From positions 1-45,452 of the forward strand of contig JANOEF010000568.1 of assembly GCA_031413075.1 (NCBI GenBank): 45,452 bases of DNA, given 5' to 3'. Origin of the DNA: Acidobacteriota bacterium. Lineage in GTDB: Bacteria; Acidobacteriota; Blastocatellia; Pyrinomonadales; Pyrinomonadaceae. A program made the position numbers and the translations under genes. Below are positions 1-45,452 of this stretch, in pieces. The notes under the pieces are model-generated. The model worked only from the letters and a program-made list of their open reading frames with translations. It did no database searches and had not been told where the DNA came from. Positions within the stretch are counted from its first letter, which is position 1. Each line of letters opens with the position of its first letter.

Positions 1-1
1 G

Positions 2-124
2 GTTGAAATGGGCGAGTATGAAGGCAAGAAAACTGCCAAAATTAAGATGAAAAACGGGCGGAGTTTAACAACGCTCGTTGAAACAAATGGCAAATGGTTG
101 GCTGACACCATCTGGTTTGATTAA
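2..124 (+). CDS. 3' end of an unidentified CDS entering from upstream of the window
   Basis: Frame 2 is open from the window edge to TAA 122-124 (...KMKNGRSLTTLVETNGKWLADTIWFD*). It is convergent with trpF and too short to name. Confidence 0.3.
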   Translation, partial: VEMGEYEGKKTAKIKMKNGRSLTTLVETNGKWLADTIWFD

Positions 125-152
125 GAGAAGAGTCCTCACAAAAGGGTTAGAT

Positions 153-785
153 TCAGTCCAAATTCTTTTTTGAATTACGTAGGAAAAGTATGGTCTGGTC
201 CTTATCTTTCTGACCCTTTTGACTCTCCAAACCGCTGCAGGCATCAACCGCGAAAGGTTTTACTTCGGAAATGGCGGCTAAAACATTTTCGTAATTGAGC
301 CCTCCCGCCAAATACATTTGCGGAAAGATCTCCTGCACTTTTTGAGCGATTTCCCAATCAAAAGTTTCGCCTGTCCCGCCGTGTTCGTATCGTGAGTAGG
401 CATCCAGCAAGATCGCGTCAACCTCATACAGCAAAATATCTTCCGGCTGAAATTCGGTCGAAACGCGAAACGCTTTGATAATCTCCAAACCTGTTTCAGC
501 TTTCAGTCTGCGCGCAAATTCGGGCGTTTCTTCGCCGTGGAGTTGGATCGCGTTGAGTTTGGCGATTTCGGCAATTCCCACGATTTTTTCTAAACTTTCA
601 TTGACGAAAACTCCAACTTTCAAAACTTCGGCGGGCAATTGTTCGATGATTTCCCGCGCTTTTTCGGCTTCGATAAAACGCGGACTTTTCGGATAAAAGT
701 TAAACCCCAAAGCGTCTACCCCGAATTTGACGGAAAGCAGAGCATCTTCCAGATTGGTGATTCCGCAAATTTTAACTTTGGTCAT
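153..785 (-). CDS. trpF: N-(5'-phosphoribosyl)anthranilate isomerase
   Basis: The MTKVKICGITN N-terminus, the GGTGETFDW phosphate-binding block and a length of ~210 aa fit TrpF. Start set to ATG 785, 24 nt inside the ORF-track model. Confidence 0.85.
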   Translation of the reverse strand: MTKVKICGITNLEDALLSVKFGVDALGFNFYPKSPRFIEAEKAREIIEQLPAEVLKVGVFVNESLEKIVGIAEIAKLNAIQLHGEETPEFARRLKAETGLEIIKAFRVSTEFQPEDILLYEVDAILLDAYSRYEHGGTGETFDWEIAQKVQEIFPQMYLAGGLNYENVLAAISEVKPFAVDACSGLESQKGQKDKDQTILFLRNSKKNLD

Positions 786-796
786 TCTTTTTCGTC

Positions 797-826
797 CACA
801 GATTGACACAGATAAACACAGATAAG
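797..826. repeat. 3 x 10-bp phased repeat (CACAGAT+N3) in the trpF leader
   Basis: Read directly: cacagattga cacagataaa cacagataag. The proximal copy lies 11 nt from the trpF ATG. Confidence 0.9.
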
Positions 827-910
827 TAAAGATTTTTTCAAAGCATTTTCAAATTATCAAAAAAATATCCGTGTCAATCCGGGTGCATCCGGGGTTAAAA
901 TTTCCCCGTT

Positions 911-1597
911 TTATTGCTTCTCAAATTTTGCAATAAAAGCATAGCGGCGGGCAATTGAAGTAACGGCTAATGTTCCTAACCCCTCTGATTCCAACGATTC
1001 CAGATGCGGCATCAGGTCGCCCCAAAATTGAACGTGAAATTGTTTGAGCCAGCCTTTTAATAACTTTTGAAACAAACGCGGCAGATCTTTTTGATCGTAA
1101 AAATCCACGATATAAAAACTCCCGCCTGATCGTAAATTATTTAGTGCATTGGCGATAGACTCTTTCCAGGGCGGAATCATCGAAATCGAATAACTGAAAT
1201 AGATTGTGTCAAACGGCTGGTCTAAATTAAAAGTCGCCTGATGGGTAAAATCATCGGCCAGCGCAACTTTTAGTTCAACATTTTTGAGAGAATTGGCGTC
1301 AACTTTTTTTTGCGACTCTTCGATCATCACGCTCGACGCATCGAGACCGAAAAAGTTCGCCATCGGAAATTTCTTTGCCAAAATTGCGAGATTGCGCCCC
1401 GTTCCGCAACCAACTTCCAGCACCTTTTCACCCGTTTTGACATTCATTTGGGCGATTAGTTGGTCGCGCCCCAGAAGATAATATTTGCGGGTCAAATCAT
1501 AAAAGTATCGCTGATAACGATACATCCGGTCCATACTTTCAAAAGCACCGTCTGAATTTTGGATTTTGGATTTTGGATTTTGGATTTCGTTTGTCAT
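911..1597 (-). CDS. btaB: Class I SAM-dependent methyltransferase, BtaB-like (DGTS N-methyltransferase)
   Basis: SAM motif VLEVGCGTGRNL, and an N-terminal YRYQRYFYDLTRKYYLLGRD block as in BtaB-type enzymes. ATG 1597 overlaps the btaA stop (ATGA), so the genes are translationally coupled. Confidence 0.7.
   Translation of the reverse strand: MTNEIQNPKSKIQNSDGAFESMDRMYRYQRYFYDLTRKYYLLGRDQLIAQMNVKTGEKVLEVGCGTGRNLAILAKKFPMANFFGLDASSVMIEESQKKVDANSLKNVELKVALADDFTHQATFNLDQPFDTIYFSYSISMIPPWKESIANALNNLRSGGSFYIVDFYDQKDLPRLFQKLLKGWLKQFHVQFWGDLMPHLESLESEGLGTLAVTSIARRYAFIAKFEKQ
1554..1588. repeat. Heptamer microsatellite (GGATTTT x4 plus one degenerate unit) inside codons 4-14 of btaB
   Basis: Read directly: gaatttt ggatttt ggatttt ggatttt ggatttc. 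The minus strand encodes IQNPKSKIQN. Confidence 0.9.
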
Positions 1598-2799
1598 GGC
1601 AAAATATAGAGATGAAAACCACCGTAAATTGAAGCGCGGTCCTGTTTGAAAAGTTCCACTGACCAATCTTTTTCGTATTTGAATTTAGCTAAAAGTTCGC
1701 TCGGTAACGCATTTTCAAGCGGAGAATTGGCGCCGGCTGTCCGAAAAATTATCCGCGAATTCTTTTCGCCTCGATTCGCAATTGTTTCCCAGAGATCGGT
1801 CAAAATCGGCGGCGTCATCCAGTCTTGCGCGTCTAAAAAAACAAATCGGTTGAATGAGCCGACGGGACGATGCTTAATTTCGTCCGTCACCGAACCGATT
1901 TTTGCGCTCACCCGTGAGATATTTTGCTTCAATTGAGTAAAATTTTCCGCTTTCAGATATTCGGGAATGGCCGCACGATTTTCAGTGTCGTATTTGCGGG
2001 CAAAGGCTTGCCAGGCAAAATAGTTCTCCTGGATCGGATAATTAACCGCGAGCCGTTTGGCCCGTTCCCGATAAATATCAATAACGCTCCCGCCTTCGGC
2101 CAAATCTTTTTTGAGTTCCTCGTATTGCTGCGGCGGAATGCCCAAACCAAACATCGTAATCGGCAATTTGCCGACCGTTTTGATAAAGAAACTATCGAAA
2201 AAAGGATTGATAAATTGGTCGTAAAGTTCGGCTTGTTCGGCCGGTGTTTTGGCCGCCAAAACTTTGTCTGGGCGGCAACCGATCAAATTGGCAAAACGAT
2301 GAAAGAATCGCAAAAAGTAGCCGTTTCGCGAATGTTCATAAAGTCCGCCTTTGTTGAAAATATTGATCTTTTTATCCCAAAACTTGCGAGCCTCGGCGTC
2401 GAGCCCGGGTGCCATAAATTCTTGATAATTTTTGACGTTGTCTGGACTTTTGCCGTAACCGAAAAAATTAAAAAAGTCTTGATGGGTCGGCAAAAATTCA
2501 AGCGCGGCTAATTTCAAACGAAGTAAAAAAATATGATGACGATTTAGATCAACCGCAGTCACACTTTCGGGATTTTCAACCAAATAATTCAGGACATTGC
2601 AACCGCCGGATGAAATAGTGATGACACGGGAATTTTCGTCTAATTTGAGGGCTTCGAGGTCAACCCGCGGGTCTTCCCAAATTTGATTATAGACAAAGGC
2701 ATCAAACCAAACGGCAAATAACTTTTGCAAAATGCCTTGCTTCGAGGAGGTGTTTTCGTGCTGAACTGCACTCTGGAGAGACGCATCATTGGAATTCAT
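1594..2799 (-). CDS. btaA: S-adenosylmethionine:diacylglycerol 3-amino-3-carboxypropyl transferase (BtaA / DUF3419 family)
   Basis: Family blocks VYNQIWEDPRVDLEAL, ITISSGGCNVLNYL and AVDLN. Start set to ATG 2799 (MNSNDASLQ...). The 85 upstream codons of the ORF-track model are only the translated heptamer array. Confidence 0.75.
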   Translation of the reverse strand: MNSNDASLQSAVQHENTSSKQGILQKLFAVWFDAFVYNQIWEDPRVDLEALKLDENSRVITISSGGCNVLNYLVENPESVTAVDLNRHHIFLLRLKLAALEFLPTHQDFFNFFGYGKSPDNVKNYQEFMAPGLDAEARKFWDKKINIFNKGGLYEHSRNGYFLRFFHRFANLIGCRPDKVLAAKTPAEQAELYDQFINPFFDSFFIKTVGKLPITMFGLGIPPQQYEELKKDLAEGGSVIDIYRERAKRLAVNYPIQENYFAWQAFARKYDTENRAAIPEYLKAENFTQLKQNISRVSAKIGSVTDEIKHRPVGSFNRFVFLDAQDWMTPPILTDLWETIANRGEKNSRIIFRTAGANSPLENALPSELLAKFKYEKDWSVELFKQDRASIYGGFHLYILP

Positions 2800-2817
2800 A
2801 AATTTTGTTTGTGAATA

Positions 2818-3034
2818 GTAATTGGTAATTGGTAATTGGTAATTGGTAACTGGTAACTGGTAATTGGTAATTGGTAATTCGTAATTCGTAATTGATAATT
2901 CGTAATTGGTAATTGGTAATTGGTAATTGGTAATTGGTAATTGGTAATTGGTAATTGGTAATTCGTAATTCGTAATTGGTAATTGGTAATTGGTAATTGG
3001 TAATTCGTAATTCGTAATTCGTAATTCGTAAATT
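2818..3034. repeat. 31-unit heptanucleotide tandem array (GTAATTG / GTAATTC, few variants)
   Basis: Counted unit by unit with strict 7-bp register from 2818 to 3034. It lies between the FtsX permease stop (3061) and the btaA start (2799). Confidence 0.95.
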
Positions 3035-3060
3035 GTGAAATATCCCGTATTCACTATTCC

Positions 3061-4161
3061 CTATTCATTGACCATTACTTCTACCGGATCAATGTCCGAC
3101 GCCTTCCAGGCCGGATAAAGTGCGCCGACCAAACTTCCGCCGATGGCGATCGCAATGGCTGTCAGAATCCAACCGAGGCTGAATTCAAACTGGAGTTCAT
3201 AAATTCGTTGAATCCCCGCCGAAGCCAGCACCGAAACGGCAAAACCAAAGATGATTCCGAGCACGCCGATTAAAAATGCCTCGCCTTCGATGACCGCGAC
3301 GATAAAGGACTTTGAAGCTCCGAGCGATTTTAAGATACCGATTTCTTTACGTCGTTCGGTGATGGTCGTGTACATCGAAAGCAGAACAAATATTGTACTG
3401 ACAAAGGCTCCGAGTCCGACCAAAACCCGCAAAAATGTGTTTAGGGAAGGGAGCCTTTCCTGCGCATCAACGATCAGATCGCGGGTCAGGTTAATTTTGT
3501 TGCCGGGCAAGGCTTCATTGATATTTTTCGCCACCACTTCCGGATCGGCGCCGTCTTTTAGTTTAATCAAAATATAAGTGCATTTATTGGGAAATTGGAG
3601 CGCGTCCTGCATGGCGGCCAGTGACATTTTGATTCGTGATCCCGAAGGCGGCGAAAAAACTCCGACCACTTTATATTTTTTACTGCCGAAAAGCTCAATG
3701 GAATCTCCGAGCTTCAACTGGTCATCGCGCATTTGGCGTTCATCCAAAATGACCTCGTCAATTGACTGAAGCGGCCGGCCCGACACGATTTCGGTGCCGT
3801 TCATGGCGGAAAACGTCTCCCATTCGATTCCTTCGTAATTAATAAAGCCAAAGCGGCCTTTGGGCGAGGCTGTCACGTTGCGGCCAACGGCGGTGACCGT
3901 TTGGACGCCGTCAATCTGCATCAGCCTTTCTTTATAATTAACGCTGAGGCTCATATTGGCGCTGGACAATTCCATCGCACCAGGGCGGGTAAAAACGATT
4001 TCGGCCTTCCAATTGTTAGCCCGTTTGGCCATATCGTTGGTCATCCCGCGAGCCAATCCGGTAAAAAGCACGACTAAAACCACACCGAGAGCGACGCCGA
4101 TAATGCTGATCAAAGTGCGAAAAGGGCGAGTCCGTAAATTTGCTAAGACTAATTCGAGCAT
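3061..4161 (-). CDS. ABC transporter permease, FtsX/MacB-LolE type (no adjacent ATPase gene)
   Basis: N-terminal TM helix RPFRTLISIIGVALGVVLVV, a large periplasmic loop, and a C-terminal FtsX module with ERRKEIGILKSLGAS followed by 3 TM helices. Confidence 0.85.
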   Translation of the reverse strand: MLELVLANLRTRPFRTLISIIGVALGVVLVVLFTGLARGMTNDMAKRANNWKAEIVFTRPGAMELSSANMSLSVNYKERLMQIDGVQTVTAVGRNVTASPKGRFGFINYEGIEWETFSAMNGTEIVSGRPLQSIDEVILDERQMRDDQLKLGDSIELFGSKKYKVVGVFSPPSGSRIKMSLAAMQDALQFPNKCTYILIKLKDGADPEVVAKNINEALPGNKINLTRDLIVDAQERLPSLNTFLRVLVGLGAFVSTIFVLLSMYTTITERRKEIGILKSLGASKSFIVAVIEGEAFLIGVLGIIFGFAVSVLASAGIQRIYELQFEFSLGWILTAIAIAIGGSLVGALYPAWKASDIDPVEVMVNE

Positions 4162-4173
4162 AAGATAAAAGAC

Positions 4174-4201
4174 GAATTACGAATTACGAATTACAAATTG
4201 C
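4174..4201. repeat. Inverted copy of the GTAATTC heptamer array (GAATTAC x3 plus one degenerate unit)
   Basis: Read directly: gaattac gaattac gaattac aaattgc. This is the reverse complement of the 2818-3034 unit, immediately upstream of the permease ATG. Confidence 0.9.
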
Positions 4202-4266
4202 GAAAAAGCGGCAGCTCCTTTCTATTCCGTCCTTTTAAAATTCATAAATTAAAATGACTTCCCGCG

Positions 4267-4298
4267 TTCGTAATTCGTAATTCGTAATTTACGAATTG
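4267..4298. repeat. GTAATTC heptamers ending in a 19-bp perfect palindrome
   Basis: ttcgtaattcgtaattcgtaatttacgaattg. The stretch aattcgtaa-t-ttacgaatt (4279-4297) is a perfect palindrome. Confidence 0.9.
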
Positions 4299-4334
4299 TT
4301 TATTCTATCGTATCTGACGAACTTTCGGAAATTG

Positions 4335-4366
4335 AAAAAAAAAAGACGCGATATTGCTACCGCGTC
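4335..4366 (-). terminator. Rho-independent terminator of the TonB-receptor gene
   Basis: On the minus strand, a GACGCG/CGCGTC stem with a 10-nt loop is followed by a run of 10 T. It begins 28 nt after the receptor stop. Confidence 0.6.
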
Positions 4367-4393
4367 AAAAGTAAGACAGTTTCTTAATTCAAG

Positions 4394-7300
4394 TTAGAAA
4401 ACCAATCGTCCGCCAATGATGATTCGTCGGTTTCCGCCATTGGTTGCCCACTGGTTGAGGAAAGCCGCGCCGGCACTGCGTCGTCCTTCGGGAACCCCGA
4501 AGTTACGATGATTGATAGCGTTGAACATATCAACTCGGATTTGGAATCGCACTCGTTCGGTAACCTGAGTGTTTTTGATGATTCCAAAATCAAAACTTTC
4601 AATATCGTCAGCCCGCAAAATGTTCCGTCCGGCATTGCCGACTCGTTGAGCCGCAGTGACAGCACTAAACAAACTGGCACCGCCGGCTTGAATGATCTCG
4701 ATAATTGACATACTTGAAAGGTCTAAGTTGGTGTTCACATTTGCCCGGATTGCGTTTCCGACCAATCCGTCAATTCCGTTCAGAGCACCGGCCGGGTCGG
4801 AACCGTTAAGAACCGTGAACGGCGCGCCGCTTTGCAAAGTAAAGAACGAATTGACCTGCCATCCGCCCAAAACCTTTCCGCCAAATCCCTTTTGGTCTTT
4901 GAAAAACGGAAGCTGATAAACAAAGTTTCCGGTCAATCGGTGCGGACGGTCAAAAGTTGACCGCGAACGATCTGCACCTCGATTAAAAGAGTCCTGCGAA
5001 ACGGCAACTTCTGCTCCCGACGGATTGAAAATTTCCGAAGCAGTATCAATAAATGAACTCCAGGTATAGTGCACACCGGCGCTAAATCCTTTGCTCAAAC
5101 GCTTTTCAACGCTTGCTTGCATCGAATGATAGATTGAATTGGCCTCGTTTGCCCGAAGGCGAATTACGCCCCGGGTCGGGTCAACTCGTGGACAAAGAAG
5201 TAAAGGTATTGTTTGAGGAACGGTAACCACATTATTTCCGCCGGCACAAGCCGTGCGCGGATTACCGTCAATGGTTTGGAACAGACCGGTTCCTCTGGTT
5301 CCGATGTAACTAATCTTAAAGACCATGTCCTTGTTCAATTCGCGCTGCATTTCAAGCGAAAATTGATCCGACGCCGGTGCGCGAAAATCTTCGGCGACAA
5401 CGGTTCGGGTCAAAAAGTCCGGATTGGCCAGACTCGGGACAAAGTTTTGAATAGCCGCAAAAGCACCGGTTGCCGGAAGTGTTCCCGCATTAACGAAGGG
5501 GAATGAACTGAAAACATTCAAATTGATGTTAATAAAGCTGGCATCATATGAACGGGCATAACCGCCACGAACGACCAATTTATCACCACCGGTCAGGAAA
5601 CCAAAGATTCCGCTGCCGTCGTTACGCGGATTCCAGTTAAATCCGATGCGCGGCATGATGTTATTGGTATCTTCTTTCGGTCTCGGCGTAAAGGCTCTGT
5701 TTCCATTATTTGGCAGAACTCGTTTTTCGAGATCAAACAAATACTGGAACGAATTGCCCGGACGCTCATATCGCGCCCCCATCGTCAACGTAAATGTCGG
5801 CGATATTTTCCATTCATCCTGAGCAAAGAAATAGATCTCGTTCCAGGTATAGAATCCGATCGTGTCACCACCCGGAATCGGACGGTTAACGGTGGCTGCC
5901 AAACTCGCAAAATCATCTACATATTGCTGCAATGTCGAGTAAGCGAGGCGACCGCGAACGGTTGGAAAGAAGAAACTCTTAACTTCCATTTTGCGCCAAT
6001 CAACCCCAAATTTCAGATTGTGATTGCCGGTTGAATACGAAAGATTATCGGTGATCTGATAGGTGTTGTTGATGCGGAATTGCGGCAAATTGACCGCTAA
6101 TCCAATCGCGGTTCGGTTAGCCGCAGCATTAAATCCGGTCATACCCAATTCTGAAATTTCAATCGAAGGAATGGTTTCCGATGACGGATCCGAAGCGTTG
6201 GTGACTGAATCGTAACGACTGTAAGCAAGCCGCACTTCATTGGTCATTTTGGAACTCAAGATACTATTTAAGACAATGGTTGACGCACTTGTTTTCGTGG
6301 GGCTGACGGTGGTCAATCCCGCCGGCGTCACCTGTCCGGTTCCTTGAGTTACTGAGCTATCCCAACGATAACGACCGTAAATGAAGTTTTTGCTGTTTAT
6401 CTTGTGGTCAACTCTGATCGAACCCTGGTCATCGTTAAAGGTAAATGATGAGGATCCGGTTAAATTGCCGAGTGGAACATTATAAGCCGTTCCGCCAACA
6501 ACAAAATTCGCACTTGTTCCATTGGCAGTTCCAGGTTGCACAAACTTCAAAAGAGCCTGAATTTGCGGGCGATTTCCGACCGCATTCTGCAGAACTTGCC
6601 GCCCGGCTTCGGTTGGTGCGCCATTGAGGGTAAACCCTGAACCGAGCGCGCGGTCTGTCCAGCGTTGATAATCAAAGAAGAAAAAGGTTTTGTCCTTTCC
6701 ATTTCGAATATATGGACCACCTTCTCCGAAAGCGGGGAGATGCAATGGACCGCCAATCGTAAAGCCGATTTGATTTTCCAGCCGGAACGGCGCATATTTT
6801 TTCGCTTCGGTCGTCGCATTGGGATTGCAGTTTCCGGTTGCTTTGTCTAAGTTACTGCACGAATTCAGTTTCTTGTTATTGTGAAACCAAAAGACCGAAC
6901 CGTGAAAATCATTGGTGCCGGATTTGCCGACAAAATTGACTACCGAACTTGAATTGCGTCCGTTTTCAGCCAAAAATTGATTGGTCACGATGCGAACTTC
7001 TTGAATCGCATCAGGATTATTCAATGCAACTTGTCCGCCGGCCACACTTGGGTCGTTGATGTCTTGGCCGTCCAACATAAAATTGTTTGAACGCAGCCGA
7101 CCGCCATTGGCCGAAAAACTAATCCCGTTTGCGAATCCGGTTTGTCCGCTGCCCAATTGACTCACCCCCGGAACGGAGAGCAACACACTGAAAACATTGC
7201 GGTTGGTTGAAATCGGTAATTCCGATAGCCGTTTTTCATCAAAACGGGTGCTGACCTCTGCAGTTGTCGTGTTCAAAACCGAAGCGTTTTCAGTCACCGT

Positions 7301-7651
7301 CACAACTTCCTGGACGTTACCGGCTTTGAGCGAGGCATCAATCACCGCATCCTGGTTGACGACCAGCGAAATTCCGGTTTGGACATATTTGGAAAAGTTT
7401 GCCGCTTCAATTGTTACTTGATAGGCACCGACCGGTAAATTACCAAAACGAAAACGACCCTCGCCGTCCGTCTGAGCCGTCCGCGAAAGTCCCGTATCCA
7501 CGTTGCGCGCAGTTACTGTAGCTCCCGAGATGACCGCTTGTTTTTCATCTGTTACTGTTCCTGATAACGTAGCTGAGTTTGATTGTGCCAAGCTCAGGCT
7601 CAGGCTACTCAAAATCATCATAAACAGCATCAAAATTTGAAATTTTCTCAT
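4394..7651 (-). CDS. TonB-dependent outer-membrane receptor with N-terminal carboxypeptidase-regulatory-like domain
   Basis: Signal peptide, then a CarboxypepD_reg-like block LSGTVTDEKQAVISGATVTARNVDTGLSRTAQTDGEGRFRFGNLPVGAYQV. This is followed by plug and barrel regions, a length of 1085 aa and a C-terminal aromatic residue (..GRLVF). Confidence 0.85.
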   Translation of the reverse strand: MRKFQILMLFMMILSSLSLSLAQSNSATLSGTVTDEKQAVISGATVTARNVDTGLSRTAQTDGEGRFRFGNLPVGAYQVTIEAANFSKYVQTGISLVVNQDAVIDASLKAGNVQEVVTVTENASVLNTTTAEVSTRFDEKRLSELPISTNRNVFSVLLSVPGVSQLGSGQTGFANGISFSANGGRLRSNNFMLDGQDINDPSVAGGQVALNNPDAIQEVRIVTNQFLAENGRNSSSVVNFVGKSGTNDFHGSVFWFHNNKKLNSCSNLDKATGNCNPNATTEAKKYAPFRLENQIGFTIGGPLHLPAFGEGGPYIRNGKDKTFFFFDYQRWTDRALGSGFTLNGAPTEAGRQVLQNAVGNRPQIQALLKFVQPGTANGTSANFVVGGTAYNVPLGNLTGSSSFTFNDDQGSIRVDHKINSKNFIYGRYRWDSSVTQGTGQVTPAGLTTVSPTKTSASTIVLNSILSSKMTNEVRLAYSRYDSVTNASDPSSETIPSIEISELGMTGFNAAANRTAIGLAVNLPQFRINNTYQITDNLSYSTGNHNLKFGVDWRKMEVKSFFFPTVRGRLAYSTLQQYVDDFASLAATVNRPIPGGDTIGFYTWNEIYFFAQDEWKISPTFTLTMGARYERPGNSFQYLFDLEKRVLPNNGNRAFTPRPKEDTNNIMPRIGFNWNPRNDGSGIFGFLTGGDKLVVRGGYARSYDASFININLNVFSSFPFVNAGTLPATGAFAAIQNFVPSLANPDFLTRTVVAEDFRAPASDQFSLEMQRELNKDMVFKISYIGTRGTGLFQTIDGNPRTACAGGNNVVTVPQTIPLLLCPRVDPTRGVIRLRANEANSIYHSMQASVEKRLSKGFSAGVHYTWSSFIDTASEIFNPSGAEVAVSQDSFNRGADRSRSTFDRPHRLTGNFVYQLPFFKDQKGFGGKVLGGWQVNSFFTLQSGAPFTVLNGSDPAGALNGIDGLVGNAIRANVNTNLDLSSMSIIEIIQAGGASLFSAVTAAQRVGNAGRNILRADDIESFDFGIIKNTQVTERVRFQIRVDMFNAINHRNFGVPEGRRSAGAAFLNQWATNGGNRRIIIGGRLVF

Positions 7652-7841
7652 TATTGGAAAACCCCCCTTTGTTTTTTTTAGTTTAAATAATCAAAACGGA
7701 TGAAACTTGAAATAAAAGTCAAGTTTAGAGACGCAAAAAGCGTGCCTTAAGATTTGAAAGACATAACCTTTCTATTTTTAGCGATATACAGAAGAGAGGA
7801 TTAAATGCTTATCCAAAAAAATGAATTTAAACCCAAATTAT

Positions 7842-9212
7842 TTAGCAGTTTTGAGAAAAATCGAAATCAGATTTTTCCCGGTAATCAAATAATTCCCGGT
7901 GATTTTGAAATTCCTGATACATCTGATCGTAAAGTTCAAAGGTTTCGCCGAGGATTTTTTCCCGATTATTATCTTTGGCAGTTTGGATGGCGGCCGCTAT
8001 TTTTTGCCGGGTGCGGTCGGGGTCGGCAAAAATATCTTTGACGGCATTGGCGTAATGAGTGCCGGTCGGTTCGACCAGCCAAGCGTTGTCCGGGGTTGCA
8101 TATGTCAGAATGCCGCCGGAATTCGGAGCCACCACCGGCACGCCCGAGGCCATGGCTTCCAACAGACCGTTGCCGGACGGTTCACGCGGATTCGGATGGA
8201 CAAAAACATCACAATTGGCATAGAGGTTGGCTAATTTTTGGCGGTCGGTGAGATGCCCGAGCATTTTCAGCTTTTCAGGTAATTTGGTCGCAAATTCATT
8301 TGTCAGCCAGTCGGCTAAGGGGCCGCCGCCCGCGACGACGAGCCGATAGTCAGAGGTTTCATCCTTTGACAACTCTCGCATCATTTCGAACAAAACGCCG
8401 ATATTTTTTTCGGGCGAGAGTCGTCCGGCATAAAAGATTATTTTGGCTTCTGCCGGAATTCCGATTTCCTCCCGAATCTCGCGGCGAAAATCGGCCGAGT
8501 GATTTTTATCCGAAAAGATCAAGTCAGGGCCGGTGCGTAAATTGTGAAACACACGCTCTTTAAGCGGTAGTTGGGTGGCCCGGAAAAAACGCCAGCACCA
8601 ATTGAAAAAGCGATTTGAACGGCGCGGGTTGTTTGCGGCGAGCGCTGAGTCAAAATATTCATCGGCGATATAGGACGAAACCGCAATATAAAAATCATAG
8701 AGCGAAGTATTGTAATTACCCATCGCCCGCCGCGCAAACCATTGCCCGATTTTGCTGTGCGTGATAAAGGCATCAACATTGTCGTCCATTCTTTCGCAGC
8801 TAAAATGCACCAGAACCGGCCTTCCGAGCTGACTAAAAGCATGTTTGCGAATCATCGCCGCCATCAAACTTAGAGTGTATTTGTCGCAAATTTCGATCAA
8901 GTCCGGTTTTTCTTCGAGCAAGATTTTGCGAACCTCAGAGCCGGTCATCATATATTGCCAGGGCATGATGATTCGATAGCGTTTGTCGAAAAGCGGTGAA
9001 TTTTTGGCCGGCACATAGCGGATTTTGGTGTATTCGCCTAAAACTTCAGTTTCTTCGGTTTCGCCCGGGACGATGAGTGTCATTGGTCGCTGATGCTTTT
9101 CGGCGTATTCTAACTGGAGTAGATAAAAAGTCCGAATTCCGCCCGAATTCTGGTGGAAATAGTTGGTGATATGGACTGTTTTAATCGAATCGTTACTCAC
9201 TGACAACCTCAA
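7842..9212 (-). CDS. Glycosyltransferase family 4 (GT-B, Glycos_transf_1)
   Basis: C-terminal GT4 core FYAGRLSPEKNIGVL...VFVHPNPREPSGNGLLEAMASGVPVVA. The start is non-ATG (TTG 9212 or GTG 9200) and overlaps the upstream gene. Confidence 0.8.
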   Translation of the reverse strand: MRLSVSNDSIKTVHITNYFHQNSGGIRTFYLLQLEYAEKHQRPMTLIVPGETEETEVLGEYTKIRYVPAKNSPLFDKRYRIIMPWQYMMTGSEVRKILLEEKPDLIEICDKYTLSLMAAMIRKHAFSQLGRPVLVHFSCERMDDNVDAFITHSKIGQWFARRAMGNYNTSLYDFYIAVSSYIADEYFDSALAANNPRRSNRFFNWCWRFFRATQLPLKERVFHNLRTGPDLIFSDKNHSADFRREIREEIGIPAEAKIIFYAGRLSPEKNIGVLFEMMRELSKDETSDYRLVVAGGGPLADWLTNEFATKLPEKLKMLGHLTDRQKLANLYANCDVFVHPNPREPSGNGLLEAMASGVPVVAPNSGGILTYATPDNAWLVEPTGTHYANAVKDIFADPDRTRQKIAAAIQTAKDNNREKILGETFELYDQMYQEFQNHRELFDYREKSDFDFSQNC

Positions 9213-9957
9213 CCGGCGAAATTTTACGGGCAGAAAATATTGTGAGCAGGGTTACCACAATAACCATAAACCCGAGAACTGAACCACCTGCCACTAATCC
9301 CCACGAAGATTTACCGCGCAGGATTCCGGCGGTGAGCCCGACGGAGAGCGTGATCGCCAAAGTCGTCAAAGTTGATTGTAAATATTGTCCGCGCCGGATC
9401 ATCTCGGAGATCTTACGCGGAATAAAGATGATGAATTCTAAAATAATGCTGGGAAAACTCTTGAAATCCTGCCAGAGCGATTGCTGATTTTCGTCCTTGA
9501 CCAATAATGCACCGCGACGCATCGCAAAAAGATTGAAGATGGCGGAAATAATCGAAAATGAAATCGAGACAATCAGGGCGCTAATTTTACCTGGGTCACC
9601 ATTGAGGGTATGCAGAATAAATTCGATGAGATGCCCCAACCCCGGCAACATCACCATGACGCAGATGGTTGCCAGCCAGGCCGGAGTTGCTTTGTGAAAC
9701 GCTTGCACCAATGATCCGAAAGCCCCGGAAACGATGACCCGGAATATAAATTCAACCGACATGGCACTCAGTGCCGCCCGCCAACCGTGTTGAATATTCG
9801 TGGCAAAATGAATTGAACCGCGCATCAAACCGCTAAACAAAGCGGCTTTCCAATTCCAACGCCAAACCAGCATTTCCAACGGATGCGCGAAAATGTATCG
9901 AAACACTTCGCCCACGGTGGTCAGGGATGATGCGTTTTTTATTTCAGAATTAACCAT
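9193..9957 (-). CDS. Polytopic membrane protein of unknown function
   Basis: 254-aa ORF with about 6 hydrophobic helices. It is embedded between two GT4 genes with overlapping ends. I recognise no family motif. Confidence 0.6.
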   Translation of the reverse strand: MVNSEIKNASSLTTVGEVFRYIFAHPLEMLVWRWNWKAALFSGLMRGSIHFATNIQHGWRAALSAMSVEFIFRVIVSGAFGSLVQAFHKATPAWLATICVMVMLPGLGHLIEFILHTLNGDPGKISALIVSISFSIISAIFNLFAMRRGALLVKDENQQSLWQDFKSFPSIILEFIIFIPRKISEMIRRGQYLQSTLTTLAITLSVGLTAGILRGKSSWGLVAGGSVLGFMVIVVTLLTIFSARKISPVEVVSE

Positions 9958-9960
9958 ATA

Positions 9961-9992
9961 AAGTGAAAAAGTGAAAAAGTGAAAAAGTGAAA
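9961..9992. repeat. 4 x 8-bp tandem repeat AAGTGAAA
   Basis: Read directly. It starts 4 nt upstream of the membrane-protein ATG (minus strand), where an RBS would sit. Confidence 0.9.
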
Positions 9993-10031
9993 GAGTTTGA
10001 ACCTAACTGTTCAAACATTCTTTCTCTTGAT

Positions 10032-11228
10032 TCACTTAATCTGTCCGCGTTCGCGGGCGATTTCCAGGGTTTTTCGATAACCGTCATAAACGCCGTCAAA
10101 AATCGCATCCCACGAATTTGAAATAACAAAATTGCGGGCGGCTTCTTTCATTTTTGCCAATTTTTCGGGATTGTCCATTAACTCAACCGAATATTTAACA
10201 TAATCTTCAAGGTTTTCCGCGACAAAACCCGATTCGCCTGCTTTGATAATGAACTTCGGTCCGCCGAGATTTGAAACGATGGCCGGAACGCCCGAACAAT
10301 TTGCTTCCTGAGCGACATTTCCGAAAGCATCGGTTTCCGATGGAAAAACGAAAATGTCCATATTGGCATAGGCTTCGGCCAACTGTTCACCCGAAATAAA
10401 GCCCGTGAATTCAGCTGTTTTCATTGTCTTTTCCATAAAGGTGCGCTCATCGCCCTCGCCAACGATCAAGAATTTGAAATTCGTTTTACCCATTTCGAGC
10501 AGACGTTTTTCTAAATCTACCAAAAGCCGGACATTTTTTTCCGCCCGTAATCGTCCAACGAAACCGAGTCGGATGATTCCGTCGTGAGCGGTGCGTTTGG
10601 CCGGCGAAAAAAGTTCGGAATCCACTCCGCGTCCCATCAGAAACGCGGCCCGGTTTGAACCTTTGCCGAGCGCTTCGACCAATTCCGAATTTGGGGCGAG
10701 CACTACTTTCGGCATTCGGTAATAGAGGAGGGAACCCGCGTAAATTTTTTTTTCGGCAAATCCGGCGATTGATTTATTCCAACTATCGGGGAGAAAGCGG
10801 AACAGCTTTTCTAACCGTCGCGACGCAAATTCGTGCAGATTGGTATGCCACGAACCAAGCAGCGGAATTTGACGTTTGTAGGCCAGGATCGCGGCATTGA
10901 TACTGACATCGTTGAGTCCGGTGATATGCAGGAGGTCAGGTTTAAATTCGTCCAGTGCCTTGCTCACCCGATTCAAATGGCGGGTAAAAAACGGGTCGTA
11001 TTTTAGTGCCTCGTCAACCGGAATCGAGAGCATCGCGCGTTTAAGCGCCAGATTCGTAACGCTGCCGTCCACAAAAGTCTCATTTTTTTGATCGGCGTAA
11101 ACACATAAAAAAGGGTAGCCGCGTTTTTGGGCAAACCCTGTTAATCTTCTGCACGTCATGGCCGCTCCATTTACTTCCAGATATGAATCCGGAAAGAAAG
11201 CGACTCTCGGAATATTTTCGCTCATCAA
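10032..11228 (-). CDS. Glycosyltransferase family 4, SqdX/lipid-glycosyltransferase-like
   Basis: N-terminal RVAFFPDSYLEVNGAAMT, then FKPDLLHITG...GSWHTNLHEF, then GFVGRLRAEKN...IFVFPSETDAFGNVAQEANCSGVPAIV. The layout resembles DAG-glycosylating GT4 enzymes. Confidence 0.8.
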   Translation of the reverse strand: MMSENIPRVAFFPDSYLEVNGAAMTCRRLTGFAQKRGYPFLCVYADQKNETFVDGSVTNLALKRAMLSIPVDEALKYDPFFTRHLNRVSKALDEFKPDLLHITGLNDVSINAAILAYKRQIPLLGSWHTNLHEFASRRLEKLFRFLPDSWNKSIAGFAEKKIYAGSLLYYRMPKVVLAPNSELVEALGKGSNRAAFLMGRGVDSELFSPAKRTAHDGIIRLGFVGRLRAEKNVRLLVDLEKRLLEMGKTNFKFLIVGEGDERTFMEKTMKTAEFTGFISGEQLAEAYANMDIFVFPSETDAFGNVAQEANCSGVPAIVSNLGGPKFIIKAGESGFVAENLEDYVKYSVELMDNPEKLAKMKEAARNFVISNSWDAIFDGVYDGYRKTLEIARERGQIK

Positions 11229-12451
11229 TTATCAGCTATCAGTTTTTCGTTCTCAGCGATCAAGGGCTCGCTGCCCGCCGGTTTTAGATTGTTTTTGACC
11301 GATTTCGGCACCACATCTTCGCCTTTCATCAGCATTCGGTAAATAGGACGCAGTTTTGGATTACCTAAGAAACCCATCGTCTTAATGGCCCACCGCAGCC
11401 AAACAGGGCCGCCTTTTTTCCAGCCGTGACCCGAGAGGGGAATCAATCCGGAGTCGTCAATTTCGAAGAAAACCCGGTCAAACCAACGTCGCCGTACTTC
11501 GGGAAAATGGTCATAATAACTGAGGATTTCAGAAAATGATTGTAGTTGCCGCGAATGAAGCGGAGCCGCGTATTCGGGCATCAAAACCACTTCGGTGCGT
11601 TTATCGTTTCGAACTTCGTCCACAAATTCGGCAAAAGTCTTGGCGTTGGTTAAATTAAGGACGGTGTTCGGTTTGCATCCGTGACGATCCCCGCCGGTGC
11701 AAATCGGCATATTGATGGTTTCGGCCAATTCGATGGTCGCTTTGTTTTCCGACCAGGTGCGAAAACCATTGATCTCAAAGGCATGGATCCATTGAGCGTG
11801 TTCTTTGATAAAATGATCCAGCAGGATTTCGTGTTTTTCTTGTCCGACCAATTCAATATCCCACAACGGATGATTCAAAATTACTAAAACTTCGGGCAAT
11901 TCATTGAGCATCGCAAAAAGTTCGTGCAATCGTTCGTTAGTTGGTTTTTCTTCGCTGAAAGTATAGTCGAGGAGCTGCTGAGAAATTTCTAACGCGTTGT
12001 CCGGTGGCAAATTATGCACACCGACATGAAAAAAGCCATATTCAAACGGAACTGTCCACTCCAGCGAAATGGGCGCGATCTCGTTCGGCGTATGCTCATT
12101 GAGTCGAACATTGGCTTCGATATTATCGTGGTCGCTAATGGAAATAATCGGATTCAGCCCGAGTTTCTCAATTTGTGTTTTTTCGATTGAATAAACGTCT
12201 GTTTCAGACATCGGCGGCGACCAGTAAGCCGTTTCAAAATTGATTCCTTTGCCTTCGCGTTCCAAATATTTATCACGCTCTTTGCGCCAAAAATAATTGA
12301 TAATCGGAAGTTTTTCCGCGTAATACGGCAAAAAATCCAACATTTCTTTAGAAAACTGGGTATGACAATGGAGAGAAACACCTGTTTTCACCTCTTTTGA
12401 CAGGTCTTTTTCTTGGTCTAAAATATGTAGGCGCGTGTTTTGTAGCTTCAT
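11225..12451 (-). CDS. PHP-family metal-dependent phosphoesterase
   Basis: PHP metal ligands appear in order: LHCHTQFS (HxH), SISDHD and GGDRHG. It is the first gene of a four-gene minus-strand operon, and its stop overlaps the next ATG. Confidence 0.7.
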   Translation of the reverse strand: MKLQNTRLHILDQEKDLSKEVKTGVSLHCHTQFSKEMLDFLPYYAEKLPIINYFWRKERDKYLEREGKGINFETAYWSPPMSETDVYSIEKTQIEKLGLNPIISISDHDNIEANVRLNEHTPNEIAPISLEWTVPFEYGFFHVGVHNLPPDNALEISQQLLDYTFSEEKPTNERLHELFAMLNELPEVLVILNHPLWDIELVGQEKHEILLDHFIKEHAQWIHAFEINGFRTWSENKATIELAETINMPICTGGDRHGCKPNTVLNLTNAKTFAEFVDEVRNDKRTEVVLMPEYAAPLHSRQLQSFSEILSYYDHFPEVRRRWFDRVFFEIDDSGLIPLSGHGWKKGGPVWLRWAIKTMGFLGNPKLRPIYRMLMKGEDVVPKSVKNNLKPAGSEPLIAENEKLIADN

Positions 12452-12692
12452 TTCCCACTCCGTAAATCTTTAAGGCTATCAAATCTGATGCCCGATGTAA
12501 ATTCGTTAGATGGTTGATTTTTTTAGGAGAGCCAAGTTATTTGCGAGTTTATCACATAAAATCCAAAAAATGAATCCGGAAAGACTTGCGAAACGTATCA
12601 AAAACCGAGTAGAGTTTTTAGGAAAGATTGATTCATTTTATAATTGAATCATTGAATCATTTTAAGAGTGGGCGAAGCATTCCATTCAAAGA

Positions 12693-12756
12693 AATGAATC
12701 AGTGAATCAATGAATCAATGAATCAATGAATCAATGAATCAATGAATCAATGAATC
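12693..12756. repeat. 8 x 8-bp tandem repeat AATGAATC, with the last unit containing the kinase start codon
   Basis: Read directly. Two further ATTGAATC units lie at 12643-12658. Confidence 0.95.
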
Positions 12757-14933
12757 TGGAAAGTCTGATCGGGCAGACGCTCGATACCAAATATTTAATC
12801 GAAAGAGAACTCGGCCGCGGCGGAATGGGGGCGGTTTATCTGGCCACTCATATCGGTACGGAACGCCCGGTGGCTTTAAAGGTAATCGTCCCGCAATTTA
12901 TGCAGCGGGCGGAGTTTGTCGAACGATTCCGCCGCGAGGCCCGGGCCGCCGGGCGGCTGCGTCACCCGAACGTGGTTGACGTGACAGACTTCGGTTTTGC
13001 TGAGACTTCACAGGGTCGAGTGGCCTATCTCGTCATGGAATATCTCGACGGTTGCACGCTTGGCGAGATTTTGGATGAAGAAAAACAATTGCCTCTGGGG
13101 TGGACGCTCGATATTTTGGAACAGATCTGTTCGGCCGTGCACGAAGCTCATCAGCAAGGCATCATTCACCGGGACTTAAAGCCTGACAATATTTGGCTCG
13201 AACCTAATCAGCGCGGCGGTTACACGGTCAAAGTGCTGGATTTCGGAATTGCCAAACTCGAAGAGCCGACGAGCGCAGGCGGTGCGCCCCCCGAACTTAA
13301 TCCAACCACCACCCTTGCGACTCAATTGTTTCATCAAGGCGAAACTTTAGCGGATCAAACTAATGCCCAGACGCTCATCGAAAATCGCGGCGCGACCCTG
13401 ATTGGCGAAGCCGGGACTCTCATTCAAACCACGGATGACGAAAAAGGAACGGCAATTTTTCCGGTCGCTGAAATTTCGTCCGAAGAGGGAACCGCGATTT
13501 TTGCAAAGCCGGAAAATGGCACGCAGCTGATTGAAAAAGACGAGAAAGGGACCCGGTTGATTTCAAAGGCCGATGAGACCGATCGAGATTCTGCCAATTC
13601 TTCGACTTCTGCTTTAACCCGGGTTGGCGCGGTTCTGGGCACTCCGCTCTATATGTCTCCGGAACAATGTCGGGGCGAAAAGCTTTCGCCGCGCTCCGAC
13701 ATTTACAGTTTGGCCGTCATCGCCTATCAAATGCTATCGGGTAAAACTCCTTTTACCGGGGATTTTACGACCGTGATGGATTCGCACAAAGAGATTGCGC
13801 CGCCGCCGCTGGAGGCGAAAAGAGTTCCCAAAAAGGTCAAAAAGGTTCTGTTTTCGGCGTTGGCCAAAGAAAAAGATGAGCGTCCGCAAACGGCCGAAGC
13901 TTTTGCCAGTAAGTTGCGTTCGCATTCAGAAGGAATCGGCGCCTTATTTAGGAACGCCGTGACCATTTACGGCGAACATCTGCCAAAATTTTTACTGCTC
14001 TCTTTAATTTTGGCGACGCCTTTTTTTGTCACCAATTTTATCAAAGTATTGGTTGATTTATTGCTGGTGACAGAGATTTTAGCCGATGGGACGAGTTGGA
14101 CAATTATCAGGGTTGTGCTGGGGTTTGCCGATTTCTTTGTCAAAATGTTTTATTCAACTTTGTTAGTTGGCGCGACTACCTGGATTGTGTCCCAAATTTT
14201 GGCAGTTCCACTGCGTCCATTAACCCTCAAATCTGCTTTTACCGAGTTAAGAAAAAGCTGGAAATCGCTTTTAAAAACCGTTACGTTTTCTACTTTGATA
14301 GCGTTATTGGGATTTGCTTTTTGCTTTTTTCCGGGGCTGTATCTTTCAGCCAGGTATATGTTGATCGCTCCTTCGATAATGATGGAAGGTTTAAGCGGGA
14401 GAGCCGCTTTTCGGCGTTCGGTAGAACTGGTTAATCGTTCTTTTTTGACCGTGTTGGGCACCGCCCTAATCGTTTATTTGATTCCAACCATTTTAGCCTT
14501 TGTCATAAGTTTTGCTATTCAGGGAACCATCAAAGGTTTTATGAATCAACCGCTTGAAAGGGCAAAAGTTGAGTCGGAAAAAGCAACAGAGGACGGTGTC
14601 AATATCTCAGTCGGACCTCGCGGAGTAAAAGTTTCCGGTAGCGAAGAATCTGAAGAAGACAAACAAAGAAGAAAAAGAATTGAACGCAGAGTCGGAATCG
14701 GACAAGGCATTTTTGAACTCATTTGGATGCCAATAATTTTTGTCCTTTCGTCTTTCACGTCTGTAATTACAGCATTACTTTACTTTAAAACCCGACAGGC
14801 CGGCGGCGAATCTATGCAGGAGTTATTGGCAAAATTTGAAGATGTCGAACATCCTCGCAGTAATTGGCAACATCGAATCCGGGAGCGTCTGATTCAGTCG
14901 GGAAGATCCAATAGCACAGAAAAAAGGCAATGA
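12750..14933 (+). CDS. Hanks-type Ser/Thr protein kinase with a giant activation-loop insert and a polytopic C-terminal membrane domain
   Basis: Kinase motifs GRGGMGAVY, ALKVI, HRDLKPDNIWL, DFGIAKL and GTPLYMSPE. The C-terminal ~330 aa contain several TM helices. Confidence 0.9.
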   Translation: MNLESLIGQTLDTKYLIERELGRGGMGAVYLATHIGTERPVALKVIVPQFMQRAEFVERFRREARAAGRLRHPNVVDVTDFGFAETSQGRVAYLVMEYLDGCTLGEILDEEKQLPLGWTLDILEQICSAVHEAHQQGIIHRDLKPDNIWLEPNQRGGYTVKVLDFGIAKLEEPTSAGGAPPELNPTTTLATQLFHQGETLADQTNAQTLIENRGATLIGEAGTLIQTTDDEKGTAIFPVAEISSEEGTAIFAKPENGTQLIEKDEKGTRLISKADETDRDSANSSTSALTRVGAVLGTPLYMSPEQCRGEKLSPRSDIYSLAVIAYQMLSGKTPFTGDFTTVMDSHKEIAPPPLEAKRVPKKVKKVLFSALAKEKDERPQTAEAFASKLRSHSEGIGALFRNAVTIYGEHLPKFLLLSLILATPFFVTNFIKVLVDLLLVTEILADGTSWTIIRVVLGFADFFVKMFYSTLLVGATTWIVSQILAVPLRPLTLKSAFTELRKSWKSLLKTVTFSTLIALLGFAFCFFPGLYLSARYMLIAPSIMMEGLSGRAAFRRSVELVNRSFLTVLGTALIVYLIPTILAFVISFAIQGTIKGFMNQPLERAKVESEKATEDGVNISVGPRGVKVSGSEESEEDKQRRKRIERRVGIGQGIFELIWMPIIFVLSSFTSVITALLYFKTRQAGGESMQELLAKFEDVEHPRSNWQHRIRERLIQSGRSNSTEKRQ

Positions 14934-16768
14934 AAATTCAAAATTCAAAATTCAAAGTTCAAAATTCAAAATTTGGATGGCTGGTTTTACTGTTCATCGC
15001 CTGCTCTTTTGAGCTGACTGCCAACGCCCAGACTTTTCAGCGGGATTTCAAACTAAAAGCAGGCGGACAGGTTGAAATTATCAATCTTTACGGACGGGTC
15101 AAAGTCGAAGCCAATGAAGGAAACGACGAGCAAGTCCGGCTTAAAACGGAAAGTAAACAGGTCTTGACGGACAAAGATTTTGAAATCAAAGCTTCTGCTG
15201 GCCGGATAAAAATCAGCTTCACTCCGGCTAACGAAAAAGCAAGGGCGGATTTAGTTGTTTCGGTGCCGGAGCGGATTCGGCTCAAAATCGAAACCGAAGC
15301 AGGCGAAGTGGCCATTAACGGCAATCTGGAATCCGCCGAAGTTTTGACTGATACCGGAACAATTTCGACTAACATCCCGCTCTTAGATTTGAAATATGAG
15401 TTTTGGTGGACTCAGTCGCGTCCGCGCATGGTGAGCGATGTCGAGATTGAAAAAGTCCGGGAACGAATCGGCGGAAAATTCTCGGTCATCGGAAAATACT
15501 TTGATGAGGAGGCTCTGGCACAAAGAGCGGCAGACGAAAAAGAGCAAGCAGAGAAGGAACAGGAGAATCCGGATACTAAAACCTCAGGCAATCCAAAATC
15601 CAAAATCCAAAATCCAAAACCGACCGCGATTTCCTTGAAATTCTCGACTGCCCGCGGAATTGTTTTGCTCAATGTGAGCCCTTCGGAGGTTTCGTCCGAT
15701 TTACGGGAGCGTCCGCTGACCGAAGCCGCTAAAGCCGTTATCCGGAGCGGTGATTCGCTCCTCATGGATGCAATTCGCCGAACCAGTCCCAAATATTTTG
15801 GCGATTATCTGAAAACGCTTCCGCCGCGCCGGACTTCGCCTAATCTCAATGATCGTCCGAAAGACGTTAATGCTTCTGACGCCAAGATCAAACAAGTCGT
15901 GGCGAGAGTCGTGGACAACGATAATCGGGCCATCAGCGGACTCGAAAAAAAAGATTTTTCCCTGACCGAAAAAGGGATTGAACGCGAAATTTTATCGGTT
16001 AAACCGGTCACTGCGCCGTTTAATTTGGTTTTAATGCTGGACGTTTCGGGAAGCATCGAAAACTATGTTAATTTTATCCGCAAAGCCGCCCGTAATTTTC
16101 TCGGGACGATGAGTCCGAACGATCGGATTGCAATCGTTATTTTTAATGATGACGTTAAGCAAATTGCGACTTTCACTACCGATCGAGGACAGCTTTCCGA
16201 ATCTCTCGACAGTTTTGATGCCGGCGGCGGCACAGCCTATTTCGACGCCATAGCCTATTCATTGGCCGAAACTTTGAAACCGTTCAAAGGTGAACGGACG
16301 GCGGTGGTCATTCTCTCGGACGGTGACGATAATCGTTCATTTTTACCGTTTGACTCTCTGCTGGGTTCGATTCAGGAAAGCGGGGCCTTGATTTATCCGC
16401 TTTATGTTCCCTCAGCTCTGGTCGCGGCCTCGGCCAACCGAAATTGGACCGAATCGGCTGACCCGTTGCGGACTCGTTATATGGGTTTGACCTCAAAAGC
16501 CGAAGGCGAAGGCACTCGACTGGCCAAGGTTTCGGGCGGGGTTTATTATCCGATCCGCCAACTTAATGACCTGCAAAAGGCTTATGAAGACATCGTGGTT
16601 CAGCTTCGCACGGCATATACCATTACTTATCGCTCAGAGACGACGGACACCAAAGATTCCGCTTCGCCGCGTCTGAGAGTAAAAGTTAACCGGGAAGGAG
16701 TTTTTGTCAATCTCGGTGCCGTAACGCCGGTTCTGGATAATCAAATAAGTTTTTTGCCGGGAAGATAA
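14930..16768 (+). CDS. Secreted VWA-domain protein with an N-terminal DUF4097-like beta domain
   Basis: MIDAS elements LMLDVSGSI, GGGTAYFDAI and ILSDGDDN, plus a signal peptide WLVLLFIACSFELTANA. The ATG overlaps the kinase stop (ATGA). Confidence 0.85.
   Translation: MKIQNSKFKVQNSKFGWLVLLFIACSFELTANAQTFQRDFKLKAGGQVEIINLYGRVKVEANEGNDEQVRLKTESKQVLTDKDFEIKASAGRIKISFTPANEKARADLVVSVPERIRLKIETEAGEVAINGNLESAEVLTDTGTISTNIPLLDLKYEFWWTQSRPRMVSDVEIEKVRERIGGKFSVIGKYFDEEALAQRAADEKEQAEKEQENPDTKTSGNPKSKIQNPKPTAISLKFSTARGIVLLNVSPSEVSSDLRERPLTEAAKAVIRSGDSLLMDAIRRTSPKYFGDYLKTLPPRRTSPNLNDRPKDVNASDAKIKQVVARVVDNDNRAISGLEKKDFSLTEKGIEREILSVKPVTAPFNLVLMLDVSGSIENYVNFIRKAARNFLGTMSPNDRIAIVIFNDDVKQIATFTTDRGQLSESLDSFDAGGGTAYFDAIAYSLAETLKPFKGERTAVVILSDGDDNRSFLPFDSLLGSIQESGALIYPLYVPSALVAASANRNWTESADPLRTRYMGLTSKAEGEGTRLAKVSGGVYYPIRQLNDLQKAYEDIVVQLRTAYTITYRSETTDTKDSASPRLRVKVNREGVFVNLGAVTPVLDNQISFLPGR
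14933..14974. repeat. 6-unit heptamer microsatellite AAAATTC in codons 2-15 of the VWA gene
   Basis: Read directly. It encodes KIQNSKFKVQNSKF, the charged n-region of the signal peptide. Confidence 0.9.
15590..15617. repeat. 4 x heptamer AATCCAA inside the VWA gene
   Basis: Read directly. It encodes NPKSKIQNPK and is the reverse complement of the btaB heptamer. Confidence 0.9.
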
Positions 16769-16814
16769 ATGTTTTTAATCAAAACGAAGTTCAAATTACC
16801 TTATCTTTTGCCAA

Positions 16815-18203
16815 ATGAAATCATCGCTTTTACAATCACTTTTTGACGATGAGGAACGCCGTCCGCTGACTGTTTCAGAATTGAATGAACAGGTTAAAAA
16901 AGCATTGGAGCGAGGTTTTTCGTCAGTCTGGCTCGAAGGCGAAATTACCAATTTTATGGCCGCTAATTCGGGGCATTGGTATTTCACCCTGCACGATGGT
17001 TTTTCGCAGCTCAAGGCGGCGTGCTACATTCGCAATAATTTACGGATTCGGTTCAAGCCTTTTGACGGTTTGCAAGTGCGGGTGCGGGGCAAACTTTCGG
17101 TCTATGAACCGAAGGGCGAGTATCAGATTTTGGTCGAATCGCTCGAACCGGTCGGCGAAGGGGCGTTGAAAGTTGCCTTTGAGCAAATCAAAGCCAAACT
17201 TGCCAAAGAAGGACTTTTTGACCAGGAATTAAAACGCCGTTTGCCGTATTTTCCGAAACGAGTCGGCGTCGTCACTTCGCCTAATGGCGCGGCTTTTCAC
17301 GACATTTTGAATGTCCTTTCACGTCGGACAAAAACCGTCCACATTACACTCATTCCGACCCGGGTCCAGGGCGAAACGGCAGGCGAAGAAATCGAAAAAG
17401 CTATCAAATTTGCCAATCGTTTTAACGAGATTTCGGACGAAAAATTTGATGTTTTAATCGTCGGGCGCGGCGGCGGATCAAGCGAAGATTTGTGGGCTTT
17501 TAACGAAGAAAGAGTGGCGCGGGCGATTCGTAATTCCAAGATTCCGATCATTTCTGCGGTTGGACACGAAATAGATTTTACGATTGCCGATTTTGCCTCG
17601 GATGTGCGGGCCGCCACCCCGTCGGCGGCGGCTGAAATTGTCGCCGAGAGCGAAGACAATATCGAGGCGTTTATCTACCAAAGGACACAGGACCTGTTTC
17701 AACTCGTCAACTACAAAATTTTGCAGTCCCGCAGTTCGCTCCAGGAATTTTCACTTTCGCCGGTTTTTCATGAATTTCCGCAAAAAATTAAAGATTGGCG
17801 GTATCAACTTGAAGATTTTCAGGACGCCCTGCAAACGGTTTTGACCGATAAATTACGACACGCTGAAAAGCGTCTGGAATTATTCAATAATCGTCTTTCC
17901 CCGATCAAATTAGCTGGCAAAGTTGCCGAAAATCAAACCCGTTTAGCACTCCTCAAACAACGCCAAACTTCTGCCATCAAAGATGTTATTGATGCTTCGG
18001 ACGAAAAACTTAAGATTCGGATGGCTTCGCTGGATGCGCTTTCGCCCCTTTCGGTGTTGAAACGCGGATATTCAATTACCCAGGACGAAAAAGGGAAAAT
18101 CCTGCACGATATTTCACAGGTTAGGGCAGAAGAAAACGTGCAAATTCGGCTGGCAAATGGCAAACTAAAAGCCAAGGTTTTGGAAGTGTTAAGTAACGAG
18201 TAA
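16815..18203 (+). CDS. xseA: Exodeoxyribonuclease VII large subunit
   Basis: OB-fold N-terminus VWLEGEITNF..SGHWYFTLHD, followed by the catalytic region VGVVTSPNGAAFHDIL...GRGGGSSEDLWAFN. Confidence 0.9.
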   Translation: MKSSLLQSLFDDEERRPLTVSELNEQVKKALERGFSSVWLEGEITNFMAANSGHWYFTLHDGFSQLKAACYIRNNLRIRFKPFDGLQVRVRGKLSVYEPKGEYQILVESLEPVGEGALKVAFEQIKAKLAKEGLFDQELKRRLPYFPKRVGVVTSPNGAAFHDILNVLSRRTKTVHITLIPTRVQGETAGEEIEKAIKFANRFNEISDEKFDVLIVGRGGGSSEDLWAFNEERVARAIRNSKIPIISAVGHEIDFTIADFASDVRAATPSAAAEIVAESEDNIEAFIYQRTQDLFQLVNYKILQSRSSLQEFSLSPVFHEFPQKIKDWRYQLEDFQDALQTVLTDKLRHAEKRLELFNNRLSPIKLAGKVAENQTRLALLKQRQTSAIKDVIDASDEKLKIRMASLDALSPLSVLKRGYSITQDEKGKILHDISQVRAEENVQIRLANGKLKAKVLEVLSNE

Positions 18204-18226
18204 TAAGCGATGAGAGGCGAGGTTTA

Positions 18227-19000
18227 ATGTCAAAATTCGTGGTAGATTTAGGCGACCAAAAAGGGGAAACTCAGACTAAAGCGGAAGTTTTGCCGTCAAA
18301 TGATTCAGCCAAACCGAAAAAGCGCGGCGGTTGTTTGAAAGTTTTGGGTATTTTAGGGGTTTTGACATTTGTTCTCTTATTGATTGGTTTAATCGGCGGA
18401 TACTTTTATTGGCAAAGCGTCAAAAAAACACCGCAATATTCGCTGGCCTTATTGGTTGACGCCGCTCGCCGTGACGACAAAGAAAAAGTCGCCCAGATTA
18501 TTGATACCGAACAGGTGGTTAATAATTTTGTCCCGCAAATAACGGATAAAGCAGTCGAACTTTACGGACGAAATTTACCGGCTCCGGTAATTTCAAAAGT
18601 TGCCGTCTTGATTACTCCGCTGATGCCCGGTATCAAAGAAAAAGCTAAAGCGGAATTGCCGAATCTGATTCGCGAAAAGACCGAAAAACTGGATAAATAC
18701 CCATATTGGATAATCGCTTTGTTTGCCGAGAGAGGTTTGGACATCAAAATTGACGGCGAGACCGCGACGGTAAAAAGTAAAATGCCCGACCAACCGGCTG
18801 AGTTCACCATGAAACGTGACGGGGGGGGATGGAAAATCGTTGCTATCAAAGATGAAAAATTAGCGCAGAAAATTGCGGAAAAAATCGGTCAGCAGTTGAT
18901 GGCGCTGGCCGCTAAAGGTAATCTCGAAAAGGCCGGAAAGCAGCTTGGAGTTGAAAAACTAGGCGATATGTTGAAAAATCTAAACGATATTTTTAAGTAA
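18227..19000 (+). CDS. Single-pass membrane protein of unknown function
   Basis: 257-aa ORF with one TM helix ([24 protein letters not shown]) and a soluble domain. It fills the gap between xseA and xseB, leaving only 2-23 nt spacers. Confidence 0.6.
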
Positions 19001-19002
19001 AA

Positions 19003-19308
19003 ATGACTACCAAAAATAAAACATTTGAAACCTCATTGATGGAACTCGAACAAATTGTCCGCGAACTCGAACAGGGCGATTTATCATTGGAAGAGAGCCT
19101 TAAACTTTTTGAAGACGGAGTAAAACTCTCGCGTGAGTGCCAGGAAAGGCTCAACCAGGCCGAACGTCGCATCGAAGTTTTGCTCAAAGATTCCGATGGT
19201 AATCCGGCTTTGCAGGCGATTCAACCCGAAGATTTACGAGAAGAGCGACAGCCCAAAATCAAAAAACGCATCACCTTTGAAGAGCCGGAAGACGAATCAC
19301 CTTTTTGA
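19003..19308 (+). CDS. xseB: Exodeoxyribonuclease VII small subunit
   Basis: [53 protein letters not shown] is the canonical XseB helix-hairpin. Confidence 0.85.
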
Positions 19309-19317
19309 AATTATGGA

Positions 19318-19605
19318 TTAATAGAAAACCAATCCGTAAATAACGACCCCAACAATCGCTACTACAATGACTCCCATCGATATTGCAACACTTAGGAAAA
19401 ATCCGATTAACCAAAATTTAGCCGGCGGCATATTTTTAGAATTGGTTCTCCCATCATAAAAAAAACCGCAATTGAGACAGCTCACTTCTGATTGGATAGA
19501 TGGCATTAAGGACCCGCCAATTAAATACGTTTTATATTCCACCCGACCTTGATTACGAGCGTAACCGCATTTTGGACAAGGGGCTAAGGTAATTGTCGAA
19601 CTCAT
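19318..19605 (-). CDS. Small zinc-ribbon membrane protein (hypothetical)
   Basis: CPKC...CLNC (two CxxC pairs) followed by a C-terminal TM helix. Length 95 aa. Confidence 0.5.
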   Translation of the reverse strand: MSSTITLAPCPKCGYARNQGRVEYKTYLIGGSLMPSIQSEVSCLNCGFFYDGRTNSKNMPPAKFWLIGFFLSVAISMGVIVVAIVGVVIYGLVFY

Positions 19606-19698
19606 ATTTTTTCTCCTTCAGCTTGAAAATACTTTCAATTACTAAAGCGAAAAATTTGGTCCGAGTCAGACAAAATAAATTGAAAAAAATATTAAGGA

Positions 19699-20568
19699 TT
19701 ATTTTTCAGCTTTTTGCGCTTTTTTCTCAATATCTTTAACTATTCGGATCGCGTGATTGCGGGCAATCAACGGGATTCGTTCATCGTTACTCAATTCCTT
19801 TAACAACGGAAGCATTTGCGAAGGGTCGGAAATTTCGTCGCGTCTGAGCAGGGAATCAAGCTTGTCCATCAGCCCGGGGGCTTCGAGCGGTTGATTTTCC
19901 CGCGCGACCGAAATATCAAAATACCAAATAAATTGTTCACTGATTCTTCGGTATTCATCCGTTAGAGACTTGGCCTCTTTGTTCTCCGTCCAGTTGTATT
20001 TAGCGGTTCTTTCCTTGCCAGCTTGGCGGAGTGTCACCGTGTAATTACCGAGATGCCCGTAATCTCGGGTGGGGGATTGATAAATTTCGGTTGAATCCAG
20101 AAAATTGAGCGCTTGAAAAACTTTATTCAATTTTTCGAGCGTGACGGTCGAGAGTTGAAGCGGATCCGAGATGGGTTCGCCAAAGTCTTTATGTTCAAAA
20201 GTCATTTTCCCTTTTCCGTTTTCATCGTGCTCGATAATAACGGATTTAATGACAAAATTCGGTTGCGAAAACTCATAGACAAAAGGGTATTTGATCTCTA
20301 CCGGCTTCGCCTTGGCAACATTTCTTTCAGCCTGATTTTTCTTCTGAGGTTCGTTTGTTTGAACGGTTTGGTCTTCGGGACGCTCATTTTTCTTGGGCGG
20401 CATCGGAGTCGGCACCACTTCTTCGGTCGGTGTTGAAACAGGTTGCGTAATTACCGCGGTGGTAGTTGTTTTCTTGGCCGGCTTCGTCGCCGGTTTTTTC
20501 TTGGTCTGGGCAAAGGACGAAACCGATAAAAGTAAAATAATGGGGACAAAAATAAATATTTTTTTCAT
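19699..20568 (-). CDS. Secreted hypothetical protein
   Basis: Signal peptide MKKIFIFVPIILLLSVSSFA, a T/P/K-rich linker and a ~190-aa domain with no motif I recognise. The ATG overlaps the Uma2 stop. Confidence 0.6.
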   Translation of the reverse strand: MKKIFIFVPIILLLSVSSFAQTKKKPATKPAKKTTTTAVITQPVSTPTEEVVPTPMPPKKNERPEDQTVQTNEPQKKNQAERNVAKAKPVEIKYPFVYEFSQPNFVIKSVIIEHDENGKGKMTFEHKDFGEPISDPLQLSTVTLEKLNKVFQALNFLDSTEIYQSPTRDYGHLGNYTVTLRQAGKERTAKYNWTENKEAKSLTDEYRRISEQFIWYFDISVARENQPLEAPGLMDKLDSLLRRDEISDPSQMLPLLKELSNDERIPLIARNHAIRIVKDIEKKAQKAEK

Positions 20569-21251
20569 TGTAATTCGTTCAAATGTTGGCGAAACTCTTT
20601 TAACGCCAGAGTTTGTCCTTTTTCCCGACTTAATTTCAGGTATTCTGTTAATTTTTCAGCCGAAAGTAACGGCAAAGAAAAGCTGTGTGAGATTTGATGA
20701 TACTTTTTGCCCCTGAGTTTGTTAAAGGAAATTTTTTTGCCGTCAAAAACCCAGACTTCAGGAACTTTGAGGGCTGAATAAATCGGGAATTTATCGAGCG
20801 AATTAGTAGTTACGTCAATTTCAACAGCTAAATCAGGAGCGGGAAACTCGTTTGCCTTGATTTTTGTTCCAATAATTTTTTGAGCAGATTGAATGTAATA
20901 ACATTCATCCGGTTCAAGTCCTTTTTCCAAAAAATCGCGCCGAAAGGTGGTTGATTTTCGACCTTCGAGGTTTAAATTAAACTGCTCGCAATAAGCGCGT
21001 ACAAAATCGTGAATTGAGAAGCTGTATGATTCGTGTTCCGGAGTTGGCGGCATAATTTCTAATTTCCCCTCATTGTAAGCTAAACGCCATCCAGCCTTTT
21101 CGGCAAAATCTTCTAAGAAAAGTTCGTATTCTTTCCAAGAAACATCATTGAGCAAAATCCGTCTGCCACTATCCGCAGTTAAAAGATTAATCGCCGTGAA
21201 CTTGTCCAAGACAAAATTTTCAGTTGCAATTACGCTCATTTTTTTTACCAC
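20565..21251 (-). CDS. Uma2-family (DUF820) PD-(D/E)xK endonuclease
   Basis: Uma2 core ...EGKLEIMPP...HE...PDLAVEIDVTTNS... The start is either GTG 21251 or ATG 21239. Confidence 0.8.
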   Translation of the reverse strand: MVKKMSVIATENFVLDKFTAINLLTADSGRRILLNDVSWKEYELFLEDFAEKAGWRLAYNEGKLEIMPPTPEHESYSFSIHDFVRAYCEQFNLNLEGRKSTTFRRDFLEKGLEPDECYYIQSAQKIIGTKIKANEFPAPDLAVEIDVTTNSLDKFPIYSALKVPEVWVFDGKKISFNKLRGKKYHQISHSFSLPLLSAEKLTEYLKLSREKGQTLALKEFRQHLNELQ

Positions 21252-21367
21252 AAAGTCATTTTACCACATTCGTTACAGTGAAAAAGCGGAAAAATAGCAA
21301 AGTAAAAAAGTGAAAAATCTGCTCTTTTGATAAACTCTGTGCCTTTACCAGACTCAATCAAACTTTT

Positions 21368-21409
21368 TCACTTTTCACTTTTCACTTTTCACTTTTCACT
21401 TTTCACTTT
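21368..21409. repeat. 6 x heptamer TCACTTT (reverse complement AAAGTGA)
   Basis: Read directly. It starts 5 nt after the smc stop. Related inverted units (gtgaaaaag, agtgaaaaa) lie at ~21279-21320. Confidence 0.9.
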
Positions 21410-21413
21410 TAAG

Positions 21414-24400
21414 CTATTCAAATCTCACCGAAACAACTTTAGAAACTCCGGCCTCTTCCATTGTCACGCCATACAGAGCTTTAGCGGATTCCATTGTTCG
21501 TTTGTTGTGCGTGATGACGATAAACTGAGTTTTTTCGGACATTTGCGCGATTTTATCAACGAATCGTCCGACGTTGGCGTCGTCCAGCGGTGCATCAACT
21601 TCGTCCAATAAACAAAACGGCGACGGACGATATTGGAAAATCGCCATGACCAACGCGATAGCGGTCATGGCTTTTTCGCCGCCCCGAAAGGAGCAGAATA
21701 TTTTGCAGCCGTTTGCCCGGCGGCTGGGCGACAATTTCGATGCCCGATTCTAAAATGTCATCGGCTTCGAGTAAGACCATTTCGCCTTTTCCGCCCCCAA
21801 AAAGTTCAAGGAAAAACTCTTTGAAATAGCCGTTGACCGCATGGAAAGCCTCACGAAAACGCTCGCGTGAACGCTGTTTAATCTCGCGCAGAGCCTCTTC
21901 GGCTGAATTGATGCTGTCAATAATGTCCTGGCGCTGCGAAGTCAAAAACAAAAGCCGTTCTTCGGTTTCGCTCAACTCTTCGAGGGCCAGCATATTAACG
22001 GCTCCGAACCCCTCAATCCGGTGGCGCGAACTTTCTACTTCGCGGCGCGCATGTTCTAAATCAAAAGTGTCTGCAACTTCAATTTGCTCAACTATTTCAA
22101 CCAAAGAATGATTCAATTCCTGCAAACAATTTTCGTTCAGATTTTGCAGCCGAGTGATTGATTCAGCTTTTTTGATCTCGATGGTTGCCCGCGAATTCCG
22201 GGCCTCGGCCGAGCGTTGGTTGAGTAAGGCCAGTTCTTCTGACATTGCGTCGGCCTCTTGGCGTTCATTTTTCAGATTTGTAATCGCCTCATTAAGTTCG
22301 TTTTGCTCCTCATTTTCCTCGGACTCGGAACTCGTAGTTTTGCTGGTAATTTCAGCAATCGAAGCATTTAAGGCGTTGAGAGTGTTTTCTGATTCGATGA
22401 TTTCGAGACTTTGGCGATTGAGGCGTGATTCGATTTCGGATCGTTCTGATTCAACCCGGCGGAGCGCAGTCTGGGCCGAACGGCGACGCTCGGCGGCCAC
22501 GCCGGCCAGAGTTCTTTTTTCGTTGACGAGCGCATTTTCCGTCTCAACTTTGTTTCGTGCAACGCCAATGTTCTCAGATATTTGCGCTAATTTATCCGCT
22601 GCCGATTTTCTGGCTAATTCGGCTTTTTGGGCATTTGATTTTGCGTCTTTTTGCCGTAAAACTAATTCGGCGAGTTCGTTTTCAATCTGTTTTGTTTCCT
22701 CTGAAACTACTTTTTTGTGACGTTCGGCTCGTTCTAATTCCTGAGCAAGTGATTTGGCTTGAATTTCCTGGGATAACAACTCGCGCTCTGCCGTCGTGAT
22801 AACCGCTTGCAGTTCGGTTAGTTGCGAATCTTTGACGGCGAGTTTTCGGCGCACTTCGGCAATTTCTTGTTCGCTCTTTTCAACCTCTTTAACCTGTTTT
22901 TCGCTGTTGGCCTGCAACTCGCGCAATTCGCGTTTGAAGCCTAAAAGCGAGGAATTTTTTTCATTCTGCTGCGCTTTGCCGCTCACAAAAAGTTTGTTGC
23001 AGAAAACCAAATCACCGTCACTTGTCACAAATGACTGAGCTTTAGCGTCATCAAAATTATCAACCAACTGCGCCGACATCTCACGCGGAAAAACCTCACT
23101 CAAAAGACTCAATAAACCATCAGAAACGCCAAGATAATTTGCGGCTTTGGACTTTGGACTTTGGACTTTGGATTTTTGACCTTGCACCAAAATGCTTATT
23201 CTTCCAACATTATTTTCGCCGACATATTTGGCGACCCGGCGGGCATCGGCTTCGGTTTCGACCAAAATTGTTTGTAAATATGCCCCAAAAAGATTTTCCA
23301 CCGCTCTTTCGGCCGATTGTTCAACCGTCAGTTTATCGGCCAAAGTTCCCAACAGATTGACTCCGATGTGGTCTTGTTCAGCGAAAATCTTTTGCACATT
23401 AGGGGTATAGACGGCACGCTTGGCATCGAGTTCCCGGAGCGTTTCAAGCCGGTGTTTAGTGCGCGAAAACTCTTCGCGGAGTTTAGTCAGAGACTTTTCG
23501 TCCAACTGTAAAGATTGTTTTAGCTCGCCGACTGCCTCTTGCTGCTCACGTTTTTCGCTTTGTAATTTAGAAACCGTTTCCCGGATTTGGGTGATTGATT
23601 TTTCCAGCGTTCGGCTCCGGACAAGATGTTCTTCGTGAGTTTCTTCGGCCCGCTCACCTTCGCGTTTGAGTCCTTCGAGTCTTTCGAGCAATCTTTCGGA
23701 AGTATTTTCCAGTTGCCGTTCAATTTCGGCAAATCGCTCGACGGCCGCAGTATGAGTCAAAAGCTCATTTCGATATTTTTCGATTTCTGCCTCTATCTCT
23801 CTTAATTCATTGAGTTTAGTTTGATATTTTTGTTCGGCTTCGCGCAGTGAAAGTTCTTCCCGTTCCGCCTCAGAGCGTTGGATTTTGTCGTCTTTTTCGA
23901 GTCGTTCAACTTCGGCTTTAATCAACCCCAAACGAGTCTCAAGCGATTCAACCTCGCCTTGCAAAATCAAAGAACGACTTTGTACATTGTTCAATTGCTC
24001 CTGTTTATAAACGAGTTCACGCGAATTTCGGTCGCGTTGTAAGGCGTTTTCGGCGTGTTGTGAGCGCAGCGCCGCCAAGATTTCTTCGGCTTCACGCGCC
24101 TGGTGGGTAGATGCCCGGAACGCCTCATCTTTGGTGGCGACTTCGGAAAACAGATTGCGTTCGAGGGTGACGGCCGTTTCGAGTTTATCTTCTAACTCAT
24201 TGACTAATTCGGTCAAAAACCTTCCTTCGGCGGCAAAAACCTGCCTCAGGAGTTCGCGCAATTCATCACGTAAAACTTTGTAGCGGCGAGTCTTAGAGGC
24301 CTGACGGCGCAACGAGTTGGCTTGTTTATCAATTTCTTCGACAATGTCAGAAATTCGTCGAAGATTTGTTTTGGCTGATTCCAGACGGGCTTCGGTGGCT

Positions 24401-25671
24401 CGTTGACGGGTGCGAAATTTGGAGATTCCGGCGGCTTCTTCGATCAAACTGCGCCGGTCTGACGGTTTGGCGGACAGAATTTGTCCGATCCGCCCTTGTT
24501 CAATGATGGCGTAATGCGCACCCGAAAGCCCGGTTCCGGCAAATAAATCCTGAATATCGCGCAGGCGACAAGTTCTGCCATTGAGCAAATATTCACTTTC
24601 GCCTGACAGATACAGCCGGCGAGTAACTGAAACGGCTTCGCCCGGCGCAAAGTCTAAGGCGACCCGGCTTTTGCGCCAATGACGCTTTGACTTGACTTTC
24701 GCCAGCGCGGTTGCCGTGCCGCCGACGCTTTCGGCGCTTTCAGGAACGATTTCGGTTTCGGCCGGTTCGATTAGTGAAACTTCAAATTCTTCGGAGCTGA
24801 CGGCGTGTTCATCAATATCGCCTAAAGCCTCGTCAATATCGCCGAGTTCATCGTCAAAAAACGGAGTTTCATCGCGGACAAGGTGCAACACGACCTCCGC
24901 CATCCCGCTTGGCTTGCGTTTGCTCGTGCCCTGAAAAACCACGTCTTTCATCTCCGCGCCGCGCAGGGCTTTGGCCCGTTGTTCGCCCAGCACCCAGGCG
25001 ATACTTTCGGAAACATTGCTGTTGTGGACAATCATATTTCCTGCGACAAAATTGTGCGTTTCATCAATGCTCAGGTCATAAACCCATTTGTCGGTTGGTC
25101 CAATTTCTTCGATACTAACAATTTCATCAAGGCAAATATCAGATTTCATCAAGGCAAATATCAGTTTCAGCGACATACTTGGCAAATTGTTTGGAACCAC
25201 AATTCCCAATCCGACTCTCAGTTCATCCGCCCGAACTGCTTCAAGTTTTCCTTCTTTCAGAGCAAATAAAGGATGATACGGCGTGGCAGTTATTTCGCGT
25301 CCCGCCCGAGTTCTCACCCGAAGCAGTTTTTCGGTAGTTTCGCGTTTGATGAAGGCCGAAACTTTTCGGTTCTCCAATTTCAAATTAGCTGGATTTAGCG
25401 AAATAATTTCAACATTTTCCGGATTGTCGGAGGTTACGAATCCATCGTCAAATTGCTCTTTGAAAAATGCACCTTGCAAAGCGTTTTCAACAAGTTGACG
25501 AATTTTTACTTCGTCACCATTAGACAAAGTAATGAGAGTGTTACCATCAACACATTTTCCACAACCGTTTGGCCCGACCACAGCCGTAATTCCATCACCC
25601 GTAAATACTATTTCGGTGTAATCGGCGAATGACTTAAAACCCGTAATTTCGAGACGTTGAAGTTTGAACAT
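21414..25671 (-). CDS. smc: Chromosome partition protein SMC, interrupted by an intein and by one frameshift
   Basis: N-terminus [15 protein letters not shown], Walker A GPNGCGK..S, long heptad coiled coils, a hinge, and C-terminal LSGGEKA + [10 protein letters not shown]. It reads through only after removing 25021-25554 and correcting one extra G at 21682-21685. Confidence 0.9.
21682..21685 (-). other. +1 frameshift site (G4 run on the coding strand) inside the SMC LSGG signature motif
   Basis: The coding strand reads ctc ctt tcg GGGG cgg cga aaa. With GGG instead it reads [38 protein letters not shown]. Confidence 0.85.
23146..23180. repeat. 5-unit heptamer microsatellite (TTTGGAC-type) in frame inside smc
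   Basis: Read directly. The minus strand encodes [14 protein letters not shown]. Confidence 0.9.
25021..25554 (-). other. Class-1 mini-intein (178 aa) inserted between K and S of the SMC Walker A motif
   Basis: Intein blocks CVDGNTLI (A, Cys1), [10 protein letters not shown] (B, TxxH), [14 protein letters not shown] (F) and GNMIVHN|S (G, HN plus Ser+1). The flanking exteins join to [21 protein letters not shown]. Confidence 0.85.
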
Positions 25672-26213
25672 TAAATATAGCGAGTTTCCCAATTGAAAAG
25701 CAATATATTTTGTAGTAAAGGCGCATTCAAATCAAGTCAGATGATAAGCTAATTGACTGTAAAGTTATCTTCAAAAAAAATGAGTGATCTATTTCCCGAA
25801 TTTTAGGATTTCCGCATATTAGAAAGCTCACCGGAAAACACAGCGGCAGACGTTATTTCGATATCGCCTTGCCATACATAAAAAGTTGATGAGCTTTCAG
25901 CCCAAGCGAACTCAATCTGTCAAAGATAATAGACATTATTTGAAATAAACTTGAATCAGATTAAACCGAAGATTTGCCCGCTAATGAACGCGAAAAAACG
26001 CGAATAAAATCCTTTTGGTTGGTAAAAAACGAATCAGATTGAACCAAATCTTAAAAAGATTCGCGCCGATTCGGGTGATTCGCGGGCAATTTCTTATTAC
26101 AAATAATCTCTATTGAATTGCTGATTTTGTTTCACCGTGAACCGCCACGCGCTTGGAGTTTGTTCGGCGCAAAATATGCCGATTTTATGTGGTGTCACAC
26201 AGTTTTAGTGATG

Positions 26214-26241
26214 AATAAAAAAGGCGAGTTTAGGGCTCGCC
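26214..26241 (-). terminator. Rho-independent terminator of the 26266-26589 gene
   Basis: On the minus strand, a GGCGAG/CTCGCC stem with a 7-nt loop is followed by TTTTTTAT. It begins 24 nt after the stop. Confidence 0.65.
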
Positions 26242-26265
26242 TCAGAGTTTAAGTTTTAGAGAATC

Positions 26266-26589
26266 TTACTTTCTCGAAGCGCGTCTGATATGACGGCTCG
26301 ATTGATTTAAGTTCCGTTGAACTTTGGCTCGTTCAACTTTGGTAAATTCACCATCCGATTTGAAACGTCTTTCCTGCTGACGAATACCAGCCTGTTCTTT
26401 GGCCAATCGGGCAAGTTCTTTTTTCTTGATGTCGCCGTCTTGGACTCCGTCCTTGATGCGTTCCCGTTGATTTTGTTGACGCTCGTTGATACTTGGCGGC
26501 TTATTTTCGCCCTCTTGAGCGAACGACACCACTGATAATCCCAGAATTGCGAATAGTGACGCAAAAATTAAACGTAATGATTTATTCAT
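26266..26589 (-). CDS. Small secreted basic protein (hypothetical)
   Basis: Signal peptide MNKSLRLIFASLFAILGLSVVSFA, followed by a Q/R/E/K-rich helical region. Length 107 aa. Confidence 0.6.
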   Translation of the reverse strand: MNKSLRLIFASLFAILGLSVVSFAQEGENKPPSINERQQNQRERIKDGVQDGDIKKKELARLAKEQAGIRQQERRFKSDGEFTKVERAKVQRNLNQSSRHIRRASRK

Positions 26590-26771
26590 TTTTTACCTCT
26601 CGAATTTTTTATTATTTAACGCGCCACCGGTGACTTAATAACTTAGACAACACGGAATTTGAAAAAGTCTGAAAAAGATGAGCAATTTTATCTAATCAAA
26701 AGGATTGCGAGCCGAAGTTCAGGAAAAGTTTGAATTTGACTTTGCACCTCAGACTTGAGATTTTAGATTTT

Positions 26772-27131
26772 ATGACAAATGTTGATGAGCAAAGTTACCG
26801 CGAAAAGGTTTATGAAATCGTTCGCCAAATTCCCGGTGGAAAAATAATGACTTACGGACAGATTGCCGACATTTTAGGCGAAGGCTACACGGCACGGACA
26901 GTCGGCTATGTAATGCACGCGGCTTCAACGCAAAATGTTCCGTGGCAACGGGTTATCAATTCGCAAGGCGGTTGTTCGACGGCGAAAATGACGGTTCCTT
27001 TTAATCTCCAACAAAATCTTTTGGAACAAGAAGGTGTGATTTTTAACCAGGAAAAATGTGATTTAAAAGTCTATCGCTGGATGCCGGAAGGCTCCGAAGA
27101 GGAAGATGACCAACCGAGTCTGTTTGGGTAG
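26772..27131 (+). CDS. MGMT-family DNA-binding protein, alkyltransferase-like (ATL; active-site Cys absent)
   Basis: HTH block MTYGQIA, and VPWQRVIN in place of the PCHRV active site. Start set to ATG 26772. Confidence 0.75.
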   Translation: MTNVDEQSYREKVYEIVRQIPGGKIMTYGQIADILGEGYTARTVGYVMHAASTQNVPWQRVINSQGGCSTAKMTVPFNLQQNLLEQEGVIFNQEKCDLKVYRWMPEGSEEEDDQPSLFG

Positions 27132-27430
27132 GAATATTCAACACCTTTGTCGCCAATTTCGGACACGCCGGCGATGGTAACATCCACGTCAACTTTATGT
27201 GCAACCGCGAAGATCCCGACTCGATTCGACGTGCGCGTCTATGTGTCAGCGAAGCCTTTCAACTCTCCGTCAACCTCGGCGGCACAATCTCCGGCGAACA
27301 CGGCATCGGCGACGTCAAAGCCCCGTATCTGGACTACGCGATTGATAAATCAACGCTCGAAATTATGAAGGGAATCAAGCAAGTTTTTGACCCACTTGGG
27401 ATTTTGAATCCGGGGAAGATGTTTGTTTAG
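27132..27430 (+). pseudogene. 3' fragment (~100 codons) of a GlcD-like FAD-linked oxidase gene
   Basis: The frame reads IFNTFVANFGHAGDGNIHVN...GGTISGEHGIGDVKAPYL...IKQVFDPLGILNPGKMFV*. It begins directly after the ATL stop, and the N-terminal ~350 codons are missing. Confidence 0.75.
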
Positions 27431-27443
27431 AAAGAAAATTAGC

Positions 27444-27473
27444 CACGAAAAAACACGAAAAGACACGAAAAAC
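27444..27473. repeat. 3 x 10-bp phased repeat (CACGAAAA+N2) in the leader of the nuclease gene
   Basis: Read directly: cacgaaaaaa cacgaaaaga cacgaaaaac. It ends 4 nt before ATG 27478. Confidence 0.9.
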
Positions 27474-27477
27474 TTTT

Positions 27478-28332
27478 ATGACGAAACTCGAATTTATTGC
27501 ACGACAATTGGCCAAAGCTCAAAATAAAAAATATGAACATTATGTTGTCAATCGAATTTGGCATTTGCTTAATGATTTGAATGTTAAAATTGTCACGCAA
27601 CAATTTGTTTCAAGACCAAACGGCAGAGCAATGACTGATATGTATTTTCCTCAAATCGGGATTCATATTGAAGTTGATGAAGGCTTTCATAAAAAACAGA
27701 TTGATGTTGATAAAGTTCGAGAAGCCGATATTATCAACGCAACCGAACACGAAATATTTCGGGTTGACGTTACAAAAAATATTGAGCAAATTCATTTTGA
27801 AATTGATGCAATAGTTGCAAATATTAAAAGAAAAGTTGAAGTCTCACCAACTTTTAAACCTTGGGATTTAGATAAGGAACAGAGTTCGCAAACTTACATT
27901 GACAAAGGCTATATTGACATAAACGATGATGTTGCTTTTAGGACAATGGCAGATGCCGCAAGTTGTTTTGGACGTGATTACAGTAAAGGATTACAACTTT
28001 CTTATTTCAAACATCCAATTGAACCAAACAAGCGATTATGGTTTCCCAAACTTTATAAAAATGATAAGTGGAATAATCAATTATCCACGGATGAAAATGC
28101 AATTATCTCTACTACCGAATCAATGGAAGACTCTAAAGCAAATGTTGATTATATTATTTCTCAGAATCATTACAGCGTGATTGTTTTTGCAAGAGTAAAA
28201 AGTCCGCTTGGAGATACGATGTATCGGTTTAAGGGTGAATATAAAATTGATGAAGAAGCAACAAATTATGAGGTTGGTGGAATTTATCGAAGAATTGCAA
28301 CCCGCGTAAAAACTTATCCAAACAAAGCGTGA
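27478..28332 (+). CDS. Two-domain nuclease: N-terminal Vsr/DUF559-like PD-(D/E)xK domain plus C-terminal beta-rich domain; candidate modification-dependent (type IV, PvuRts1I/AbaSI-like) restriction enzyme
   Basis: The N-terminal half contains TDMYFPQIGIHIEVDEGFHKK, matching the D...E-x-D-x-x-H pattern of Vsr-like nucleases. Size (284 aa) and two-domain layout fit the PvuRts1I family. The region is very AT-rich compared with its neighbours. The family assignment is from memory, not from a search. Confidence 0.45.
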   Translation: MTKLEFIARQLAKAQNKKYEHYVVNRIWHLLNDLNVKIVTQQFVSRPNGRAMTDMYFPQIGIHIEVDEGFHKKQIDVDKVREADIINATEHEIFRVDVTKNIEQIHFEIDAIVANIKRKVEVSPTFKPWDLDKEQSSQTYIDKGYIDINDDVAFRTMADAASCFGRDYSKGLQLSYFKHPIEPNKRLWFPKLYKNDKWNNQLSTDENAIISTTESMEDSKANVDYIISQNHYSVIVFARVKSPLGDTMYRFKGEYKIDEEATNYEVGGIYRRIATRVKTYPNKA

Positions 28333-28418
28333 GATAATTACTTTGAACGATTAAATTTATTGTCCAAACTCTCGCAAAATGCTAAATTGAACTTATTGTT
28401 TCAGAGGTTACTAATTTT

Positions 28419-28502
28419 ATGGCAAATGATTTAACACAAATTGTGACGGAAAAGATGCAGGGTTTGCCGATTGAAGAACAGCAAAAGGCTTATGAGAAAT
28501 AA
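28419..28502 (+). CDS. Possible 27-aa ORF (MANDLTQIVTEKMQGLPIEEQQKAYEK)
   Basis: ATG-to-TAA ORF whose end overlaps the next ATG. The L-P-x-x-x-Q motif resembles short DUF2281-like antitoxin N-termini. Support is weak. Confidence 0.25.
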   Translation: MANDLTQIVTEKMQGLPIEEQQKAYEK

Positions 28503-28815
28503 TCAAAGTAATTTCATAGATTTATTTAGCTTGATGCTTCACACGAGCGTCGCAGAAAAATTGCGGCTGAATCCGAATGAAGTTTTGCAGATTGCCCGCG
28601 ACAACCTCAAAAGATGGTTGAAAAACGAAAATCCTGCCCTGCTTGAATGGCAGGAAATTCTCGAAATACATTCCCCCGCAGAAATTATCAAAATCATTAC
28701 TCAAGATACGGACGAAGGGCAAAGGCTTCGTTCATCTTCACCGTTTGTCGGCGTTTTGAGCGAAGCGGAACGCGACAAAATTTGGAGCAAATGTGCAGAG
28801 ATCCGACCTGTTTGA
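28492..28815 (+). CDS. Small helical protein, probable partner or antitoxin of the downstream nucleotidyltransferase-fold protein
   Basis: MRNNQSNF...VAEKLRLNPNEVLQIARDNLKRWL...LLEWQEIL...RLRSSSPFVGVLSEAERDKIW. It overlaps the next gene by 23 nt. The start could also be TTG 28471. Confidence 0.5.
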   Translation: MRNNQSNFIDLFSLMLHTSVAEKLRLNPNEVLQIARDNLKRWLKNENPALLEWQEILEIHSPAEIIKIITQDTDEGQRLRSSSPFVGVLSEAERDKIWSKCAEIRPV

Positions 28816-29380
28816 ATTAGTTCGACAAATCAAAAAAATAACGCCCGATGAACTACCGATTATTGTCGGTTCGCAAGCGGTGCATTTGGTCACAAACTTT
28901 CCGCCCGATATTATTCAACAATCAATCGAATGCGATTTTCTTTTTGTCGGTGGCAAAAGCGAAACCCGAATTGAGGTCAACAAAAGATTTGGAGTTTTCA
29001 GCAGTTTTCAACTCGAAAAAGGTTTTTACGCTGACGCTTTAGGCTTGGCGACAGTAATTTTGCCGACTAATTGGCAAGAAAGATTGCAACCATTTAAGGA
29101 TGAAAACGGTGAAACAATCGCTTTGGTGTCAGAAATTCACGACATTGCAGTTAGCAAATTGATTGCCGGAAGAGAGAAAGATTTTCAGTTTTTAAGAGAA
29201 TTATTTTCACGCCAACTCATTGAAACAGATCTGTTTATCGAAAGAGTTTTATTAGTCAAAGAGATGCCCCAAAATGCTGTGCTGATTTCCAGACTGGAAA
29301 ATTTAGAGAAATTTCTTTCGAGGGATTTATCTTTCAGAATTCGGGAATTGTTGAAAGATTTGAAATTAACTGATAGTTGA
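28793..29380 (+). CDS. Nucleotidyltransferase-fold protein (DUF6036-like)
   Basis: IIVGSQAVH..., ...SIECDFLF..., ...FYADALG..LPTNWQERL and DIAVSKLIAGREKDFQFL give a minimal NTase-like pattern. The GTG start overlaps the upstream gene. The family assignment is from memory. Confidence 0.5.
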   Translation: MQRSDLFELVRQIKKITPDELPIIVGSQAVHLVTNFPPDIIQQSIECDFLFVGGKSETRIEVNKRFGVFSSFQLEKGFYADALGLATVILPTNWQERLQPFKDENGETIALVSEIHDIAVSKLIAGREKDFQFLRELFSRQLIETDLFIERVLLVKEMPQNAVLISRLENLEKFLSRDLSFRIRELLKDLKLTDS

Positions 29381-29438
29381 AATCAAGCAAGTTTTTAACC
29401 CGAATGGCATTTTGAGTTCGGGGAAAATGTTTGTGTAG
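29379..29438 (+). pseudogene. Second, diverged copy of the last 19 codons of the glcD-like gene
   Basis: EIKQVFNPNGILSSGKMFV* here versus GIKQVFDPLGILNPGKMFV* at 27371-27430. The two copies share an identical 16-nt core, AATCAAGCAAGTTTTT. Confidence 0.8.
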
Positions 29439-29481
29439 AACAGAAAAAATGTTAGTATAATTGGCGTTTGAGGTTAAATTT

Positions 29482-29667
29482 ATGACTCCAAATTTCCAAC
29501 AAATCATCGAATCAATCCAACAACTTCCCGCGAGCGAGCAGGAGAAAGTTTTACATTGGTTGGAAGAGAAAAGAAAACCGCGTTTGACCACAGCTCGCAG
29601 GGGCGGAGTCGGCTACGCGGGCGGGGCAGTCCCGATTGACGGCGGAAGGGATAGTTTTCAAAGGTGA
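29482..29667 (+). CDS. Small ORF with a DUF2281-like N-terminus that runs into the ATL remnant
   Basis: MTPNFQQIIESIQQLPASEQEKVLHWLEEKRK..., preceded by TATAAT (29455-29460) and GAGG. The C-terminal half is out-of-frame ATL-remnant sequence, so the ORF is probably truncated or decayed. Confidence 0.3.
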   Translation: MTPNFQQIIESIQQLPASEQEKVLHWLEEKRKPRLTTARRGGVGYAGGAVPIDGGRDSFQR

Positions 29668-29746
29668 AAAATGCGAGGTTAACGTTTATCGCTGGATGCC
29701 GGAAGGATACGAGGAAGATGATGACCAACCGAGTTTATTTGGGTGA
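29588..29746 (+). pseudogene. Diverged 3' remnant of an ATL gene
   Basis: The frame reads ...GQSRLTAEGIVFKGEKCEVNVYRWMPEGYEEDDDQPSLFG*. The intact ATL gene ends ...LLEQEGVIFNQEKCDLKVYRWMPEGSEEEDDQPSLFG*. Identical cores are TATCGCTGGATGCCGGAAGG (20 nt) and GATGACCAACCGAGT (15 nt). Confidence 0.8.
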
Positions 29747-29759
29747 AATGTCGTCTGAC

Positions 29760-30908
29760 TTAAACTGATGAACCCGCCGCAAACCCAGAAGACCAGGCCC
29801 ATTGAAAATTATACCCGCCGAGCCATCCCGTCACGTCCACCACTTCGCCGATCAGATATAGACCTTTAACTCGTTTACTTTCCAACGTTTGCGACGAGAT
29901 TTCATCGGTCGAGACTCCGCCCAGTGTCACTTCGGCTTTGTGATAGCCTTCGGTCTCGTTGAACAAAACTTGCCAGCTATTCAAACTTTCGGCAACCTTC
30001 TCAAGTTCTTTTTTACTGATTTGATTAAGCGGCTTATTGTTTTTGATGAAACTTTCGGCAAACCGATTAGGCACATATTTAGACCAGAAATTATCGAGAT
30101 CCTGTTTGCTGTGGTGATTTTGTTCCAAAAGTTCCAGAGCATCTGTTTCGGGCAATAAATCAATCGAAACGGGCGCGTCCCGGCACCAATAATTTGAGAT
30201 CTGCAAAATAGCCGGCCCCGATAAACCGCGGTGCGTGAAAAGAATATTTTCCCGAAACTCGTGTTTTCCGCTTGTGACGATTGAATCAACCGAAACGCCG
30301 GCGAGCTTGCTAAAGTTCTGATCGGCAAACACCAGCGGAACCAGCGACGGACGGGTTTCGACAATTTTTAGTCCGAATTGGCGGGCAAGGCGGTAACCGA
30401 AATCCGTGGCGCCGATTTTGGGGAACGACAATCCGCCGGTCGCAATCACTAAACTTTCAGCTTCAAACACGCCTTGAGTAGCTTCGATGCGGAACAATTT
30501 ATTTTTAGAAACTGTTTTAACTGAACAATTTACCCGGATTTCGACTTTCGCTTTTTCACTTTCGGACAAGAGCATTTCGACAATTTGGCGCGAACTGTCT
30601 CGGCAAAATAACTGTCCGAGTTTTTTCTCGTAAAACTGAATTTTGTGACTTTTGACGAGCTCAATAAAATCCTGTGAGGTGTACCGAGCGAGCGCAGATT
30701 TACAAAAGTGCGGATTTTGTGAAACGAAATTGTTGAATGACACATCCCGATTGGTAAAATTACAACGCCCGCCGCCCGAGATCAGAATTTTGCGTCCAAC
30801 CTCAGGGTTATGCTCAAGCACGAGCGTTTGACGCCCGCGCCGGCCGGACTCAATCGCACAAAAAAGTCCGGCCGCCCCGCCGCCGATAATGATGACATCA
30901 AATTTCAC
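29760..30908 (-). CDS. HI0933/BaiN-family NAD(P)/FAD-dependent flavoprotein
   Basis: Rossmann motif DVIIIGGGAAGLFCA and the family signature ISGGGRCNFTN. Confidence 0.8.
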   Translation of the reverse strand: MKFDVIIIGGGAAGLFCAIESGRRGRQTLVLEHNPEVGRKILISGGGRCNFTNRDVSFNNFVSQNPHFCKSALARYTSQDFIELVKSHKIQFYEKKLGQLFCRDSSRQIVEMLLSESEKAKVEIRVNCSVKTVSKNKLFRIEATQGVFEAESLVIATGGLSFPKIGATDFGYRLARQFGLKIVETRPSLVPLVFADQNFSKLAGVSVDSIVTSGKHEFRENILFTHRGLSGPAILQISNYWCRDAPVSIDLLPETDALELLEQNHHSKQDLDNFWSKYVPNRFAESFIKNNKPLNQISKKELEKVAESLNSWQVLFNETEGYHKAEVTLGGVSTDEISSQTLESKRVKGLYLIGEVVDVTGWLGGYNFQWAWSSGFAAGSSV

Positions 30909-30956
30909 TTTTGGTTTTTTGCCTGCAAAAAAGCGGAAAAGATTAAGAAAACAAAC

Positions 30957-31466
30957 TTACAAATACTTATCCACCAATATTTTAACGTGATGTCTAGGAT
31001 GTCCGACCATACAGTAAGCCAGGGCGCGAACCGTAATCGGATTATCGCTGGCAACGCCGGTTTGGCTCCACGCCGCTTCGCTTAAATTTTTGAAAAATAA
31101 GATGTTTGATTTTCTCAAAAGGGAGAATTCTTCAAATAAATCTTCGATCTTGACCGCATTATAATTTGCATTTTCGACATACGGATTTTGGTCAAAACCG
31201 GCTAATGGCGTGTGATCGGCACGCGAAAATCGAAAGGCTCGATAGGCAAAAACTCTTTCGCCATCAATCAGATGTCCGAGTAATTCCTTGATCGTCCATT
31301 TTCCTTCGGCGTAGGCGTAAAGACCTTTTTCGTCAGTAATTTGGGAAAACAAATCGTGCATTTCGGTCAATTGGCTTTGCATCGCCAAAACTATATCGGT
31401 TTCCTCGACTAATGAAATATAATGGTCGTAATATTCGGCATATTCTGTTTTTTCCGGTCGTTTCAT
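30957..31466 (-). CDS. DinB-family (DinB_2) four-helix-bundle protein
   Basis: WTIKELLGHLIDGERVF...MVGHPRHHVKIL provides the His triad of DinB/YfiT-like proteins. Length 169 aa. Confidence 0.7.
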   Translation of the reverse strand: MKRPEKTEYAEYYDHYISLVEETDIVLAMQSQLTEMHDLFSQITDEKGLYAYAEGKWTIKELLGHLIDGERVFAYRAFRFSRADHTPLAGFDQNPYVENANYNAVKIEDLFEEFSLLRKSNILFFKNLSEAAWSQTGVASDNPITVRALAYCMVGHPRHHVKILVDKYL

Positions 31467-31502
31467 ATTCCAATTTTAGCAAAATTCGGCTAAATTATCG
31501 TT

Positions 31503-31913
31503 ATGAAAATCAAACTTTTAATTGTTACTTCATTTATCCTGTTACTAACGGGCAGTATTTTTGCCCAAAATGGCGGAAAAGCGGAGCCGAATCGTATTAC
31601 GTTTGCCAAAGGAAAATCTTCGGCCGTGCGAGTCGGAACTCTCAAAGGCGATGAGCAATACGAATATGTTTTTGGAGCCAAAAAGGGGCAAAGAGTAAAA
31701 TTGATTCTGCTTTCGATGGTACCGAGAGGCAAATTTCATTCGTTCAAGGTTTTGGGGGCTGAACCAATTGATTTCGCGAGTGAATACGACAAAAATTACG
31801 CTTTTGAATTTACCGCTCCGGAGACGGGGGATTATTTGGTTTTCGTTTCGTTTAACGGAACCAGTAAGGTTAAGTCAGGCAAATTTGATTTGACGCTGAT
31901 GATCAAGGATTGA
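31503..31913 (+). CDS. Small secreted beta-rich protein (hypothetical)
   Basis: Signal peptide MKIKLLIVTSFILLLTGSIFA. Length 136 aa. It lies immediately upstream of the kinase pair. Confidence 0.6.
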   Translation: MKIKLLIVTSFILLLTGSIFAQNGGKAEPNRITFAKGKSSAVRVGTLKGDEQYEYVFGAKKGQRVKLILLSMVPRGKFHSFKVLGAEPIDFASEYDKNYAFEFTAPETGDYLVFVSFNGTSKVKSGKFDLTLMIKD

Positions 31914-31934
31914 TACGCTTCACGGCAAACTAAA

Positions 31935-33446
31935 ATGTTTTCAACTGGGCAACAAATTGGCAGTTATACACTTCTGAGCACGCTTGGCAAGGGTGGTTTT
32001 GGTGAGGTTTGGTTAGCGGAAAAACGCTCACAACTTATTACCAAAAAAGTTGCTATCAAACTCCCACTCGAAGACCAAGTGAACCTCGAAGCTATTCGCC
32101 AGGAAGCCGAGCTCTGGGAACAAGCCAGCGGTCACGCCAACGTCTTGCCGATCATTGATGCTGATATTGTCAGTGGTCAGGTCATCATTGTCAGCGAATA
32201 CGCCGATGGTGGCTCGCTTTTCGATAAACTCAAAAGAGAAGGCAAACTTTCGCTGGAGCAAGCCGTTGAAATGACGATTGGAGTCTTAAACGGCTTAGAA
32301 TTTCTTCATCACAAACGCATCATCCACCGCGACATCAAACCGCAAAATATTTTGTTGCAAGGGAATACGCCGCGCCTGGCTGATTTTGGAATTTCGCGGG
32401 CAATGCAAACCACGGCGATAAGTTCTACGATTATTGGAACAGATGCCTATATGTCGCCCGAGTCATTTGAGGGAAAGCGCACTGTGCAAACGGATATTTG
32501 GTCGGTTGGTATTTTGTTTTATTCGCTTTTGGCGGACAAGTTGCCTTTTCCGCAAGAGCATCCGTCGGAAAGAATGTTTGCCATTTTGACCAGAGAATTT
32601 GTGCCGTTACCGAATCATATTCCAAATAGTTTGCAACAAATAGTCAGCAAAGCGTTAGCCAAATCGCCGGAAAATCGTTATCAAACTGCGAAAGAAATGC
32701 GCGAAGAGTTAAACAGGGCTTTGGTTGGAATCGAACATCCAACGCTGGCAAAAACTGAGGTTTTGCAGATTCCGATTTCCAACCAAACCGTGACGGATGT
32801 AACTTCGCTCGACCAAATTTATCAAACTAATCAACCGCCGAAAGAGCCAACTGTCCACCATCCGCAACCTGTGACACAACCGCCCATTCAGCCGCCGGTA
32901 ATTGAATTTAAGCCTGTTCCGCTGATGGGAAATGAGGCGCAGAAAATTGCGGATAAAACCCGGAAATCGGAATCGAGCGTTGAATCATTTGTCTATGGAC
33001 TTTATGCGGTGGTGGGTCTATTTGGGTTGATTATTTTTATTGCTATTATCGGTGTTATGTGGGGCAGTTCAAGCACCATTAAAACAAGCGATACTTCGTA
33101 CGCAACTAACAATAATAAACCTGCAAATGCTGTTTCGACAACAGAAATGAATATCGAAATAACTACTACCTCCAGAGTTTATTTTATTGCTGATTTTGAT
33201 GCGAAAAGCGACACTTTTTTCCTAGAGTCGGGAAAGGTAAAAAGATACAATCCCAAAAACTATTTTAATCTTTCCTATTCCAAAGTTGCATTCGGTTTGG
33301 TTCAATTAAAACTTAACGGCAAATCAATTCAGCTTCCCGACGCCGAAAGTCCCGAAGAAACAATGGTTGATTTTAAGATAACTAAAAGTAATTTAGCGGA
33401 GGTTTTGCGAACCGGTAAAATTACCCAAACAACATCAGATCGTTGA
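31935..33446 (+). CDS. Hanks-type Ser/Thr kinase with a TM helix and one C-terminal DUF4115(RodZ_C)-like ectodomain
   Basis: Kinase motifs LGKGGFGEVW, VAIKLP, HRDIKPQNILL, DFGISR and GTDAYMSPE; TM helix LYAVVGLFGLIIFIAIIGVMW; C-terminal ...VQLKLNGKSIQLP... Confidence 0.9.
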   Translation: MFSTGQQIGSYTLLSTLGKGGFGEVWLAEKRSQLITKKVAIKLPLEDQVNLEAIRQEAELWEQASGHANVLPIIDADIVSGQVIIVSEYADGGSLFDKLKREGKLSLEQAVEMTIGVLNGLEFLHHKRIIHRDIKPQNILLQGNTPRLADFGISRAMQTTAISSTIIGTDAYMSPESFEGKRTVQTDIWSVGILFYSLLADKLPFPQEHPSERMFAILTREFVPLPNHIPNSLQQIVSKALAKSPENRYQTAKEMREELNRALVGIEHPTLAKTEVLQIPISNQTVTDVTSLDQIYQTNQPPKEPTVHHPQPVTQPPIQPPVIEFKPVPLMGNEAQKIADKTRKSESSVESFVYGLYAVVGLFGLIIFIAIIGVMWGSSSTIKTSDTSYATNNNKPANAVSTTEMNIEITTTSRVYFIADFDAKSDTFFLESGKVKRYNPKNYFNLSYSKVAFGLVQLKLNGKSIQLPDAESPEETMVDFKITKSNLAEVLRTGKITQTTSDR

Positions 33447-33529
33447 AAAAATGTGAAATAATTTGGATTTTTATACATTAGAAAATCAAGAGCACATTTC
33501 GCTCTCATCAGAAAAGTTAAGGAATAATT

Positions 33530-35389
33530 ATGTTTCAAGCAGGTCAACAAATCGGCAGTTACACGCTTCTCCGCAAACTCGGGCGCGGCGGATTTGGGGA
33601 GGTTTGGCTGGCGGAAAAACGTTCGCAGTTTGTGACCAAAAAAGTGGCGGTTAAATTACCGCTGGACGAGCAAATAAATTTTGATGCGATTCGCCAGGAA
33701 GCCGAACTGTGGGAACAAGCCAGCGGAAACGCCAATATTTTGCCAATCATTGATGCCGATGTGATTGACGGTCAAGTCGTCATTGTCAGCGAATATGCCG
33801 ATGGCGGTTCACTTCACGATAAACTGCGGAACGAAGGAAAATTGCCGTTCAAACAAGCTGTTGAGATGACCATCGGAATCTTGAACGGCTTAGAATTTCT
33901 GCACAACCGAAAAATCATTCACCGGGACATTAAACCGCAAAATGTGCTGCTCCAGGGCGATACGCCGCGGTTGGCAGATTTCGGCATCTCGCGGGCAATG
34001 CAAACAACTTCAATCAGTTCCAAACTGGTTGGCACCGATGCCTATATGTCGCCCGAAGCCTTTGACGGAAAACGAAGCGTGCAAACCGATGTTTGGTCGG
34101 TTGGTGTGGTTTTGTATCAATTGCTGGCGGGCAATCTGCCGTTTCCCCAAGAGCACCCATCGGAAAGAATTTTTGCGATTTTGACCAAAGAATTTCCGCC
34201 TTTGCCGGAGGGAGTGCCGCAGAGTTTGCAGCGGGTTATTGCTAAAGCCCTGGCTAAACAGCCGGAAAATCGTTATCAAATATCGGGCGAAATGCGCGAA
34301 GAATTACAACGGGCTTTAGTTGGTATTGAGCATCCGACATTAGCAAAAACTGAGGTTTTGCAGCTTCCAATTTCCAACCAAACGGTGACGGATGTGACGA
34401 ATATTGGCGAATTATTGAAAACACAAGAGCCGGAAAAAGAAACGGCAAAAAATAATTCTCCCATCAATATTCCGGTTAATATTCCGGTTATTTGGGAGCC
34501 TTTGCCTGAGTCAGAGCCTATTCAACCGCAATATAAAAAAAAAGTCCGATTGGTAGAAAATAAAACTGTCACCACCGAACCACAAAAAGTTGCCAATCCG
34601 TCTCAAAAAACGGAATTAGGAATAAACTTTCGCAGATTCGGAACTGCCATTTTGATTGGAGCGGCAGCAGTGCTATTGGTGATTATTGTGGCTAGTATTG
34701 CTCTGGCTCCACGCAAAACTTCTCAATCGAAAAATGCTTCAAATTCATCTTCAACAGCGTTGATGAATATCGAAGTGAAAACTTTCGGCGGTGCGTCATT
34801 GACAATGAATGCAGATGACCGAAGAGAAGAAGCAAATTTTGGAGAGCCTTCGCCCAAAACATATAATTTTGCAGCCCAAACCAGCTTTACAATTACATAT
34901 AGCGTTTATGACGTTGATAAATTTCAATTAAAGATTAACGGTAAAATTATTAAACTTTCAAAAACGCCGCCGTTAGGAGATTCTAGAAGCAAATTTGTTG
35001 TAACCAAAGATAATCTCCAACAGATTTTGCAACGGGGCTCAAATGAAAACATAGTTTCCACTTCAACTGTTAGTCCTACTCCTTCAAGTTCCCCCACGCC
35101 ATTGGAAATGAATATCGAATTTACAGCTACCGAGCCGGTTGCCTTTTTTGTAAGTCTGGATAACGGCAAGGAAGAACCGATAATTTTAGGAGCAACAATG
35201 ATAAAAAAGATTTCTCCACAAAAGAGTTTGGAACTTAAATATTCGCCTGAAAAAGCCGACATTATTCAATTAAAAATCAACGGCAAAGTTATTTCACTTC
35301 CTAGAACAGGAACTGGAAAGGGAATGATCGAGCTCAAAATTACGAAAGACAATCTTAACCTAATTTTGCAAAGCGGAAGAATTATTTAG
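33530..35389 (+). CDS. Paralogous Ser/Thr kinase with a TM helix and two DUF4115-like ectodomain repeats
   Basis: The kinase domain is nearly colinear with the upstream paralogue, with mostly identical residues through ...LVGIEHPTLAKTEVLQLPISNQTVTDVT. Two modules follow: ...FQLKINGKIIKLS... and ...IQLKINGKVISLP... Confidence 0.9.
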   Translation: MFQAGQQIGSYTLLRKLGRGGFGEVWLAEKRSQFVTKKVAVKLPLDEQINFDAIRQEAELWEQASGNANILPIIDADVIDGQVVIVSEYADGGSLHDKLRNEGKLPFKQAVEMTIGILNGLEFLHNRKIIHRDIKPQNVLLQGDTPRLADFGISRAMQTTSISSKLVGTDAYMSPEAFDGKRSVQTDVWSVGVVLYQLLAGNLPFPQEHPSERIFAILTKEFPPLPEGVPQSLQRVIAKALAKQPENRYQISGEMREELQRALVGIEHPTLAKTEVLQLPISNQTVTDVTNIGELLKTQEPEKETAKNNSPINIPVNIPVIWEPLPESEPIQPQYKKKVRLVENKTVTTEPQKVANPSQKTELGINFRRFGTAILIGAAAVLLVIIVASIALAPRKTSQSKNASNSSSTALMNIEVKTFGGASLTMNADDRREEANFGEPSPKTYNFAAQTSFTITYSVYDVDKFQLKINGKIIKLSKTPPLGDSRSKFVVTKDNLQQILQRGSNENIVSTSTVSPTPSSSPTPLEMNIEFTATEPVAFFVSLDNGKEEPIILGATMIKKISPQKSLELKYSPEKADIIQLKINGKVISLPRTGTGKGMIELKITKDNLNLILQSGRII

Positions 35390-35405
35390 GATTTTGCAAA
35401 AACAA

Positions 35406-36875
35406 TTATTTTCTTCGCAAAATCTCACCGGCCATCATTCCCGTTACTTTTCCGCCATCCCAAACAGTTTTTCCATTAACCCAAACGGTTTCAATTCCTT
35501 CGGACAAAATTTGCGGTTGCGTAAAAGTGTTACGGTCAATCACTTTGTCTTTATCAAATAGAACAAGGTCAGCTTTCATCCCTTTTTTGATTAAGCCGCG
35601 ATCTTTCAAACCCAATCTTTTGGCGGGCATCGAAGACATTTTGCGGACGGCTTCTTCTAACGAAAACCAATTATTTTCGCGGACGAATCTGCCCAAAACT
35701 CTCGGAAAAGTACCTGTTCCGCGTGGGTGACGCCCCCCGATTCCGCCATCGGATGAGACCATGACCCAGGGACGCAGGTAAAAGGCTTTGACATCGGCTT
35801 CGCTCATCGAATTACAAACAATTCCTGCTCCGCCATCTTTGACGATTTGGATATAGACTTCAGCCGGCGAGATTCCTTTCGATTTCGCGACTTCAGCTAA
35901 AGTTTTGCCTTCGTAATCCCGATGCGCGGCACAACTGGTAATCAGCACTTTGTCTGCGCCGCCCACCACTTCCAACCTTTGTTCAACTTCAATCTTGTCG
36001 TCGTGCCGGCGTGACGGAACCAAAACCGTAATCGTCGAAGCCCACGCCGTATAGGGATAAGCGTCAGCCGTAATGTCAAAGCCCGACTTTTGTTCAGTCT
36101 CGACCAACACAATCGCTTCTGCCGATTTCCCCCAGACGTTTTTGTTACCCATTTTGATGTGCGAAAGTTGGACGGGAAGTTTTCCTTCTTTGCCGATCCG
36201 GATGGCCTCTTTGGTTGCTTCGTAAAATCCGTCTTCTTCGTCACGGATATGGCTCATATAGATTCCTTTGTATTTGCCGGCAACGCGTGCCAACGCGATC
36301 AATTCTTCGGTTGAGGACGAATAACCAACATCATATTCAAGCCCGGACGATAGTCCAAACGCCCCGTCTTTCATCGCCTGTTCCATCAGCACCAACATTT
36401 TCGCCAGTTCTTCGGGCGTCGTTTGACGGGCATAGCTTTTATTCATTACTTCTTCGCGCAAACTCGCATGGCCGATAAAAGCCCCGACATTCGGTGCAAC
36501 TTTTCCTTGTAATTTGGTTAAATATTCCCCGATCGGAAAGGGCGAACCGCCATCGGGTCCAACCAAAATTGTCGTTATCCCTTGCGAAACTTGATTGGTC
36601 GCGGTGCCTTCGGTCTGCAAACCGCTTTCCGAATGATTGTGAATATCAATAAAGCCGGGAGCGAGAATTTTGCCGCCGGCATCAATCACGACATCATCCT
36701 TTTTCGGTTTGATATTGCCGATTTTCGTGATTTTGTCGCCTTTGATCTGAACATCGCCGCGAAAAGCAGTTTTGCCGCTGCCGTCAATGATCATCGCATT
36801 TTTGATAATGACAGATTGGGCAAAAGAAATAGATGCAAAAAGTATAATCAAGCTCAGTTGGAAAAGGATTTTCAT
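35406..36875 (-). CDS. N-acyl-D-amino-acid deacylase family amidohydrolase, secreted
   Basis: Signal peptide, then IIDGSG...GDVQIKGDKI...APGFIDIHNHSE (HxH metal site) and the ...VSSDGG... block. Confidence 0.8.
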   Translation of the reverse strand: MKILFQLSLIILFASISFAQSVIIKNAMIIDGSGKTAFRGDVQIKGDKITKIGNIKPKKDDVVIDAGGKILAPGFIDIHNHSESGLQTEGTATNQVSQGITTILVGPDGGSPFPIGEYLTKLQGKVAPNVGAFIGHASLREEVMNKSYARQTTPEELAKMLVLMEQAMKDGAFGLSSGLEYDVGYSSSTEELIALARVAGKYKGIYMSHIRDEEDGFYEATKEAIRIGKEGKLPVQLSHIKMGNKNVWGKSAEAIVLVETEQKSGFDITADAYPYTAWASTITVLVPSRRHDDKIEVEQRLEVVGGADKVLITSCAAHRDYEGKTLAEVAKSKGISPAEVYIQIVKDGGAGIVCNSMSEADVKAFYLRPWVMVSSDGGIGGRHPRGTGTFPRVLGRFVRENNWFSLEEAVRKMSSMPAKRLGLKDRGLIKKGMKADLVLFDKDKVIDRNTFTQPQILSEGIETVWVNGKTVWDGGKVTGMMAGEILRRK

Positions 36876-36977
36876 AATTCAAAATAATAAGGGAAAGTTG
36901 AAAATCAGTCCAACCAAAGTCGGAAACTATTTGAAATCTCTGCAGGTGTGGTAAAATCTGAGCGAAAAGGAGTTTGT

Positions 36978-37622
36978 ATGGAAGTAGTTTTAACTGAACC
37001 AAAAGTCCAAGTTTTAATTGAAGAGCATGTGATTTTACGTGGTGTTTCGTGGAAAGCATACGAGCAATTGATGATAGACCACGAAAATCGAAGTGCGCCA
37101 CGTTTTACCTACAATGAAGGGGATTTGGAGATTTATATGCCATCACAAAAGCACGAAGAAAAATCAAATTTCTTGGAGGATATTGTCAAAGCAATCACTG
37201 AGGAACGTGACCTGGAGTCAAGAAATATTCGTTCTACCACTTTCAAAAGAGACTTGACAAAAAAAGGAGTTGAGCCGGACGGCTGTTTTTATTTACAAAG
37301 CTATGATGAAGTTTTTGGGATGAAAGAAATTGATCTCGAACTTTATCCGCCTGATTTAGTGATTGAAGTTGATATTTTTAGCCCTTCGATAAATCATTTT
37401 CCAATCTATGCTGAGTTCAGCGTAAATGAAATTTGGCGTTATCTGAAAGACGAAGTAAAAATCTATCTTTTCGATGGTAGAAAATATGTAGAATCAAACG
37501 AAAGCCTCGCTTTACCAAAAGTTACGGACGAATTGCTGACAAAATGGTTAGCCGACAGCGAAACAATGAAGCGTTCGGCATGGCTCAAAAATGTGCGGAG
37601 TTGGGCGCGTCAGGAAACTTAA
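36978..37622 (+). CDS. Uma2-family (DUF820) endonuclease, paralogue of 20565-21251
   Basis: ...EGDLEIYMPSQKHE...PPDLVIEVDIFSPS... An AAGGAG Shine-Dalgarno lies 6 nt before ATG 36978. Confidence 0.8.
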   Translation: MEVVLTEPKVQVLIEEHVILRGVSWKAYEQLMIDHENRSAPRFTYNEGDLEIYMPSQKHEEKSNFLEDIVKAITEERDLESRNIRSTTFKRDLTKKGVEPDGCFYLQSYDEVFGMKEIDLELYPPDLVIEVDIFSPSINHFPIYAEFSVNEIWRYLKDEVKIYLFDGRKYVESNESLALPKVTDELLTKWLADSETMKRSAWLKNVRSWARQET

Positions 37623-37731
37623 AATCAACATTCTCAAAATTAAATTCGATGTTTCACGAAGGTCAACAACACACTTTGAAAAGAAAAGAAATTTTCGCCA
37701 ATTCTTCGTTTTATGCTAGAATCAACCTGTT

Positions 37732-37983
37732 ATGGCGACACAAGTTTTAGAAGGCACTTGGGAAGAAATCACGCGACACGCTCAAGATTTTGTCGGGCGA
37801 AAGGTGCGGATTACAATTTTGGAAGATGAAGTCTCCCCCAAACCGAATTATGAAATGCTGGAAGCACTCCGCAAAGTGTCGGAACGCAGTAAAAATATGC
37901 CTGTCAGTTCGGATGAAGACACTCTAAAATTGATTCGAGAAGCACGTTCAGGAGGAATGTTTGGCGATGCCTCCGACGACTAA
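37732..37983 (+). CDS. Putative antitoxin of the downstream PIN toxin
   Basis: 83-aa acidic-tailed ORF whose end overlaps the PIN gene start. Its family is not recognised. Confidence 0.55.
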   Translation: MATQVLEGTWEEITRHAQDFVGRKVRITILEDEVSPKPNYEMLEALRKVSERSKNMPVSSDEDTLKLIREARSGGMFGDASDD

Positions 37984-38425
37984 CTCAATTGCAATTCCCG
38001 ACGCAAATATTCTCATTGCTATTTCTGCTAAAGAACCAAAGCAATCCATCGCTGAAAAAGCATTGGAAACCTACGCCAATGATGGTTGGGAATTTTACGC
38101 CCCAAATATCATTGTTGCCGAAGTGCTTTATATTTTATGCCAGAAACATCAAGGCGGAACGCTTACCGATAAGGCTTACGAAGAAGCCATCCAAAATTTT
38201 CAAGACCAAATGAAAGCTATCAAAACGATGAGCGATGTAGATTTGATTCAAGGTGCCTTTGAAATTCAACAAAGTTACGGATGCAGTCGTTCCGCCGATA
38301 GCATTTACATTGCCGAACATTTAGCCCAATCTAACACGGTTGAAATCGTTACTTTTGACGGCGGGTTGGTTAATCAAGCGGCTAAAAATGCTCCTACCGT
38401 TAAAGTAAATGTTTTGCCTGTTTAA
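37967..38425 (+). CDS. vapC: PIN-domain ribonuclease toxin (VapC-like)
   Basis: The acidic quartet is in order: IPDANIL, ..AEVLYIL, ..SADSIYIAEH, ..VTFDGGL. Confidence 0.75.
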   Translation: MPPTTNSIAIPDANILIAISAKEPKQSIAEKALETYANDGWEFYAPNIIVAEVLYILCQKHQGGTLTDKAYEEAIQNFQDQMKAIKTMSDVDLIQGAFEIQQSYGCSRSADSIYIAEHLAQSNTVEIVTFDGGLVNQAAKNAPTVKVNVLPV

Positions 38426-38461
38426 TTCCAATCTCTAAATCCGCTATAATATCAACCTATT

Positions 38462-39058
38462 ATGGGACTTGCACTAAAAAAACCTAAACTTTACACATCC
38501 GCTGAATATCTCGAATTTGAGCGAAACTCAGAGATTAAACACGAGCTAATTGACGGCGAAATTTTTGAGATGGCTGGCGCGGTCAGAAATCATAATCGCA
38601 TTTCTACAAATATTTTGCGTTTGATTGATAATCAGCTTCTCGAACGAGATTGTAATGTTTATGGAAGCGATATGCGCGTGAAAATTACGGCCGCCGGAAA
38701 TTATACTTATCCCGATATTGTGGCGGGTTGCGGCGAAGAAATTTACGAAGACGAAACTCAAGATACATTGATTAATCCGCAACTGATTATCGAAGTGCTT
38801 TCCAAATCAACCGCCGGCTATGACCGTGGAGCAAAATTTGAGTATTATCAAACAATCGAAAGTTTCAGAGAATACGTTTTAATCGCCCAAGAGCCTTTCC
38901 GTGTTGAGCAATTTGTGCGAAAAACCAAAAACGAATGGACATATTTTGAGTTTCGCCGGGCAGAAGATATTATCAAACTTAATTCGATTGATTGCGAAGT
39001 TTCTTTGCGAGAAATTTACCATAAAATTCAACCAAAATTTCCAAAAGAAGTAATCTAA
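38462..39058 (+). CDS. Uma2-family (DUF820) endonuclease, classical subtype
   Basis: YLEFERNSEIKHELIDGEIFEMAGA..NHNRI...YGSDMRV...YPDIV...INPQLIIEVLSKST...DRGAKFEYYQ. Confidence 0.85.
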   Translation: MGLALKKPKLYTSAEYLEFERNSEIKHELIDGEIFEMAGAVRNHNRISTNILRLIDNQLLERDCNVYGSDMRVKITAAGNYTYPDIVAGCGEEIYEDETQDTLINPQLIIEVLSKSTAGYDRGAKFEYYQTIESFREYVLIAQEPFRVEQFVRKTKNEWTYFEFRRAEDIIKLNSIDCEVSLREIYHKIQPKFPKEVI

Positions 39059-39187
39059 AATACTGAGCGAAAAACAATTTTGTTAGGAAACCGGCGAATC
39101 GTCATCGGGTCCAAAGAAAATAGATACAAAAAGTAGAAACAAGAGGTTGAATAGCCGTATGTCGTCCAAGTGGCTACAATAAACGTG

Positions 39188-40141
39188 ATGAGCAAAACTC
39201 ACACCAATGCAAAAATAATAGCTCCGCGTAATCGAACGATTTTTTTAGACGAGGCCGAAAAAATGCGGCTTTCGGAAAAATTGGTTTTCCCGGATGATTT
39301 GAACAATGTTTTGAACCGGACGATTTGCGGAAACGTCTTTGAAATTTTGCCGAAATTGCCGAAAAATGCCGTTGATTTATTAATTCTCGACCCGCCCTAT
39401 AATTTGGATAAAACCTTTCATCAGAACAGCTTTCGAGCTAGGTCAACGGGCGAATATGCCGATTGGCTGGAGAATTTTTTGGAGAAAGCCAAACCTCTTT
39501 TGAAACCGACCGCCTCGGTTTATATTTGCGGAGACTGGCGGTCATCGGCCGCGATTCAGATGGTGGCGGAAAAGTTTTTTATTGTAAGGAACCGAATCAC
39601 CTGGGAGCGTGAAAAAGGGCGCGGTGCACGTCGGAATTGGAAAAACTGTTCCGAAGATATTTGGTTTTGTACCGTTTCCGACAATTTCTTTTTCAATCCG
39701 GAAGCCGTTAAACTCAAGCGTCAGGTCCTGGCTCCATATCGCGAAAACGGCCAACCGAAAGATTGGGGCGCGGACGCAGACGGCAATTTTCGGCTCACTT
39801 CGCCTTCGAATTTATGGACGGACGTCAGCGTTCCGTTCTGGTCAATGCCGGAAAATACCGAGCATCCGACGCAAAAACCGGAAAAACTTTTGGCAAAATT
39901 AATTCTGGCCAGCTCCCGTGAAGGCGAAATGGTGCTTGATCCATTCTTAGGCTCGGGCACGACTTCGGTGACGGCGAAAAAATTGAAGCGGCAGTTTATC
40001 GGCATTGAACTCGAAGAATATTTTTGTCAGTTAGCCGAGAAACGTCTCGAACTGGCGGACACCGAGCAGAAAATTCAAGGCTATACGGACGGAGTTTTTT
40101 GGGAGCGGAATACTCTGAATCTGCGCAACAAAAAGACTTAA
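39188..40141 (+). CDS. Beta-class DNA N6-adenine (or N4-cytosine) methyltransferase
   Basis: Motif IV ILDPPYN precedes HPTQKPEKLL and motif I VLDPFLGSGTT, the beta-class permutation. No recognisable cognate restriction gene is present. Confidence 0.85.
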   Translation: MSKTHTNAKIIAPRNRTIFLDEAEKMRLSEKLVFPDDLNNVLNRTICGNVFEILPKLPKNAVDLLILDPPYNLDKTFHQNSFRARSTGEYADWLENFLEKAKPLLKPTASVYICGDWRSSAAIQMVAEKFFIVRNRITWEREKGRGARRNWKNCSEDIWFCTVSDNFFFNPEAVKLKRQVLAPYRENGQPKDWGADADGNFRLTSPSNLWTDVSVPFWSMPENTEHPTQKPEKLLAKLILASSREGEMVLDPFLGSGTTSVTAKKLKRQFIGIELEEYFCQLAEKRLELADTEQKIQGYTDGVFWERNTLNLRNKKT

Positions 40142-40263
40142 TGCTCGAAAGTGCAAGCCGCTCGCAGGCAAATTTTGCTGAGAGCCTTTTTGTTTTTAGT
40201 TCAACCTAAAATACAATACTCAAATAGTCAACGGTCATTCAGCAAAGACTGCAAATCAAATCA

Positions 40264-40350
40264 ATGAAAAAACCAATCAAAAGAATCAGAATAGTCGGAA
40301 TCATCAGTCTTATTTTATGGTGTCTTGCGCTCAACTTCGTTTTTATTGTC
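40264..40350 (+). pseudogene. 5' fragment of an AT-rich membrane-protein CDS, cut off at the compositional junction
   Basis: MKKPIKRIRIVGIISLILWCLALNFVFIV is an n-region plus TM helix. The frame then continues only as out-of-frame GC-rich helicase sequence. Confidence 0.4.
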
Positions 40351-40568
40351 GTTGCCGCCTCGAACTCATCGAGGCCAACGGCGGCGACCCCTTCCGCGAC
40401 TACTCGCTCCCCGAGGCCATCCTCGAACTTCGCCAAGGCGTCGGCCGCCTCATCCGCACCAAGCAGGATCGCGGCATCGTCGTCATCCTCGACCCGCGCG
40501 TGCTCACCAAGAACTACGGGAGCGCATTCCTACGCGCGCTGCCGAAGTGTCCGGTGGAGGTGGTGTGA
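40350..40568 (+). pseudogene. 3' fragment (~70 codons) of a DinG/XPD-like helicase gene
   Basis: ...LELIEANGGDPFRDYSLPEAILELRQGVGRLIRTKQDRGIVVILDPRVLTKNYGSAFLRALP...* matches the extreme C-terminus of DinG-type helicases. Nothing upstream of it is present. Confidence 0.65.
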
Positions 40569-40604
40569 AAGGGCGGCAATGAGATTCTTCTGAATACAAT
40601 TTGA

Positions 40605-41330
40605 TTATCGAGGGCCAGTCGGTCCGGTTGGCCCTGTCGGTTCGGTCGGTCCGGTCGGTCCACTTTGTGTCGTAGGCTCTGTTGGACCAGTAGGACCATT
40701 GGCACCCGCAGCATCGATCATCATGTTGTAGGTCATGCGTAGCGCGTGGAAATCCGCACGGCGCCCTGTTTCATCCTCAAACTCGATCCCGGCTGCTTTC
40801 AGATCATCCCGGAAGCGCGGCATGCGTGGAATGAAGCGGCTGAACACCCTTGCACTTTCAGGCGCTCCCCTGCGCAGATCACGCAGCGCTTCCACGACTT
40901 CAGCATCAATCGGCTGTTCGGCAGACCGCCGGTTTTTTGATACCGAGGCGCGCAGGTGGATCATAGGCCGGTCGCCTTCGAGCGCCACATCGCCCCAAGT
41001 GATTTTCCCCACCTCGCCGCGCCGCAGGCCCGTCTTGATCACCGTCAGATAGACGACGCGGCGGGACTCCGAAACGGCGAGCAACCGGACCGCCTCTTCC
41101 GGAGTCAGCGAGCGGCGCACGAGTGATTTTTCGGCATGGCCACCATTTCCACGACGCTCAGCGGATTGACGGGAATCATCCGCCGCTTCGTCAGCCAGCC
41201 TAGGAGAGCCGATGCAGCCGTGAGATACTCGTTCAGGGTCTTCGGAGACTTGTCCCGGTTTCCTTCGCGCCACTGGCAGAAGGTATCCGCATTGACGTCG
41301 CGCACGAGCGCCCAATCTCCTCGACGGCCA
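40605..41330 (-). pseudogene. Tyrosine recombinase (phage integrase family), lacking its N- and C-termini, frameshifted, with a foreign GPT-repeat tail
   Basis: SAM-like region SPKTLNEYLTAASALLGWLTKRRMIPVNPL (frame A), then a frameshift near 41130-41150. The catalytic region follows: VVYLTVIKTGLRRGEVGKITWGDV...ADFHALRMTY. After ..MIDAAGA the ORF runs into (GPT)n instead of the ..LMRHSD..Y segment. Confidence 0.7.
40618..40707. repeat. 10 x 9-bp periodic repeat (GTCGGTCCG-type), giving G-P-T triplets on the minus strand
   Basis: Read directly in 9-bp register: gtcggtccg gttggccct gtcggttcg gtcggtccg gtcggtcca ... Confidence 0.8.
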
Positions 41331-41354
41331 GCCCATGCCGGAGGCTCCCGACCG

Positions 41355-41833
41355 TGTCTGGGCGGGGATATTACCTTCATCCCCACCAGCGCGGGATGGC
41401 TCTCCCTAGCCGTCGTCATCGACCTCTGCTCGCGCCGCGTCTTGGGTTGGAGTCTCGCCGATCACATGCGCTCGGATCTGGTGCTCGATGCCCTCCACCA
41501 AGCCCTCCAGACGCGCCCCACCGATGGCACCATCTTCCACAGCGAACGGGGCAGCCAATACGGCAGCGCTCCCTTCCGGCAGGCACTCGCCCACGCCGGC
41601 CTCAGCCAGAGCATGTCCGCACGTGCCAACCCTTACGACAACGCTTGGACCGAATCCTTCATCGGAAGCCTCAAGCGCGAGATGCTCCAAGGCGGGTGCT
41701 TTGAGGACGCCAAAGACGCCCGAATCGAAATCTTCGAAATATCGACCGCTACTACAACACCCACCGCAAACACTCCTCCCTCGGTTACCAAACCCCTAAC
41801 CAGTTCGAGGCTAAAATCCACTCAGCCAACTAA
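41355..41833 (+). mobile_element. 5'-truncated, frameshifted IS3-family transposase (OrfB) fragment
   Basis: DITFIPTSAGWLSLAVVIDLCSRRVLGW, HSERGSQYGS (the usual HSDRGSQY Asp is Glu here) and NPYDNAWTESFIGSLKRE. A 1-nt loss near 41738 shifts the frame; the other frame ends IDRYYNTHRKHSSLGYQTPNQFEAKIHSAN*. OrfA, the left end and the inverted repeats are absent. Confidence 0.8.
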
Positions 41834-41857
41834 ACAACAAACCGGTCCAAAAATCGG

Positions 41858-42155
41858 TTGCACTTCAGGGCGCACCGCGATGGAACTGATGCGGCACAGC
41901 GACCCGAAGCTGACGTTCAACAATTACAACGACCGCACGCGGCTGCCGAAGTGGGAGATCGTGAAAAAGCTGCCGGTTCTTTTTTCTACGGACACGGAAA
42001 ACACACGCCAGCGCACACACGTTCCCGAATTTTCCTGTCCTGTCGTGTCACCGGCTGTCACGGATGGGGGAAATGGTGATGAGCCTGAAACCCCCATGGA
42101 TAAAGGCTTCTGGCTCGAAGTGGCTCGAAGTGGCATTGAATGGCACGCACTGTGA
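41858..42155 (+). pseudogene. Detached C-terminal fragment of a tyrosine recombinase
   Basis: ..GRTAMELMRHSDPKLTFNNYNDRTRLP.. is the box II / catalytic-Tyr segment missing from the minus-strand integrase. It ends 11 nt from the 3' end of tRNA-Val. Confidence 0.65.
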
Positions 42156-42166
42156 AAATGGGAAAA

Positions 42167-42241
42167 TGGTGCGCGCTGCAGGGTTCGAACCTGCGACTTC
42201 TTGCGTGTGAAGCAAGCGCTCTACCACTGAGCTAAGCGCGC
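42167..42241 (-). tRNA. tRNA-Val (anticodon CAC), 75 nt with encoded CCA
   Basis: Folded by hand: acceptor GCGCGCT/AGCGCGC, D arm GCTC-AGTGGTA-GAGC, anticodon arm CTTGC-TTCACAC-GCAAG, variable AAGTC, T arm GCAGG-TTCGAAC-CCTGC, discriminator A, CCA. Confidence 0.9.
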
Positions 42242-42502
42242 ATTTCCCGTCGCGGGACGGGGAATAGAAACGGTTTTCCGCAGCGATGCCAGATGAATTT
42301 TCCCAATCCCTGCCGACCGGGCGGTTACCTCGGTCTTGCTGCGTTCCGGTGATTGGTTTGCTTTCGCGGGCGTGGGAAAGAATCTCTCGGACTATGGGTT
42401 CACGAAGCGCAGAGCGAGCCAGGAGAGACTACCGACGGAGGGGCTCAAATCCACAGTGTCCTTCCCTCGCCGTTTCAAATCGCGTTCTCATAGGTAAACC
42501 CG

Positions 42503-42533
42503 ACACGGAGAAACGCACACACGGAGAAACGCA
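42503..42533. repeat. Two direct copies of ACACGGAGAAACGCA just upstream of the second integrase gene
   Basis: Read directly at 42503-42517 and 42519-42533, followed by TTGACA. Confidence 0.8.
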
Positions 42534-42559
42534 TTTGACACCGACGCACGTTATCCCAT

Positions 42560-43590
42560 ATGGCATCGATTCAAAAGGCACCGGGCAAGCCGTTTTACTT
42601 TTGCGCTTTCGCGAGCTGGGACACGGAGGCAGGTCAGTCTCGGCGGCATTTTAAGAGCACCGGCACCGCAAACAGGCGTGAGGCTCTGGAGATCTGCCGG
42701 ACATGGGACAATGCAGCTAAAGCCGCACGCAATGGCAGGCTTACGCCGGACTCCGCTCGGGAGATCATCGCCCGTGGCGTGGCAGACGTGTTCACGGCTG
42801 CTAACAGGGAGCACCTGCCAAGCCGCTCGGTGCGCGACTGGTGCGCGGCATGGCTCGTTACGAAGCGCCTTGAGGCGGCGGAGAACACCATCACCCGTTA
42901 CGCGGGGATCATTGAACGATTCACGGCATTCCTTGGAAAGAAGGCGGACCGCGACCTTGCCAGCGTCACCGCGGCGGATGTTGGCAGCTTTCGGGACGGG
43001 CTTGCAAACGACTTGAGCCGCAACTCAGCGAACCTCGCCGTCAAGACGCTCCGTGTCTGCCTCGGTTCCGCGCTCAAGCAAGGGCTCGTGAAAAGTAACG
43101 TGGCATCGAATGTGGGCTTGCTCAAGGCGCGGGGAGGCGTCCAGAGGCGCGGGTTCACGCTCAAGGAAATTGCGCGGGTGCTCAAGGCGGCGGAAGGCTC
43201 CGAATGGTATGGCATGACGCTCGCCGGCCTCTATTGCGGTGCGCGGCTGGGTGACTATAGCGCGGCTGACATGGCGCTCGGTGGACTTGAGCACCGGGAC
43301 GCTTTCATTCGTCGCCAAAAAGACCGGAAGCCGTGTGTCCATCCCGCTGGCAAAGGCGCTCGTGCATCTCGGACTCGCCGAGGGTTCGCAGGAGTGGAGC
43401 GCGCAATGATGCCCCCGGCGTTCCGCGAAACACGAACAAAGAGGAGCAAGGGACGGATGATTGGATCTGAGCATGCGCTTTTCAGCGGCCCTGCCGCATG
43501 CCCTCCTGCGAGCTTCGGGCAGTCCGGTCCCCACGTCACCCGATCACGCGGGATAACTCTACCCGGTTTGCGACAGGAGTCCCGCGTCAG
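42560..43590 (+). pseudogene. Tyrosine recombinase (phage integrase family) with several frameshifts
   Basis: The N-terminal and SAM-like domains are intact (..TRYAGIIERFTAFLG..VTAADVGSFRD..), as is the start of the catalytic domain, LAGLYCGARLGD. A 1-nt shift near 43255 follows; the other frame reads IARLTWRSVDLSTGTLSFVAKKTGSRVSIPLAKAL.. and stops at 43407-43409. Later segments (..ITRDNSTRF..) are in a third frame. Confidence 0.7.
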
Positions 43591-43616
43591 GCATCTGCAA
43601 TTTCCATTCCGGCCAC

Positions 43617-43931
43617 TCGGATTTTCGTTTCCCAAGTTCGGATTTTCATTTTCCTAGTTCCGATTTTGATTTCCCTGACTCGGAAAATGATTTCCGCGAC
43701 TCGGATTTCTATTTTCCCAACTCGGAAAATGATTTCCCTAACTCCGATTTCTGTTTTCCGAACTCGGAAAATGATTTCCCTAACTCCGATTTCTGTTTCC
43801 CCAACTCGGATTTTCATTTCCGCAGTTGCGGATTCCGTTTTGGCAATTGGGATTTCTGTTCCGGTAATTCGGATTCCGGTTTTCCCAACTGCGATTTGCG
43901 TTTTCCCGGTCAGGAATCGGCCTTTCCCCAT
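43617..43931. repeat. 15 x 21-bp tandem array (consensus roughly TCGGATTTYNNTTTYCCCNAC) with a 42-bp higher-order unit
   Basis: Parsed unit by unit in strict 21-bp register. Units 6+7 and 8+9 are near-identical 42-mers. The A-type units contain GGAAA-N4-TTTCC. Confidence 0.9.
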
Positions 43932-44133
43932 TTCGGAAGCCGGGCCTACGGGGCCGGAAAGTGGACGAGGTATGCGCCTTTTCACCCTCCGCACCAATCA
44001 TTTACGTGGACGCATTCACAACTCCCCGCCGGGGAGCAGGGTCCCGCGCCCATCGCAGACCTGAGCGTTGCCTTTGCTTCACGCAGTAACTGTGGAATTG
44101 CACCGACGGGAAAGTTCCGCCACGTTCGCGGCC

Positions 44134-45234
44134 ATGAAGCCCCTCTGCTGCTTCCTCCTGCTGCTTGCCACCGCAATCGCCGAGCCGCGCACCGTCGTCA
44201 TCGCCGGCAAGGCTTATTCCCGTGCCACCGTCCAGCGCCTCGACGCCTACACTGCGCGCATCGCCCACGCCGATGGTTCCGCCACGATTGCCGCATGGGA
44301 GTTCAGCGAGAGCGACCAAAAGCAATTCGGCTTCGACCCCATCGAGGTAAAGGCCGAGCACACCCGGCGTGGGAAGGAGGCCGACGACGTTACGCAGGCG
44401 CAACTGCGTCGCGAGCGGGCGCGCCTCGCCGCGGAACGTCAGCGCCAGGCCGACGAGCAACAGCGCGCGGACTCCTTACAAAAGCAAAAAGGCGCAGACG
44501 AAGAGCGCCGAATCGCCGAGGAAAAACAGCGCAAGATCGCGGAGATTAAGGAAGGCATCGCACGATACGACAAGGCCATTCCCCGCGCGACCGACGCGCC
44601 GGGGCCACCTTCCTATGTCCCGCCCCCGATTATCATTCCCGGAAGTATTCAGGACGTTCTGATACCGCCGGACCGCCGACCGCAGGGCTACTGGGTCGAG
44701 AACAAAGGAGGATTCAAGTCCGAGCTGATTGCCAATCGGGCCAAACTCGTGCAAGAACTCGAAGCGTTGGAGCCGGGTCCAGTTGCCACAGTGGCGCAAC
44801 CGGCGCCTGTCAAGCCGAAGGCGGCAAACGCCCTGCCACGTTCGCCGACATCGATCATGGCTGGTGTCGAGGAGGAAGTCCGCGCCAAATACGGCGCGCC
44901 TGTCGCGGAGGAAATGCGCGCGCCGAACGTCAAAGCTCTTACCTTCGAAACGAACGGCATCCGCATCGTCGCAATCCTCTACAAAGAACGGGTGATGATG
45001 CTTAGTTACACCCGAAAGAGCAGGACCAAGTTCGACCGGCTTGAAGCCGAAGCCCTCCTCGCCAACCACGGCGGGCCGTGGAAGCATTTCATCGACCCCA
45101 AATGGAACCTCGATTCGTGGAGATTCGGTCGACTCGGAGCATTGCTGGGCCTTGATGGTGGAGTGATCATCATCGACTCTCCCCTCGCGGCGGAGCATTC
45201 CCGCGAAGGTGCTGACTCACTCAAAGGTCTCTAG
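44134..45234 (+). CDS. Secreted hypothetical protein with a central charged coiled-coil region
   Basis: ATG 44134 gives the signal peptide MKPLCCFLLLLATAIA. It is followed by RRERARLAAERQRQADEQQRADSLQKQK..., a Pro-rich linker and a C-terminal domain. Codon usage is GC-rich, consistent with the + strand. Confidence 0.6.
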   Translation: MKPLCCFLLLLATAIAEPRTVVIAGKAYSRATVQRLDAYTARIAHADGSATIAAWEFSESDQKQFGFDPIEVKAEHTRRGKEADDVTQAQLRRERARLAAERQRQADEQQRADSLQKQKGADEERRIAEEKQRKIAEIKEGIARYDKAIPRATDAPGPPSYVPPPIIIPGSIQDVLIPPDRRPQGYWVENKGGFKSELIANRAKLVQELEALEPGPVATVAQPAPVKPKAANALPRSPTSIMAGVEEEVRAKYGAPVAEEMRAPNVKALTFETNGIRIVAILYKERVMMLSYTRKSRTKFDRLEAEALLANHGGPWKHFIDPKWNLDSWRFGRLGALLGLDGGVIIIDSPLAAEHSREGADSLKGL

Positions 45235-45452
45235 CAGCCTTGAGGAGGACGAGGGAAAGAATGACTATTGCATACTGCATCGCCCTTCGGTTTTCCATAA
45301 CGCCGTGCTGCAACTCAGCGGTCTCATTGATACCGACTTCCCGTCCGTCGCCCGGTCCTTTTTTCGAAGGTGTCCGGTGGTTCGCTCCTCCAATCGCCGG
45401 CCTCAATCACCCGCTAATTTTCATCCGCCTCGCATGTTGCACTAGAACCTAG

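Follow-up and report, generated by a model that had tools for sequence, protein, structure and literature searches.

The Walker A loop of a bacterial chromosome segregation protein, SMC, is interrupted by an insert of 178 residues in the stretch of DNA analysed here (45,452 nt; the window). What is this insert, where did it come from, and can the split gene still yield a working protein? The answer that we consider likely is that the insert is a class 1 mini-intein in the SMC Walker A motif, an immobile, endonuclease-less descendant of a family of ~560-residue LAGLIDADG inteins, and that it splices to leave active SMC. Bacterial chromosome organisation has SMC as its core ATPase, and a self-excising element in the SMC Walker A motif would make SMC activity depend on protein splicing. 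The intein, its parts and its flanks are laid out as follows.

25555–25671, minus strand: N-extein, residues 1–39, ending in Walker A GPNGCGK (translation, codon check and alignment of the DNA with an intein-free relative, L001, to the last base)
25561–25563, minus strand: Cys-3 (codon check)
25555–25557, minus strand: Lys-1 (codon check)
25021–25554, minus strand: class 1 mini-intein of 178 aa, Cys1 to His177-Asn178 (PF14890, TIGR01445, TIGR01443, PDB sequence match, AlphaFold, Foldseek)
25189–25554, minus strand: N-terminal splicing lobe, intein residues 1–122, with block A (Cys1), the helix and insertion of residues 18–47, and block B
25552–25554, minus strand: Cys1 (codon check)
25273–25284, minus strand: block B, T91-P-Y-H94 (codon check)
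25282–25284, minus strand: Thr91 (codon check)
25273–25275, minus strand: His94 (codon check)
25135–25188, minus strand: linker of 18 aa, intein residues 123–140, at the canonical endonuclease insertion site (low model confidence; position of the relatives' extra ~380 residues)
25121–25164, minus strand: exact tandem duplication of 22 nt, CTGATATTTGCCTTGATGAAAT twice, at 25143–25164 and 25121–25142 (Tandem Repeats Finder and direct reading)
25021–25134, minus strand: C-terminal splicing lobe, intein residues 141–178 (codon check, family alignment)
25075–25077, minus strand: Asp160 (codon check)
25024–25026, minus strand: His177 (codon check)
25021–25023, minus strand: Asn178 (codon check)
25018–25020, minus strand: Ser+1, the C-extein nucleophile and also the Walker A serine of GxxGxGKS (codon check)

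Translation of 24900–25671 shows that smc reads GPNGCGK up to a cysteine codon starting at 25554 and resumes with Ser+1 after a His-Asn pair ending at 25021, an insert of exactly 178 codons. The Pfam profile Intein_splicing (PF14890) matches the insert from position 1 to 155 of 155 (E = 1.9e-27, 96.4 bits, cut-off 35.8), as do the intein N-terminal model TIGR01445 (3.2e-19, 69.7 bits, cut-off 24.5) and the intein C-terminal model TIGR01443 (2.3e-5, 24.5 bits, cut-off 15.6); the top match among PDB sequences is the PhoCDC21-1 intein (6rpq, 6.6e-30). These matches are far beyond chance. Cys1, Thr91 and His94 are invariant across the alignment of the SMC-intein family, and D160 and H167 of block F (WVYD160LSIDETH167NF), the terminal H177-N178 of block G (GNMIVH177N178) and the C-extein Ser+1 are all in place. 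The insert in smc is a genuine class 1 intein. Pfam and NCBIfam profile searches gave no LAGLIDADG or HNH match within the 178 residues, which make up a mini-intein without a homing endonuclease. The rest of the window holds no further intein. The original prediction had split the Walker A motif of SMC at 25021–25554, started smc at ATG 25671, listed class 1 blocks A, B, F and G in that order and judged the insert too small for an endonuclease. Translation and codon checks reproduce those boundaries exactly and confirm all of the catalytic residues, and the profile searches agree on the endonuclease; ATG 25671 is the conserved smc start, relatives likewise beginning MFKLQRLE.

The intein is predicted to adopt the HINT horseshoe fold. 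The AlphaFold model (pLDDT 91.6, pTM 0.85) has a single low-confidence stretch, residues 128–136 within the linker, and the first 27 Foldseek matches are inteins without exception, headed by the CDC21-1 mini-inteins 6rpq and 6rpp (TM 0.83–0.88; PhoCDC21-1 0.87). The latter, PhoCDC21-1 and PabCDC21-1 from Pyrococcus MCM/Cdc21, are natural class 1 mini-inteins of 164–168 aa that splice experimentally (Beyer et al. 2019, PMC6801210), whereas splicing of the window intein is predicted. They likewise follow a Walker A lysine (GDPGxxK/C...HN/S) with Cys1 and Ser+1, are 32–39% identical to the window intein, share with it the helix and insertion after block A, and also carry just a short loop at the site of endonuclease insertion. 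They differ in host, an AAA+ helicase of hyperthermophilic archaea as opposed to an ABC-type SMC from a soil bacterium that is presumably mesophilic, and in their linker: the window linker is longer, at 18 residues, and is a recent deletion and duplication scar, whereas CDC21-1 has an optimised loop.

The host protein is a bacterial SMC (TIGR02168, SMC_prok_B). The open reading frame as read scores 612 bits against TIGR02168 (cut-off 567), and Pfam SMC_N and SMC_hinge both match its product. When the intein was spliced out in silico, SMC_N matched residues 4–89 in one stretch (8e-30), as against a split match (2.5e-13) for the unspliced N-terminus. Three features describe the gene and its 3' end.

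21414–25671, minus strand: smc, encoding the bacterial-type chromosome segregation protein SMC, split by the intein and, as sequenced, by a +1 frameshift close to the 3' end (TIGR02168, SMC_N, SMC_hinge)
21682–21685, minus strand: G4 homopolymer run with one base in excess, inside the LSGGE signature motif (frame comparison, tblastx)
21414–21681, minus strand: last ~90 smc codons in the shifted frame, including the Walker motif and ITHNK, with stop TAG at 21414–21416 (translation, tblastx)

The frameshift was absent from the original prediction, and it bears on whether smc is functional as sequenced. The signature motif reads LLSGRRKSH where LLSGGEKAM is expected, and the upstream frame ends at 21595; LSGGE and the Walker motif are found in the shifted frame. 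The tblastx alignments of five relatives (L081, L001, L088, L089 and L002) change window frame at the G4 run, each relative staying in a single frame. Window smc is thus not a single intact open reading frame, owing to the +1 shift at 21682–21685, which stems either from sequencing error or from recent pseudogenisation. Splicing in silico together with the removal of one G raised the TIGR02168 score to 862 bits in an unbroken match reaching profile position 1180 of 1181; the tail after the shift, which restores the match to position 1180, is 91% identical to L081.

Uninterrupted sites are found in relatives. The intein-free relative L001 aligns base for base with the window at the K/S junction, its empty site reading …AACGGCTGCGGCAAG/AGCAATGTCGCG…, and the predicted junction peptide of the joined exteins in spliced SMC is GPNGCGKSNVSE. 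In a scan of GTDB genomes with extein-only patterns, which informs on empty sites and not on how common the intein is across genomes, all 80 SMC loci among the matches listed are intein-free and read GPNG[CS]GKS. In the extein tree L001 pairs with the intein-bearing L088 (97% bootstrap); such intein-free alleles among intein-bearing close relatives indicate that the SMC intein is dispensable. We also considered whether Cys-3 is a co-adaptation to the intein and rejected this, since 38 of the 80 intein-free GTDB SMCs among the matches listed read GPNGCGKS as well; the residue at -3 in intein-bearing alleles is C, S or A.

Intein-bearing SMCs are widespread. Of the 150 best cluster representatives, 66, bacterial or archaeal, carry an intein at the same site, most of them ~560 aa long with a LAGLIDADG endonuclease. 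About 24 metagenome loci have an SMC intein at GK/C...HN/S, with sizes of 170–561 aa; motif reading, PF14528 and NCBI protein name identify the long ones as LAGLIDADG-bearing. The hosts include both SMC_prok_B and SMC_prok_A, and the C-extein of the relatives begins at profile position 37 of TIGR02168/02169. The orthologous inserts keep C1, HN and S+1, and a relative of 82–88% identity shares the same junctions. The closest named matches come from Pyrinomonadaceae, Blastocatellia and Chloracidobacterium. Exact look-ups of the SMC product and of a neighbouring 612-aa protein matched no record, and from its relatives the host appears to be a Blastocatellia-like acidobacterium. Together these alignments show that the SMC Walker A motif is a recurrent, cross-domain intein site in bacteria and archaea, occupied by inteins close to the P-loop inteins of MCM. 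Three of the checks set out with the original prediction (intein profiles, joined exteins against TIGR02168, intein-free alleles in relatives) came out in its favour, and orthologues in which the insert lacks Cys1, HN or Ser+1, the case it had named as contrary evidence, did not appear. A phage vector for the intein was considered and set aside: a scan of viral contigs gave only relatives of at most 30% identity, and those inspected lack Walker A junctions and none is an SMC.

Comparison with the full-length inteins points to the origin of the mini-intein. The LAGLIDADG SMC inteins of L081, L088–L090, L092, L096 and L098 (558–561 aa) occupy the same site and fall in the same clade as the window intein; their splicing lobes are 55–70% identical to those of the window, and the SMC exteins of L081 are 65% identical to the window SMC. 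At the position of the window linker they keep ~380 residues, comprising a helical C-terminal region together with FLGLIIAEG and FLSGLFEGDA, their two LAGLIDADG motifs, and are presumably still mobile; all of this is lost in the window. Sizes within one lineage run from 559 aa (L081) through ~279 aa (L179) to 178 aa in the window. The intein tree groups the window with L179 (100%) and then with L081 (98%); the extein tree joins the window and L081 (100%) and places the window in a clade with the Blastocatellia locus L002 (93%). By these alignments and trees the window intein is an endonuclease-deleted descendant of the ~560-aa LAGLIDADG SMC inteins. Endonuclease loss is repeated in the family, and the intein was kept afterwards in several lineages.

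The linker itself is the scar of the LAGLIDADG domain deletion. Tandem Repeats Finder reports the duplication with a period of 22 and 96% matches. Its first copy, in the other frame, encodes LIFALMK, and its second encodes SDICLDEI, the start of the C-lobe. Because 22 is 3 × 7 + 1, the intein depends on the duplication for its present reading frame. We rejected the idea that it is a disruptive mutation, as a single copy would leave the C-lobe out of frame.

Selection on the splicing lobes was estimated against L179, the closest relative. The N-lobe has a dN/dS of 0.106 and the C-lobe one of 0.02, beside 0.03–0.05 for the exteins; these are means over the whole divergence between the window and L179, and function lost only very recently would be compatible with them. 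The values indicate purifying selection on the lobes, strong as would be expected because a non-splicing copy would inactivate SMC. Among highly conserved family positions, 7 of 68 are changed in the window, among them W142L where the C-lobe begins, T98A and T57N, as against 1 of 66 in L179.

The comparisons above establish what the intein is, where it sits, its family, its series of decay and the selection on it. The mini-intein is probably active, and we infer that it splices, and does so constitutively. The precursor would be translated with 178 residues between Lys-1 and the Mg-binding Ser+1, and can reasonably be taken to be inactive as an ATPase. Once the HINT domain has folded, an N-S acyl shift at Cys1, helped by Thr91 and His94 of block B, would be followed by trans-esterification of the N-extein onto the hydroxyl of Ser+1. 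Cyclisation of Asn178, helped by His177 and by Asp160 and His167 of block F, would then release the intein, and an O-N shift would restore GPNGCGK-SNV and an active SMC head. The endonuclease was lost stepwise in the lineage, from 559 aa to ~279 aa to 178 aa, the last deletion leaving the 18-residue linker with its frame-restoring 22-nt duplication. The element would persist since precise deletion of an intein is rare and a non-splicing copy would inactivate SMC. Several points count against this account: the window copy departs from the conserved family residues more often than L179, smc as sequenced carries the +1 frameshift, and the linker is a frame-shifted duplicate modelled with low confidence; artificial deletion of the endonuclease can impair splicing in some inteins (PMC6801210).

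Splicing could in addition be conditional, a function compatible with the account above: the intein would serve as a post-translational sensor, keeping SMC inactive until conditions are permissive, for instance through a reversible disulfide between Cys-3 and Cys1 or through metal binding in GPNGCGK/C. We regard this as rather unlikely. The P-loop position, by which the precursor should be ATPase-dead, the cysteine three residues ahead of Cys1, and the retention of the intein after endonuclease loss in several lineages speak for it, and selective retention of P-loop inteins is argued by Novikova et al. (PMC4760082). There is a precedent in the P-loop intein of a bacterial replication protein (PMC6195587, PMC7360933, PMC8557812). 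Intein 1 of Mycobacterium smegmatis DnaB likewise sits in the P-loop of a bacterial DNA-transaction ATPase, has Cys1 and an expectedly inactive precursor, and is demonstrably sensitive to redox state and zinc (PMC6195587, PMC7360933); it differs in belonging to another intein lineage and in having a RecA-like helicase as host. The proximity of Cys-3 to Cys1 is the only feature of this type noted in the window intein, however, and Cys-3 is a host trait, equally common in the intein-free SMCs counted above and replaced by S or A in some intein-bearing alleles. The intein also appears dispensable, from the grouping of L001 with L088, and a neutral element that is hard to delete would persist after endonuclease loss anyway. 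More specifically, the intein might be kept because it reversibly restrains the condensation and segregation of chromosomes: oxidative or metal stress would trap Cys1, for instance in a disulfide with Cys-3, and leave new SMC ATPase-dead until conditions improve. Such a brake, in our estimate improbable, would if true be the first case of an SMC complex regulated by an intein.

It is also unlikely that smc is a recent pseudogene in which the intein, carrying W142L and a scarred linker, no longer splices or needs to. Decay of this kind would account for the +1 frameshift within LSGGE, which if real would mean that selection on splicing has ended, and for the higher rate of change at family-conserved residues than in L179; the contig of L179 is itself frameshifted, inside the intein. 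Both frameshifts, however, are single-base changes in homopolymer length (G4 in the window, A4 in L179), typical of sequencing or assembly error. The 1,418-codon frame including the intein is open but for one base, and past the shift 90 codons match L081 at 91% identity. Values of dN/dS are 0.02–0.11, the 22-nt duplication maintains the intein frame, and the catalytic residues are all intact. As for L179, one base is lost from the A4 run on a contig of 1.1 kb, and we judged it unlikely to reflect an ancestrally broken intein, given the A-run, the short contig and the strong selection on both lobes.

That the insert is a BIL or another Hint-fold domain retained in the mature protein, or an assembly artefact, is scarcely credible and in effect refuted by the sequence comparisons: non-intein Hint-fold domains do exist, and Hedgehog and BIL structures rank lower in the fold search, but the insertion falls precisely at the junction of two invariant Walker A residues in a conserved protein and ends in HN with a Ser+1 nucleophile, both intein-specific TIGR models score above their cut-offs, the nearest structural matches are genuine splicing inteins, and a chimera is ruled out by the same allele on dozens of independent contigs and the same junctions in the relative 82–88% identical. 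Membership of the BIL class was rejected on the Walker A site, HN/S and the poor sequence match to the BIL structure 2lwy (E = 0.055); BIL domains lie in variable, non-conserved regions, usually lack a +1 nucleophile and do not ligate.

The mini-intein thus belongs to a widespread SMC-intein family that is listed in the literature without prior study. The original prediction knew of no characterised SMC intein, and our literature search found no paper characterising one; the inteins themselves are not new, being present in dozens of public clusters and in Novikova et al. 2016 (PMC4760082), whose available text names an archaeal SMC ATPase as intein carrier, and archaeal SMC only, with neither site nor experiments. 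The database SMC inteins examined share the site (GK/C...HN/S) and the intein clade of the window; the window intein differs in its bacterial host (SMC_prok_B) and in being a 178-aa deletion derivative, as against mostly ~560 aa with LAGLIDADG. What is added here is the recurrent cross-domain site in SMC and the repeated loss of the endonuclease, with a three-stage series in one lineage whose smallest member, that of the window, combines a fresh deletion and duplication scar with purifying selection. The general understanding of inteins or of SMC is left unchanged. In practice, the window intein offers protein engineering a compact relative of the robust CDC21-1 mini-inteins that is probably mesophilic, and a test case for host regulation by P-loop inteins. 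A further addition is that mis-annotation of SMC-intein proteins is widespread in public databases, where most are wrongly named "hypothetical protein", "AAA family ATPase" or "LAGLIDADG family homing endonuclease".

The insert proposed in the original prediction was recovered at the same coordinates on translation of the minus strand, as 178 residues inside the SMC reading frame.

21595-25692, minus: smc ORF, with the conserved start at ATG 25671
25021-25554, minus: mini-intein of 178 residues ending GNMIVHN, from translation of the smc ORF

All catalytic residues of the intein are intact. With the intein numbered from Cys1 to Asn178, and flanked by Lys-1 of the N-extein and Ser+1 of the C-extein, codon checks place Lys-1, Cys1, Thr91, His94, Asp160, His167, His177, Asn178 and Ser+1 at their expected positions. 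The proposed assignment to class 1, and the expectation that intein profiles would recognise the insert, both held: Pfam Intein_splicing aligns over the full length of the 178 residues (E 1.9e-27, 96 bits, cut-off 35.8), and the NCBIfam N-terminal (TIGR01445) and C-terminal (TIGR01443) intein models both score above cut-off. No LAGLIDADG or HNH domain was detected in the 178-aa insert, and this length leaves no space for one, so the element is a mini-intein. Searched with a profile built from the SMC intein family, the 45-kb window showed no intein besides this one.

The closest sequence matches of known structure are two CDC21-1 mini-inteins, from Pyrococcus horikoshii (E 6.6e-30) and P. abyssi (1.2e-22), followed by DnaB, KlbA, RadA, TFIIB and VMA inteins. 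An AlphaFold2 model built from 18 sequences (mean pLDDT 91.6, pTM 0.85) falls below a pLDDT of 50 only at residues 128-136, and its top 27 Foldseek matches in the PDB are all inteins, led by 6RPQ (TM 0.87, 39% identity) and then 6RPP. The CDC21-1 inteins, which splice even at 37 °C, interrupt the P-loop of the archaeal MCM helicase (PMC6801210); the window intein likewise occupies the P-loop of an ATPase, but its host is SMC.

The host ORF encodes a bacterial SMC (TIGR02168, 612 bits) with a hinge domain. Unspliced, the protein matches SMC_N in separate pieces (2.5e-13); with the insert excised in silico the match is unbroken (8e-30; residues 4-89 on profile positions 2-86). In related proteins the C-extein starts at profile position 37 of TIGR02168/02169. 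Intein-free alleles, for which the original prediction had proposed a search, carry GPNG[CS]GKS at the site in all 80 SMC loci from GTDB genomes among the matches listed, and the DNA of one intein-free SMC locus (L001) aligns base for base with both extein ends of the window (AAG/AGC vs AAA/AGC, the slash marking the insertion point). The intein therefore lies exactly between the Walker A Lys and Ser, as had been proposed. The Walker A Ser of ABC and SMC ATPases ligates Mg2+, and the unspliced precursor can reasonably be predicted to be ATPase-dead. The SMC head also contains an acidic low-complexity insertion of ~75 aa (~24690-24915, minus strand; residues ~90-166 of spliced SMC) outside SMC profile coverage, in which a 21-nt tandem repeat (24812-24857) gives two copies of GDIDEAL; related acidobacterial SMCs (e.g. 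proteins P0008 and P0011) have comparable inserts.

As sequenced, smc carries a +1 frameshift absent from the original prediction and needs a one-base correction. The frame breaks in a G4 run (21682-21685, minus strand) within the LSGGE signature motif, affecting 21414-21734, and reads LLSGRRKSH to a stop at 21595, while the next frame carries on for ~90 codons (Walker B, H-loop, ITHNK) to TAG 21414. Over these 90 codons, identity to L081, a relative with a long SMC intein, is 91%; none of the five relatives compared changes frame at the site; and with one G and the intein removed, TIGR02168 scores 862 bits and the match reaches position 1180 of 1181. A one-base homopolymer sequencing error is the simplest explanation; it is also possible that a mutation inactivated smc very recently and made it a pseudogene.

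Relative to L179, the locus with the closest intein, dN/dS is 0.106 over intein residues 1-117 and 0.02 over the last 36, with 0.03-0.05 in the flanking exteins. Purifying selection has therefore acted on the splicing lobes, which is what a dependence of SMC function on intein removal would predict. At 7 of 68 strongly conserved positions (V8I, L51I, T57N, T98A, L107V, A119V, W142L) the window intein differs from its family, a higher count than in L179 (1 of 66) but near the zero to six of other bacterial members. The intein most likely splices, by default constitutively. A role as a sensor regulating SMC is possible but unsupported: P-loop inteins of mycobacterial DnaB are reversibly sensitive to oxidants and zinc (PMC6195587, PMC7360933, PMC8557812), and the window has a Cys at -3 (GPNGCGK/C). 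However, Cys-3 occurs in 38 of the 80 intein-free GTDB SMCs among the matches listed, and the residue is C, S or A in alleles with the intein, so it is a host trait; co-adaptation to the intein was rejected on the same count.

The 18-residue linker of the window intein holds an exact 22-nt tandem duplication.

25143-25164, minus: copy 1, from direct sequence reading
25121-25142, minus: copy 2, from direct sequence reading

Copy 2 encodes the start of the C-lobe (SDICLDEI); copy 1, translated in a different frame as LIFALMK, lies at the one disordered stretch of the AlphaFold2 model. The 22-nt unit is not divisible by three, so with one copy alone the C-lobe would fall out of frame. The identity of the two copies suggests that the linker was rearranged recently.

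A neighbour-joining tree built on the splicing core groups the window intein with L179 (100%) and then L081 (98%), within a clade of bacterial SMC inteins (71%). Below that clade branch P0031, from a Thermoplasmatota archaeon, and L104, both of them SMC inteins of greater divergence, with MCM inteins outside. The extein tree agrees: the window pairs with L081 (100%), within a clade with the Blastocatellia MAG L002 (93%). Intein-free L001 is nested among intein-bearing L088 and L089 (97-100%), so presence of the intein varies between close relatives. Intein size in the window lineage runs from 559 aa in L081, with an intact endonuclease, through ~279 aa in L179, whose remnant has lost the LAGLIDADG core and kept the C-terminal helical part, to 178 aa. 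L179 DNA is 82-88% identical to the window; at nt ~700-740 of its contig (Ga0654608_0178803), a one-base loss in an A-run (GGTAAAACT) splits the remnant over two frames, which is why the gene-caller protein P0001 ends inside this intein. Other clades show similar contrasts (558 vs 170 aa; 560 vs 271 aa; and 448+ aa, a partial sequence with a LAGLIDADG domain, vs 214-254 aa), and the endonuclease has therefore been lost several times.

The window element adds a small member to an intein allele specific to SMC, which is found widely in metagenomes, has been mentioned for archaea and has never been characterised. A word-indexed protein search with the window intein, then a profile, found 47 proteins, nearly all SMC_N plus Intein_splicing fragments, labelled at NCBI "hypothetical protein", "AAA family ATPase" or "LAGLIDADG family homing endonuclease" and derived from Pyrinomonadaceae, Blastocatellia, Chloracidobacterium, Acidobacteria, Ktedonobacterales and a Thermoplasmatota archaeon. 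Scanning with intein-only patterns gave ~24 metagenome loci with SMC interrupted at GK/C...HN/S by inteins of 170, 214, 254, 257, 263, 543 and 558-561 aa; the long SMC inteins have two LAGLIDADG motifs (FLGLIIAEG and FLSGLFEGDA) and match PF14528. HMMER, run exhaustively against 1.84 billion cluster representatives, returned 1,961 matches at E <= 0.001; among the best 150 of these, 66 are SMC-type proteins whose intein begins at residue ~38-40, and 50 are MCM proteins, mostly interrupted at GDPGxxK/C. The six SMC hosts tested divide into SMC_prok_B, which is bacterial, and SMC_prok_A, which is archaeal. More distant relatives (30-37% identity) are inserted behind the Walker A Lys in MCM and in a HerA-like ATPase, tying the family to GK/S sites in different ATPases. 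Inteins of the same wider clade stand directly after the Walker A lysine in many MCM proteins and, at 426-441 aa, in the HerA-like ATPase (VVLVAGKRGSGK/C…HN/SYS) of L109-L111, L114 and others, which fits a lineage that moved between P-loop sites of unrelated ATPases. Viral contigs yielded no close relatives, only distant inteins in other hosts. The original prediction knew of no characterised SMC intein, and our literature search likewise found no paper characterising one or describing a bacterial one; a passage in Novikova et al. (2016; PMC4760082) mentions that the SMC ATPase in archaea contains inteins.

The window holds several further features.

1556-1587, 2818-3031, 4172-4204, 9960-9996, 12693-12756, 14933-14973, 15590-15619, 21365-21410, 23145-23184: short tandem arrays
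20565-21251, minus: Uma2-family putative endonuclease gene, between smc and its conserved downstream neighbour (19699-20568)
27478-28332, plus: ORF with a PvuRts1I-like N-terminal nuclease domain and an SRA domain
40605-41336: truncated Phage_integrase ORF
41136-42155: rve transposase
42167-42241, minus: tRNA-Val(CAC)
42560-43657: ORF with a SAM-like integrase N-terminal domain
43615-43841: 21/42/84-nt tandem array

The short arrays, unusually many, have 7-8-nt units, and several lie at or near gene ends (GTAATTG x30.6; AATGAATC x8; TTTTCAC x6.6 directly past the smc stop); they are reminiscent of the heptamer repeats of some cyanobacteria. In L081, L088 and L089 the homologue of the 19699-20568 neighbour comes directly after smc, so the Uma2 gene looks like a local insertion. 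The architecture of the 27478-28332 ORF is that of modification-dependent (5hmC-type) restriction endonucleases. From ~40500 to 45452, adjoining the tRNA gene, G+C rises from ~45% to ~59%; this region, which holds the Phage_integrase, rve and SAM-like integrase ORFs and the 43615-43841 array, resembles a mobile element that integrated and has since partly decayed.

Follow-up and report, generated by a model that had tools for sequence, protein, structure and literature searches.

The minimal mobile elements of Neisseria, a concept credited to Saunders and Snyder, are reportedly alternative cassettes without mobility genes that lie between conserved genes and are swapped by homologous recombination in the flanks. 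In their classical form they are replaced by a double crossover in both flanks, leaving no duplicated gene end. In experiments on homology-facilitated illegitimate recombination, attributed to de Vries and Wackernagel (2002) and to Prudhomme and colleagues (2002), recipient DNA is said to be mostly deleted; we know of no demonstration of the process in Acidobacteriota. CIMEs belong with the accretion of ICEs and IMEs at the 3′ ends of protein genes, e.g., fda in Streptococcus thermophilus; each is delimited by genuine att sites that have a fixed core, and ICEs with an integrase are found at the same site as well. Types I-IV restriction-modification (RM) systems that lack mobility genes are known to insert with target duplications of 46-423 bp, most of them in species with natural competence; in one Haemophilus case the duplicated repeat and a gene's 3′ end overlap (PMC2853133). 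This "insertion with long target duplication" (Nobusato et al. 2000; Furuta, Abe & Kobayashi 2010; PMC2853133) has been linked to recombination-proficient, often competent species.

The window analyzed here is a stretch of 45,452 nucleotides from a Pyrinomonadaceae genome (a soil acidobacterium). It contains an islet bounded by nested copies of the 3′ ends of an alkyltransferase-like (ATL) gene and a glcD-like gene. We regard the islet, with modest confidence, as a recombination hotspot without a mobile element that carries its own enzyme. Domain, tRNA and Rfam scans of 26.7-29.8 kb returned no recombinase domain, no tRNA and no Rfam family, in agreement with the earlier note, which had called the islet recombinase-less. 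Tyrosine recombinase genes are present in the window 11-13 kb from the islet; the nearby integrases adjoin tRNA-Val and an IS, likely their own targets. The features of the locus are as follows.

26772-27131 (+): intact ATL gene (PF01035, 7e-21); the last ∼100 nt are repeat A1 (27030-27131)
27126-27139 (+): deletion joint, ATL stop to glcD codon ∼376, microhomology GGTAnGAA
27134-27430 (+): 5′-truncated glcD-like (FAD-linked oxidase) fragment, 98 codons plus stop; the last 60 nt are repeat G1
27478-28332 (+): modification-dependent restriction endonuclease, AbaSI/PvuRts1I family (5hmC/ghmC-type), 284 aa
28352-28502 (+): VapB-like antitoxin stub with promoter region; ORF at 28419-28502, first 27 codons
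28492-29380 (+): two-gene cassette, a 107-aa protein (28492-28815) and a DUF6036 nucleotidyltransferase-fold protein (28793-29380)
29379-29438 (+): G2, older 3′ end of glcD, now displaced; 19 codons and a stop, with decay (NP to SS)
29482-29588 (+): DUF5678 antitoxin-like stub, first 36 codons
29589-29647 (+): glcD N-terminal FAD-binding fragment (RGG.GY.GGAVP), 59 nt, 73% GC
29645-29746 (+): A2, second ATL 3′ end, 34 codons (stop included); the convergent flavoprotein gene stops 13 nt away
29760-30908 (−): HI0933-like flavoprotein (PF03486, 5.6e-93; TIGR00275, 7e-128), 92% aa identity to that of L081
30957-31466: DinB_2, forming with the flavoprotein gene the right-hand conserved flank

The gene identities proposed in the earlier note were borne out by profile and structure matches: PF01035 for ATL, the profiles listed for the flavoprotein, and those that follow. 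ATL belongs to the MGMT family but lacks the catalytic Cys, PWQRV replacing the active-site Cys motif; it is 93% identical to the P0001/L081 ATL, and its C-terminal ...YRWMPEG..QPSLFG is kept across 120 homologues. The truncated glcD-like fragment covers profile positions 158-248 of 248 in PF02913 (FAD-oxidase_C, 1.2e-32), matches TIGR00387 glcD at 2e-30, and is 83-92% identical (aa) to the ends of the full-length genes (474 aa) of L082, L088, and L090. The nuclease was assigned by PADLOC (mREase_II, 1e-98), by Pfam (PvuRts1I-like_N and SRA) and by PDB matches (4PAR, 1.5e-57; 4OKY, 1e-36); its gene has a GC content of 34% vs. 46% for the window. The predicted nucleotidyltransferase-fold pair was found to be a DUF6036 protein (PF19502, 4.8e-08) with its upstream partner gene.

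Both repeat pairs are real and lie where they had been placed. A1 (27030-27129) and A2 (29645-29744) are 78% identical over 100 nt; G1 (27373-27432) and G2 (29381-29440) are 85% identical over 60 nt. Their best ungapped direct-repeat scores were 40 and 33, against 13 for the third-best real repeat and a maximum of 16 (mean 12.5) in 100 dinucleotide-preserving shuffles of 26700-29800. The identical cores have the lengths first reported (20 and 15 nt for the A pair, 16 nt for the G pair), and they fall on the best-conserved codons, both in the ATL tail (YRWxPEG, QPSLFG) and at the end of glcD. A2 had been drawn at 29588-29746; the ATL-derived part holds from ∼29645, and 29589-29647 is a glcD fragment. 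The A2 peptide, AEGIVFKGEKCEVNVYRWMPEGYEEDDDQPSLFG, falls inside ATL family variation, and A2 resembles the tail of another functional ATL allele rather than a degenerate A1. G1 likewise looks like a different allele rather than a decayed copy.

Comparison with L081, the closest relative (∼90% nt identity on the right flank), separates the two pairs. L081 has ATL, a glcD fragment (with a 126-nt deletion) and a single glcD end that leads straight into DUF5678, and the block from PvuRts1I to DUF6036 plus the second glcD end are extra in the window. The proposal that the inner pair brackets inserted DNA therefore stands, the insert being absent from L081. G2 is contiguous with its older downstream cassette (window 29381-29588 vs. 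L081 5901-6108, 92.8%). The outer pair is common to both: L081 has a shorter, 66-nt ATL end at the place equivalent to A2. An empty site, with ATL convergent on the flavoprotein gene, had been predicted for relatives and was absent from the 17 flavoprotein-bearing loci searched (L001-L013, L177-L180). The two ATL ends of L081 are identical at 64/66 positions, vs. 78% for the window pair, and a Leu codon (CTG/TTA) is swapped between A1 and A2 when the window is compared with L081. Both observations were counted in favor of interaction between the gene-end copies, which they suggest.

The glcD 3′ part and PvuRts1I form one contiguous block common to the window and L175 (81%), and the two are also contiguous in L176. 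L175 has full-length glcD directly followed by PvuRts1I, the arrangement that the earlier note had proposed to look for; in L176 the gene is again 3′ of glcD, whose start is off the contig. For the proximal copy, the idea of a replacement end travelling with its cargo is thus upheld.

Several pieces of the islet are remnants. The VapB-like stub is truncated and fused to the following gene; its region is 94% identical (nt) to L087 9764-9900, where a 77-aa gene precedes a PIN toxin, and L090 carries the identical type of stub and joint. By this likeness, it is the relic of a VapBC cassette. The ORF called small and decayed in the earlier note exists, and corresponds to the initial 36 codons of a DUF5678 antitoxin-like gene, which L081 has in intact form (113 aa, 91.7% aa identity; the domain was confirmed in the L082 homologue). 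The 59-nt stretch at 29589-29647 matches glcD nt ∼245-305 at 81-88% in L082, L087, L090, L091, L109, and L175, and would be filler flanked by two illegitimate joints. Because ATL naturally precedes glcD, the joining of a glcD N-terminal fragment to an ATL C-terminal end is topologically what a duplication or circle junction would give, and it might reflect intragenomic tandem duplication or amplification of the ATL-glcD-array segment followed by deletional erosion, with no horizontal input. The VapB and DUF5678 stubs and the glcD deletion in L081 do indicate that deletions are frequent. We nevertheless consider such an origin quite improbable: the intervening cassettes are unrelated to each other and not duplicates, the cargo is compositionally foreign (the low-GC PvuRts1I gene), A2 and G1 resemble other alleles, and no long second glcD copy was present in the close-clade contigs searched. 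The observed order would also demand at least three units plus several precise deletions.

The pattern recurs at the glcD 3′ end of many related genomes with different cargo. In Smith-Waterman comparisons against shuffles, with copies listed by profile search, extra glcD-end copies of 24-88 nt were detected 3′ of glcD in 9 of 25 close-clade contigs at z > 6 and more weakly in 3 others; none were found at 50 distant glcD loci. The usual layout is glcD, array, (DUF1801), His_Phos_1, and in L093, L095, and L097 the phosphatase gene starts only 4 nt 3′ of the glcD stop. The glcD 3′ space is a hotspot between core genes. Arrays hold up to three glcD-end copies. Their cassettes encode ParE, VapBC, DUF433 with PIN_10, ThsB-TIR with caspase, DUF5678 with an Asp-protease-like protein, the 107-aa protein with DUF6036, a KAP-like P-loop protein, and PvuRts1I. 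The 107-aa and DUF6036 pair (81-83% nt) lies just 3′ of glcD in L088; in L082 and L090, a glcD-end relic precedes it. The arrays are polar: each relic is colinear with the sequence 3′ of a live gene end in other genomes. Thus G2 with DUF5678 of the window is colinear with L081, the L107 relic and what lies beyond it with the L104 gene end and its continuation, and the L082 relic, along with the 107-aa promoter, with the L088 gene end.

All contigs compared, that of the window included, come from metagenomes, where mixtures of strains are frequent; chimeric strain joins could in principle have duplicated the gene ends during assembly. This is highly improbable because the copies are diverged (15-22%) and the arrangement recurs in independent assemblies. 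The copies also share one orientation with gene-precise joints, the L082-type arrangement was assembled independently from five samples, and analogous structures occur in assemblies from four sources (ENA, JGI, Logan, NCBI). The window and L081 have two joints in common: ATL stop to glcD fragment, and flavoprotein stop next to a second ATL end.

Alignment of the window and L081 with the full-length glcD of L082, L088, and L090 placed the ATL/glcD deletion joint, which is also found in L081 (5795-5806). G2 meets the DUF6036 stop at AAT, and the two joints around the 59-nt filler have AC and GAA; all joints in the window show microhomology of 2-8 nt. Left edges of relics vary from 24 to 88 nt before the stop, and the DUF6036 cassette is joined at 45, 60, and 88 nt in different genomes (L088 has no relic). 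In the conspecific pair L082 and L087, ATL, GDT1, and the glcD 5′ part match at 96-100%, the 3′ two-thirds of glcD at 84-95%, and its last 100 nt at 74%; beyond glcD the arrays are unrelated. glcD is therefore mosaic, the divergence reaching ∼1.3 kb into the gene rather than stopping at a core. This gradient was read from that pair and from one weaker pair, the window and L081, on the right flank.

The earlier note had read the repeats as attL/attR, left by decayed elements or by elements mobilized in trans. In this view, a trans-acting site-specific recombinase encoded outside the islet would move integron-like or CIME/IMEX-like cassettes, recognizing one site within the final ∼25-30 nt of glcD and a second one in the tail of ATL; the repeats would be true attL/attR, and the variable left edges would reflect attP length differences or later erosion. 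Several traits fit. Every glcD-end copy has its right edge at the stop codon, and in each case it is the proximal copy that makes the gene complete, a pattern known from elements targeting the 3′ ends of tRNA or protein genes; the arrays have a direction, their newest cassette lying closest to the gene, which recalls attI-proximal integron insertion; the phenomenon is clade-specific; the cassettes are small, promoter-bearing and mostly toxin-antitoxin, as in chromosomal integrons; and tyrosine recombinase genes are present in the window. Like CIMEs, the islet is recombinase-less DNA between direct repeats of a gene 3′ end, with a replacement end supplied and tandem accretion; like integron arrays and CALINs, it has oriented cassettes without a recombinase within them, separated by repeats of ∼50-100 nt. 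However, no recombinase was found in or adjoining ∼13 glcD-end arrays, and the cores, which the earlier note had suggested searching for beside recombinases, were absent from IMG/VR. Apart from codon conservation, the copies share no core. They do not fold into a hairpin (z from −1.6 to +0.9), RYYYAAC/GTTRRRY or dif-like arms were not seen when the sequence was read, and the relics are decaying through indels and frameshifts. A single DUF6036 cassette has three different joints, each at microhomology, the divergence extends far into glcD, and the integrases nearby likely serve their own targets. The fixed-core att sites and same-site integrase-bearing ICEs of CIMEs were not found here, and the separators are coding-sequence relics with variable left edges, without attC symmetry or folding and with no adjacent intI or attI, unlike integron arrays. 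We consider a recombinase acting in trans unlikely.

Of the three explanations offered in the earlier note, exchange of cargo by homologous recombination with conserved gene ends as anchors fits best. In the recombination hotspot that we favor, a cassette would enter on DNA of a related strain, by transformation or another route, bringing that strain's adjacent gene end. On the proximal side, RecA-type homologous recombination would take place within the conserved gene, so that the gene stays intact but acquires a foreign 3′ part. The distal side would be closed by an illegitimate joint using a few microhomologous bases, often some tens of nucleotides short of the resident stop; the last 25-100 bases of the old gene end would consequently be displaced downstream as a short relic, still attached to their former neighbor. 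Repeated rounds may build an array with the newest cassette closest to the gene; for the window, we infer an order of about four events.

Such a mechanism would match insertion with long target duplication, here in series. The likeness lies in defence genes, including a Type IV enzyme, with direct target duplication and no transposase or integrase; the difference is that the glcD 3′ end is reused family-wide, in arrays of up to three copies that are diverged alleles, and that the cargo is mostly toxin-antitoxin pairs, not RM systems. As in minimal mobile elements, cassettes without mobility genes lie between conserved genes, but one side is non-homologous here, so the old gene end is kept and cassettes pile up instead of replacing one another. 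As in homology-facilitated illegitimate recombination, there is one homologous anchor and, near it, a distal joint at 3-8 nt of microhomology, with foreign DNA gained; here, by contrast, the joint lies upstream of the anchor's end, which is thereby duplicated.

Some observations count against our reading. Distal joints are concentrated in the final ∼90 nt of glcD, and at the cassette end they lie within ∼20 nt of the last ORF stop, which is unexpected under random illegitimate joining; we can only offer survivorship, because longer repeats would be lost through recombination, and streamlining as candidate reasons. Long relics were absent from the close-clade contigs searched, and the outer ATL pair has no unfilled counterpart among the flavoprotein-bearing loci. 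A dedicated factor is one possible reading of the clade specificity (0/50 elsewhere). Between donor and recipient, the gene ends are 10-20% diverged, and RecA works less efficiently across such differences.

In Pyrinomonadaceae, small self-contained toxin-antitoxin and defence cassettes would gather just 3′ of glcD, and in the lineage of the window the space 3′ of the neighboring ATL gene would gather them too. Over the precedent of long target duplication, the locus adds evidence for a homologous anchor in the gene and for microhomology at the distal joint. The gene-end copies on both sides of a cassette may act as portable homology arms for host recombination, which would permit cassette gain, loss, swapping and gene conversion.

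A direct-repeat search of positions 26700-29800 returned precisely the two repeat pairs that the earlier note had claimed. The two copies of the ATL 3' end, A1 (27030-27129) and A2 (29645-29744), are 78% identical over 100 nt, and those of the glcD-like 3' end, G1 (27373-27432) and G2 (29381-29440), are 85% identical over 60 nt. Their ungapped scores (40 and 33, respectively) compare with a maximum of 16 in 100 dinucleotide-preserving shuffles, and the third-best real repeat of the region scores 13, which is chance level. The longest identical runs measured 20 and 15 nt in the A pair and 16 nt in the G pair, the same lengths as reported before. The ~100-nt A repeat surrounds an insert of 2.5 kb and the 60-nt G repeat one of 1.95 kb. 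No further pair of gene-end relics (displaced old gene ends downstream of a live gene) was found across the whole window.

Genes and gene pieces of the islet, in order
26772-27131, ATL (PF01035; PWQRV where methyltransferases have PCHRV)
27134-27430, C-terminal piece of a glcD-like FAD-linked oxidase, 98 codons
Nuclease of 284 aa, AbaSI/PvuRts1I family, a family that cuts hydroxymethylated or glucosylated DNA
VapB-like antitoxin stub, 27 codons
107-aa gene overlapping a DUF6036 nucleotidyltransferase-fold gene
G2, downstream of the DUF6036 gene
DUF5678 gene stub, 36 codons
29589-29647, GC-rich piece of 59 nt, glcD-derived
From ~29645, A2, ATL end, 13 nt from the flavoprotein gene
Right flank, HI0933-like flavoprotein gene, convergent, and DinB_2

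A2 had been placed at 29588-29746. The ATL end holds from ~29645 onward, but bases 29589-29647 belong to glcD, being 81-88% identical to glcD nt ~245-305 in six relatives. No recombinase, tRNA or known RNA family was found in the islet, and Pfam, NCBIfam and PADLOC scans of all its ORFs bore out the view that it carries neither integrase nor transposase. Mobile-element genes were also absent from the ORFs of the relatives' cassettes (small toxin-antitoxin (TA) or defence gene sets between the copies) in the same scans and in precomputed Pfam annotations for L081-L088 and L175-L176 (L-numbers denote contigs or loci of related genomes). The PvuRts1I protein of the window had no exact match in public contigs, and a sigma-70 and terminator scan of the islet gave fewer hits than in shuffles.

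By its flavoprotein, ATL and glcD homologues the window belongs to Pyrinomonadaceae (Acidobacteriota). L081, a JGI contig and the closest relative, encodes a flavoprotein 92% identical in amino acids to that of the window, with a right flank ~90% identical in nucleotides. Its order is FTHFS, 46-aa ORF, ATL, glcD fragment, DUF5678, 94-aa ORF, short second ATL end, flavoprotein (-) and DinB (-). Both contigs have the joint between ATL stop and glcD, and in both a second ATL end adjoins the flavoprotein gene; the outer ATL pair predates the window/L081 split. The single glcD end of L081 aligns with G1 at 87%, and window positions 29381-29588 (G2 and the DUF5678 stub) match the L081 glcD end and DUF5678 at 92.8%. 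Because this single end continues straight into DUF5678, the G1-G2 interval (PvuRts1I, VapB stub, 107-aa gene and DUF6036) is an insertion relative to L081, or was lost from L081 by recombination between copies. An assembly artefact as the source of the duplicated ends is contradicted by the independent assemblies and the shared joints, and we consider it extremely improbable.

The layout in L082-L087 is ATL, GDT1 (-) and a glcD of 474 aa (frameshifted in L087), and in L088 it is FTHFS, ATL, PD-(D/E)XK (-), M48 peptidase and glcD, with L091 and L175 similar. ATL and glcD are natural neighbours, so the direct junction of ATL to a glcD fragment in the window would be a deletion. At its joint, the ATL stop region and the glcD codons G-K-K share the microhomology GGTAnGAA. 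The 5' side of ATL is another variable boundary, at which similarity ends 25-70 nt before the ATL start (window vs. L081; L082 vs. L087). Beyond it lie unrelated genes: FTHFS, glycosidases and an Endonuclease_NS gene, with SMC/orf107 in the window.

Positions of the 5' ATL boundary
Window, ~26700-26772
L082, 8199-8294
L081, ~5399

The SMC gene (21595-25692, -) contains an intein (Intein_splicing domain, aa 55-224) within its Walker A P-loop (GPNGCGK|C...HN|S). Its C-terminal signature reads LSGRRKSH where LSGGEK is expected, and the last ~100 codons are apparently frameshifted, which could reflect a sequencing error or a pseudogene.

The glcD 3' end proved to be a recurrent landing place. A profile from 19 live glcD ends, run on all related loci, located extra glcD-end copies downstream of glcD in the window, L082-L086 (two copies), L087, L090, L099, L102, L104, L107, L109, L110, L175 and L176. 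By Smith-Waterman comparison with shuffled queries, z was above 6 in 9 of 25 close-clade contigs and in none of 50 contigs with a more distant glcD. The right edge of every copy is the stop codon, and the left edges range from 24 to 88 nt upstream of it. The array cassettes, among which no recombinase gene was found, are the following.

Cassettes at the glcD 3' end
L102, ParE pair
L099, L104, L110, L090 and L176, VapBC
L107, DUF433 and PIN_10
L109, 417-aa protein and VapBC
L090, ThsB-TIR, caspase, VapB stub, 106-aa gene and DUF6036
L082, DUF5678 and aspartyl-protease-like; 107-aa gene and DUF6036
L087, P-loop 558-aa protein and VapBC
L175, PvuRts1I alone

The earlier note had proposed looking for full-length glcD followed by similar cargo. 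L175 has exactly this: glcD, the same 46-nt spacer, an 87%-identical PvuRts1I and a ~80-nt glcD-end relic. A conserved histidine-phosphatase gene lies beyond the arrays; in L093, L095 and L097 it starts 4 nt past the glcD stop, and this is what the hotspot looks like when empty. Only the last 98 codons of glcD are left in the window/L081 lineage, where the hotspot has therefore been kept with no functional glcD at the locus. A frameshift in L087 (6556-8014) splits glcD into ORFs of 382 and 121 aa, and the adjoining array is intact. In L090 (2558-3916), the cassette directly after glcD encodes a ThsB-like TIR protein (133 aa) and then a caspase-family peptidase (317 aa), which may form a two-gene defence system.

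Distal joints are confined to the last ~90 nt of glcD and, on the cassette side, to the very end of the final gene. Relics above ~90 nt were not found in the close-clade contigs searched, so it seems that the duplications either arise short or soon disappear when longer. Short relics as eroded remnants of complete second gene copies were rejected as a general rule on the same observation. Internal duplication and erosion with no horizontal input leaves the unrelated, compositionally foreign cargo and the allele-like second ends unexplained; for the glcD-N/ATL-C joint, tandem amplification would require at least three units and several precise deletions. We regard purely internal duplication as very unlikely.

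The flanks of the relics indicate the polarity of growth. The sequence downstream of G2 in the window is that which follows the live glcD end of L081, and the sequence downstream of the L107 relic is that of the L104 live end. The stop-to-promoter joint of the L088 live end recurs at the L082 relic that precedes the 107-aa gene, and the relics of L104 and L109 lie ahead of DUF1801 and His_Phos_1. The glcD 3' part and PvuRts1I form one contiguous block, 77-81% identical, in the window, L175 and L176. Since relics stay attached to their old neighbours and the glcD end travels in one block with PvuRts1I, each new cassette enters beside the gene, brings a gene end with it and displaces the old one outward.

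One and the same DUF6036 cassette has its relic joint at three distances before the stop, 45 nt in L082, 60 nt in the window and 88 nt in L090, and L088 has no relic; the upstream VapB-stub joint is common to the window and L090 by descent. Each of the three DUF6036 joints has 2-6 nt of microhomology (AAT, AT(n)AAC and GAAA), with the parental sequences inferred from relatives. The window joints of the DUF5678 stub to glcD-N (at AC) and of glcD-N to ATL-C (at GAA) are of the same kind.

On the proximal side, L082 and L087 have identical ATL proteins and 96-100% DNA identity over ATL, GDT1 and the first ~100 nt of glcD. Onward through glcD, identity drops stepwise to 84-95%, the last 100 nt are 74% identical, and no relationship is left between the arrays that follow. 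This gradient is probably the footprint of recombination tracts that started in the variable region and ended at different points in the flanking gene; a site-specific event would give a sharp step at the core instead. On the right side, identity between the window and L081 changes more gently (87-90% over the flavoprotein gene, 93-98% two kilobases further). The homologous-anchor evidence comes from one strong pair, L082/L087, the window/L081 gradient being weaker.

The attL/attR signature proposed earlier was not supported by these comparisons: the left edges are scattered (24-88 nt), the putative core has indels, no special folding is seen, and the conserved stretches are conserved codons. 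The identical cores coincide with the most conserved codons of 120 ATL homologues and 19 glcD ends. G2 is altered (SS in place of NP), and relics in general carry indels and non-conservative changes. Relics folded no better than shuffles (z -1.6 to +0.9; DNA folding of eight copies on the plus strand and two on the minus), and they gave no Rfam hit above noise and no tRNA fragment. Attachment sites used by a site-specific recombinase do not look like this.

The fixed right edge, the orientation and the restriction to this clade would all follow if an integron-, CIME- or IMEX-like recombinase acted in trans. This is contradicted by the variable microhomology joints, which lack folding or a core, and by the L082/L087 gradient, and integrase-bearing occupants are absent: none was seen at the same site among ~25 close-clade contigs, a limited sample. 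Both cores gave no match to IMG/VR viral contigs. We consider such a recombinase unlikely. More doubtful still is a cassette-capture system like an integron in which the last ~30 nt of a housekeeping gene (glcD, perhaps ATL) would serve as the attachment site for a dedicated recombinase or nuclease encoded elsewhere; if true, the gene-end relics would be functional recombination sites that make TA and defence cassettes mobile units. Compared with integrons, the relics lack the attC fold and, on reading the sequences, an RYYYAAC...GTTRRRY pair. No Phage_integrase hit lies beside glcD in any locus, and neither the adjacent intI/attI arrangement nor a CALIN with attC-type sites was recognized. 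Likewise, a CIME-like site-specific integrative element differs in that no common core beyond coding constraint is seen here.

The window does contain a mobile-element patch, at 40605-43657, 11-13 kb to the right of the islet. The patch probably represents a tRNA-Val island broken by an IS, and no link between it and the glcD/ATL repeats was found. About 16 diverged 21-nt tandem units (e.g. ATTTCCCTAACTCGGAAAATG) at 43585-43920 follow the integrase-like ORF directly or overlap its end.

Mobile-element patch
40605-41336, -, tyrosine-integrase fragment, 243 aa
41136-42155, +, rve-type transposase, overlapping the integrase fragment
42167-42241, -, tRNA-Val(CAC)
42560-43657, +, 365-aa protein with a phage-integrase SAM-like domain

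The outer ATL pair is a different case from the inner pair: a single unfilled site in a relative was found for the inner pair and not for the outer one. The predicted empty site, ATL convergent on the flavoprotein gene, did not appear in L001-L013 or L177-L180, and ATL-end relics were absent there too. A flavoprotein scan of the genome collection found only distant relatives (≤76% identical) and no synteny across the junction; neither ATL nor an ATL relic lies beside flavoprotein genes that are 81-84% identical or more distant. In the sample of L088, the ATL-glcD locus and a flavoprotein gene (L180) are on separate large contigs, which we assume to come from one genome. No ATL-end duplicate was found in other ATL loci (L082-L091, and L170-L174 by translated comparison with the window only), which leaves the window and L081 alone. 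The ATL ends of L081 are 64/66 identical and those of the window 78%, and a Leu codon near the ATL end is CTG in A1 and TTA in A2 of the window, the reverse of L081. The two ATL ends interact with each other. ATL proteins of Pyrinomonadaceae (window 27096-27131; homologues P0001-P0120, n = 120) have an acidic stretch followed by a nearly invariant C-terminal QPSLFG/E. This tail resembles the beta-clamp-binding motif QxxLF, and a beta-clamp-like motif would explain the strong DNA conservation of the ATL tail.

We propose that incoming DNA from a related strain carries the 3' part of glcD (or ATL) together with that strain's adjacent cassette. Homologous recombination inside the gene would join the proximal side, and the distal side would be closed by illegitimate joining, in many cases some tens of bases ahead of the resident stop codon. 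The gene would remain whole, the cassette would be added rather than exchanged, and the resident end would become a relic. A relic would supply homology on both sides of a cassette, which host recombination could delete, move or convert; the DNA entry route and the RecA dependence are what we infer. The window would have passed through at least four events: (a) a microhomology deletion from the ATL stop into glcD and (b) the origin of the second ATL end beside the flavoprotein gene, both common to L081; (c) the gain upstream of G2 of the block G1, PvuRts1I, VapB stub, 107-aa gene and DUF6036, or its loss in L081; and (d) the loss of most of DUF5678 and its partner, with the 59-nt glcD-N filler. 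Of the three explanations first offered, the third, cargo exchange by homologous recombination at gene ends, comes closest.

Insertion with long target duplication is the best match among known systems. It was described for RM systems of all four types, with repeats of 46-423 bp and no mobility genes, mostly in naturally competent bacteria, and its authors propose that RM enzymes break the DNA and that the repeats drive a life cycle (Furuta et al., 2010; PMC2853133). Their definition asks for a direct repeat >30 bp, an insert <20 kb that is absent from a relative, no mobile-element genes, and R and M genes. The inner pair agrees with it in repeat length, insert size, absence from a relative and lack of mobility genes; it differs in having no R and M genes, the cargo being a solitary Type IV-like modification-dependent nuclease and TA-type pairs. 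The same study includes a solitary mcrA inserted with long target duplication (PMC2853133), so the likeness in mechanism stands despite this difference. Homology-facilitated illegitimate recombination is matched on the proximal side by the gradient of the one strong pair, and on the distal side by the microhomologies AAT, AT(n)AAC, GAAA, GAA, AC and GGTAnGAA. Neisseria minimal mobile elements, CIMEs at the fda 3' end and integron arrays have some features in common with the islet and differ in others. A 2026 Photorhabdus study reported that TA systems cluster in small high-turnover spots, sometimes without recombinases (PMC13617665). New here are the serial reuse of one protein-gene end across a family, with relic-separated arrays as the result, and the evidence for a homologous proximal anchor and distal-joint microhomology.

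Elsewhere in the window, positions 36948-40141 and 20565-21251 look like a second defence/toxin-type gene cluster.

Genes of this cluster
20565-21251, -, Uma2-family putative nuclease
36948-37622, +, Uma2-family putative nuclease
37961-38425, PIN protein
38462-39058, +, Uma2-family putative nuclease
39170-40141, N6/N4 DNA methylase

Tandem paralogous Ser/Thr protein kinase genes (31935-33446 and 33530-35389) are 76-82% identical over several hundred nt, and a third kinase gene lies at 12750-14933. The 5' end of the DUF3419 gene region holds a long tandem array of 7-nt units (TTGGTAA/TTCGTAA; 2773-3066), which is echoed briefly at a distance of 1.2 kb (4267-4313).

Most defence and TA genes reside in hotspots without mobile-element genes, and their arrival route is poorly understood. 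At this locus the record is readable: the gene end displaced by each acquisition is a dated scar, and from such scars one can work out in which order and with what polarity successive events took place, and at which joints. It widens the cargo repertoire of such sites by a solitary AbaSI/PvuRts1I-type nuclease and a ThsB-TIR and caspase pair. The feature is a clean, recurrent and testable natural record of recombinase-less growth of a defence/TA hotspot, for which no new enzymology is required. It suggests that host recombination alone could stack cassettes rather than swap them, and that a stranded gene end could later act as a portable homology arm. If the pattern holds in more Acidobacteriota, diverged gene-end relics in series would be a cheap sequence signature for such hotspots, and Kobayashi's long target duplication would be extended from isolated RM insertions to a general accretion mechanism.
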